Shown: positions 1 to 32,000 of the stretch, piece after piece
How the letters are laid out: each line of letters begins with the position of its first letter
Numbering within the stretch: the stretch's first letter is position 1
Program-made: the position numbers and the translations under genes
Notes under the pieces: model-generated
The model's database searches: none
What the model saw: the letters and a program-made list of their open reading frames with translations, nothing else
Told to the model about the DNA's origin: nothing
Assembly (NCBI RefSeq): GCF_000406145.1
Contig: NZ_CM001976.1
Coordinates: forward strand, 3,864,955 to 3,896,954
DNA: 32,000 bases
Reading direction: 5' to 3'
From: Dickeya dadantii NCPPB 898
GTDB taxonomy: Bacteria; Pseudomonadota; Gammaproteobacteria; Enterobacterales; Enterobacteriaceae

Positions 1-10
1 ATACGCTCAT
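1..10 (-). CDS. First codons only of the gene downstream of the PTS beta-glucoside permease. By arb/bgl operon analogy this is possibly a phospho-beta-glucosidase.
   Basis: The minus strand reads GGGAGAGAAGAAAAC-ATG-AGC-GTA. An SD-like GGGAGA lies 15 nt after the arbF-like stop. Only 10 nt are in the window, so the product is pure operon analogy. Confidence 0.25.
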
Positions 11-25
11 GTTTTCTTCTCTCCC

Positions 26-1924
26 TCAGGCCGCCGCAGCGGTCAGTTTCATCAAGGCGTCGCGCGAGTGGACGTCGCCGTTCAGCAACGGGCGCACCTC
101 GCCATAACATTCGGTATTGGTGACAATGACGATCACGCTGGGGTCGATGCCTTCCGCCAGCAGCGCCGGCAGGTCGAAACTCACCAGCGGTTCGCCGACT
201 TCCACCATCTGCCCAGGCTGGGCGCGACGGATAAAGTGGCGGCCGCCGAGCTTGACGGTGTCGATGCCGATGTGGATCAGCACCTCGGCGCCGGTGTCGC
301 TTTTGAGCGTCAGCGCGTGATGAGTGTCGAATATCGACTCGATGCGTCCATTAACCGGCGACAGCAGTTCGCCGCTTTCCGGGTAGATGGCGATCCCCTT
401 GCCGAACACTTCCCCAGCGAACACCGGGTCGCTGAGGCTCTCCAGCGACACCACCCGCCCAGCTACCGGCGCGAACAGCTTTTCGTTATGGAACAGCTTT
501 TCGTTATGGCCGCTCAGCGCCACCGGCGCGGCCGGCATCACCGTCTGCCCGTCGCGGGGAATGGCGGCTTTTTCCGGGTGCTCCTCAAACCCGAGCACGC
601 AGGTCATCACCGTTGCCGTGGTGAAGGAAATCGCCATGCTGGCCAGCGCGTACAGAAAGGTCGGCCCTACCAGAGCGGGCAGCCCCGGCAGCCCGCTCAG
701 GGCAAAAGCGTAGGTTTTCACGCCGAAGAACATGGCGAACGCGCCGCCGCAGGCGCCGCCAATCAACGCGGCGGCGAACGGACGTTTGAAACGGATATTG
801 ACGCCGTACATCGCCGGTTCGGTGATGCCCATCGTGGCGGTCAGGCTGGTGGACAACGCCAGCGATTTGGTTTTCTTGTCACGGGCGCGCAGGAACACGC
901 CGAACGCCGCCCCCGCCTGCCCCATGTTGGCGATGTAGAAGATGATCTTGAACGGATCGAACCCCATCTTGCTGATGTTGTTGATCATGATCGGAATCAG
1001 CACATAGTGCATACCAGTGATGATGATCATCGACAGCGTGCCGCCCAGAATCAGCCCGGCGAGAATGCCCATGTTATCCACCAGCCAGACGATGCCGGTA
1101 GAGAGGTGGTTGCCGACGAGGATGCCGAGCGGACCGATGGCGATCAACATGACTGGCGCGACGATCAACAGCGTCAGCAGCGGCACGAACATGGTTTTCA
1201 GCGCGCCGGGCATGATGCGGTCGATACGGCGCTCCACCCAGGACATCAGCCACACCGCCAGCAGAATCGGGATCACCGACGAGGCGTAGGACACCGGCGA
1301 CACCGGCAGCCCGAGAAAGGTAATCTCGCCGCCGCCTTGAAACAGCTTCATCAGGGTGGGATGCAGCAGCGTGGCCGCCAGCGCCACCGCCACATACGGA
1401 TTACAGCCAAACTTGTGGGCGGCGCTGAACGCCAGCACCAGCGGCATGAAGTAAAAAATGCCGTCGCTGATGGCGGACAGGATCAGGTAGGTCTGGTTGG
1501 TGTTGGATACCCACTGCAACGCCACCAGTAACGACAGGATCCCTTTGAGGATACCGGCGCCGGCGATGGCCGGGATCACCGGCGAGAAGATACTGGAAAA
1601 CGCCTCCAGCAGCGCCGAGACAGGGTGGCGCGGCCGCCCGGTTTCCGGGGCGTCGGCGGTCTGGCTCGCCAACCGCGGATACTGCCGTATCAACGCCCGG
1701 TAGACATCCGCCACTTCGTTGCCGATGATCACCTGAAACTGTTCGCCGGCGACATTAATACCAATTACCCCGTCTAATGCTTCCAACTGGGCGCGATCGA
1801 TACGTTGCGCTTCATGCAAATAAAAACGCAGGCGGGTAATACAATGAAAAACCTGTCGGATATTTCCATCTCCGCCGACAAGCGCCACAATTTTCTTTGC
1901 AGTCTCCTGATAATTAACTGACAT
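26..1924 (-). CDS. arbF: PTS beta-glucoside-specific EIIBCA permease (BglF/ArbF family)
   Basis: 632-aa ORF. The N-terminal EIIB motif is HCITRLRF (phosphorylatable Cys). A long polytopic EIIC core follows, then a C-terminal EIIA-Glc-like domain (GIDTVKLGG...F). It aligns well with remembered E. coli BglF. It lies downstream of a BglG-type antiterminator. Confidence 0.9.
   Translation of the reverse strand: MSVNYQETAKKIVALVGGDGNIRQVFHCITRLRFYLHEAQRIDRAQLEALDGVIGINVAGEQFQVIIGNEVADVYRALIRQYPRLASQTADAPETGRPRHPVSALLEAFSSIFSPVIPAIAGAGILKGILSLLVALQWVSNTNQTYLILSAISDGIFYFMPLVLAFSAAHKFGCNPYVAVALAATLLHPTLMKLFQGGGEITFLGLPVSPVSYASSVIPILLAVWLMSWVERRIDRIMPGALKTMFVPLLTLLIVAPVMLIAIGPLGILVGNHLSTGIVWLVDNMGILAGLILGGTLSMIIITGMHYVLIPIMINNISKMGFDPFKIIFYIANMGQAGAAFGVFLRARDKKTKSLALSTSLTATMGITEPAMYGVNIRFKRPFAAALIGGACGGAFAMFFGVKTYAFALSGLPGLPALVGPTFLYALASMAISFTTATVMTCVLGFEEHPEKAAIPRDGQTVMPAAPVALSGHNEKLFHNEKLFAPVAGRVVSLESLSDPVFAGEVFGKGIAIYPESGELLSPVNGRIESIFDTHHALTLKSDTGAEVLIHIGIDTVKLGGRHFIRRAQPGQMVEVGEPLVSFDLPALLAEGIDPSVIVIVTNTECYGEVRPLLNGDVHSRDALMKLTAAAA
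473..508. repeat. Perfect 18-bp tandem duplication (2 x gaacagcttttcgttatg) inside the arbF-like gene
   Basis: Copies at 473-490 and 491-508 are identical. The duplication is in frame and gives HNEKLF-HNEKLF in the IIC-IIA linker. Confidence 0.9.
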
Positions 1925-2040
1925 GGCAATTCCTCTTTCCAGAAAGAAATCTTACGATTTCCGCAACAACCGCCCGGTATTTACCGTAGCGCCTTGTTCC
2001 TCTGGGGTTTGCCTGCGTCAGCGGACATTGCCTCGTCTCC

Positions 2041-2068
2041 GGCTAATCGCCGCTGCCAGTAACAAGCC
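2041..2068 (-). promoter_or_regulatory. Second RAT-like (ribonucleic antiterminator) element between the antiterminator and permease genes
   Basis: The minus strand reads GGCTTGTTACTGGCAGCGGCGATTAGCC. It shares the GGnTTGTTAC core with the leader RAT at 3089-3115 and with the remembered bgl RAT consensus. No clean downstream U-tract terminator was identified. Confidence 0.45.
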
Positions 2069-2123
2069 TATTCGGAATGATTTATACCCTTAATGCTTCA
2101 AGTTGCAGTCGTGTTGGCTGCGT

Positions 2124-3002
2124 TCAAATCGGCTCATGCTGATTTGTCCCGCAACTCGAATTATTTTGGGTAAGACGATGAATCATATTATCGATATGAA
2201 TGGTCAGATAGAGTTTCTCCGAATTGGTCATGGTGTGTTGGTAATTTTTTTTGATAAAGGTATTGATGGCTTCCACACAGCCCAGCGTTTTTTGATAGCG
2301 TTGCTGAACCATGGTAAATAAATCGCCGTCGTCATTATCCAGCGAGGTGCCCTCCACCACCCGCTGAGAAAAAAACTTCAGGTGGGTAATGAAGCGGTGA
2401 TAATTGCCGTTGCTTTCATCCAGCGGCACCTGAAAATAATATTTGACGATATTCTGCACCTGATAAATCAGCTGCGTAATCTGCTTCATATTACCGATAT
2501 TATCGCCAAGCTCGGCATTGACGATATGCAGCGCAATACTGCATGCCTCATCTTCCGGCAGGTTGATGCCCAGCGTTTGCCGTATCAATGCGAGCGCCTG
2601 CTCCGCCACGGCATACTCTTGCTTGTAGAAGTGGCGCACTTCCCAGTGCAGCGGGTTCTGAATCAGGGTGCCGTTACGCTGACACTGTAGGGCAAACGCG
2701 AGGTGATCGGCCAGCGTGACATAAATGCCTTCGCTCAGTTTCTGCTGTAATTGCTTTTTCACCGTTTCGACAATATCGCTGGTCAGTTGCAATATTTCCA
2801 ACGGGACTTCCTGCGCCAGGTCCTTAAAACGGGCGAAAATGGCGTTATCCTGCAAACGGAATATTTTCTCCACTCGCGGCATTTCCACATCCTGCCCGGT
2901 TCGGGAATGAAAACCCAATCCGCAGCCGGTCAAGATAAGCTCCTGCCCCTGATTGTCGATCACGCTGACCACATTATTATTCAGGACTTGAGTTATCTTC
3001 AT
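2124..3002 (-). CDS. arbG: BglG/ArbG-family transcription antiterminator (CAT RNA-binding domain + two PRDs)
   Basis: The N-terminus from the ATG at 3002 is MKITQVLNNNVVSVIDNQGQELILTGCGLGF, a typical CAT domain. The ORF-track start at 3032 adds 10 unlikely residues. The gene sits upstream of the PTS permease and downstream of the RAT/terminator. Confidence 0.9.
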   Translation of the reverse strand: MKITQVLNNNVVSVIDNQGQELILTGCGLGFHSRTGQDVEMPRVEKIFRLQDNAIFARFKDLAQEVPLEILQLTSDIVETVKKQLQQKLSEGIYVTLADHLAFALQCQRNGTLIQNPLHWEVRHFYKQEYAVAEQALALIRQTLGINLPEDEACSIALHIVNAELGDNIGNMKQITQLIYQVQNIVKYYFQVPLDESNGNYHRFITHLKFFSQRVVEGTSLDNDDGDLFTMVQQRYQKTLGCVEAINTFIKKNYQHTMTNSEKLYLTIHIDNMIHRLTQNNSSCGTNQHEPI

Positions 3003-3015
3003 CGCATCTCTCCTG

Positions 3016-3115
3016 AAAACAAAAACGGGCAAAACCTAAATACAGCAAACGGCGAAGTCAACCGACTTCATACTGTTGCTGCACTTATGTTTTGCCCGCC
3101 GAACGGTAACAAGCC
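3016..3115 (-). promoter_or_regulatory. Operon leader: RAT sequence overlapping a rho-independent terminator (BglG-type antitermination switch)
   Basis: Minus-strand RAT GGCTTGTTACCGTTCGGCGGGCAAAAC lies at 3115..3089. Its GGGCAAAAC 3' part can instead pair with GTTTTGCCC (3035..3027), which is followed by GTTTTTGTTTT (3026..3016). Confidence 0.7.
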
Positions 3116-3237
3116 TTATGCAATAATCAGAAACTATCACCCGCTATTTTGAGCGTCAATCGCGCCTCTGACAGGTGGAGGAATTTCTTCTTTATTTGTG
3201 ACAAGGGTATTATTTTCCCGCCTGCCGAAACGCAGGC

Positions 3238-3266
3238 AAAAAAAAACCTACGCATCCGCGTAGGTT
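3238..3266 (-). terminator. Rho-independent terminator on the minus strand, separating the lpxO-like gene from the arb operon
   Basis: The minus strand reads AACCTACGC-GGAT-GCGTAGGTT followed by a run of T (9 A on the plus strand, 3238-3246). A second small hairpin GCCTGC-N6-GCAGGC lies at 3221-3238. Confidence 0.6.
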
Positions 3267-3527
3267 GGTGCAATTTGAATGGTTCAATGTGGAGAACACA
3301 TCGATTTGTCACCCATCAATACCTCTGGGACTTGTTACTCTAAAGAGAGTCATCCCGAATCACTAGCGCAGAATCGAAAGATAAACGTTCGAAGTGCAAC
3401 CAACTGTAAAATTCTCGGGTGAGCTGTAATAAAGCCGTGAAAAACCGTGGTTATCGGGTAATTCGGCCGGTTTTTCCCGACCGATGCCGACCGAAATTCA
3501 ACCGGCGAAAACTGCCGTTCGAGCCGA

Positions 3528-4430
3528 CTATAACGCCAGCCAGATCAGCGCGGCGATACCGCCGAACAACGACCACTTCGCCAGATAGTAAACCGGCTTA
3601 TTCCAGCTTTTTAGCCGCTTGCCCACTTTTCTGATCGCATAGACATAGCGGAAGATCCGGTTGATTCCGCCGGTGCGATCCGCCTCGGTATTCGGTGCCG
3701 CCGCCGCGCTCATCAGATTGCGCCCCACCCAGTGATTCACCGCCTGCGCCCAGCGATAGCGCATCGGCCGTTCGATATCGCAAAACAGGATCAGCCGGTT
3801 CTGGCCGCTGGTGTTTTCCGCATAGTGGATATAGGTTTCGTCAAACAGCACACCTTCGCCATCCCGCCAGCTGTAGCGTTCGCCGTCGACCTCGATAAAG
3901 CAGCGATCGTCGTTGGGCGTCTTCAGCCCCAGATGGTAACGCAGCGAACCGGCGTACGGGTCGCGGTGGCGCGGCAAACGGCTGCCATCCGGCAGGGTGG
4001 CGAACATCGCCGCTTTTACCGACGGCAGCGAACGCAGCAACGCCGTGGTATTGGGGCACATCACACCCGCGGAGGGATGAGCATCCTCATACCATTTCAG
4101 GTAGAAGCGCTTCCAGCCGGTCTTGAAGAACGAGTTGAAACCGGCGTCGTTATAGCGATCCGACGCTTTGATTTCCTGCATCGTCAGCAGCATTTCCCCC
4201 TCTTCCCGGATCATCTGCCAGTTCTCCTGCAACACCGCCAGTTCAGGGAAATGGCCGGGCTTGAGATACGGCGTCACCGGAACGCGGGAAAACAAGTACA
4301 TAAAACCGTTGAGCGGCGCGGTAAAGGTCGAGTGGTCCGACAGTTGGCGCCAGAATTTATAGCGTACGCGACCACGAAAGTGGACATAGGCGACCGCCAG
4401 AATAAACACCATCAGAATGACATATTTCAT
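3528..4430 (-). CDS. lpxO: Aspartyl/asparaginyl beta-hydroxylase-family Fe(II)/2-oxoglutarate dioxygenase, LpxO-like (lipid A hydroxylase-like)
   Basis: 300 aa from the ATG at 4430 (MKYVILMVFILAVAYVHFRG...), with an N-terminal TM helix. His/Asp motif PRHRDPYAG and distal ETYIHYAEN are present. It resembles remembered Salmonella LpxO. The ORF-track start at 4562 is an unlikely extension. Confidence 0.7.
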   Translation of the reverse strand: MKYVILMVFILAVAYVHFRGRVRYKFWRQLSDHSTFTAPLNGFMYLFSRVPVTPYLKPGHFPELAVLQENWQMIREEGEMLLTMQEIKASDRYNDAGFNSFFKTGWKRFYLKWYEDAHPSAGVMCPNTTALLRSLPSVKAAMFATLPDGSRLPRHRDPYAGSLRYHLGLKTPNDDRCFIEVDGERYSWRDGEGVLFDETYIHYAENTSGQNRLILFCDIERPMRYRWAQAVNHWVGRNLMSAAAAPNTEADRTGGINRIFRYVYAIRKVGKRLKSWNKPVYYLAKWSLFGGIAALIWLAL

Positions 4431-4720
4431 GCAGTGACTTCCCTGAGAGCAATGAGCCCATCCTGCCCGTATATAAGAAACCGGCCTGCTGTCCGGCATT
4501 ATTCCCGATATCGGGCATCGCACCCGGTGCAGGATGACGGCTCGTTGAAGAAACACTCGCATAACCTATGGCAAACAATCTATTTACGCTTCACCAATAT
4601 TGCTGCCTGATGGCATATCACGACACGCCGGCGGTGAAAGTTGCGATCCCCGCCTCTTGCGGCTGCGGCCTAATTCCGTGACACTTTGGCAGTCGCTTGA
4701 TTCAGCGCACCATTTTCACA

Positions 4721-4873
4721 TTAAGAGCCTATCCCAGTAGGCGTTATTGGCGCAGCCAGTTTGGACTCGGACAGAGCGGAGAAACCGGAGCGTACAAATA
4801 GTACGTGAGGATTTCGAGCACTGCCCAGGGCCAAAATGGCAAGTGAAATAGCCCTAATGGGATAGGCTCTAAG
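4721..4873. repeat. MITE-like 147-bp intergenic element with terminal inverted repeats
   Basis: AGAGCCTATCCCA (4724-4736) is the perfect reverse complement of TGGGATAGGCTCT (4858-4870). The match extends imperfectly about 5 bp inward. A central mini-hairpin cgtac-aaata-gtacg (4791-4805) sits exactly at the element midpoint. The element is flanked by TTA/TAA. Confidence 0.5.
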
Positions 4874-4890
4874 AACAACAGGAAACCTCC

Positions 4891-5901
4891 ATGGCCACCA
4901 TTAAGGACGTCGCCAGGCTGGCAGGCGTGTCGGTCGCAACCGTGTCACGCGTCATCAACGATTCGCCGAAAGCCAGTGCACAGGCACGCAACGCGGTACT
5001 ACAGGCCATGCAGCAGTTGCAATACCACCCGAACGCCAACGCCCGCGCGCTGGCCCAGCAGTCCACCGAAACGCTGGGACTGGTGGTATCCGACGTGTCC
5101 GACCCGTTTTTCGGCACCATGGTCAAAGCGGTGGAGCAGGAAGCCTATCGCACCGGCAACTTTCTGTTGATTGGCAATGGTTACCATGTGGCGCACAAGG
5201 AGCGTCAGGCGATCGAACAGCTGATTCGCCACCGCTGCGCGGCGCTGGTGGTCCACGCCAAGATGCTGCCGGATGAAGAGCTCACCCAACTGATGGAACA
5301 GATTCCGGGCATGGTGCTGATCAACCGCATCCTGCCGGGTTATGAAACACGCTGTGTGGCGCTGGATAACCGCTACGGCGCCTGGCTGGCGACCCGACAC
5401 CTGATCCTGCAAGGGCACCGCCAGATCGGCATCCTGTGCTCCAACCACGCCATCTCCGACGCCGATGACCGTCTGGCCGGTTACCGCAACGCGCTGGCCG
5501 AACACGCGATTCCGCTGGATGAGCAGTTGATCGCCTACGGCGAACCGGACGAAAGCGGCGGCGAGGCCGCGATGATCACGCTGCTGGAACGCGGCCGCCC
5601 GCTGACCGCGCTGACCTGCTACAACGACCCGATGGCCGCCGGCGCGCTGGCGGTGCTGAGCGATAACGGTATCGAGGTGCCGCGGGATATGTCGCTGATC
5701 GGCTTCGATGACGTGCTGCTGTCGCGCTACCTGCGCCCGCGTCTGACCACCATCCGCTACCCGATTACCGCCATGGCGACGCAGGCGGCGCAGATCGCGC
5801 TGGCGCTGGCCAACGACACGCCGTTGCCCAACGCCATCAACCTGTTCCACCCGACGCTCATTCGCCGGCATTCGGTCGCCGGTTTGAATAATGGGCGTTA
5901 G
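4891..5901 (+). CDS. galR: LacI-family galactose repressor GalR
   Basis: 336 aa. MATIKDVARLAGVSVATVSRVIN...YHPNANARALAQQ is near-identical to remembered E. coli GalR over the HTH, with similarity along the whole length. It neighbours lysA-lysR as in E. coli, but an accessory block intervenes here. Confidence 0.9.
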   Translation: MATIKDVARLAGVSVATVSRVINDSPKASAQARNAVLQAMQQLQYHPNANARALAQQSTETLGLVVSDVSDPFFGTMVKAVEQEAYRTGNFLLIGNGYHVAHKERQAIEQLIRHRCAALVVHAKMLPDEELTQLMEQIPGMVLINRILPGYETRCVALDNRYGAWLATRHLILQGHRQIGILCSNHAISDADDRLAGYRNALAEHAIPLDEQLIAYGEPDESGGEAAMITLLERGRPLTALTCYNDPMAAGALAVLSDNGIEVPRDMSLIGFDDVLLSRYLRPRLTTIRYPITAMATQAAQIALALANDTPLPNAINLFHPTLIRRHSVAGLNNGR

Positions 5902-6155
5902 TGATGCATCAAGAGCGGTTAACAAACAGCAGTGTTATCTTGCAGGGGGATGCTGCTGACAACGATCCATCCTGTTATTAGCTGTTTCGATGAGCGTGAC
6001 CACTATGCTGACGATTACCGAAGGTCGGAAACGCTACTTTACGCCGGAACTGAATAAAGGAAATAGATCAACAAACAGAAGTTCAAATTGTACAAACAGA
6101 ACCAGCCCAAGGTTTATGATGAATATGTTTTTAATGTATGAGACCTAAATTTTCG

Positions 6156-6941
6156 TCACAGCTCTCTATTCATTTTAAATGATCGATACTTTTGAGCAAC
6201 GGCTATATCTGTGTATTCACCATCAACGCAGTTTTCTATACTCTGACCATCTAAACCTCGAATACCATTTATAGATTCACCCCAAAGCTTTCTATCCCGA
6301 ATGCCATCTATAAACTGACATAAGTAGTTATCCAAAAGCCCTTTTGATGGGGATTCAATTTCAGCGCTTAAGGCTCTTAAATAATCCACTTTATTGGTTA
6401 TAGACCAATCAATCGAGAAGCCTGCTCGATGACAAAGCTCATTGTGAATAATCAGCATAGTACGTCCATTCCCATCAAGAAATGGATGCCCATAAGCAAA
6501 AAAACCCATAACTTCACCGGGGCGCTGACGCATCGATTCTGCATTCTGTCCAAGACGCAAGCCCTGCTCAATAGCTAATCGCGCATCATGAGGATGGCAG
6601 AACATCGTATCAGCTTTAGATACCGCACAATTAGGAGCAGTCATCGCACGGTCTTGACCAGCCCACGGATAGAATGCTTCGAATAATATCCGATGAACTT
6701 CCAAGAAATCTTCATAACAGAGGACGTCTCTTCCCGCTAAGTAAGCTAAAGCTTCATCTAAACCAGCACGAAACATTGTGTGTTCAAGTTGACGAACAAT
6801 TGCCGGGTCTTTTTCACCATAATGGTTACGTAAATAACCGGCTTGCTCAAAATCATTAAACGGATCAAACACTTTGTTTTTGTTCTCGTAAGTAATTAAC
6901 TGACAATATCGCGACTTCTTGCTTAGTGATTTTTCCCGCAC
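6156..6941 (-). CDS. Fic-domain protein (Fido superfamily) with a variant active-site motif
   Basis: Codons at 6488..6453 read directly as HPFLDGNGRTML. This matches the Fic signature HxFx(D/E)GNGRxxR except for the last Arg. The upstream region ...FLEVHRILFEAFYPWAGQDR... resembles the VbhT/Bep/E. coli Fic class. The start is either the ATG at 6941 (77-nt overlap with the upstream gene) or the GTG at 6872 (8-nt overlap). Confidence 0.8.
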   Translation of the reverse strand: MREKSLSKKSRYCQLITYENKNKVFDPFNDFEQAGYLRNHYGEKDPAIVRQLEHTMFRAGLDEALAYLAGRDVLCYEDFLEVHRILFEAFYPWAGQDRAMTAPNCAVSKADTMFCHPHDARLAIEQGLRLGQNAESMRQRPGEVMGFFAYGHPFLDGNGRTMLIIHNELCHRAGFSIDWSITNKVDYLRALSAEIESPSKGLLDNYLCQFIDGIRDRKLWGESINGIRGLDGQSIENCVDGEYTDIAVAQKYRSFKMNREL

Positions 6942-7533
6942 GTTTTAAGGCGACAAGTAGATCTTCGACGGCATCATGTACCACTTCATCACCAGCTAAA
7001 CGAGTCACAGCATCAGCCCATTGATCCATCGCATTGTAGCAATAAGACACATTGTAATAACGAGCAAGCTCTGATACGTAACGAGCAACACCTTTAGTCG
7101 GAGGTGTCTTTGCCAATTTGAATGCTGTATTTTTAATACAAGACCTACGGCTATAACTACGAAAACAAATAGTATTACCATTGATGACAAGCTTGCGCTT
7201 AACTCTTGGCGCATCAACTTCAACAATGATCTCACCTTGAGAGGTATTTTCCTTAGCAAAGGATAAGTCTTTTCGGTGAAGCGGGAAGCCTAACTTGTCG
7301 GCTACTTCACGAATGATAACATCGAGACTACCCTGTGCTTTTACATCATTCCCCTCCCTTTTGGCTTTAGCGTAAATCCCTAGAGAAAGGCGAAGAAGTA
7401 CACCATTCTCCACTAACACATTCAATACATGTGTAACTTGGGTCTTGCTTCCCAATTGAGCGAGATCAGAACGAGATAATACAACTCCACGACGATGTTG
7501 AATCGACTGGCGTATACGAGTTTCGAGTTTCAT
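6865..7533 (-). CDS. Hypothetical protein with an AbiEi-like N-terminal winged-helix domain and an unassigned C-terminal domain; candidate antitoxin/regulator of the Fic gene
   Basis: 222 aa from the ATG at 7533, preceded by GGGGAGG. The ORF-track start at 7599 has no SD. The N-terminus VVLSRSDLAQLGSKTQVTHVLNVLVENGVLLRLSLGIYAKAK fits the remembered AbiEi/DUF6088 pattern (...G.L.R...G.Y). The stop overlaps the Fic ORF. Confidence 0.55.
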   Translation of the reverse strand: MKLETRIRQSIQHRRGVVLSRSDLAQLGSKTQVTHVLNVLVENGVLLRLSLGIYAKAKREGNDVKAQGSLDVIIREVADKLGFPLHRKDLSFAKENTSQGEIIVEVDAPRVKRKLVINGNTICFRSYSRRSCIKNTAFKLAKTPPTKGVARYVSELARYYNVSYCYNAMDQWADAVTRLAGDEVVHDAVEDLLVALKRAGKITKQEVAILSVNYLREQKQSV

Positions 7534-7821
7534 AAAAGCCTCCCCAATAAAGCTCCTTATCATCCTAACAAGAAAATCTATTTCTTTCAATTTTCTCATT
7601 TATTTACAATCAATTAGATTGCATTCAAGCACTTACTAACCGACATCTATTGTTAAATATAATTGCAATCATCGACCATATATAAGTGGCTGTTTTGGTT
7701 GTTACCCTAGATAGAATATTGCTTCCAAAGCCAAACACCATAGCGACTTGTTTTTGTGCTTCGATCGAATGAGTAAGATTCAATTAAGCAAGATATCGTA
7801 AAATTCAGAGGCCCTATCTAA

Positions 7822-7992
7822 AAAATTGAAATGCAAGGAGATGTTATCGAGATGGATGGCATAACATTCACGTCCTGAAAGCGGCCACTGGAGCGGAAAA
7901 AATATCCCGATGAACTTGAGGATCATGAGTTGGGTCGCTCTCGCGGCGGCTTTGGCACCAACATCCATCTGGCAACAGATAGTGCAGGATAA
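7822..7992 (+). mobile_element. Fragment of an IS5-family (IS427/IS1031-like) DDE transposase gene; a pseudogene with an internal stop, truncated at both ends
   Basis: The frame reads KIEMQGDVIEMDGITFTS*KRPLERKKYPDELEDHELGRSRGGFGTNIHLATDSAG*. GRSRGGxxTxIH is a hallmark of this transposase group. The fragment stops at the junction with the galR remnant. Confidence 0.6.
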
Positions 7993-8116
7993 CCGCTACG
8001 GTGCCTGACTGGCTACCGGGACGCGATGGCGACGCAGATGGCGTTGGCCAACGACACGCCGCTGCCCAACGCTAATCCGCCGGCATTCGGTCGCCAGTTT
8101 GAATAATGGGCGCTAA
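7984..8116 (+). pseudogene. galR: Decayed duplicate of the galR 3' end
   Basis: 7984-8017 matches 5361-5394 with about 4 mismatches in 34. 8025-8116 matches 5771-5901 with two internal deletions. The matching text is ...gatggcgacgcag...gccaacgacacgcc(g/t)(c/t)tgcccaacgc...cgccggcattcggtcgcc(a/g)gtttgaataatgggcg, ending in TAA versus TAG. Confidence 0.8.
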
Positions 8117-8177
8117 ATGAGTAAGGCGTTAAGACGCAGCAGGTACTAGTGAGCCCCGTTAGCTAAAGGTGATGGTT

Positions 8178-8681
8178 TTACGGTGTGATTGACCTTAACG
8201 CGCGGTGATACAACCGCACCGTTTTATCGGGGTACTCAGGCGCATCGCCAATGTACCGCCAGCCGTGGCGCTCGTAGTAACCACTGAAACCGGCGTAGAG
8301 ATAGAGATCGTGGAAGCCGCGCTCACGGCTGAACTCAATCACAAAACGCTGTAGCTCGGCGCCCAGACCGCGATCGCGGTAGTGCTCGTCCACATAAAGC
8401 GCCGCCAGCCAGGGGGTCAAATCCTGTCGGCTGATCAGATCGCAGCGCCATAGCCCGACGGTGCCGACCAGTTGCTCGCCTGCCAGCGCCACAAACGTCA
8501 GCGGCAACGCTTGTTTGTCCATGCTGTGATGCACCACGCTGGCAAAAAAGTCCCGGCTCAGCCCTTCGCCAAACGCCTGCCACAGCCAGTCGACGACCTG
8601 CGCCTCAAAGTGCGGGTAATCCGCCAGATAACCAATCGAGACCTGAGATCCTATCGTTGCCTTAGATTCCATCGTCGTCAT
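8178..8681 (-). CDS. GNAT-family N-acetyltransferase
   Basis: 167 aa. The acetyl-CoA binding-type motif is ...LYVDEHYRDRGLGAELQRFV... (Q/RxxGxG/A). The start lies 2 nt after the stop of the upstream GntR gene (TGAGCATG), so the two are likely co-transcribed. Confidence 0.8.
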   Translation of the reverse strand: MTTMESKATIGSQVSIGYLADYPHFEAQVVDWLWQAFGEGLSRDFFASVVHHSMDKQALPLTFVALAGEQLVGTVGLWRCDLISRQDLTPWLAALYVDEHYRDRGLGAELQRFVIEFSRERGFHDLYLYAGFSGYYERHGWRYIGDAPEYPDKTVRLYHRALRSITP

Positions 8682-8683
8682 GC

Positions 8684-9451
8684 TCAGACCAGTTTTCCCT
8701 GAAAGATCGGTACCGAATCGAACAGATAGCCGTCAAATTCCGGCGCTTCGGCGTCGGAAATCTCCATCAGGGTGGTTTTGACGTTTTCCAGATGTTGCCA
8801 CATCGCCTGATAAGAGCCGCTGACATCCCGACGACGCAGCGCCGCCAGTATCGTCTGGTGGTCCGCCAGCCATTTCAACCGGTAGCCGTGGTTGCCGACA
8901 TGGCTGTAAAGCTGCTGCCAGATGGGGCTTTCGTCCCGGCAAGACCAGATATTGCTGACCGTTTCCAGCAGCATCTGGTTTTGGGTGGCACCCGCCACCT
9001 GCAGATGAAAGATTTTGTCGAAATCGCTGCGGTAATCATTGGCGGCGATGGCCGCCTGCTCCTGCTCCAGCGTATGCCGCAAGATATCAATGTCATTGCG
9101 GGTCGCCATGCGGGCGGCAAACGCGGCGATATTGCTTTCCAGCAACTGGCGCGCCTGCAGCATTTCAAACGCGCCGATGCGGTTTTGCGCATTGGGGGAC
9201 GGCTCCTCCGCTGACGGCACGCGCAACACGTACACGCCCGACCCCTGGCGGATATCCACCGTGCCTTCCAGCTCCAGCATCAGCAACGCTTCACGCACGA
9301 TGGTGCGGCTGACGCCGTAGGTTTCGGCAATATTCCGCTCCGGCGGAAGACGCGCCCCGACCGGGTACTCCCCCTGCTGGATTTTCTCCCGCAGGTCACA
9401 CCCTATCTCCTGGTATTGCTTTCTTTCTTGTAGAACCACAACCTTCGCCAC
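8684..9451 (-). CDS. GntR-family (FadR/FCD subfamily) transcriptional regulator, ExuR/UxuR-like
   Basis: The wHTH ...LPPERNIAETYGVSRTIVREALLMLELEGTVDIRQGSGVYV... is followed by an FCD-type helical domain. The length from the proposed GTG at 9451 (255 aa) matches ExuR/UxuR. The ORF-track ATG at 9574 adds an implausible Arg/Gly-rich leader. The exact start is uncertain. Confidence 0.75.
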   Translation of the reverse strand: MAKVVVLQERKQYQEIGCDLREKIQQGEYPVGARLPPERNIAETYGVSRTIVREALLMLELEGTVDIRQGSGVYVLRVPSAEEPSPNAQNRIGAFEMLQARQLLESNIAAFAARMATRNDIDILRHTLEQEQAAIAANDYRSDFDKIFHLQVAGATQNQMLLETVSNIWSCRDESPIWQQLYSHVGNHGYRLKWLADHQTILAALRRRDVSGSYQAMWQHLENVKTTLMEISDAEAPEFDGYLFDSVPIFQGKLV

Positions 9452-9580
9452 AATGCCACCCTGAACGGCCGAGAATTGAACACCGCTGCCGCCCCGACGC
9501 GGGGCCGGATACCAGGCTGCGCGCCCCTGAATCATCGCCGCGCCGGCACAACGCGCGCGTTCGTCAGGGTCCACAGCCTA

Positions 9581-9617
9581 AACGCGGACCGGGGTCTGCA
9601 CCACCGGTCCGCGCGTT
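9581..9617 (-). terminator. Stem-loop downstream of the PTS IIB gene (probable operon terminator)
   Basis: GCGGACCGG (9584-9592) pairs with CCGGTCCGC (9604-9612) and has flanking extensions. Only a short TTT follows on the minus strand. Confidence 0.45.
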
Positions 9618-9636
9618 ACTTACAGCAATCAGGGGC

Positions 9637-9954
9637 TCAGTTTACCAAACTCAGCGCCTGATCGAGTACCTTTGCGCCGTTCAGGGTGCCGTAAGCCACC
9701 GAATCGATCACCGCGATCGGGATCTGGTACTCGTCGGTCAGTTTCTTGTTTTCCGTCAGCTTGAACCGCACCTGCGGCCCCAGCAGCACCGCGATGATAT
9801 CGTCGCCGTAGGTTTGCAGTTCATCCCGCAGGTTCTGTTCGGGAATGGCGTAAATCTGGTATTCCATGCCGCGCGCCGTCGCTTCTTTTTCCATTTTGGT
9901 CACCACCAGCGACGTGGACATGCCTGCCGAGCAGGCCAGTACGATCCGTTTCAT
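9637..9954 (-). CDS. PTS lactose/cellobiose-family EIIB component
   Basis: 105 aa. MKRIVLACSAGMSTSLVV carries the active-site Cys of ChbB/CelA-type IIB. A GGGGGA SD precedes the start. Confidence 0.9.
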   Translation of the reverse strand: MKRIVLACSAGMSTSLVVTKMEKEATARGMEYQIYAIPEQNLRDELQTYGDDIIAVLLGPQVRFKLTENKKLTDEYQIPIAVIDSVAYGTLNGAKVLDQALSLVN

Positions 9955-9962
9955 CTTTCCCC

Positions 9963-11399
9963 CTATTTATCTTCATCGTCCAGTTCGAACGCCAGCACGC
10001 CGCTGTCCCGCACCTGACGGAACCAGCTTGCCGATTTCTTCGGCCGCCGCTGCCGGTCGTGCTCCAGATCGATTTCAATCAGGCCGTAACGGTTCTTGAA
10101 CGCGTTCATCGGCGAGACGTTGTCGGTAAAGGCCCACAGCATGTAACCCAGACAGTTGGCCCCGTCTTCGCGCGCCTTTAACGTCCAGTAAAGGTGTTCG
10201 GCGATGAACGCGATACGGTAATCATCCTGCACCACGCCGCGGCCGTCTTTGAACTGGCCTTCGTTTTCAATCCCCATGCCGTTTTCCGACACGAACCAGG
10301 GCAGGTTGCCGTATTCGTCTTTCAGGCGCATCGCCATGTCGTAAATGATGCGGGGATTAATCTCCCAGCCACGGGACTTGTTCATCCGCCGGCCGGGCAG
10401 TTCGAAATGCTCGTAGTAGTAGGCCGGGTGGAACGGCGTGTTGCTGTTCCACGCCCGGCTGGGCGCTTTGACCCGGTGCGGGTAATAGAGATTGATCCCC
10501 ACCTCGTCCACGGTATTGGCGCGGATGATAGCCAGCTCTTCCTCGGTGTAATCCCAATGCACCTGATGCGTTTCCAGCAGCGCCAGCAGCTCCGCCGGGT
10601 ATTCGCCCTTCAGCGCCGGGTCCAGAAATACCCGGTTGTAGAACAGGTCATACAGCCGCGCCGCTTCCACATCGTGCGCGGCGCTGGAACGCGGATAGGT
10701 CACCTCCGGATTGAGGATCACCCCGATGCTGCCGCCGTGGCGGTGGTAACCTTTGTCGCGGAACAGTTGCACCACTTTGGCGGTCGCCAGATTCTTGTGG
10801 TGGTTCCACTGCATCCAGACGCCGGTGTCCTGCTGGTAGGGGTAGCGCGCCGCGTCCAGATAGACGCGGGTTTGCACCACAATCGGCTCGTTAAAGGTGA
10901 ACCAGCGCTTAACCTTGCCGGCATAGCGGGCGAACACCGCGTCGGCGTACTGCACGAACCACTCCACCACCCGCTTCGACGACCAGCCCTGATACTTCTC
11001 GAACAGCACCGCCGGCAGCTCGTAATGCTCCAGACACAGCATCGGTTCGATGCCCTGCCGGTGCAGTTCGTCGATCAGGTTGTCGATGTAAGCAGCGTAT
11101 TCCTCATCCACCACGCCGTTTTCATAGTCCAGCATGAAGCGCGACCAGTTGATGGAGGTGCGGAAATGGGTCAGCCCGGTCTGCTTCATCAGCGCCACGT
11201 CTTCGCGGTAGCGGTTGTAGAAGTCGGTAGCCACCGCCGGACCGTAGCCGTTGTGCCATACCTGCCGGTCGCGCTTGTACCACAGGTCCAGATAGGAATC
11301 CTGCCCGCTCTTCTTGCCTGACCATCCTTCGGTCTGCCAGGCGGACGACGCCGCCCCCAGAATGAAGCCCTCGGGAAGGGTCATTGATACCTTGCTCAT
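9963..11399 (-). CDS. Glycoside hydrolase family 1 6-phospho-beta-glucosidase
   Basis: 478 aa. The GH1 signatures TFNEP (acid/base Glu) and VSENG (nucleophile Glu) are present. The N-terminus is FILGAASSAWQTEG. It is embedded in a PTS operon. Confidence 0.9.
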   Translation of the reverse strand: MSKVSMTLPEGFILGAASSAWQTEGWSGKKSGQDSYLDLWYKRDRQVWHNGYGPAVATDFYNRYREDVALMKQTGLTHFRTSINWSRFMLDYENGVVDEEYAAYIDNLIDELHRQGIEPMLCLEHYELPAVLFEKYQGWSSKRVVEWFVQYADAVFARYAGKVKRWFTFNEPIVVQTRVYLDAARYPYQQDTGVWMQWNHHKNLATAKVVQLFRDKGYHRHGGSIGVILNPEVTYPRSSAAHDVEAARLYDLFYNRVFLDPALKGEYPAELLALLETHQVHWDYTEEELAIIRANTVDEVGINLYYPHRVKAPSRAWNSNTPFHPAYYYEHFELPGRRMNKSRGWEINPRIIYDMAMRLKDEYGNLPWFVSENGMGIENEGQFKDGRGVVQDDYRIAFIAEHLYWTLKAREDGANCLGYMLWAFTDNVSPMNAFKNRYGLIEIDLEHDRQRRPKKSASWFRQVRDSGVLAFELDDEDK

Positions 11400-11418
11400 G
11401 CCTTTCTCCCTTTCGTTT

Positions 11419-11486
11419 TTCGATTCGCTTCGTTGTTCGATTCGCTTACGTGTTCGATCTGCTTACGTGTTTAATACGCTTAGCTT
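11419..11486. repeat. Non-coding tandem repeat of 17 bp, about 4 copies, between the IIC and GH1 genes
   Basis: The units are ttcgattcgcttcgttg (11419-35), ttcgattcgcttacgtg (11436-52), ttcgatctgcttacgtg (11453-69) and the degenerate tttaatacgcttagctt (11470-86). The last unit overlaps the IIC stop. The period is not a multiple of 3. Confidence 0.8.
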
Positions 11487-12820
11487 TTCGCTACACTGGC
11501 CTGCTCGGCTTCCGCTTCCCGCTGCGCCTGCTCGGCACGACGAGACGCCACTTTGACGAACGGCAGGTAAATCAGGGTGGCGACGATGATGCAAACAATC
11601 TGCGTCGCCACCGCGCCCATGGAACCGGCGGTGGACAGCCAGGCGTTGATGATCGGCGGCGTGGTCCAAGGCACCATCACCACCGCTTTGCCGGCAAAGC
11701 CCATGCTGGTGGCGAAGTAACCGATGGTGCCGGTGACCAGCGGCGTGATGATGAACGGAATCGCCAGAATCGGGTTGAGCATGATCGGCATACCGAAAAT
11801 CACCGGCTCATTGATGTTGAACACGCACGGGCCGAAGGAGATCTTGGCGATCTCTTTCATTTCGCGGCGGCGGGAAGCGATCATCACCGCCAGCAGCAGC
11901 CCGATGGTCAGCCCGGAGCCGCCGATGCTCATATACACGTCCCAGAACGGCATGGTGATGATATTCGGCACCTCGTGACCCTGTTCAAACGCGGTCATGT
12001 TCACCGCGATCGCCCCCAGCAACAGCGGTTCGCGGATCGGCTTGATCATCTGGTTGCCGTGGATGCCGATCACCCAGAACAGTTGCGCCACAAACATCAG
12101 GATCAACAGCCCCGGCAGGCTCTGCACCACCGATTCCAGCGGCTGCTGCACCACCATGTAGATGGCGTCGTACAGGTACATGCCGGTCACTTTCTGGAAG
12201 GTAAACCCAAAGGTCGCCACCAGCGTCACGGTGATGATCGCCGGGATCAACGCCGAAAACGACGCGGACACATTCGGCGGCACGCTGTCCGGCATCTTGA
12301 TGCGCAGCCGGTCCACCGATTCCAGCTTGGAGTAAATCTCCACCGACAGAATGGCGATGAACATGCCGAGGAACAGGCTCTTGGTGTCGGAAAACTGGCG
12401 CGCCAGCACGTCTTTCACCGGCAGCGTCTGGCCGTTGATCACCATATCGATGGTGGTGGGGGTAATCGAAATGAAACAGATCACCGCCAGCAAACCGGGG
12501 AACAGCCCGCGGGAGCCGTTGATTTTCCCCAGCTCGATACCGATCAGGAACACCGCGCCGATGGTGAGAAAGTTCAGTGTGGCGTAGTTAATGCCGCTCA
12601 TAATCGGTTTGAGCGGCGCCAGAAAGGAGAACATGGCGAAACTCGCCAGCCCGTTCCTGGGGTCGAGCACCATATTGGAGATCAGCACAGAAAACGCGCC
12701 CACGATGATCACCGGCATCAGCGTGATGAACGAGGCTTTGATCGCCATGATGTATCTCAGGCTGTTGAACTGGTTGGCAAACGATCCTAATGAATCGATG
12801 GCCTGATCCTTGAATGACAT
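11480..12820 (-). CDS. PTS lactose/cellobiose-family EIIC permease
   Basis: 446 aa from the ATG at 12820, with a GAGGTGGAG SD. It is a polytopic membrane protein with ChbC/CelB-like sequence throughout. Confidence 0.9.
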   Translation of the reverse strand: MSFKDQAIDSLGSFANQFNSLRYIMAIKASFITLMPVIIVGAFSVLISNMVLDPRNGLASFAMFSFLAPLKPIMSGINYATLNFLTIGAVFLIGIELGKINGSRGLFPGLLAVICFISITPTTIDMVINGQTLPVKDVLARQFSDTKSLFLGMFIAILSVEIYSKLESVDRLRIKMPDSVPPNVSASFSALIPAIITVTLVATFGFTFQKVTGMYLYDAIYMVVQQPLESVVQSLPGLLILMFVAQLFWVIGIHGNQMIKPIREPLLLGAIAVNMTAFEQGHEVPNIITMPFWDVYMSIGGSGLTIGLLLAVMIASRRREMKEIAKISFGPCVFNINEPVIFGMPIMLNPILAIPFIITPLVTGTIGYFATSMGFAGKAVVMVPWTTPPIINAWLSTAGSMGAVATQIVCIIVATLIYLPFVKVASRRAEQAQREAEAEQASVAKS

Positions 12821-12934
12821 AACTCCACCTCTTTGATTTACCTGCATTTTCAGGGGTTGTTGTTATCAGAGGCTATCGCCCCCGTAGTGGCCGTTACGCG
12901 CGGAAGAATGGACGGCAGGTTCAGCGCTTTCGCG

Positions 12935-13039
12935 TTTGGCATGCCAAAAAATAAAACAAATGAATAATTTTTCTGTGACATTGTTCTCACAAGCCAATAT
13001 TGGAATTCCAATAACATGGCAAACATCAAATTTGGCATA
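12935..13039. promoter_or_regulatory. Cluster of palindromes in the divergent PTS promoter region (candidate repressor operators)
   Basis: There is a perfect 14-bp palindrome TTTGGCATGCCAAA (12935-12948) and a perfect 16-bp palindrome TATTGGAATTCCAATA (12998-13013). ATGGCAAA-N7-TTTGGCAT (13016-13038) has a 7/8 arm match. No protein is assigned. Confidence 0.25.
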
Positions 13040-13055
13040 CCAAGAGGACGACGCG

Positions 13056-13382
13056 ATGGAATTCGATATGGAACAGACCGTGATGGAGCTACTGATCAAC
13101 GCCGGTGAAGCCCGATCCAGCGCCATGATGGCGATTCAGGCCGCCCGCGGTCAGGACTGGGCGCAGGCCGACGCGCAGCTGCTGGCCTCAAAGGAGGCGG
13201 CGAAAGCGGCCCATCTTATCCAGACCCGGCTGATCGGGCTGGATGAAGGCGAAGGCAAGGTGCCGGTCAATCTGATTATGGTACACGCGCAGGATCATCT
13301 GATGACCGCCATGCTATGCCACGATCTGGCCGAAGAGCTGGTACTGCTGCGCAAAGAGCTGTTTGAACGCTCATCAGCCTGA
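13056..13382 (+). CDS. PTS lactose/cellobiose-family EIIA component
   Basis: 108 aa from the ATG at 13056, with an AAGAGGA SD. It is a helical ChbA-like protein with the HAQDH region. The ORF-track TTG start at 12936 is unlikely. Confidence 0.85.
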   Translation: MEFDMEQTVMELLINAGEARSSAMMAIQAARGQDWAQADAQLLASKEAAKAAHLIQTRLIGLDEGEGKVPVNLIMVHAQDHLMTAMLCHDLAEELVLLRKELFERSSA

Positions 13383-13509
13383 CGACGCCGCGCCGGCAGA
13401 GAGATATTCTGCACCTGCCCCACTGACGCTGTGCCAGTGTGCTAGTATGTGACAAAGATTGATAACAACTCTGTGACAGACTTCGGTAAAAACAGGGAAG
13501 GTGCAAACC

Positions 13510-14520
13510 ATGATGACCATGCTTGATGTGGCAAGGCATGCCGGCGTATCCAAAGCCACAGTATCACGGGTGTTGAACGGTACGGGTCAGGTGAAGCAAA
13601 GCACGCGCGATGCCGTGTTCAAAGCGATGGAAGAACTGGGCTATCGCCCCAACTTTCTGGCGCGATCGCTGGCGCAACGCAGCTCAAACAGCCTCGGCCT
13701 GGTGGTATCCAATTTCGACGGCCCCTATTTCGGCCGCTTGCTGCGCCGGGCGGCGGAACGCACCGAAACCAGCGGCAAGCACCTGATCGTGACCGACGGT
13801 CACGATACGCCGGAAGACGAACAACAGGCGGTGCAACTGCTGACCGATCGCCGCTGCGACGCCATCGTGCTCTATACCCGCCACATGTCCGACGCGGCGC
13901 TGATGGGGCTGCTGGAGCAGTCTACGGTGCCGATCGTGGTCATCAACCGTCACCTGCCGATGGCGCCTGACCGCTGCGTCTGGTTCGAACAACAGCAGGC
14001 GGTATTTCAGTTGATCGATTATCTGGTGCAGCAAGGGCACCGCGAAATCGCCTGCATCACCGGGCCGATCAACACCCCGACCGCGCGCGCACGTCTGGCG
14101 GGTTACCGGCAGGCGCTGGATCATCATCGTATCCCTTATGATCCGCTGCGGGTGGTCAACGGCGATAATCTGGTGCCCGGCGGCTATCAGGCGGTACGCG
14201 AGCTGCTGGCGCATGACGCCGGTTTTTCCGCGATCTTCGCCAGCAACGACGATATGTGCATCGGCGCGATGAAAGCGCTGCTCGAAGCCGGCAAGCGGCT
14301 GCCGCAAGACGTGTCGCTGTTCGGCTTTGACGATATTCCCAGCGCGCCTTATCTGAACCCGGCGCTGTCCACGGTGTATTTGCCGATTGAAGAGATGATC
14401 AGCGCCGCCATCTCGCAGGCGCTGAAACTGTCCGAAGGCGCATCGGTCAAACCGATCGCCCCGTTTATCGGTGAATTGAAACGGCGCGCCTCGGTGACGC
14501 AAGGGCCGCACACGCGCTGA
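13510..14520 (+). CDS. LacI-family repressor, AscG-like
   Basis: MMTMLDVARHAGVSKATVSRVLNG... followed by a periplasmic-binding-fold domain. It is strongly reminiscent of remembered E. coli AscG. The ATG at 13510 follows GGGAAGG. The track start GTG at 13501 is also possible. Confidence 0.85.
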   Translation: MMTMLDVARHAGVSKATVSRVLNGTGQVKQSTRDAVFKAMEELGYRPNFLARSLAQRSSNSLGLVVSNFDGPYFGRLLRRAAERTETSGKHLIVTDGHDTPEDEQQAVQLLTDRRCDAIVLYTRHMSDAALMGLLEQSTVPIVVINRHLPMAPDRCVWFEQQQAVFQLIDYLVQQGHREIACITGPINTPTARARLAGYRQALDHHRIPYDPLRVVNGDNLVPGGYQAVRELLAHDAGFSAIFASNDDMCIGAMKALLEAGKRLPQDVSLFGFDDIPSAPYLNPALSTVYLPIEEMISAAISQALKLSEGASVKPIAPFIGELKRRASVTQGPHTR

Positions 14521-14535
14521 ATCGGCACCGAGCGG

Positions 14536-15798
14536 TTACACCCGCTCCAGCGCCAGCAGTTCGTCCAGCGTCTGACGGCGGCGAATCAGCCGCGGCTGCC
14601 CTTGTTCAAACAGCACTTCGGCGATCAGCGGGCGGCTATTGTAGTTGGAGGACATCGACGCGCCGTAAGCGCCGGTGTCATGGAACACCAGATAATCGCC
14701 CACCTGCGCCGACGGCAGCGGCAGCGTTTCCACTCCACCGCCCGCCTGCTGGGTGAACACATCGCCGGATTCGCACAGCGGGCCGGCCACCACGGTGTCG
14801 CGCAGCGCGGACTGGCTCAGATCGCGCCCGTCGCCCGGCAACAGAGTGATGTGATGGTAACTGCCGTACATCGCCGGGCGCATCAGGTCGCTGAATCCGG
14901 CGTCCACCAGCACAAAATGACGGCTGCCCATGTCTTTTACCGCGCGCACCTGCGCCACCAGCACGCCGGACTCCGCCACCAGAAAACGCCCCGGTTCGAT
15001 TTCCAGCGCCACCGGGTGCTCCAGATGCGCGGCGATCTGCTCCCGCGCCCGGTTCCACAGTCCATAATAGTGTTGAGTATCAATGCGCTCGCCGCCGTGA
15101 CGATAGGGAATCGACAACCCGCCGCCGGCGGAAATCGCCTCCAGATCCTGCCCCACCGCCAGCACCTGCTGCACCATCGCGTCGCACACCTGCTCCAGGT
15201 GCCCGTAATCAACACCGGAGCCGATATGCATGTGGATGCCCACCAGCTTCAGGCGATAACGGCTCAGCGCCTCCAGCGCCTGCGGCAAATCGGCATACCA
15301 GATACCGTGTTTGCTGTTTTCGCCGCCGGTGTTGGTCTTCTGACTGTGGCCGTGGCCGAATCCCGGATTAATACGCAGCCACACCGGGTGACCCGGCGAA
15401 CGCTCGCCCAGTTGATGCAGCATGTCGATGGAACCGGCATTCACCGGAATGTTCAGCTCGTGCACCCGTTGCAGCGTGGCGTCATCCAGCACATCGGCGG
15501 TAAACACGATCTCGTGCGCCTCGGTACCCGGCTCAAACCCGGCCGCCAGCGCGCGTTCAATTTCGCCCAGCGATACCGAATCCACCTTCACGCCCTGCTG
15601 GCGCATCAGTTTCAGAATATGCAGGTTGGAACAGGCTTTCTGCGCAAAACGGATGGTGTCGAACTGGCGCAACTGACCGATGCGCTCAATGATAGTCTCG
15701 GCATCGTAGGCCCACAGCGGGCAGCCAAAGCGTTCCGGCAGCGCGCGCAGGCTCTGGACGTTCAGCGCATGGGAAAGGTCATTCAGATCGTGTGGCAT
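14536..15798 (-). CDS. lysA: Diaminopimelate decarboxylase
   Basis: 420 aa. ...FGCPLWAYDAETI...RFAQKACSNLHILKLMRQQGVKVDSVSLGEIERALAAGF... is near-identical to remembered E. coli LysA. It is divergent from lysR. Confidence 0.95.
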   Translation of the reverse strand: MPHDLNDLSHALNVQSLRALPERFGCPLWAYDAETIIERIGQLRQFDTIRFAQKACSNLHILKLMRQQGVKVDSVSLGEIERALAAGFEPGTEAHEIVFTADVLDDATLQRVHELNIPVNAGSIDMLHQLGERSPGHPVWLRINPGFGHGHSQKTNTGGENSKHGIWYADLPQALEALSRYRLKLVGIHMHIGSGVDYGHLEQVCDAMVQQVLAVGQDLEAISAGGGLSIPYRHGGERIDTQHYYGLWNRAREQIAAHLEHPVALEIEPGRFLVAESGVLVAQVRAVKDMGSRHFVLVDAGFSDLMRPAMYGSYHHITLLPGDGRDLSQSALRDTVVAGPLCESGDVFTQQAGGGVETLPLPSAQVGDYLVFHDTGAYGASMSSNYNSRPLIAEVLFEQGQPRLIRRRQTLDELLALERV

Positions 15799-15922
15799 GG
15801 ATATCGTACCGTGGCGTTATCAGATGCCGAAATTGTGCTGGCCTGCATCCTATAATACAAATATCCTTTTTCGCAGACTCTATTCATTTCTGATATGGCT
15901 TAGCTGAACAAAAGAGGAACGA

Positions 15923-16858
15923 ATGGCTGAGATTTCCCTGCGCCACATTGAGATCTTTCACGCGGTAATGACCACCGGCAACCTGACGGAAGCCGCCGCG
16001 CTGCTCAATACCTCGCAGCCGACGGTGAGCCGCGAACTGGCGCGTTTCGAGCATCTGGTGCAGATGCCGCTGTTCGAACGCCTGCGCGGGCGGCTACACC
16101 CCACCGCGCAGGCGTTGCAATTGTTCGACGAAGTGCAGCACTCCTATTACGGGCTGGAGCGCATCATCAATGCCGCGCGCGATATCCGGCAGTTTCGGCA
16201 GGCGCCGCTGTCGGTCGCCTGTCTGCCGGTGTTCTCCCAGTCGTTGCTGCCCGAGGTATGCCAGCCGCTGCTGGCGCGTTACCCGGCGCTCAATCTGCAC
16301 GTCATCCCGCAGGAATCGCCGTTGCTGGAAGAGTGGCTGTCGGCGCAGCGCCACGATCTGGGGCTGACGGAAAATCAGGTCACCCCCGCCGGCACCGAAC
16401 GGCAAACGCTGATGGAACTCAATGAAGTCTGCGTACTGCCCATCGGCCACCCGCTGGCGCGCAAAACGGTGCTGACGCCGGAGGATTTCCGCGACCAGCC
16501 GTTCGTCAGCCTGTCCAGTACCGACAGTTACCGGCAGTTGCTGGACCAGCAATTTGAACAGGCGAACGTCGCGCGGCGGCTGGTGCTGGACACCCACAGC
16601 GCCGCCTCGGTATGCGCGATGGTGCGCGCCGGAGTGGGGTTGTCGATCGTCAACCCGCTCACCGCGGTGGATTACGCCAGCAGCGGCGCGGTGGCGGTAC
16701 GCCGTTTCAGCATCGAGGTGCCGTTTACCGTCAGCCTGATTCGCCCGCTGCACCGCCCGGCCTCGGCCTTGGTGGAGCAATTCACCGAACAGTTACTCGC
16801 CTTCGCCGAAAACTTTCCCGCGCGGTTGCAACGCTGGCTGGCGCACAACACAGCCTAA
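15923..16858 (+). CDS. lysR: LysR-family activator of lysA
   Basis: 311 aa. LRHIEIFHAVMTTGNLTEAAALLNTSQPTVSRELARFE... and the C-terminal half track remembered E. coli LysR closely. It has the classic divergent arrangement with lysA. Confidence 0.95.
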   Translation: MAEISLRHIEIFHAVMTTGNLTEAAALLNTSQPTVSRELARFEHLVQMPLFERLRGRLHPTAQALQLFDEVQHSYYGLERIINAARDIRQFRQAPLSVACLPVFSQSLLPEVCQPLLARYPALNLHVIPQESPLLEEWLSAQRHDLGLTENQVTPAGTERQTLMELNEVCVLPIGHPLARKTVLTPEDFRDQPFVSLSSTDSYRQLLDQQFEQANVARRLVLDTHSAASVCAMVRAGVGLSIVNPLTAVDYASSGAVAVRRFSIEVPFTVSLIRPLHRPASALVEQFTEQLLAFAENFPARLQRWLAHNTA

Positions 16859-16866
16859 AGTGAGCT

Positions 16867-17859
16867 TTACGCCACCTCACGCAGCGCGCTGAGATCGATC
16901 TGCACCCCGACCCGGCTGCCGGTGGGGTGCAAATCGGTCACCGCACGGTTGAGCACGTCTACCGACAGCTCCACCTCGCTGATGCGTACCCGGTAGCGGA
17001 TAACGTTGCCCAGCAGGCTGTGACCGATGATTTCTCCGGCCAGCCCCTGCTCCGGCGCGCACAACAGCACCGACTCCGGACGCAGCGCCACCTGGCCGGA
17101 AAACCGCCCACCGGTCAGGCTCATCGCCTGTTCGGCGCTCAGCAGGTTGTAACTGCCGATGAACCCGGCGGCAAACAGGCTGGCGGGCTGGGTGTAGAGC
17201 GACTCGGCGTCGCCGTTCTGCACGATTTCTCCCTTGTTCATCAGTACGATGCGGTCGGATAACGTCAGCGCTTCCTCCTGATCGTGGGTAACGAAGATGG
17301 CGGTCAGCTTCAGCTCCTGCTGGATGCGCCGGATCTGCTCACGCAGGTGACGGCGAATGCGGGCGTCCAGCGCCGACAGCGGCTCGTCCAACAGCAGCAG
17401 GCGTGGGCGGGTCACCAGCGAGCGCGCCAGCGCCACGCGCTGACACTGGCCGCCGGACAACTGGTGCGGGTAGCGGCGGGCATACTCGCCCAGTTCCACC
17501 AACGCCAGCACCTCCGCCACCCGCGCGCGAATCTCGCCAGCGGGCAGTTTCTGCATCTTCAGGCCGAACGCCACATTGCCTTCGACGGTCATATTGGGAA
17601 ACAGCGCGTAATTCTGGAACACCATGCCGATATCACGCTGTTGCGGCGACAGCGGTACGATGTCGCGGCCTTGTAGCAGAATCTGACCGCTGTCCACCGA
17701 CGTCAGCCCGGCCAGACAGCGCAACAGCGTCGACTTGCCGCAGCCGCTCGGCCCCAGCAGCGTGACGAACTCGCCTTCATCGGCCGAAAATTGGATATCC
17801 TGAAACACTCTGGTCGGCCCGTAGTGTTTATTCAGATTGATGACGTCAAGATAGGCCAT
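16867..17859 (-). CDS. ABC transporter ATP-binding protein (PotA/FbpC-type importer ATPase)
   Basis: Walker A GPSGCGKST, signature LSGGQCQR and Walker B LLLLDEPLSALD are present. There is a C-terminal TOBE-like extension. Confidence 0.9.
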   Translation of the reverse strand: MAYLDVINLNKHYGPTRVFQDIQFSADEGEFVTLLGPSGCGKSTLLRCLAGLTSVDSGQILLQGRDIVPLSPQQRDIGMVFQNYALFPNMTVEGNVAFGLKMQKLPAGEIRARVAEVLALVELGEYARRYPHQLSGGQCQRVALARSLVTRPRLLLLDEPLSALDARIRRHLREQIRRIQQELKLTAIFVTHDQEEALTLSDRIVLMNKGEIVQNGDAESLYTQPASLFAAGFIGSYNLLSAEQAMSLTGGRFSGQVALRPESVLLCAPEQGLAGEIIGHSLLGNVIRYRVRISEVELSVDVLNRAVTDLHPTGSRVGVQIDLSALREVA

Positions 17860-17892
17860 GTTCAGCGTGTCCCTTTTTACTCATTGCGTGAT

Positions 17893-18675
17893 TCATTGAT
17901 TGCGGTTAAGCGCGTTCGCCAGCCAGGTCACCAGCAGCACCACCAGAAAATAGGAGATCACCAGCGCGCTGGTAAAATGCCCGCTGTCGTTGCGTTTGTT
18001 GTACAGGTACACCTGCAGGGTTTCGTAGTTGGTGCCCGCCAGTAGATTGGCGAACACGAACTCGCCGATCAGGAATGAAAATGACAGCAGCACGGCAATC
18101 ATCACCCCTTTACGCAGGTTGGGCAGCACCACCCACAGCGCCGCCTGCCAGGTACTGGCGCCGAGCAGATGCGCCGCGTCCAGCAACTCCTGCAAGTTGA
18201 TTGCCTGCATGTTGTTGGCGATGGCGCGGTAAATAAACGGCAGCGCGATGGTGAAATAGCAGCCGACCAGAATCCAGGGGGTGCCGGTCAGCGCCAGCGG
18301 TTCGGCGGAGTAAAGCTGTAGCAGCCCCACCGACGACACCACCGGCGGCACCGCAAACGGCAGCAGAATCAGCACGTTCATCAGCCCGTCCAGCTTCGGA
18401 AACGCCCAGGCGATCACGAACATCGCCGGCAACACCAGCAACAGCGAAAACAGTAATGCGCCGAAACAGATCAGCAGCGAGTGGCCCAGCGCCACCAGAA
18501 AACGGCTGTCGCTCCACAGTTGCGTAAACCATTTCAGGGTCAGCCCCTGCGGCAGAATGGTCGCGCCCCACTCGGTGGCGAGCGCGTAACCCAGCGTCGC
18601 CAGCAGCGGCAACATCAGAATCAGTAACACCAGCCACACCACCAGCAGGTGGTAACGGCGTTCAGCACGAGACAT
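17893..18675 (-). CDS. ABC transporter permease
   Basis: 260 aa from the ATG at 18675 (GGAGG SD). It is polytopic and follows the first permease by 20 nt. Confidence 0.85.
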   Translation of the reverse strand: MSRAERRYHLLVVWLVLLILMLPLLATLGYALATEWGATILPQGLTLKWFTQLWSDSRFLVALGHSLLICFGALLFSLLLVLPAMFVIAWAFPKLDGLMNVLILLPFAVPPVVSSVGLLQLYSAEPLALTGTPWILVGCYFTIALPFIYRAIANNMQAINLQELLDAAHLLGASTWQAALWVVLPNLRKGVMIAVLLSFSFLIGEFVFANLLAGTNYETLQVYLYNKRNDSGHFTSALVISYFLVVLLVTWLANALNRNQ

Positions 18676-18695
18676 GGCGGCCTCCGGCAACAGGA

Positions 18696-19538
18696 TTAGC
18701 GGGCAGCATGGAGATAACTCCGGCTTAGCAGCCATTGGTGAACCACGGTAATCAGCGCCATCAGCAATACCAGCAACATGGACAGCGCGCTGCCCAGGTT
18801 CGGATCCAGCGAGATATCGCCGGACACCAGCGCCGCGATGCGGATCGGCACCACGTTGAAGTTACCGGTAGTGAGCGCGTAAATGGTAGCGTAGGCGCCC
18901 AGCGCATTCGCCAGCAGAATGACGAAGGTGCCGAGCAACGCCGGCGTCAGCACCGGAATGCCGATGTGCAGCCAGTAACGCCAGCGGCTGGCGCCCAGCA
19001 GCGCCGCCGACTCCTGCCATTCGCTGCGCAGCCCGTCGAAGGCCGGGTAGAGCAGCAGGATGCCGAGCGGAATCTGGAAATAGGTATAAATCAGGATCAA
19101 CCCGTCACGGGAGTAGAGATTAAAGCCGTCGATCAGCCCATTCTGCCTGAGCAACAGGGTGATAAAACCGTTCAGCCCCAGCATGATCACGAAGGCAAAC
19201 GCCAGCGGCACACCGGCGAAATTACTGGTCATGTTGGCGAACGACATCACAAAACGCCGCAGCCGCCCTTCCCCCAGCTGTTGCAGCGAATAGCCGCCGA
19301 CCAGCGCGATGACAAGGCCATACAGGCTTGACCAGAACGAGATATCCAACGAAAAGCGCATCGCCTGCAAATAAAACGGCGACGTCAACAGGTCACGGTA
19401 GTTCGCCAGCCCCCAGGCGCTGTCCATGTCGCTGTAAAAACTGTTGATCGCCATCCACACCAGCGGGGCTACCTGAAACGCGATAAACACCACCAAAAAC
19501 GGCAGCAGAACCAGCGCCGCCAGCCATCGATTCCTCAC
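18696..19538 (-). CDS. ABC transporter permease
   Basis: 280 aa from the GTG at 19538, which follows GGAGGGG and forms a GTGA overlap with the upstream stop. It is polytopic with an EAA-like loop (...ESAALLGASRWRYWLHI...). Confidence 0.85.
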   Translation of the reverse strand: MRNRWLAALVLLPFLVVFIAFQVAPLVWMAINSFYSDMDSAWGLANYRDLLTSPFYLQAMRFSLDISFWSSLYGLVIALVGGYSLQQLGEGRLRRFVMSFANMTSNFAGVPLAFAFVIMLGLNGFITLLLRQNGLIDGFNLYSRDGLILIYTYFQIPLGILLLYPAFDGLRSEWQESAALLGASRWRYWLHIGIPVLTPALLGTFVILLANALGAYATIYALTTGNFNVVPIRIAALVSGDISLDPNLGSALSMLLVLLMALITVVHQWLLSRSYLHAAR

Positions 19539-20359
19539 GCCCGCCCCTCCGTGATGCCTTTCACCAACAGATCGCGGCTCACGGGCTTGTCGTGCGTCAC
19601 GCCAAGCAACTGGCACACCGTACCGCACAGCTCGGTTTGCTGCGGCGCGGCATCCGGTTGCAGCGAGAAACCATCGCCGAATACGTACAGCGGCACCTGA
19701 CGTTCTTCCGGCAAAATGCCGCCGTGACTGCGGTCATCGTTCATGCCGTGATCCGCCGTCACCAGCACCTGATACCCCTCCGCCAGCCAGCGCGGCATCC
19801 AGTGCGACAGGTAGCCGTCCGCCATGCGCGCCTTGTTGCGGTACTGCGGGGTGGACAGGCCGTGCCGGTGCCCGGCGTCGTCAATGTTCATCGGGTGGAT
19901 CAGCAGAAAGTCCGGCTGATAGCGCCGGCGCAGGCTTTCCGCGTCTTCAAACAGATGGGAGTCGGGATAGCCGTCGTCATGGTAGAAGTGGCCGTACTGG
20001 ATCGGCAGCGACGGCTCGACGGTATGACGATCGCGCGCCGCGTCAAACGGCGTGCGGTTGTACAACTCGCTGACCCAGTGATACGCCGCGGCAGCCGTGG
20101 TTAATCCGGCGTCGCGGGCGTAATGGAAAATGCTGCGCTCGCGGCTCAGCCGGTCGACGCCGTTGTGGATGATGCCGCTCTGCACCGGCGTTATACCGGT
20201 GAGAATGCACTCATACAACGGGCGCGACAGCGACGGCAGCTCGCACTCCAACTGGTAGAGGCAACCGCGCCCGGCGGCGCACTCCGCCTGCAGGTAGCCC
20301 ATCGCCTCACGCCCGACCTGAAAGCTCAGCCCGTCCAGTATCACCAGAATCGTTTTCAT
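19535..20359 (-). CDS. Alkaline-phosphatase-superfamily (type I phosphodiesterase/nucleotide pyrophosphatase-like) enzyme, apparently cytoplasmic
   Basis: 274 aa with no signal peptide. The AP-superfamily metal/nucleophile motifs are ILDGL (Asp), PSLSRP...LTG..P..SGI (Ser nucleophile position), NIDDAGHRHG and TADHGMND. Confidence 0.75.
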   Translation of the reverse strand: MKTILVILDGLSFQVGREAMGYLQAECAAGRGCLYQLECELPSLSRPLYECILTGITPVQSGIIHNGVDRLSRERSIFHYARDAGLTTAAAAYHWVSELYNRTPFDAARDRHTVEPSLPIQYGHFYHDDGYPDSHLFEDAESLRRRYQPDFLLIHPMNIDDAGHRHGLSTPQYRNKARMADGYLSHWMPRWLAEGYQVLVTADHGMNDDRSHGGILPEERQVPLYVFGDGFSLQPDAAPQQTELCGTVCQLLGVTHDKPVSRDLLVKGITEGRA

Positions 20360-20380
20360 CCCACACTCCCGCCTGCGTCG

Positions 20381-21436
20381 TTACTGCTTCATGTTGATGA
20401 TGACGTTTTCCTGCCACAGACGCGGCAGCGCTTTCACCGTCTTGTCCCAGGCTTCGGCGTCGGCGATCGGATGCGCGTTTTTGTACTGTTCCTGCGGCAG
20501 CAGTTTGGCCTTCACGTCATCCGGCAGGGTAATGTGCTGGGCGCGGATCGGGCGGGCATAACCGCGCGCCAGATTGATCTGACCGGCGTCGGAGAAGATG
20601 TACTCGCGTGCCAGTTTGGCGGCGTTCGGGTGTTTGGCGTATTTGTTGATGATGGTGGTGTAGCCGGAGATCACCGAACCGTCAGAGGGGATCAATACGT
20701 CGAAACGATCTTTGTTGATCTTGTCGCGGTAGTTCAGGCCGTTGAAATCCCACACCACGCCCACCTGCACTTCGCCTTTCTCGATATTGGCGATAGCCGG
20801 GTTGGTCAGGCCGAGACGACCTTCTTTCGCCAGTTTGGCGAAGAAATCCAGCGCCGGTTTCAGGTTCTTCTCGTTGCCGCCCAGCGCGAAGCTGGCCGCC
20901 AGCACGCCGCTGGACGCCTGAGACGCGGTGCCGACGTCGCCGATGGTCACCACGTAGTTGCCTTTTTGCAGATCCGCCCAACTATGCGGAATCTCTTTTA
21001 CCTGCTGTTTATCGACGATAAACGCAATGGTGCCGGTGTAGGCCATCGCCCAGTGGCCGTCCTTGTCTTTCGCCCAGTCCGGCACCTGTTCCCAGGTGGT
21101 CGGCTTGTACGGCTGGCTCACCCCTTTTTGTACCGCCACCGGGCCGAAAGCGACGCCCACGTCGCCGATATCCGCGCTGGCGTTCTCTTTCTCGGCGGCG
21201 AACTTGGCGATCTCCTGCGCGGAAGACATGTCGGTATCGCTGTGTTTCAGGCCATATTTGGCGCTCAAATCGTCCCAGGTATCTTTCCAGTTGGCCCAGC
21301 TGTCCGGCATGCCGACGCTGTTAACTTCGCCTTCGGCGCGGGCGGCTTTTTCCAGCGCCGCCAGATCCTGCGCCATGGCAGCGGTCGAAAACAACGCGCT
21401 GCTGATTAACACAGAAGACAACAATTTTTTCATCAT
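20381..21436 (-). CDS. ABC transporter periplasmic substrate-binding protein (PotD/AfuA-like cluster)
   Basis: Signal peptide MMKKLLSSVLISSALFSTAAMA-QD from the ATG at 21436 or 21433. It is the first gene of the transporter operon. The ORF-track start at 21520 is unlikely. Confidence 0.85.
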   Translation of the reverse strand: MMKKLLSSVLISSALFSTAAMAQDLAALEKAARAEGEVNSVGMPDSWANWKDTWDDLSAKYGLKHSDTDMSSAQEIAKFAAEKENASADIGDVGVAFGPVAVQKGVSQPYKPTTWEQVPDWAKDKDGHWAMAYTGTIAFIVDKQQVKEIPHSWADLQKGNYVVTIGDVGTASQASSGVLAASFALGGNEKNLKPALDFFAKLAKEGRLGLTNPAIANIEKGEVQVGVVWDFNGLNYRDKINKDRFDVLIPSDGSVISGYTTIINKYAKHPNAAKLAREYIFSDAGQINLARGYARPIRAQHITLPDDVKAKLLPQEQYKNAHPIADAEAWDKTVKALPRLWQENVIINMKQ

Positions 21437-21482
21437 TATGCTCCATAAGAGGGGGAGTGATACGCTGTTGGTCTGATACTCT

Positions 21483-21498
21483 GCTGGTCTAGTCCAGC
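21483..21498. promoter_or_regulatory. HutC-subfamily GntR operator-like palindrome in the divergent promoter region
   Basis: The sequence is GCTGGTCTAGTCCAGC. The inner 14 bp pair at 12/14 positions. It is close to the remembered HutC/DasR-type core TGGTCTAGACCA. A half-site-like TGGTCTGATAC lies just upstream. Confidence 0.45.
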
Positions 21499-21700
21499 AA
21501 TAAGTACGCCAATTCAGCACACGGCGATGAAGTTTTCATGTCGGCAGCATGACGAAAAGGTTTCAGCGCCGGTCTGCCAACGCCTGCGGGCGGCGTCTGA
21601 CGCCGGTCGGCTGGCGATTTGCATCATCCCGACAGACCGGCAACCTAATAGTCAAAAATCCCTGCTATGGTGCAGGCTGCACAACATCAAGGCTCTAACA

Positions 21701-22408
21701 ATGATGAAAATACAACCGACCGCCATCGCCCAGATTGCCGATGCGCTGATCGAACGGATTCACCAGGGCGAGTTCGCCAGCGGGCGGCTGCCGTCCGAGC
21801 GGGCGCTCAGCGAGCAATTTTCCACCACCCGCATTACCCTGCGCGAAGCGCTCACCTTGCTGGAATCGCAGGGCATCATTTATCGGGAACTACGGCGCGG
21901 TTGGTTCATCTCACCGCCGCGGCTTAGCTATAATCCGCTGCACAGAAGTCACTTTCATGAAATGGCGGAAAAACAGGGGCGTAAAGCCGCCACCGAGGTG
22001 CTGGACGCCGGCGTCGTCGCGGCGAATGCGGCGATCGCCCGTCATCTGGAACTGGAGGAAGGCGCGGATATCTACCGTATCCGCCGTTTGCGGCGCCTCG
22101 ACGGGCGCGCGGTGCTGTACGTGGAACACTATTTGAACCCGGCCTGGTTTCCGGATTTACTGCGCAGCGACCTGACGCGTTCGCTCACCCAGCTTTACCA
22201 GTCGCAATACGACATTCGTTACGGCCGGGTGCGTTTTACCATGCTGCCGACGCCGCTGCCGCCGGTCGCCGCCCCGGCGCTAAAGCTCGCGCCCGGCAGT
22301 CCGGCGCTGTTCATCACCCGCATTAACCGCGATCAGCACGACCGCATCATCGACTGCGACTGCGAGTACTGGCGCTACGACGCGCTGTATATTGATGTGG
22401 AAGCGTGA
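21701..22408 (+). CDS. GntR-family regulator, HutC subfamily (wHTH + UTRA domain), PhnR/PhnF-like
   Basis: 235 aa from the ATG at 21701. ...LPSERALSEQFSTTRITLREALTLLESQGIIYRELRRGWFISPPRL... and the C-terminal ...EYWRYDALYIDVEA resemble my recollection of Salmonella PhnR. It is divergent from the ABC operon. Confidence 0.8.
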   Translation: MMKIQPTAIAQIADALIERIHQGEFASGRLPSERALSEQFSTTRITLREALTLLESQGIIYRELRRGWFISPPRLSYNPLHRSHFHEMAEKQGRKAATEVLDAGVVAANAAIARHLELEEGADIYRIRRLRRLDGRAVLYVEHYLNPAWFPDLLRSDLTRSLTQLYQSQYDIRYGRVRFTMLPTPLPPVAAPALKLAPGSPALFITRINRDQHDRIIDCDCEYWRYDALYIDVEA

Positions 22409-22471
22409 CGGCCTGCCAGAGTTACAGCAGGCGGAGAACTCATCAGACGGAAAACTACTGTGGATGAAGAA

Positions 22472-22930
22472 CTACAGCAGGCGGGAATCGAAATAGAACG
22501 GCACCACCTGCAGCGTGGATAACACCTGTTGCGCCTCCGGGTGTTCAGGGTTGAACAGCGCGTTCCATTCGCCGGTCAGCGTGCTCGGCACCTTCAGCAC
22601 CAGACTGACGCGCGACGCCAGCCACTCATCACCGATCTGCCGGGTGGCGTCCGGCGGCGGATCCTGTTGCCAGTCGGCGGGCAACGCGTCCCGGCTTAAC
22701 TCCATCACCAGCGTATCGGGCACCTCTACCGATAGTAGCGAAAACGCCGGCAGCATAGCCACTTCCCGCAGGTGTACCAGCGTCTCCAGCAGGCACAGCG
22801 CAATGGTGCCGCCCAGATAGACACAGGGAACGCCCTTGCTGTTCCAGCGCCCGCCGTACAGTTTTGCGCCCGCGCCATCAAACGCCTGTGACACAAATGT
22901 CTGCTTCACCAGTCGGTAAAACGTCGCCAT
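22472..22930 (-). CDS. RES-domain toxin (NAD+-targeting; ParT/MbcT/Res family)
   Basis: 152 aa. The R-E-S triad context is GGRWN, LCLLETLVH and KVPSTL. An ATGA start/stop overlap links it to the upstream antitoxin gene. Confidence 0.9.
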   Translation of the reverse strand: MATFYRLVKQTFVSQAFDGAGAKLYGGRWNSKGVPCVYLGGTIALCLLETLVHLREVAMLPAFSLLSVEVPDTLVMELSRDALPADWQQDPPPDATRQIGDEWLASRVSLVLKVPSTLTGEWNALFNPEHPEAQQVLSTLQVVPFYFDSRLL

Positions 22931-23382
22931 CAGCTGATGACGCCGTGGCCGATGCGGCCAATCAGATCCAGCACCGCTTCGGTGCCGGCCGGGGTTTTCA
23001 GCATCGCGGCCGGCGGTTGCCCGCCCAGCGCCTTCGCCGGCTGATTCAGCCAGTCGACCGCTTTGACGTAATCGCGATCGAACAACCGCGCGGCGGCGTC
23101 CAGCACCCGAACGCTGGCATAAATTCTGGCGCCCTGCTCCACCGACCAGGTCTTCTCCGGATGCTTGAGCCGGCGGTGGTAGGTACTGCGATCGACGCCG
23201 ACCAGCCGCAACAAATAGCCTTCATCCAGCTGCGCCTTATTGGCGGCCTCGCGGATGATGCTGACCGGCAAACCTTCGCTGATCTGTTCATGTGCCCGCA
23301 CCAGTGAAGAAGACAGAGACAGAGCGGCTAAAATCCCCTCGTGCTCCTGTACACGGACGGTCGGCGTAAACAGCGATGTCAT
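22930..23382 (-). CDS. Xre-like antitoxin with a C-terminal DUF2384 (ParS/MbcA-type) toxin-binding domain
   Basis: 150 aa. The C-terminus is ...AVDWLNQPAKALGGQPPAAMLKTPAGTEAVLDLIGRIGHGVIS, typical of DUF2384. An AGGAGGGG SD precedes the start. It is translationally coupled to the RES gene. Confidence 0.85.
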   Translation of the reverse strand: MTSLFTPTVRVQEHEGILAALSLSSSLVRAHEQISEGLPVSIIREAANKAQLDEGYLLRLVGVDRSTYHRRLKHPEKTWSVEQGARIYASVRVLDAAARLFDRDYVKAVDWLNQPAKALGGQPPAAMLKTPAGTEAVLDLIGRIGHGVIS

Positions 23383-23679
23383 GATCCCCTCCTGATTCGT
23401 TGCGGTTGCAACATCAGTTTATTGCAGTCGCACAAAAAACGCAAAAATACCTATTTCGGTGATGGCATGTGGGCAAAACATAGCGAAAGTCCCTGAAAAT
23501 ACTTGATGCCTCGAATAACATATCCTGACCGCACATTGCCCATTCCACGACAAAGCGAAGAATTACGCTGATACAACGCATAGTTGTTATATGACTTAAA
23601 GTTTTTATTACGCCATTGAGTTTCATATGGCGCATCTGAGATGTGCGTTTCTGTAGCTCTCGCGATTATAAGATACATA

Positions 23680-23709
23680 TTGACGCATTGATTTAATTGA
23701 GATTAGTAT
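23680..23709 (+). promoter_or_regulatory. Candidate sigma70 promoter of the repeat-protein gene
   Basis: TTGACG (23680-85), an 18-nt spacer, then TAGTAT (23704-09). AGGGA lies 4 nt before the ATG at 23742. It is embedded in a very AT-rich 360-bp intergenic region. Confidence 0.3.
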
Positions 23710-23741
23710 ACTTTCGCCTTTTTTATTGAGTCATAGGGACT

Positions 23742-25670
23742 ATGCGCACTTTCCTCTTATTTTTGGGCGTTCTACTGTTTTCATCATCGGTTTTATCGGC
23801 AGAACCATCCCATGTAAATTTCACAGAACAAAATCAGCAAATTACATCATTAATTGGGCAACTCATTCAGTTACACCGAGAGCAAGCAAAACTGGAAGAG
23901 CAGGTCAAATCCAACACCAATGATATTCAGGCCCTCGCCGATAAAAATAAAGATGTATTAAAAAATGAGATCGCGACCCTTTCCAGAGAAATTTCATTCA
24001 CTGAAAAAACAGTGGAAATACGGATTGCCAATATCGAAAAAAGCAGCGATTACATTAATAAATTATATGGTGTAGGAAGCATTATTATTACATTGATGAT
24101 CTTTGGATTTGGTTTCATTGGTTATCAAAGAGCCAAGACTGATGCAAAATCAGCCGCTGAAACCGCGATGAAAGAATGGATTAAGAAGAATGAAAACGCG
24201 GTATTATCCACCATTGATGAGCACACAAGAGCACAAGAAGCGTTATTACGAGATCATACCGATAGCTTGCTTCAGGAGCTAAGAGATACGGTGCAAAATG
24301 CACAAAAAGATGGCGAAAAGCTGGCAGGTTTCCTGAGAAAAGTTCAGGAAAATAAAGGCGCCACGATTGAAGAAAAACAGTTTATTCCCCAGGAAGCAGA
24401 TAAAGCCGCAGGCTCAGTTCATCAGGAAGACAAAGGGCCTCATGCCCCTTCGGTAAAAAAAGCCAGAGGCTTATTCAATCAAGGCGTCAGTCTTGGGCAG
24501 CAGGGTAAATCGGACCAGGCAATACAAATTTATAACCAGTTAATCACTGAATTCCAGGACAGCGATGATCCGATATTACAGGAGCTGGTTGCCAAAGCCA
24601 TGGGCAACAAAGGCTTCAGGCTTGGGAAAAAAGGCGAACTGAGCGACGCAATCCAGACCTACGATCGGTTGATAACCCGTTTCAAAAACAGTGATAGCCC
24701 TGTCATTCTGCAATGGATTGCCACCGCGATGCTGAATAAAGCCATCAATATTGGGCAACAAGGCCAATCGGATGAAGAAATCCAGGCCTACGACCAGTTG
24801 ATCGATAAATTCAAAGACAGCACAACGCCGGCAATACAGGAATTGGTAGCCAAAGCCATGGTCAACAAAGGCGTCAGACTTGGGCAACAGGATAAATCGG
24901 ACGAAGCCATCCACAACTATGACCAACTGATAGACATGTTTGAAGGCAGTGATAGCCCCGCCGTACTGAAACAGGTCGCTATGGCTATGCTCAATAAAGG
25001 CGTCAGACTGGGGCAACAAGGCCATGCTGACAGCGCTATCCAGAACTATGATCTGCTGATTGCCCGGTTCAAAGACCGCGATGAACTTGAACTCCAGGAG
25101 CAGGTTGCCAAAGCCATGCTGAATAAAGGCGTCAAATTTGGGCAACAAAACGCACAGGATGAGGCCATTCAAATTTATGACCAGTTGATTGCCCAGTTCA
25201 ATGACCACAGTGAACTCGTATTCCAGGAACTGGTGATCAAGGCTATGCTGAATAAAGGCGTTAGGCTTGGGAAGCAGGGAAAACAAGAAGAAGAGATCAA
25301 AATCTACGACCAGCTAATAGCCCGGCACAAAGACAGCGACGAGCCAGTGCTGCTAAATCAGGTCGCCATGGCCATGGTCAATAAAGGCATCAGCCTGCGG
25401 CAGCATGGTCAGCCAGAAGAGGCCATCAAGATCTATGACCAACTGATCGCGACGTTCCAGGACAGTGAGGTGCCGACAATACAGGAACGTGTTGTCAGCG
25501 CTATGTTTTATAAAGGATTCGCGCTTGGAAAGCAGGGCCAGACGGACCAGGCGGTGCAAACCTACGATCGACTGATAACCACATTCCAGAGCAGTGATGA
25601 TCCCGCAATACAAGCCATTGTCGCCAAAGCGAGGAAAGAGCATAAAACGCTGACAACATCTAAAGAATAG
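23742..25670 (+). CDS. Membrane-anchored TPR-like repeat protein: signal peptide, about 85-aa coiled coil, TM helix, linker, 9 x 43-aa helical repeats
   Basis: 642 aa. The signal peptide is MRTFLLFLGVLLFSSSVLSA-EP. Residues about 28-108 are heptad-rich. The TM helix is VGSIIITLMIFGFGFIGY (about 111-128). Residues 241-627 are nine units of consensus AkAmlNKGvrLGqqGksdEAIqiYDqLIarFkDSddPvlqeqV. Confidence 0.8.
   Translation: MRTFLLFLGVLLFSSSVLSAEPSHVNFTEQNQQITSLIGQLIQLHREQAKLEEQVKSNTNDIQALADKNKDVLKNEIATLSREISFTEKTVEIRIANIEKSSDYINKLYGVGSIIITLMIFGFGFIGYQRAKTDAKSAAETAMKEWIKKNENAVLSTIDEHTRAQEALLRDHTDSLLQELRDTVQNAQKDGEKLAGFLRKVQENKGATIEEKQFIPQEADKAAGSVHQEDKGPHAPSVKKARGLFNQGVSLGQQGKSDQAIQIYNQLITEFQDSDDPILQELVAKAMGNKGFRLGKKGELSDAIQTYDRLITRFKNSDSPVILQWIATAMLNKAINIGQQGQSDEEIQAYDQLIDKFKDSTTPAIQELVAKAMVNKGVRLGQQDKSDEAIHNYDQLIDMFEGSDSPAVLKQVAMAMLNKGVRLGQQGHADSAIQNYDLLIARFKDRDELELQEQVAKAMLNKGVKFGQQNAQDEAIQIYDQLIAQFNDHSELVFQELVIKAMLNKGVRLGKQGKQEEEIKIYDQLIARHKDSDEPVLLNQVAMAMVNKGISLRQHGQPEEAIKIYDQLIATFQDSEVPTIQERVVSAMFYKGFALGKQGQTDQAVQTYDRLITTFQSSDDPAIQAIVAKARKEHKTLTTSKE
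24462..25622 (+). repeat. Intragenic tandem repeat, 9 x 129 bp (43 codons), diverged copies
   Basis: Repeat boundaries were counted from the protein: aa 241 + 9x43 = aa 627, followed by a 15-aa tail. Recurring DNA strings include aataaaggcgtcagact(t/g)gggcaaca. Copies look diverged by eye at the DNA level, so the duplication does not look recent. Confidence 0.85.
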
Positions 25671-25700
25671 CGCCCCCAATCGAGAGCCGATAGCGACAGC

Positions 25701-25723
25701 GCAATCTGTAACATACAGATTGC
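25701..25723 (+). terminator. Stem-loop 30 nt after the repeat-protein stop (possible terminator; no U-tract)
   Basis: GCAATCTGTA-ACA-TACAGATTGC, a perfect 10-bp stem. Confidence 0.35.
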
Positions 25724-25909
25724 CGGCTACATCTCCCACGCGCCGTCTATCCAAGGTATACTTCTTCCTTTCAAATACGAAAATGACGGTGACGGTGCCA
25801 ACCACCCTCACCGTGTTGTGGTTCTTACAGGTCGAATCTCGCCTAAGCGCTTTATCAATCTTTATCCCTGTAAGTGTTAAGGTTAACTCCCAGAACATCC
25901 TTCCCCTTG

Positions 25910-26914
25910 ATGAAAGAGAAAGAAAGTACAGAAACGCTACGTAGCAATTGGCACGGCCGCTTTAGCGTTGCCCCCATGCTGGACTGGACGGACCGCCACT
26001 GCCGCTACTTTCACCGGCTGCTGAGTCACAACGCGCTGTTGTACACCGAGATGGTGACCACCGGGGCGATTTTGCACGGCAAAGGCGACTATCTGGCCTA
26101 CAGCGACGAGGAGCATCCGCTGGCGTTGCAGCTCGGCGGCAGCGACCCGGCGGCGCTGGCGCAGTGCGCCGTGCTGGCGGAACAGCGCGGCTATGACGAA
26201 ATCAACCTCAACGTCGGCTGCCCGTCCGACCGGGTGCAAAACGGCCGTTTCGGCGCCTGCCTGATGGCGGAAGCACAACTGGTGGCGGACTGCGTAACAG
26301 CGATGCGCGAACGCGTCGACATTCCGGTGACGGTCAAAACCCGCATCGGCATCGACGATCAGGACAGCTACACGTTTCTGTGCGATTTCATCCGCACCGT
26401 CTCCGAACAGGGCGGCTGCGATACCTTTATCGTACACGCCCGCAAGGCCTGGCTGTCCGGCCTTAGCCCGAAAGAAAACCGCGAGATCCCGCCGCTGGAC
26501 TACCCGCGCGTCTACCAGCTCAAGCGTGATTTCCCGTCGCTGACGCTGGCTATTAACGGCGGCGTCAAAACGCTGGCCGAGGCGCGGCAGCATCTGCAAC
26601 ACGTGGATGGCGTGATGGTGGGCCGTGAAGCCTATCAAAATCCCGGTATGCTGGCGCAAGTCGATCGCGAACTGTTTGGCGCGGACTCGGTTGCGCCGGA
26701 TCAGGCCGACGTGGTACGGGCGATGTATCCGTATATCGAACGCGAACTCTCCGCCGGCGCATCGTTAGGCCACATTACCCGCCATATGCTCGGCCTGTTT
26801 CAGGGTCTGCCCGGCGCGCGTCAGTGGCGGCGTTACCTGAGCGAAAATGCCCATAAACCCGGTGCGGATGCCGCCGTGGTGGAGCGCGCGCTGGCGTTGG
26901 TTAAGTTGGCCTAA
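25910..26914 (+). CDS. dusA: tRNA-dihydrouridine synthase A
   Basis: ...[48 protein letters not shown]...[21 protein letters not shown]... is near-identical to remembered E. coli DusA. The ATG at 25910 is preferred over the track GTG at 25874. Confidence 0.95.
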
Positions 26915-26967
26915 AAAAACCAACTATTGGTCTTTTTGACCAACACATTCTCTCCGCCTTCCTGACC

Positions 26968-26998
26968 GTCGCTGATAAATCAATCAGTTATCAGCGAC
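26968..26998. terminator. Perfect 11-bp inverted repeat between dusA and the pspG promoter (possible dusA terminator or protein-binding site)
   Basis: GTCGCTGATAA-atcaatcag-TTATCAGCGAC. A weaker A-run/ACCAA-cta-TTGGT/T-run hairpin lies at 26913-26937, directly after the dusA stop. Confidence 0.35.
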
Positions 26999-27004
26999 GC
27001 ATTC

Positions 27005-27020
27005 TGGCACGGTTCTTGTA
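27005..27020 (+). promoter_or_regulatory. Sigma54 (-24/-12) promoter of pspG
   Basis: TGGCAC-GGTTC-TTGTA fits the TGGCAC-N5-TTGC(A/T) spacing. It resembles the remembered psp promoters, which also carry TTGT at -12. It lies about 85 nt upstream of the pspG ATG. Confidence 0.55.
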
Positions 27021-27104
27021 ATAAACCTCCTGTAAGCATCATGCGGCACACGGAATACGCTATTCCCCTGCGCAAGACGCGGTTTAACGGCTAAGGAGCA
27101 CACC

Positions 27105-27380
27105 ATGTTGGAAATTTTCTTCGTTATTGGCTTTTTTATCATGCTGCTGGTCACCGGCGTTTCACTGCTGGGAGTGATGGTGGCGCTGGTTGTCGCGTCG
27201 GTGGTTATGCTGATTGGCGGACTGTTTGCCGTGGCGATCAAGGTGCTGCCGTGGCTACTGTTGGCGGTCGTGGTGGTGTGGCTGTGGCGCCGGTTTCAGG
27301 GCCGACCGCTCTCCCGTATGCATCGCTACGCGTACCGTAAAAAATATACCTTTCGTCACCGTCGGGGCGGGGAGTGGTAA
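27105..27380 (+). CDS. pspG: Phage shock protein G (small inner-membrane protein)
   Basis: 91 aa. MLEIFFVIGFFIMLLVTGVSLLG...LPWLLLAVVVVWLW is very similar to remembered E. coli PspG. It has the conserved position after dusA, a sigma54 promoter upstream and an AAGGAG SD. Confidence 0.85.
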   Translation: MLEIFFVIGFFIMLLVTGVSLLGVMVALVVASVVMLIGGLFAVAIKVLPWLLLAVVVVWLWRRFQGRPLSRMHRYAYRKKYTFRHRRGGEW

Positions 27381-27657
27381 GCCTGAAAAATGACAAAATC
27401 TGAATGAGATACGGAAATGACAGGCCGCGCCGTACCTGATGCAAAATTGTGCGCCAGCAGATATTTTTTCCTTATCGTGGCTGCTAGGATGTCGCTCACT
27501 GTCTGGCTTCCCCCCTTTCATGAGAGCGCCGGCAAATGACACGGTTTCATCATCGTCAGGAAAATAATAGCCGCCCAGCGGCGCCTTCGTGACGAGCACC
27601 ACACTGTACCCTACATACAGTGGATGAAATTAGCGTAATGGCAAAAGCCGTCCTGTG

Positions 27658-27690
27658 GAATAATACCGACTCGCTGAGAGTCGGTATTAT
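27658..27690. terminator. Perfect 14-bp stem / 5-nt loop hairpin between pspG and the P450 gene
   Basis: AATAATACCGACTC-GCTGA-GAGTCGGTATTATT. It lies about 100 nt downstream of the P450 stop on the minus strand. No clear U-tract occurs on either strand. Confidence 0.35.
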
Positions 27691-27789
27691 TACCCGGCCC
27701 TATCGCACCGCAGAAAAATCCCCGTCATCACGATGTTTCCCTCCCTCCGCCAGGGCGGCGCCGTACGTCAAAAACGCAACCTACGGTGC

Positions 27790-29196
27790 TCAAGCCTCAT
27801 GCCGGGCGATATCGGATTGGTGCCGTTTATGTAGCCTGACGTAAAAACCGGTCGGGGTCACGGTAAAGGCAAAGCTTTCCATCACGTCCGACGCGGGCTG
27901 CTGCGCTTCAACGCGAAATCCGCTGCACAACGCATGAAACCCCAGCTTGATTTCCATTAATGCCAGCGATCGTCCGGGACACATGCGCGGACCGCCGCCG
28001 AAGGGCTGAAGGTCGGAAAATGACGCCTGCCCGCGCTCCAGCCATCGATCAGGCATGAAATCGTGCGGGTGGTGAAATAAAGTCTCTTCAAATCCGTTCG
28101 CGTGCAGAGTCAGCAACAGAGGCGTACCCTTCCTGATAAGGAAATCGGCAATGACGGTGTCCTTAACCGGCTCAAGGTAAAGCAGCGGAGCCACCGGTTT
28201 AAGCCGCATGGACTCATACATCACGGCGGTGAGCAACGGCATGCGGGGCAAGGGCCACGGCAGAAAGCCTCCTTCGCCCCCAGAAGCCTGCCTACACTCA
28301 TCAACGACGTTCTCTTCCATCAAGGGTGCGGAGCAAAGCAGGAAACTCATCCAGGTCAGCGTATTCGCGGTTGTATCTTCCCCCGCCAGCAGTAGCGTAA
28401 ACGCATTAGCCAGAATGTCTGCATCCGTCAGCGTCCCGTCCTTTTGCTGCTCGGCAAGCATGATTTGCAGCATATTCTCAGGGGCATCCAGTAGCTGAGG
28501 GTTCTGCCGGATTCGCTCCCGCTGATGATCAATAAAGGCGTTAAGATGGTCGTCAATCAGGCTCAGGCTGGCGTCAAATTGCTTATCCCGCGCTCTCTTG
28601 ATGTAACGCCATAAAGGAATGGGAGAGCCGCAGCGTTCATTAATCACAGGAAACATGCGGCGTAGACTTTGCGATAGCGGATTCTCACCTTGCTCAAGGG
28701 TATTGATGTCCTCGCCAAAGGCTAGCAACGATGTGATATCTACCGTATAGCGCTTAAATTCTTCCACCAGAGAAACCACCTCCCCGGTTTCAGCCAGCCT
28801 TGCGAAACGTGCGGATAAGCGTGCGGTGATCGTTCTGAGGCTGGGGTAGAAATACTTCAGATGTGCGGGCTGAAACATCGGTTCCGTCAGTTTCCGCTGA
28901 TGTCCCCATCGTGCCCCTTCTGATGAGAAAACGCCGTTCAGCCCGGCTTCCTGGAACACGGATTCAATACTGCTTCTGCGCCGGAACTCATCGGGGCGGG
29001 CTTTCATAATGGTGCGAATCCATTCCGAATCGGCGATCACCATCGCCGACGTGAGCCCCAGCCTTAACCGGTAAAAAGGGCCATAGCGTTCCTTCCATTG
29101 CAACAACTGTAAGTGGACGTCATGCCGTTTTAAATAGTGCACATGTCCGAGGAGGCCTCTGGTCGGAGGCATTGGCAACCGATTGATCGATCTCAT
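27790..29196 (-). CDS. Cytochrome P450 monooxygenase (E-class-like heme motif), orphan
   Basis: 468 aa from the ATG at 29196 (AAGGAAGGA SD). The Cys-ligand loop is FGGGPRMCPGRSLA (FxxGxRxCxG). The I-helix is LLLAGEDTTANTL and the K-helix ExxR is YESMRLKP. The ORF-track start at 29313 is an unlikely extension. Confidence 0.85.
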   Translation of the reverse strand: MRSINRLPMPPTRGLLGHVHYLKRHDVHLQLLQWKERYGPFYRLRLGLTSAMVIADSEWIRTIMKARPDEFRRRSSIESVFQEAGLNGVFSSEGARWGHQRKLTEPMFQPAHLKYFYPSLRTITARLSARFARLAETGEVVSLVEEFKRYTVDITSLLAFGEDINTLEQGENPLSQSLRRMFPVINERCGSPIPLWRYIKRARDKQFDASLSLIDDHLNAFIDHQRERIRQNPQLLDAPENMLQIMLAEQQKDGTLTDADILANAFTLLLAGEDTTANTLTWMSFLLCSAPLMEENVVDECRQASGGEGGFLPWPLPRMPLLTAVMYESMRLKPVAPLLYLEPVKDTVIADFLIRKGTPLLLTLHANGFEETLFHHPHDFMPDRWLERGQASFSDLQPFGGGPRMCPGRSLALMEIKLGFHALCSGFRVEAQQPASDVMESFAFTVTPTGFYVRLHKRHQSDIARHEA

Positions 29197-29551
29197 ACGC
29201 GATATCCTTCCTTGCTCAGGTGATAAGTGACCCGCGAAAAAGCAACCATTGAGAGATCCCGAAGAGATAAAGAGAGAAGGAATGGCAAACGACACCGCTA
29301 AAAACGACGGCAAGGCGCGTACTCCCGGTTTACCGGGGCATCATTTACGATGTTATAAACAAAAACAGGGTACAAGACCTGATTCTGAATCTGCGTCACA
29401 TCCTACCGAGCGGAAGATTAAAAAATATACATTGCGTTGTGGCTTTTTTGTTAACAAGTAATACATCGGGGAAGGAGAAGGTGTGGCAGGCGCGCCTTTC
29501 CCCGTCTTGCCGCACGGGGGAAGGCGCCTGTTCTGACAGAGCACGGGTTAC

Positions 29552-30541
29552 TTAGCCATGAGGGATCAGCAGGCATGACCCTTGTGTACTGCGGCTTTCC
29601 AGCGCACGGTGGGCGGAGCGGGCGTCTTCCAGCGCAAACTTCTGGCTGTCCGGCACGTCCACCTTGATGGCGCCGCTGGCGATCAGCGCGAACAGTTCGC
29701 GGCTGGCCAGTTCCAGTTCCTGACGGGTGGTAATGTAGCTGAACAGCGACGGCCGGGTAACGTACAGCGACCCTTTCTGATTGAGAATGCCGAGATTCAC
29801 CCCGGTGACCGGGCCGGACGCGTTGCCGAAGCTGACCATCAGCCCACGCCGTTTCAGGCAGTCGAGCGAGGCTTCCCAGGTATCTTTCCCCACCGAGTCA
29901 TACACCACCGAGACTTTCTCTTCGTGGGTCAGCTCCAGTACCCGATGGACGATGTCTTCCTTGCGGTAGTTAATGGTGGCCCAGGCGCCCGCCTGTTTTG
30001 CCAGTTCCGCTTTGTGGTCGGAACCGACGGTGCCGATCAGTTTCGCCCCCAGCGCCTTCGCCCACTGGCAGGCAATCAGCCCCACGCCGCCGGCGGCCGC
30101 ATGGAACAAAAACACCTCGCCCGGTTTCACTTCATAGGTTTGGCGCAGCAGGTAATACACCGTCAACCCTTTCAGGAACGAGGCCGCCGCCTGCTCAAAG
30201 CTGATGTCGTCCGGCAGCAGCGCGACCTTGTCCGCCGGCACGTTATGCCGTTCGCTGTAAGCGCCCAGCGCCGACTGGGCATACACCACGCGGTCGCCCA
30301 CCTTGAGATGTTTTACGTTAGCCCCGGCTTTCACCACCACGCCGGCCGCTTCGGTGCCCAGGCCGGAGGGAAACGACGGCGGCGAATACAGCCCGGAACG
30401 GAAATAGGTATCGATAAAGTTGATGCCGATGGCGCGGTTTTCCACCTGAACGTCGTTAAGACCCGGCTCGCGCGGCGTGTAATCCACATACTCCAGCACC
30501 CCCGGCCCGCCGTGGTCGCTGAACTGAATACGTTTTGCCAT
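29552..30541 (-). CDS. qor: NADPH:quinone oxidoreductase (zeta-crystallin-like MDR)
   Basis: 329 aa. ...VENRAIGINFIDTYFRSGLY...FLFHAAAGGVGLIACQWAKALGAKLIGTVG... is near-identical to remembered E. coli Qor. It is divergent from dnaB as in E. coli. Confidence 0.95.
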   Translation of the reverse strand: MAKRIQFSDHGGPGVLEYVDYTPREPGLNDVQVENRAIGINFIDTYFRSGLYSPPSFPSGLGTEAAGVVVKAGANVKHLKVGDRVVYAQSALGAYSERHNVPADKVALLPDDISFEQAAASFLKGLTVYYLLRQTYEVKPGEVFLFHAAAGGVGLIACQWAKALGAKLIGTVGSDHKAELAKQAGAWATINYRKEDIVHRVLELTHEEKVSVVYDSVGKDTWEASLDCLKRRGLMVSFGNASGPVTGVNLGILNQKGSLYVTRPSLFSYITTRQELELASRELFALIASGAIKVDVPDSQKFALEDARSAHRALESRSTQGSCLLIPHG

Positions 30542-30663
30542 GATGATCTCCTCGCTCTATCGTGTATGCCCGGTGATGTCATCGGACAATATGTCATTCC
30601 TGAGTTTAGGATATACAATGCTCCCACCCCTAAAGGTAAATCAACCAGTAAAGAACGCGTTTC

Positions 30664-32000
30664 ATGGCAGAAAAAAAACCAACTAAACCGGCAGAATCCC
30701 GCGACCGTCAGGTAGAAGGGCTAAAACTTCCGCCCCACTCCATCGAAGCGGAACAGTCGGTGCTAGGGGGGTTGATGCTCGACAACGAGCGTTGGGACAA
30801 CGTCGCCGAGCGCGTCTGTGCCAACGACTTTTTCAACCGCGCCCACCGACTGATCTTTAACGAGATGCAGCGCCTGCTGGAAATGAGCAAACCCATTGAC
30901 CTGATCACCCTGTCGGAGTCGCTGGAGCAAAAAGGCGAGCTGGAGTCCGCCGGAGGGTTCGCCTACCTGGCGGAACTGGCGAAAAACACCCCCAGCGCGG
31001 CCAATATCGGCGCGTATGCCGACATCGTGCGCGAACGCGCGGTAGTGCGTGAAATGATCGCCGTCGCCAACGAAATCGCCGACGCCGGTTACGACCCGCA
31101 GGGCCGCAGCAGCGAAGACCTGCTGGATCTGGCCGAATCGCGCGTGTTTCAGATAGCGGAAAACCGCGCCAGCAAGGATGAAGGCCCCAAAAGCATCGAC
31201 CGCATTCTGGAAGACACCGTCTCGCGCATCGAACAGCTTTATCAGCGCCCGCACGACGGTGTGACCGGGGTATCCAGCGGATATCAGGATCTGGACAAGA
31301 AAACCGCCGGTTTGCAGAAATCGGATCTGATTATCGTTGCGGCGCGTCCCTCCATGGGGAAAACCACCTTCGCCATGAACCTGTGCGAAAACGCCGCCAT
31401 GACGCAGGAAAAACCGGTGCTGATTTTCAGTCTGGAAATGCCCGGCGAGCAGATCATGATGCGTATGCTGGCGTCGCTGTCGCGCGTGGACCAGACCCGC
31501 ATCCGTACCGGTCAGCTCGACGACGAGGACTGGGCGCGCATCTCCAGCACCATGGGGCTGCTGCTGGAAAAGCGCAACATGTACATCGACGACTCCTCCG
31601 GCCTGACGCCGACCGAAGTGCGCTCCCGCGCCCGCCGGGTATTCCGCGAGCACGACGGCCTGAGCCTGATCATGATCGACTACCTGCAGTTGATGCGGGT
31701 GCCGTCGCTGTCCGATAACCGAACGCTGGAAATCGCCGAAATTTCACGCTCGCTCAAAGCGTTGGCAAAGGAATTGCAAGTGCCGGTCATCGCGCTGTCG
31801 CAGCTCAACCGCAGTCTGGAACAGCGTGCCGATAAACGTCCGGTTAACTCCGACCTGCGTGAATCCGGCTCCATCGAGCAGGACGCCGACCTGATCATGT
31901 TTATCTACCGTGACGAGGTATATCACGAAAACAGCGATCTGAAAGGCATCGCTGAAATCATTCTAGGGAAGCAGCGTAACGGGCCGATCGGCACCGTGCG
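30664..32000 (+). CDS. dnaB: Replicative DNA helicase DnaB (5' partial; runs off the window)
   Basis: Translation from the ATG at 30664 gives MAEKKPTKPAESRDRQVEGLKLPPHSIEAEQSVLGGLMLDNERWDNV... and, further on, ARPSMGKTTFAMNL (Walker A). It tracks remembered E. coli DnaB. It is absent from the ORF track because no stop lies in the window. Confidence 0.95.
   Translation, partial: MAEKKPTKPAESRDRQVEGLKLPPHSIEAEQSVLGGLMLDNERWDNVAERVCANDFFNRAHRLIFNEMQRLLEMSKPIDLITLSESLEQKGELESAGGFAYLAELAKNTPSAANIGAYADIVRERAVVREMIAVANEIADAGYDPQGRSSEDLLDLAESRVFQIAENRASKDEGPKSIDRILEDTVSRIEQLYQRPHDGVTGVSSGYQDLDKKTAGLQKSDLIIVAARPSMGKTTFAMNLCENAAMTQEKPVLIFSLEMPGEQIMMRMLASLSRVDQTRIRTGQLDDEDWARISSTMGLLLEKRNMYIDDSSGLTPTEVRSRARRVFREHDGLSLIMIDYLQLMRVPSLSDNRTLEIAEISRSLKALAKELQVPVIALSQLNRSLEQRADKRPVNSDLRESGSIEQDADLIMFIYRDEVYHENSDLKGIAEIILGKQRNGPIGTV

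Follow-up and report, generated by a model that had tools for sequence, protein, structure and literature searches.

To our knowledge, Fic enzymes are sorted into three regulatory classes, and in each of them control depends on a single inhibitory glutamate, which vies with the gamma-phosphate of ATP for the second arginine of the active-site motif, hereafter R(2). A version of the motif that carries NKR (HxFx(D/N)(A/G)NKR) defines the Doc kinases. The canonical signature is HxFx(D/E)GNGRxxR, in which R(2) is the ligand of the gamma-phosphate and the residue contested by the inhibitory Glu (PMC3667792). The other described system that comes close to the locus studied here is AbiE, which PMC3985639 describes as a type IV system.

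Here we analyse a gene pair in a 32,000-nucleotide stretch of Dickeya dadantii NCPPB 898 (contig NZ_CM001976.1, positions 3,864,955 to 3,896,954 of the forward strand; referred to as the window), in which a Fic gene follows and overlaps the gene of an AbiEi-like partner protein. An earlier note on this DNA had proposed the pair as an undescribed toxin-antitoxin or abortive-infection module. We find that the two genes form a real, horizontally mobile module of an uncharacterised family, and a Fic enzyme without R(2), together with a small domain whose gene always lies upstream of it, suggests a new way of controlling a Fic toxin.

A two-gene module in a low-G+C islet

The pair lies in an islet of 2.1 kb (5902-8021) with 41.5% G+C, compared with 57-59% in the flanks, which bears out the AT-rich setting noticed before. 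The features of the islet and its borders, in window coordinates, are as follows.

5769-5900, plus strand: 3' end of a LacI-family gene, the left direct-repeat copy flanking the islet (repeat families D1-D3; Pfam (LacI))
6156-6872, minus strand: Fic-domain gene, VbhT/FicT-like, putative toxin (238 aa, GTG start; 1,773 homologues)
6453-6488, minus strand: Fic active-site motif HPFLDGNGRTML, residues 129-140, with Leu at the second arginine of HxFx(D/E)GNGRxxR
6865-6872, minus strand: stop/start overlap of 8 nt, GTGTTTGA, read from the sequence and consistent with translational coupling
6865-7533, minus strand: partner gene, putative antitoxin and autorepressor (ORF, 222 aa; 165 homologues)
6868-7101, minus strand: C-terminal domain of the partner (C-dom), residues 145-222, four helices, DxWAxxVTRLAGDxVxxDxxEDLLVALKRAG...YLRE (alignment, AF2 model)
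7336-7533, minus strand: AbiEi-type winged helix-turn-helix of the partner, residues 1-66 (PADLOC, Foldseek)
7562-7590, minus strand: sigma-70-like promoter TTGAAA-17-TAGGAT with TG (promoter scan; kept in homologous loci)
7879-8010 (about), plus strand: IS5-family transposase fragment at the islet edge (tblastn; translation contains GRSRGGFGTNIHLATDSAG)
8022-8115, plus strand: degenerate second copy of the LacI-gene 3' end, bordering the islet on the right (identical to ~90% and carrying a deletion)

Both minus-strand reading frames are intact, and the overlap that had been read as translational coupling recurs wherever a related locus has the two genes. The partner ATG is preceded by GGGGAGG, and MKLE is the start of all homologues; a 244-aa version of the ORF was rejected because it begins before the conserved promoter. 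For the Fic gene the most likely start is the GTG at 6872 (MFDPF...), as in all homologues, and a start giving 261 aa was rejected because the homologues begin MFDPF. The catalytic His of the 238-aa protein is H129; the "H152" proposed for mutation is the same residue, numbered in the 261-aa maximal ORF. Conservation of the promoter was seen in an alignment with loci from Shigella, Shewanella, Vibrio and Erwinia, and the operator probably sits in the conserved block just upstream of it. A conserved small ORF or RNA in 7600-7830 was considered and rejected, conservation there being confined to copies that are ~86% identical, and Rfam gave no match over 5800-8200. The suspected IS remnant proved to be a piece of an IS5-family transposase: tblastn matched it to 423 plasmid records, one among the matches listed being annotated as IS5 family transposase, whilst Pfam gave no match on the fragment.

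Co-occurrence of the two genes, which the module proposal presupposed, was found from both sides. The same Fic gene is directly downstream in 44 of 54 related loci, these having been found via the partner, and each of three further Fic homologues (from Pseudomonas, from Proteus and a KfrB-fused form) is overlapped by a gene on its upstream side. The C-dom alignment, turned into an HMM, matches those three upstream genes, and the gene beside the Fic homologue at one further locus (L061), with E-values of 1e-29 to 1e-35. The exceptions among the 54 loci are mostly decayed: the Fic gene is internally deleted in one, replaced in another and lost in two, and in all four the partner is kept. The module occurs in 13 of 5,426 complete E. 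coli genomes at 86% nucleotide identity, in E. coli M8 within an IS-rich variable region, and this spread, together with the islet, agrees with the mobility that had been proposed. The pair also appears to be unnamed, as supposed: a literature search on AbiEi/DUF6088, Fic, PDC-S04, NetFlax and the inhibitory helix found no paper describing an AbiEi-like/Fic pairing.

A Fic enzyme without the second arginine

The downstream protein had been taken for a VbhT/FicT-like Fic protein, and the profile and structure searches agree: it matches Pfam PF02661 at 4.5e-12, as expected of the Pfam check suggested at the time, and its nearest solved structure is VbhT (3zcb/3shg, E 1e-12). The active-site loop of this class-I-like enzyme still has its catalytic His, Mg-binding Asp, anion nest and first Arg, whilst R(2) has given way to a hydrophobic residue; in an alignment of 25 homologues each of the remaining catalytic residues is invariant. 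The motif HPFLDGNGRTML is itself invariant in 25 of 25 aligned Fic homologues and is present in 40 of the 47 in-family motif matches from the fetched loci, the other seven ending in L or M. The missing second arginine was overlooked in the earlier note. Its loss could mean low or no catalytic activity, and its absence leaves the donor and the chemistry of the enzyme open.

No conserved inhibitory motif accompanies this enzyme. A regular-expression search for [ST]xxxE[GN] over 35 pairs and the alignments turned up no alignment column, for the partner or for Fic, in which two or more sequences share the motif. The previous statement that neither protein carries (S/T)xxxE(G/N) thus holds for conserved motifs but not to the letter, as the partner here has one literal match, SFAKEN, at residues 91-96. 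This lies in an unconserved linker with pLDDT <50, and 0 of 34 partner homologues have the motif at that position.

The partner: an AbiEi-like head and a conserved C-terminal domain

The winged helix recognised from the letters alone at the partner N-terminus was recovered by both profile and fold, and some 124 N-terminal residues are AbiEi-like. The PADLOC model for AbiEi, PDLC02229, covers residues 1-124 (2e-21), and in a Foldseek search with the AF2 model of the partner (mean pLDDT 82) the best PDB match was the S. agalactiae AbiEi structure 6y8q (E 9.5e-4); a profile search of PDB sequences with the partner alignment gave chance matches only, and no AbiEi chain. The Pfam matches that had been anticipated do arise, with DUF6088 at 6e-5 and AbiEi_3_N/AbiEi_4 weakly, but all fall below the Pfam cut-offs, and only positions 2-56 of the 172 in the DUF6088 profile are covered. 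Against the NCBIfam models of AbiEi type, the partner likewise scores below the curated cut-offs. Behind this head follows a poorly conserved, beta-rich middle section.

The partner has two well-conserved parts, and the C-dom, of about 78 aa, is one of them. It has no matching model in Pfam or NCBIfam, and its profile gave chance matches only against PDB sequences. The family is large, comprising 477 clusters (50% identity) with many stand-alone proteins among them. At three loci (L058, L061 and L067) a stand-alone C-dom of 85-88 aa is directly upstream of the same Fic family; in L058, the Agrobacterium plasmid pAtG3_79b, the Fic gene encodes a Fic-BID protein with the motif HPFLDGNGRTIM. At another locus, again upstream of the same Fic family, an XRE-type HTH takes the place of the AbiEi head in front of the C-dom, and one metagenomic protein (P0387) has the C-dom and the Fic domain in one chain. 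This fusion is known from one metagenomic gene call, possibly an artefact of read-through. Its AF2 model has a pTM of 0.74 with both domains confidently folded, the final 'YLRE' turn being misaligned in the input, and its Fic part matches VbhT, NmFic and EcFicT.

Judged by these gene arrangements, the constant element beside this Fic family is the C-terminal ~78-aa C-dom, not the AbiEi head. As the C-dom also occurs alone, XRE-fused or Fic-fused, the AbiEi head is an interchangeable DNA-binding module. Divergence of the C-dom also tracks that of the Fic protein best (r = 0.92, compared with 0.85 for the winged helix and 0.80 for the middle section). The idea of an AbiEi antitoxin with a swapped toxin was therefore right about the head, which is AbiEi-like, but missed the C-dom as the Fic-linked element.

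Nor is the C-dom confined to Fic loci. Stand-alone members were found away from this Fic family at, for example, six loci, at another the C-dom adjoins a HipA-like kinase, and it is also found fused to TerD and to an MNT-type nucleotidyltransferase, the effector partners of stand-alone members being drawn from a few single loci and plasmid matches. With many members away from this Fic family, and with the TerD and MNT fusions, the C-dom is not Fic-specific and could have a role other than toxin binding. Some members have weak Pfam matches to DeoR and MCM winged helices, which could hint at a DNA-binding fold.

Proposed mechanism and alternative explanations

The pair has an antitoxin-like gene followed by a toxin-like gene, an overlap of 8 nt and a conserved promoter, an arrangement that supports a toxin-antitoxin module as the best reading. 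More precisely, a type II-like module with non-canonical Fic inhibition is in our judgement moderately probable on sequence grounds. The AbiEi-type winged helix would act as repressor of the operon at the conserved promoter region, to which it would bind, whilst the C-dom would bind and neutralise the Fic enzyme. Neutralisation could not proceed by the glutamate-versus-gamma-phosphate competition of classes I-III, because the family has neither R(2) nor (S/T)xxxE(G/N); we take the near-invariant TRLAGD(E/D) loop between helices 2 and 3 of the C-dom as the likeliest part to block the active site or the target dock. Once loss or titration of the partner set it free, the Fic enzyme would modify a protein essential to the cell and growth would stop, and by analogy with VbhT/FicT this action may be nucleotidyl transfer to GyrB/ParE. 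Loss of the Fic gene with the partner kept, as in the decayed loci, is the pattern expected if the toxin, and not the antitoxin, is dispensable.

We also put forward, tentatively, a more far-reaching version, in which the ~78-aa C-dom is a fourth, glutamate-independent form of Fic control, matched to a large R(2)-less clade with a possibly non-standard donor or chemistry. In the same version, the C-dom may serve mobile elements more widely, as a promiscuous neutraliser or adaptor recruited for HipA-like kinases, MNT-type nucleotidyltransferases and TerD.

Whether the pair serves primarily in abortive infection or phage defence, with the partner or the complex sensing infection, freeing the Fic enzyme and arresting the cell, concerns its biological role and is compatible with toxin-antitoxin mechanics; we regard this as possible though rather doubtful. 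The Fic protein matches the PADLOC candidate PDC-S04 (1e-22) and the partner head matches PADLOC AbiEi models, the islet is low in G+C and has an IS remnant, and elsewhere the pair has other neighbours: in E. coli M8 it is next to an 'ABC-three component system' and an AAA ATPase, and in Proteus it adjoins two RlaP nucleotidyltransferase genes. However, PDC-S04 is itself an unverified candidate, for which one native-host test gave no defence activity, the neighbours of the islet here are ordinary metabolic and regulatory genes (LacI, GNAT, GntR), and the pair is on only one small metagenomic phage contig.

The absence of R(2) speaks against a standard, highly active AMP-transferase, and this would suit a non-toxic regulatory pair, in which Fic would make reversible modifications to some cellular protein or to the partner itself, and the partner would be a transcription factor whose C-dom serves Fic as substrate, activator or DNA-dependent switch. 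Fic proteins with a DNA-binding domain and regulated AMPylation/deAMPylation are known, for example the Coxiella Fic (PMC10628234), the Fic-1-AntF deAMPylase complex of P. fluorescens (PDB 8wt0) is another such case, and the C-dom is found with non-Fic partners too. We nevertheless consider a regulatory pair unlikely, as strict upstream overlap, mobility and repeated Fic loss with the partner kept are typical of toxin-antitoxin modules, and every catalytic residue but R(2) is invariant.

Least probable of all is an AbiE-like type IV system, in which the antitoxin acts at the target or through expression only: the N-terminal part of the partner is AbiEi-like and direct contact between partner and Fic is our inference, but the head is dispensable (stand-alone and XRE-fused C-doms accompany the same Fic family), a natural C-dom-Fic fusion exists and C-dom divergence is tightly correlated with that of Fic, and for these three reasons we favour direct contact.

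If the toxin-antitoxin reading is right, a widespread clade without the arginine and the glutamate, yet with a strictly linked partner domain, would extend the rule by which Fic enzymes are controlled, and the R(2)-less clade may reveal a different donor substrate or target. The module also offers a testable role for a domain family of at least 477 clusters (50% identity) that has no Pfam or NCBIfam model, and a putative case of antitoxins put together from modules, in which AbiEi and XRE DNA-binding heads can replace one another on a single toxin-specific tail. Practical value is modest at present and hinges on toxicity and a role in phage defence.

Comparison with known systems

The class I systems VbhT/VbhA and FicT/FicA are alike in several respects. 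The Fic protein is nearest VbhT in sequence (E 1e-12) and in fold, the partner gene is immediately upstream and overlapping (44 of 54 loci and the three Fic homologues), and the Agrobacterium plasmid relative has the VbhT-like Fic-BID architecture. The pair differs from them in that the Fic motif here ends in Leu rather than R(2), so that it departs from the canonical signature, and in that the partner has no conserved (S/T)xxxE(G/N) helix; hhalign of the C-dom against VbhA gave a probability of 0.3%, that is, no detectable similarity. Whereas VbhA and FicA are ~60 aa, the partner here is a 222-aa protein with a DNA-binding head or, elsewhere, a four-helix protein of ~85 aa.

AbiEi/AbiEii (S. 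agalactiae, 6y8q) shares the AbiEi-type N-terminal winged helix-turn-helix and the bicistronic order with the antitoxin-like gene first. The toxin here is a Fic protein, however, not an AbiEii (DUF1814) nucleotidyltransferase, and the C-terminal domain of the partner is unrelated by sequence, the AbiEi/DUF6088 C-terminal domain being absent.

Phd/Doc has the Fic/Doc fold, a hydrophobic residue at the R(2) position and an upstream antitoxin gene in common with the pair, and Doc-type motifs were present among the fetched loci (HVFNDANKRTAL and HVFNDGNKRTAF). In contrast, the Fic motif here has GNGR and not NKR, the NCBIfam DOC_P1 model gives 12.4 bits, below its cut-off of 38.65, and the partner bears no relation to Phd. 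Mobile mystery protein A/B (TIGR02612/TIGR02613) is more distant, with the Fic protein here at 18.6 bits against a TIGR02613 cut-off of 124.4. The PADLOC system PDC-S04 is similar in its Fic component (PDLC04838 matches residues 10-175 at 1.2e-22), but is defined as a single-gene, unverified candidate, whilst the unit here has an obligatory upstream partner.

The NetFlax paper makes no mention of AbiEi or of an AbiEi-like/Fic pairing. The C-dom differs from the hyperpromiscuous antitoxin domain Panacea (PanA/DUF4065), with which we compare it alongside the combinatorial NetFlax networks, in belonging to a different, undescribed fold family. The likeness is one of organisation: in both, one small domain stands beside or is fused to unrelated effectors, which for the C-dom comprise, in a handful of loci rather than a survey, Fic, a HipA-like kinase, an MNT-type nucleotidyltransferase and TerD.

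Structure of the gene pair

Open-reading frame analysis of the window gave two intact genes lying head-to-tail on the minus strand, the partner followed by Fic, with the partner stop and the Fic start sharing 8 nt (GTGTTTGA):

7590..7562, minus strand: sigma-70-like promoter TTGAAA-17-TAGGAT, extended TG (promoter scan)
7533..6865, minus strand: partner gene, 222 aa, ATG after a GGGGAGG ribosome-binding site
6872..6156, minus strand: Fic gene, 238 aa, GTG start as the best reading

In the homologue alignments the partner start MKLE is common to every homologue and all Fic homologues begin with (M/V)FDPF, which coincides with the GTG at 6872; a 244-aa reading of the partner was dismissed as its start lies upstream of the promoter. 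The promoter and ~100 nt 5' of it are kept even in an Erwinia locus where the proteins are only 67–72% identical. The ~230 nt upstream of the promoter (7600–7830) are shared at ~85% with the module as found in Shigella, Shewanella and Vibrio; they contain no convincing open-reading frame and no Pfam or Rfam hit, and may be only a hitch-hiking piece of the mobile unit.

The N-terminal ~124 aa of the partner are AbiEi-like (PADLOC AbiEi model PDLC02229 at 2e-21), and the best PDB match of the AF2 model (mean pLDDT 82) is AbiEi of S. agalactiae (6y8q, E 9.5e-4), the other PDB matches all being generic winged helices. Pfam DUF6088, AbiEi_3_N and AbiEi_4 and NCBIfam TAA_AbiEi gave weak, sub-cut-off matches to the winged helix only. 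PDLC02229 and 6y8q therefore bear out the AbiEi-like winged helix proposed in the earlier note, whilst the Pfam match expected for it stayed below cut-off; the Pfam Fic match expected for the downstream gene was found, at 4.5e-12. Three parts are seen in the AF2 model of the partner:

Residues 1-66: winged helix, then a helix
Residues 101-126: three-stranded sheet
Residues 149-159, 168-179, 188-198 and 204-220: helices of the C-terminal four-helix domain

Over 35 gene pairs, conservation is ~60% in the winged helix, 30% in the middle section and 60% in the C-terminal domain, which has the consensus DxWAxxVTRLAGDxVxxDxxEDLLVALKRAG...YLRE and matches no model in Pfam or NCBIfam.

A Fic family with a deviating motif

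The nearest named NCBIfam model for Fic is VbhT, with a score far under cut-off, and the nearest solved structures are VbhT 3zcb and 3shg (E 1e-12); by fold, the Fic portion of a relative that was modelled matches VbhT, NmFic and EcFicT. The family comprises 1,773 matches at 60–89% identity. Its active-site loop HPFLDGNGRTML was present in 25 of 25 aligned homologues and was identical in 40 of the 47 in-family motif matches across all fetched loci, the remaining seven ending in L or M. Canonical AMP-transferases have the signature HxFx(D/E)GNGRxxR; its second arginine, R(2), is what the inhibitory glutamate competes for in all three Fic classes (Goepfert et al. 2013, PMC3667792). The clade retains the His, Asp, Asn, glycines and first arginine, R(1), and R(2) is absent. 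Off-consensus motifs are read as a sign of other activities, and AnkX, with the motif HxFxDANGRxxV, is a phosphocholine transferase (PMC3667792).

In line with the earlier note, which had found no inhibitory motif, a conserved one is present in neither protein: across the 35 pairs, in three alignments, no column holds (S/T)xxxE(G/N) in more than one sequence, and the one literal match in the window partner, SFAKEN (residues 91-96), lies in a disordered, unconserved linker. The C-terminal domain profile is unlike the antitoxin VbhA (hhalign probability 0.3%, with the VbhA sequence checked against 3zc7_B and 3shg_B), and its search of PDB sequences returned nothing relevant. Our strongest argument that inhibition differs here is that the glutamate motif and its target arginine are missing together, clade-wide.

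The C-terminal domain accompanies Fic

A partner-profile scan of one genome per species gave 54 loci, with a Fic gene directly downstream of the partner in 44. The exceptions are instructive. In Leucothrix (L037) an XRE-type helix-turn-helix stands in place of the AbiEi head, with the C-terminal domain and the Fic gene retained, and in L050 the partner is 140 aa and consists of the C-terminal part only; two loci (L054, L044) retain the C-terminal domain with Fic internally deleted or replaced, and two (L024, L041) have lost Fic and retain a partner. Pseudomonas, Proteus and KfrB-fused Fic homologues each have an overlapping upstream gene. The C-terminal domain HMM matched all three of these genes, as well as the one that precedes Fic in L061, at E 1e-29 to 1e-35; the four encoded proteins comprise two full-length ones, of 225 and 235 aa, and two short ones of only 85–88 aa. 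On the Agrobacterium plasmid pAtG3_79b, an 81-aa stand-alone C-terminal domain protein is encoded immediately upstream of a Fic-BID protein, which has the VbhT architecture yet carries the motif HPFLDGNGRTIM. In one metagenomic protein (P0387) the domain is fused ahead of the same Fic family as in the window; the AF2 model of this natural fusion has a pTM of 0.74 with confident domains. Divergence correlated with Fic divergence at r = 0.92 for the C-terminal domain, 0.85 for the winged helix and 0.80 for the middle section. The occurrence of the domain with Fic in headless, XRE-headed and fused forms, together with the best divergence correlation, therefore makes the C-terminal domain plus the R(2)-less Fic the minimal conserved unit, and the AbiEi head an optional DNA-binding attachment.

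The sole fusion to Fic lies on a 50 kb metagenomic contig (L059) full of ankyrin-repeat genes, a crowding that suggests the genome of an intracellular symbiont or pathogen. A Fic subgroup of ~318 aa (L067/L068; P0449, P0391 and others) has a KfrB domain (PF18790) at its C-terminus; it lies in an array of many small genes that resembles a plasmid or phage, with an 88-aa stand-alone C-terminal domain protein ahead.

The domain family extends well past these pairs: a search with residues 141-222 against the full library gave 477 clusters at 50% identity, many of them stand-alone proteins of 75–130 aa and others the ~220-aa AbiEi-headed form. Tandem duplications (P0266, P0334) are also among them, and N-terminal fusions occur to TerD (P0357), an MNT-type nucleotidyltransferase (P0361) and Fic (P0387). 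A member lies upstream of a HipA-like kinase in L051 (5890-7676), and stand-alone genes are convergent with a nucleotidyltransferase gene in L057 and adjoin RusA in L062, in none of which does the same Fic family adjoin; L056, L060 and L063 hold further stand-alone members away from it. The domain is thus not confined to Fic loci. The HipA-like kinase, TerD and MNT-type neighbours or fusions and the tandem copies hint that it serves several effector types, and its non-Fic members could be a promiscuous neutraliser or adaptor, orphan antitoxins, or proteins of a different function altogether.

The islet and its mobile unit

The G+C content of 5902-8021 is 41.5%, against 57–59% on both flanks, and the islet is flanked by ordinary genes (a LacI-family regulator, a GNAT acetyltransferase and a GntR/FCD regulator). 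On either side of it lies one copy of a direct repeat, ~130 nt long (~90% identity), corresponding to the 3' end of the adjoining LacI-family gene:

5769-5900: left repeat copy, LacI-gene 3' end (repeat search)
8022-8115: right repeat copy, with a deletion (repeat search)
~7879-8010, plus strand: IS5-family transposase fragment at the right edge, translation GRSRGGFGTNIHLATDSAG

The repeat has the appearance of a scar left by an insertion that entered the LacI gene at its 3' end and restored the reading frame. The islet retains no integrase, and the IS5 fragment is interrupted by a stop codon and abuts the degenerate LacI 3' copy. Nucleotide similarity of ~85% to Shigella, Shewanella and Vibrio loci begins ~300 nt before the partner start and breaks off at the stop codon of Fic; the mobile unit is therefore the promoter and two genes, ~1.7 kb. 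This unit was found in 13 of 5,426 complete E. coli genomes at 86% identity, always chromosomal, with the E. coli M8 copy in an IS-rich variable region adjoining an 'ABC-three component system' and an AAA ATPase; the top partner match was Dickeya chrysanthemi (97%).

Elsewhere in the window, 22472-23382 (minus strand) holds a second, conventional toxin-antitoxin pair whose genes overlap by one base, directly beside a second low-G+C stretch (23500-25700, 39–50%) that may be another acquired island:

22930-23382, minus strand: antitoxin, Xre-like HTH plus Xre/MbcA/ParS C-terminal domain
22472-22930, minus strand: RES-domain toxin, 152 aa (PF08808 at 3e-31)
23742-25670, plus strand: TPR-rich protein, 642 aa, weak RNPP_C-like signal

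Proposed mechanism and comparison with known systems

We propose that the pair is a type II-like toxin-antitoxin module in which the winged helix would repress the conserved promoter, making the module autoregulated. The C-terminal domain would bind Fic and block either the active site or the target dock; the TRLAGD(E/D) loop joining helices 2 and 3, which is almost invariant, is the prime candidate for this block. Free Fic would be toxic, modifying an essential protein as its presumed target, from a putative donor, and so arresting growth. The sequence data establish the structure of the genes, their linkage, the modular build, the deviating motif and the mobility, whereas binding, toxicity, autoregulation, donor and target are inferred.

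Public annotations call the partner 'hypothetical' or 'AbiEi family antitoxin domain-containing' and Fic a 'Fic/DOC family protein', and we found no paper on the pairing in an incomplete literature library. Doc is excluded for the window Fic, which has GNGR and not NKR, as is mobile mystery protein B. The Fic protein matches PADLOC PDC-S04, a single-gene, unverified candidate for which one test in a native host saw no defence. With AbiE the pair shares the DNA-binding head only, both the toxin and the C-terminal domain differ. The pair would work like a class I Fic toxin-antitoxin system, yet it lacks two features that define the class, the canonical motif and the alpha-inh antitoxin.

What the first reader, a model, noticed from the sequence alone, without database searches (positions are those of the whole stretch)
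23742..25670. Single-gene AT-rich insertion encoding a signal-peptide/coiled-coil/TM protein with nine 43-aa TPR-like repeats
**Architecture.**
- The 642-aa protein has a Sec-type signal peptide, or an uncleaved first TM helix.
- An 85-aa heptad-rich segment follows, then one strong TM helix.
- A charged linker leads to an uninterrupted array of nine 43-residue repeats (aa 241-627).
- The repeat signature is A.AM.NKG..LGQQG...EAI..YD.LI..F.DSD.P....V.

**Why it matters.**
- The period is not the canonical 34-aa TPR.
- As far as I recall, it resembles the NKG/YD..I.RF repeat arrays fused to STAND NTPases and other bacterial conflict proteins. Here the array is attached to a membrane/periplasmic module instead of an NTPase or enzymatic effector.
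- The gene is much more AT-rich than its neighbours.
- It has its own promoter-like sequence.
- It is divergent from a RES-Xre toxin-antitoxin pair.
- It occupies the space immediately upstream of dusA.
- I cannot name a characterised family with this architecture.
Basis: partly seen in the sequence, partly recalled or inferred. Interest (0 to 1): 0.7.

Follow-up and report, generated by a model that had tools for sequence, protein, structure and literature searches.

The report
Membrane-anchored TPR protein islet at dusA
A 2.5-kb foreign DNA segment inserted into the start of the dusA gene of Dickeya dadantii carries one gene for an inner-membrane protein whose cytoplasmic repeat array also occurs in bacterial immune-type proteins; it belongs to a large, unstudied family and may be a one-protein defence system, which is not shown.

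Summary
ORF 23742-25670 encodes 642 aa. It has a cleavable-type signal peptide, an ~86-aa periplasmic helix, one TM helix, a cytoplasmic helical linker and nine gap-free 43-aa TPR repeats.

The gene is a real strain-variable insertion in Dickeya dadantii. Window 23447-25948 (2502 bp) replaces 132 bp in a related strain and in D. oryzae. The segment supplies the first 14 codons of dusA, the mark of dusA-targeting islands. It has no integrase and no second att copy, so it looks like a remnant islet. The neighbouring RES-Xre pair is older and unlinked.

The 43-aa array is 33-47% identical, with the same period, to arrays fused to SIR2, STAND NTPase, nucleoside phosphorylase, metallo-beta-lactamase, kinase and protease domains.

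The N-terminal module is itself a conserved domain. A profile finds 1231 clusters, nearly always joined to this array. These genes are solitary, with no conserved partner. The family has no Pfam, PADLOC, phage or plasmid record.

Best reading (inferred, ~0.4): a single-protein sensor-effector, with a cytoplasmic TPR sensor driving a membrane/periplasmic module. A plain membrane scaffold remains a serious rival. It is a new variant of a known kind, of moderate interest.

The parts
23447..25948 (+). Inserted AT-rich segment (islet), 2502 bp, present in 7 D. dadantii-type assemblies. A 132-bp 'empty site' takes its place in L093, and D. oryzae L006 lacks it too.
   Evidence: megablast/blastn breakpoints and junction sequences; GC profile; nucleotide diversity 0.3-0.5% against 1.2-1.5% in the flanks
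23680..23709 (+). Sigma-70-like promoter match TTGACG-18-TAGTAT, 33 bp upstream of the start codon (plausible, not significant)
   Evidence: 2 matches found against a shuffle mean of 4.6
23742..25670 (+). CDS of the 642-aa signal peptide / coiled coil / TM / TPR43 protein (stop codon included)
23742..23801 (+). Signal peptide, aa 1-20 (n-region MR, h-region, VLSA|EP cleavage-type site)
   Evidence: hydropathy; small residues at -3/-1 in 155 of 160 family members and a lipobox in only 2
23802..24062 (+). Predicted periplasmic helical/coiled-coil segment, aa 21-107, ending in the family motif R-I-x-[DN]-I (IRIANI) ~12 residues before the TM
   Evidence: AF2 helix 27-98; family alignment
24063..24125 (+). 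Transmembrane helix, aa 108-128, Gly-rich (GVGS...GFGFIG)
   Evidence: charge after the TM exceeds charge before it in 141 of 160 family members
24126..24464 (+). Cytoplasmic juxtamembrane motif (A..EA......W[IFL]..N...L), helical linker aa 129-205 and disordered linker aa 206-241
24465..25625 (+). Nine 43-residue TPR-type repeats, aa 242-628 (helix A ~20 residues, helix B ~15), forming a TPR superhelix
25907..25948 (+). Islet-supplied replacement 5' end of dusA ([15 protein letters not shown] 36%). The empty-site allele reads MSPAPTAFAAGVSQTF before the shared [10 protein letters not shown].
   Evidence: precedent in PMC4482086 and PMC8409611
25949..26914 (+). Host-derived body of dusA (tRNA-dihydrouridine synthase A)
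   Evidence: Pfam Dus 4.2e-98; collinear with 80 Enterobacterales loci
22472..23382 (-). RES toxin (22472-22930) and Xre/ParS-type antitoxin (22930-23382). A neighbour only, not part of the islet.
   Evidence: Pfam; intact in L093 without the TPR gene; remnants in D. oryzae

Best explanation
**Shown**
- The gene is the only cargo of a 2.5-kb horizontally acquired islet. The islet sits in the 5' end of dusA in Dickeya dadantii and carries its own replacement dusA start.
- It is most likely what remains of a dusA-targeting integrative element.
- The product belongs to a large, unannotated family of bitopic inner-membrane proteins.

**Predicted from sequence and model**
- The signal peptide is cleaved.
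- A ~10-nm N-terminal helix (aa 21-107) lies in the periplasm.
- One Gly-rich TM helix crosses the membrane.
- A helical linker and a nine-repeat TPR superhelix lie in the cytoplasm.

**Inferred mechanism**
- The TPR array works as a ligand-binding sensor for a foreign protein (phage or plasmid). Sister arrays attached to SIR2, STAND, PNP, MBL, kinase and protease modules would work the same way.
- Ligand binding clusters or re-orients the protein.
- The conserved juxtamembrane/TM/periplasmic coiled-coil module, which sits in the position other family architectures give to an effector enzyme, then damages the envelope. It could do so by permeabilising the inner membrane or by acting on the periplasmic side. 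The infected cell is stopped in an abortive-infection manner.
- No partner gene is needed.
For: **Insertion and mobility**
- Absent from L093 and D. oryzae, with exact breakpoints.
- Foreign composition.
- Threefold lower diversity than the flanks.
- Replacing the dusA 5' end is the documented signature of dusA-specific elements (PMC4482086; PMC8409611).

**Topology**
- AxA-type sites in 155 of 160 family members, and positive-inside charge after the TM in 141 of 160.

**Shared sensor**
- Arrays at 33-47% identity with the same 43-aa period occur in SIR2- and STAND-fused proteins. The spacing is 43 in 119 of 123 and 70 of 75 successive repeat pairs.
- The same optional ~115-125-aa C-terminal cap occurs across the classes.

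**Module conservation**
- The N-module is conserved on both sides of the TM (RIxDI; A..EA..W..N..L), not only as a hydrophobic anchor.
- Its profile finds 1231 clusters, 409 of them at E<=1e-10.

**Autonomy**
- The gene is solitary in 6 different genomic settings, with no conserved neighbour.

**Precedent**
- One TPR sensor shared by the STAND protein Avs7 and the SIR2 protein Dsr1, with exchanged N-terminal effectors, recognises phage capsid protein (PMC12803255).
- One STAND-TPR43 relative lies beside a second AAA_16 gene and a DUF499 gene.
Against: - There is no experimental or expression data.
- No PADLOC model matches.
- None of the sampled family loci sits in a recognisable defence island. 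Their neighbours are housekeeping genes.
- No members were found in phage, plasmid or viral-contig collections.
- Among the top 136 new profile hits, the N-module is joined almost only to this TPR type: 109 of 136 have a recognisable repeat, and most of the rest are fragments. That fits a dedicated family better than a promiscuous effector cassette.
- TPR arrays are generic protein-binding scaffolds.
- A monomer model says nothing about pore formation.
- The pairing of a signal peptide with a periplasmic helix is unlike known TM effectors of defence systems (my knowledge, not tested).
Confidence: 0.4

Rival explanations
1. Membrane-tethered TPR scaffold or adaptor with an accessory physiological role unrelated to immunity. 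The array recruits cytoplasmic client proteins to the inner membrane, and the periplasmic helix anchors or positions the complex relative to the cell wall. This would be loosely comparable to LapB/YciM (TM plus cytoplasmic TPRs) or to CpoB (coiled coil plus TPR).
For: - The closest curated model is YbgF/CpoB (77 bits), then BamD.
- One source labels a family member 'TolA-binding protein'.
- Family loci lie among housekeeping genes and are stable within Vogesella-like genomes.
- The N-module is tied to one repeat type.
- No defence-island context was seen.
Against: - Scores fall below both curated cut-offs (77 < 90.1; 42.8 < 81.4).
- The predicted topology puts the TPRs in the cytoplasm, unlike CpoB and BamD.
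- There is no lipobox and no rubredoxin domain.
- The distribution is sporadic and strain-variable, with foreign composition and islet carriage.
- The nearest array relatives are SIR2 and STAND fusions, not envelope proteins.
Confidence: 0.3
2. Outside-in transmembrane receptor. The periplasmic coiled coil senses an envelope event such as phage adsorption or ejection, cell-wall damage or contact-dependent attack. The cytoplasmic TPR array then passes the signal to unlinked host proteins.
For: - A cleavable signal peptide and a periplasmic helix are conserved, with a conserved juxtamembrane motif on both faces of the membrane.
- Helices run continuously through the membrane in the model.
Against: - The periplasmic segment varies greatly in length (48-108 aa) and in sequence, apart from the last ~12 residues.
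- It has no recognisable ligand-binding fold.
- There is no conserved partner or output domain.
- The homologous arrays in soluble SIR2 and STAND proteins are in the sensor position, not the output position.
Confidence: 0.15
3. Functionally inert leftover cargo of a decayed dusA island, kept only because the islet now supplies the dusA promoter and start codon.
For: - There is no integrase and no second att site.
- The islet provides the dusA 5' end.
- The DNA is AT-rich and could well be silenced.
Against: - The 1929-bp ORF is intact in all 8 copies seen, with 1-5 amino-acid changes and no frameshift.
- All nine repeats keep the consensus.
- The family is large and conserved across Alpha-, Beta- and Gammaproteobacteria.
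Confidence: 0.1

Closest known systems
TPR-sensor immune proteins with exchangeable N-terminal effectors (STAND/Avs proteins; Avs7 and the SIR2 protein Dsr1 share one TPR sensor, PMC12803255)
   Same: - C-terminal array of TPR-type helical repeats.
- The same 43-aa repeat subtype occurs here and in SIR2_2-, AAA_16/STAND-, PNP-, MBL-, kinase- and protease-fused proteins at 33-47% identity.
- Single-gene units with a sporadic, horizontally transferred distribution.
   Different: - No NTPase and no enzymatic effector.
- The N-terminal position holds a signal peptide, a periplasmic coiled coil and a TM helix.
- No PADLOC hit, and no sequence link to Dsr1 or Avs7 themselves was found.
- Function is untested.
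CpoB/YbgF (Tol-Pal associated periplasmic coiled-coil + TPR protein; NCBIfam TIGR02795)
   Same: - Signal peptide, N-terminal coiled coil and TPR_6-type repeats.
- It is the best curated-family hit.
   Different: - The score of 77 is below the cut-off of 90.1.
- A TM helix lies between the coiled coil and the TPRs, so the TPRs are predicted to be cytoplasmic.
- Nine 43-aa repeats.
- Not in a tol-pal operon; strain-variable islet cargo.
LapB/YciM-type inner-membrane-anchored cytoplasmic TPR adaptors (from my knowledge of E. coli LapB)
   Same: - Bitopic inner-membrane protein with a cytoplasmic multi-TPR domain.
   Different: - LapB has an uncleaved N-terminal anchor and a C-terminal rubredoxin domain, and it is a core gene.
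- This protein has a cleavable-type signal peptide, a periplasmic helix and no C-terminal domain, and it is accessory.
- No NCBIfam LapB hit was listed.
dusA-specific genomic islands / integrative elements (Farrugia 2015 PMC4482086; Vibrio IMEs PMC8409611)
   Same: - Foreign DNA inserted in the 5' end of dusA.
- It brings a new promoter region and a new N-terminal coding sequence for dusA.
   Different: - Only 2.5 kb.
- No dusA-associated integrase, no rdfN-like gene and no second att repeat.
- At best a remnant, fixed in one D. dadantii lineage.

Membership tests
TPR repeat superfamily | Tandem helix-turn-helix repeats that match TPR profiles above threshold | tested here: met
   TPR_6 at 108.4 bits (cut-off 26.3); TPR_2, TPR_14, TPR_12 and TPR_16 are all above their cut-offs
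TPR repeat superfamily | Right-handed superhelix of antiparallel helix pairs | tested here: met
   AF2 pLDDT ~97 over aa 240-630. Foldseek top hits are CTPR8, SPY, OGT and LGN TPR domains, E 1e-9 to 1e-7
CpoB/YbgF (TIGR02795) | Score at or above the curated equivalog cut-off | tested here: not met
   77.0 bits against a cut-off of 90.1
CpoB/YbgF (TIGR02795) | Soluble periplasmic protein (signal peptide, no TM) encoded in the tol-pal cluster | tested here: not met
   A TM helix lies at aa 108-128 with positive charges after it. The neighbours are RES-Xre and dusA
BamD/YfiO (TIGR03302) | Score above the cut-off, and an outer-membrane lipoprotein (lipobox) | tested here: not met
   42.8 bits against a cut-off of 81.4. 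There is no Cys after the h-region, and only 2 of 160 family members have a lipobox
STAND NTPase / Avs-type receptors | Central P-loop STAND NTPase domain | tested here: not met
   No AAA_16, NACHT or NB-ARC hit in the 642-aa protein. The region before the array is signal peptide, coiled coil and TM
STAND NTPase / Avs-type receptors | C-terminal TPR-type sensor array homologous to that of family members | tested here: met
   33-44% identity over ~60% of the query to AAA_16-bearing proteins (P0001, P0006, P0015 and others), with the same 43-aa period
SIR2-TPR proteins (Dsr1-like) | N-terminal SIR2 NADase domain | tested here: not met
   No SIR2 hit in the query. The relatives P0002 and P0005 carry SIR2_2. 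PADLOC gives no hit for the query
Known anti-phage defence systems (PADLOC-DB v2) | Match to any defence-system protein model | tested here: not met
   0 families at E<=0.01 for the query and for the full-length homologue P0025
Known anti-phage defence systems | Protection against phage or plasmid when expressed | not testable with these tools
   Needs plaque, conjugation and toxicity assays
dusA-specific genomic island | [quoted passage not shown] | tested here: met
   The right junction is at dusA codon 14/15. The N-terminus reads [13 protein letters not shown], against MSPAPTAFAAGVSQTF at the empty site
dusA-specific genomic island | dusA-associated tyrosine integrase at one end | tested here: not met
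   The only long sense ORF in 23447-25948 is the TPR gene. The others are 65-75-aa ORFs or antisense ORFs inside the repeats
dusA-specific genomic island | Pair of ~21-bp semiconserved direct repeats (attL/attR) | tested here: not met
   No match of 17 or more of 21 bases to the junction region anywhere in window 1-25900
RES-Xre toxin-antitoxin as a three-gene system with the TPR gene | Conserved co-occurrence of the genes | tested here: not met
   L093 has an identical RES and Xre but no TPR gene. Six other family loci have no RES or Xre neighbour
SP-CC-TM-TPR43 family (defined here) | N-terminal module: signal peptide, coiled coil, RIxDI motif, TM, A..EA..W..N..L motif, followed by 43-aa TPRs | tested here: met
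   The query aligns with 24 homologues over the module. The profile retrieves 1231 clusters. 109 of the 136 new top hits carry the repeat, with a modal spacing of 43

The most novel reading that the evidence does not exclude
The SP-CC-TM-TPR43 family is a new class of NTPase-free, membrane-tethered pattern-recognition receptor. A cytoplasmic TPR superhelix held at the inner membrane captures phage or plasmid proteins as they enter or assemble. The signal is executed directly through a signal-peptide-bearing periplasmic coiled-coil/TM module that breaches the envelope. This would be a one-protein abortive-infection system with more than a thousand sequence clusters across Proteobacteria, so far missing from defence catalogues.
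Probability: 0.25. Interest if true: 0.75.

Novelty: new variant of a known kind. Interest (0 to 1): 0.5.

Why it matters
If the inference holds, it adds a membrane/periplasm-acting module to the set of effectors that ride on shared TPR sensors. It would also reveal a populous family (about 1200 clusters at 50% identity) that current defence catalogues and Pfam do not cover.

The family has an unusual bacterial type-I topology: a cleaved signal peptide, N-terminus outside and C-terminus inside.

The Dickeya locus is a natural presence/absence pair with base-pair-resolved junctions, in a genetically tractable plant pathogen. The hypothesis is therefore directly testable.

Separately, the locus is a clean example of a minimal, integrase-less remnant of a dusA-targeting element that has become the permanent provider of the dusA start.

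If the protein is only a scaffold, the finding is an ordinary accessory gene.

Tried and rejected
**Searches that led nowhere**
- Word-indexed search with the N-terminal 241 aa alone: no hit.
- The same index with the N-module profile: only 2 fragments.
- Viral contigs with the single protein: nothing.
- Phage and plasmid collections by protein and by DNA: no family member, only distant TPRs at 20-27% identity.
- PADLOC: none.
- PDB by sequence and by N-module profile: only designed CTPRs and non-specific coiled coils.
- Foldseek against PDB: generic TPR superhelices.
- Literature searches for 'TPR-S', for a TM+TPR defence protein and for the Dickeya locus: nothing relevant. AbjA was checked and is unrelated.
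- Exact-sequence look-ups of the window protein and of the strain 3937 allele: not on record.
- Search for a second att-like repeat: none.
- Tandem Repeats Finder on the DNA: no 129-bp array, so the repeats are old at the DNA level.

**Ideas rejected**
- RES-Xre partnership.
- CpoB, BamD or LapB membership.
- An excess of mismatches just inside dusA that would move the crossover point further in: mismatch density is flat.
Full report
**1. The observation**

ORF 23742-25670 (+) starts with ATG and encodes 642 aa. Printing the sequence in blocks of 43 from aa 242 gives nine repeats with no insertion or deletion. Identity at lag 43 is 50% and at lag 86 is 50.5%. Every other lag between 30 and 94 gives 3-10%.

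Two hydrophobic segments stand out by Kyte-Doolittle hydropathy. One is aa 3-21, which ends in VLSA|EP. The other is aa 108-126 and is followed by R/K-rich sequence.

An AlphaFold2 model was built on 34 full-length homologues (mean pLDDT 84; about 97 over the repeats). Its elements are:
- a signal-peptide helix;
- one long helix at aa 27-98;
- a helix at aa 106-149 that contains the TM segment;
- a helix at aa 151-204;
- a disordered stretch at aa 206-233;
- nine pairs of a ~20-residue helix and a ~15-residue helix.

Foldseek against the PDB returns only TPR superhelices: designed CTPR8, SPINDLY, OGT and LGN. Pfam confirms TPR_6 (6.5e-32) and other TPR models, including the 42- and 44-position models TPR_10 and TPR_14. 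The 43-residue period is therefore a long TPR variant rather than something outside the class.

GC is 39-50% against about 60% around it. GC3 is 0.50 against 0.72-0.78 in the neighbouring genes.

A TTGACG-18-TAGTAT match lies 33 bp upstream of the start codon. Such matches are not enriched in this region.

**2. Where the window comes from, and proof of insertion**

An exact-sequence look-up of the neighbouring RES toxin found the same locus in Dickeya dadantii 3937 (CP002038.1) and six other assemblies. All seven carry a 642-aa gene at the same place. They are 98.5-98.8% identical to the window overall. Within the islet the window differs from them by only 0.3-0.5%, against 1.2-1.5% in the flanks. 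The protein differs by 1-5 residues and is never disrupted.

One assembly, CP094943.1 (L093), has an identical RES protein and is 95-97% identical in DNA. It lacks the gene. Window 14490-23446 and 25949-32000 align with it, and 132 bp stand in place of window 23447-25948. D. oryzae ZYY5 (L006, from a DusA scan of one genome per species) shows the same right breakpoint and also lacks the gene. None of the other 79 Enterobacterales dusA loci has the gene or any DNA similar to the segment.

The right junction lies inside dusA. The window allele begins [23 protein letters not shown]. The empty-site allele begins [26 protein letters not shown]. The segment therefore carries its own dusA 5' end of 14 codons (GC 36%) together with the region upstream of it.

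[quoted passage not shown] Two other defining parts are missing here. There is no integrase ORF, and there is no second att-like repeat at 17 or more of 21 matching bases anywhere upstream in the window. I read the segment as a fixed remnant of such an element. This is an inference.

**3. RES-Xre is not a partner**

- The toxin-antitoxin pair is intact in L093 without the gene.
- It survives only as a 78-bp RES remnant and a 43-bp Xre remnant in D. oryzae.
- No RES or Xre gene lies next to the family members examined elsewhere.

The pair predates the islet, and the divergent arrangement is coincidental.

**4. Relatives of the repeat array**

A search of 5.8 billion proteins gave 113 hits. The strongest cover only the array (about 60% of the query) at 33-47% identity. 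Counting the Pfam annotations listed, their other domains are:

| Domain fused to the array | Hits |
|---|---|
| SIR2_2 | about 21 |
| AAA_16 / STAND NTPase with a winged helix | about 16 |
| Metallo-beta-lactamase | 4 |
| DUF4062 | 3 |
| Protein kinase | 2 |
| ParA/CbiA-like | 2 |
| Nucleoside phosphorylase | 1 |
| Trypsin-like protease | 1 |

I checked several of these by scanning their N-terminal parts. A profile of the nine Dickeya repeats finds a spacing of exactly 43 residues in 119 of 123 successive repeat pairs in the SIR2 class. The figure is 70 of 75 in the STAND class. An optional C-terminal cap of about 115-125 aa follows the array in several classes, including many members of the class described next. 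The Dickeya protein lacks it.

**5. The N-terminal module is a family in its own right**

Thirty-seven sequences (the query plus 36 of the 113 hits) share an N-terminal hydrophobic segment plus a second one 45-110 residues later. The named members come from Pseudoalteromonas, Vibrio cholerae, Bacterioplanoides, Azonexus, Vogesella and Erythrobacter.

Aligned, the module shows these features:
- AxA-type signal-peptide ends;
- a coiled coil of variable length;
- a conserved R-I-x-D-I motif about 12 residues before the TM;
- a TM with a central Ile/Val-Thr and C-terminal Gly residues;
- directly after the TM, A..EA......W[FL]..N...L...I.

A profile of 25 such modules was searched against 1.84 billion cluster representatives. 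It found 1231 proteins at E<=1e-3, 409 at E<=1e-10 and 29 at E<=1e-30. Of the 136 new top hits, 109 carry the same repeat with a modal spacing of 43. Most of the rest are fragments or have divergent or Sel1-like repeats.

Across 160 members:
- 155 have small residues at -3/-1 after the first hydrophobic segment;
- only 2 have a lipobox;
- the 15 residues after the TM are more positive than those before it in 141;
- the segment between the two hydrophobic stretches has a median length of 64 aa, ranging from 48 to 108.

The predicted topology is therefore: cleaved signal peptide, N-terminal helix in the periplasm, TPR array in the cytoplasm. This agrees with the soluble, signal-less SIR2 and STAND relatives of the array.

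No Pfam, NCBIfam or PADLOC model covers the module. PHROGs gives one weak hit, phrog_31236 of unknown function at 3.4e-5. Source annotations are only "tetratricopeptide repeat protein" or "TolA-binding protein".

**6. Genomic context of the family**

In Pseudoalteromonas, V. cholerae, Vogesella-like contigs, Bacterioplanoides and Erythrobacter the gene stands alone between unrelated housekeeping genes. It has no conserved neighbour and no obvious defence genes nearby. It was not found in phage, plasmid or viral-contig collections.

One STAND relative of the array lies next to a second AAA_16 gene and a DUF499 gene. A SIR2 relative lies just after a trp operon.

**7. Interpretation**

Shown:
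- the anatomy;
- the insertion and its junctions;
- the shared repeat subtype;
- the existence and size of the family;
- the lack of a partner gene.

Inferred:
- Function. The best-supported reading is by analogy with TPR-sensor proteins whose N-terminal modules are exchanged. That logic has been demonstrated for the sensor shared by Avs7 and Dsr1, which binds phage major capsid protein (PMC12803255).
- Here the slot that relatives fill with NADase, nucleosidase, nuclease-type, kinase or protease domains is filled by a membrane/periplasmic module. That module is conserved on both faces of the membrane.
- I therefore propose a one-protein sensor-effector. A ligand binds the cytoplasmic superhelix. 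The protein oligomerises or re-orients through the Gly-rich TM and coiled coils. The envelope is damaged and the infection aborts. I put this at about 0.4.

Points against:
- no defence-island context;
- no catalogue hit;
- no mobile-element carriage beyond the Dickeya islet;
- near-exclusive pairing of the module with one repeat type.

Rivals:
- a non-immune membrane scaffold or adaptor (0.3);
- an outside-in envelope sensor (0.15);
- inert cargo retained because the islet now supplies the dusA start (0.1).

**8. Comparison and novelty**

The protein is a member of the TPR superfamily. It is not a member of any of these families, because a defining feature failed in each case (see the membership table):
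- CpoB/YbgF;
- BamD;
- LapB;
- STAND/Avs;
- Dsr1;
- any PADLOC family.

It probably works like the TPR-sensor immune proteins. The islet behaves like the attR end of a dusA-specific element but fails the integrase and att-pair criteria.

I rate the finding a new variant of a known kind: an undescribed, populous architecture built from a known sensor type and a new membrane module. Interest is moderate (0.5). The family, its topology and the natural presence/absence pair make a testable case, but nothing yet shows what the protein does.

Noticed in passing
window 6156-7599 (- strand), GC 38-44%: A second AT-rich islet encodes a Fic/DOC-family protein (6156-6941) and an overlapping DUF6088 protein (6865-7599). 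It looks like another foreign toxin-antitoxin-like pair.
   Followed up: partly
window 27643-29561 (P450 gene 27790-29313, - strand): The cytochrome P450 gene downstream of pspG has no counterpart in D. oryzae ZYY5. In L093 it is split into two ORFs of 297 and 179 aa. It is another variable gene at this locus.
   Followed up: partly
L006 9730-9878 (D. oryzae) against window 22472-23147: RES-Xre has decayed in D. oryzae to a 26-codon RES 3' remnant and a 43-bp Xre fragment. The toxin-antitoxin pair was therefore ancestral at this site and was later lost there.
   Followed up: yes
window 2124-3032 (- strand), GC ~45%: A BglG-type antiterminator (CAT_RBD + PRD) lies in a lower-GC stretch next to a PTS EIIBCA gene (26-1924).
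   Followed up: no
P0059, P0073 and cluster members (Vibrio cholerae); L002: Nearly all V. cholerae family members are annotated 'partial' and sit at contig ends. Their repeats are near-identical (for example QSEQAIQTYNDLIAYVGDDQTPALRE), so the repeat DNA breaks short-read assemblies. Family size and repeat numbers are therefore probably underestimated.
   Followed up: partly
proteins P0013, P0021, P0032, P0048, P0082 and SIR2/ParA/STAND-class hits: A conserved ~115-125-aa C-terminal cap (motifs GNLAYVQWLLG ... GGE.LY...L.DI..HPI.ED..F) follows the 43-aa array in several architectural classes. It is missing from the Dickeya protein.
   Followed up: partly
proteins P0003, P0034, P0039 (and P0004): A further architecture uses the same array: two N-terminal TM helices (one in P0004), a P-loop NTPase with a weak nSTAND5-like hit, and then the 43-aa TPRs.
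   Followed up: partly
window protein aa 28-160 (nt 23823-24221): There is a weak match of the coiled-coil/TM part to phage family phrog_31236 (unknown function), E 3.4e-5. No phage genome hit was found by tblastn.
   Followed up: partly
window 23447-25948 against L086-L092: The islet is about three times less diverged among D. dadantii strains (0.3-0.5%) than its flanks (1.2-1.5%). This suggests either recent spread or strong constraint.
   Followed up: partly
window 25671-25906: No terminator-like site follows the TPR gene on the + strand. dusA may therefore be co-transcribed with it, or may use a promoter inside the islet.
   Followed up: no
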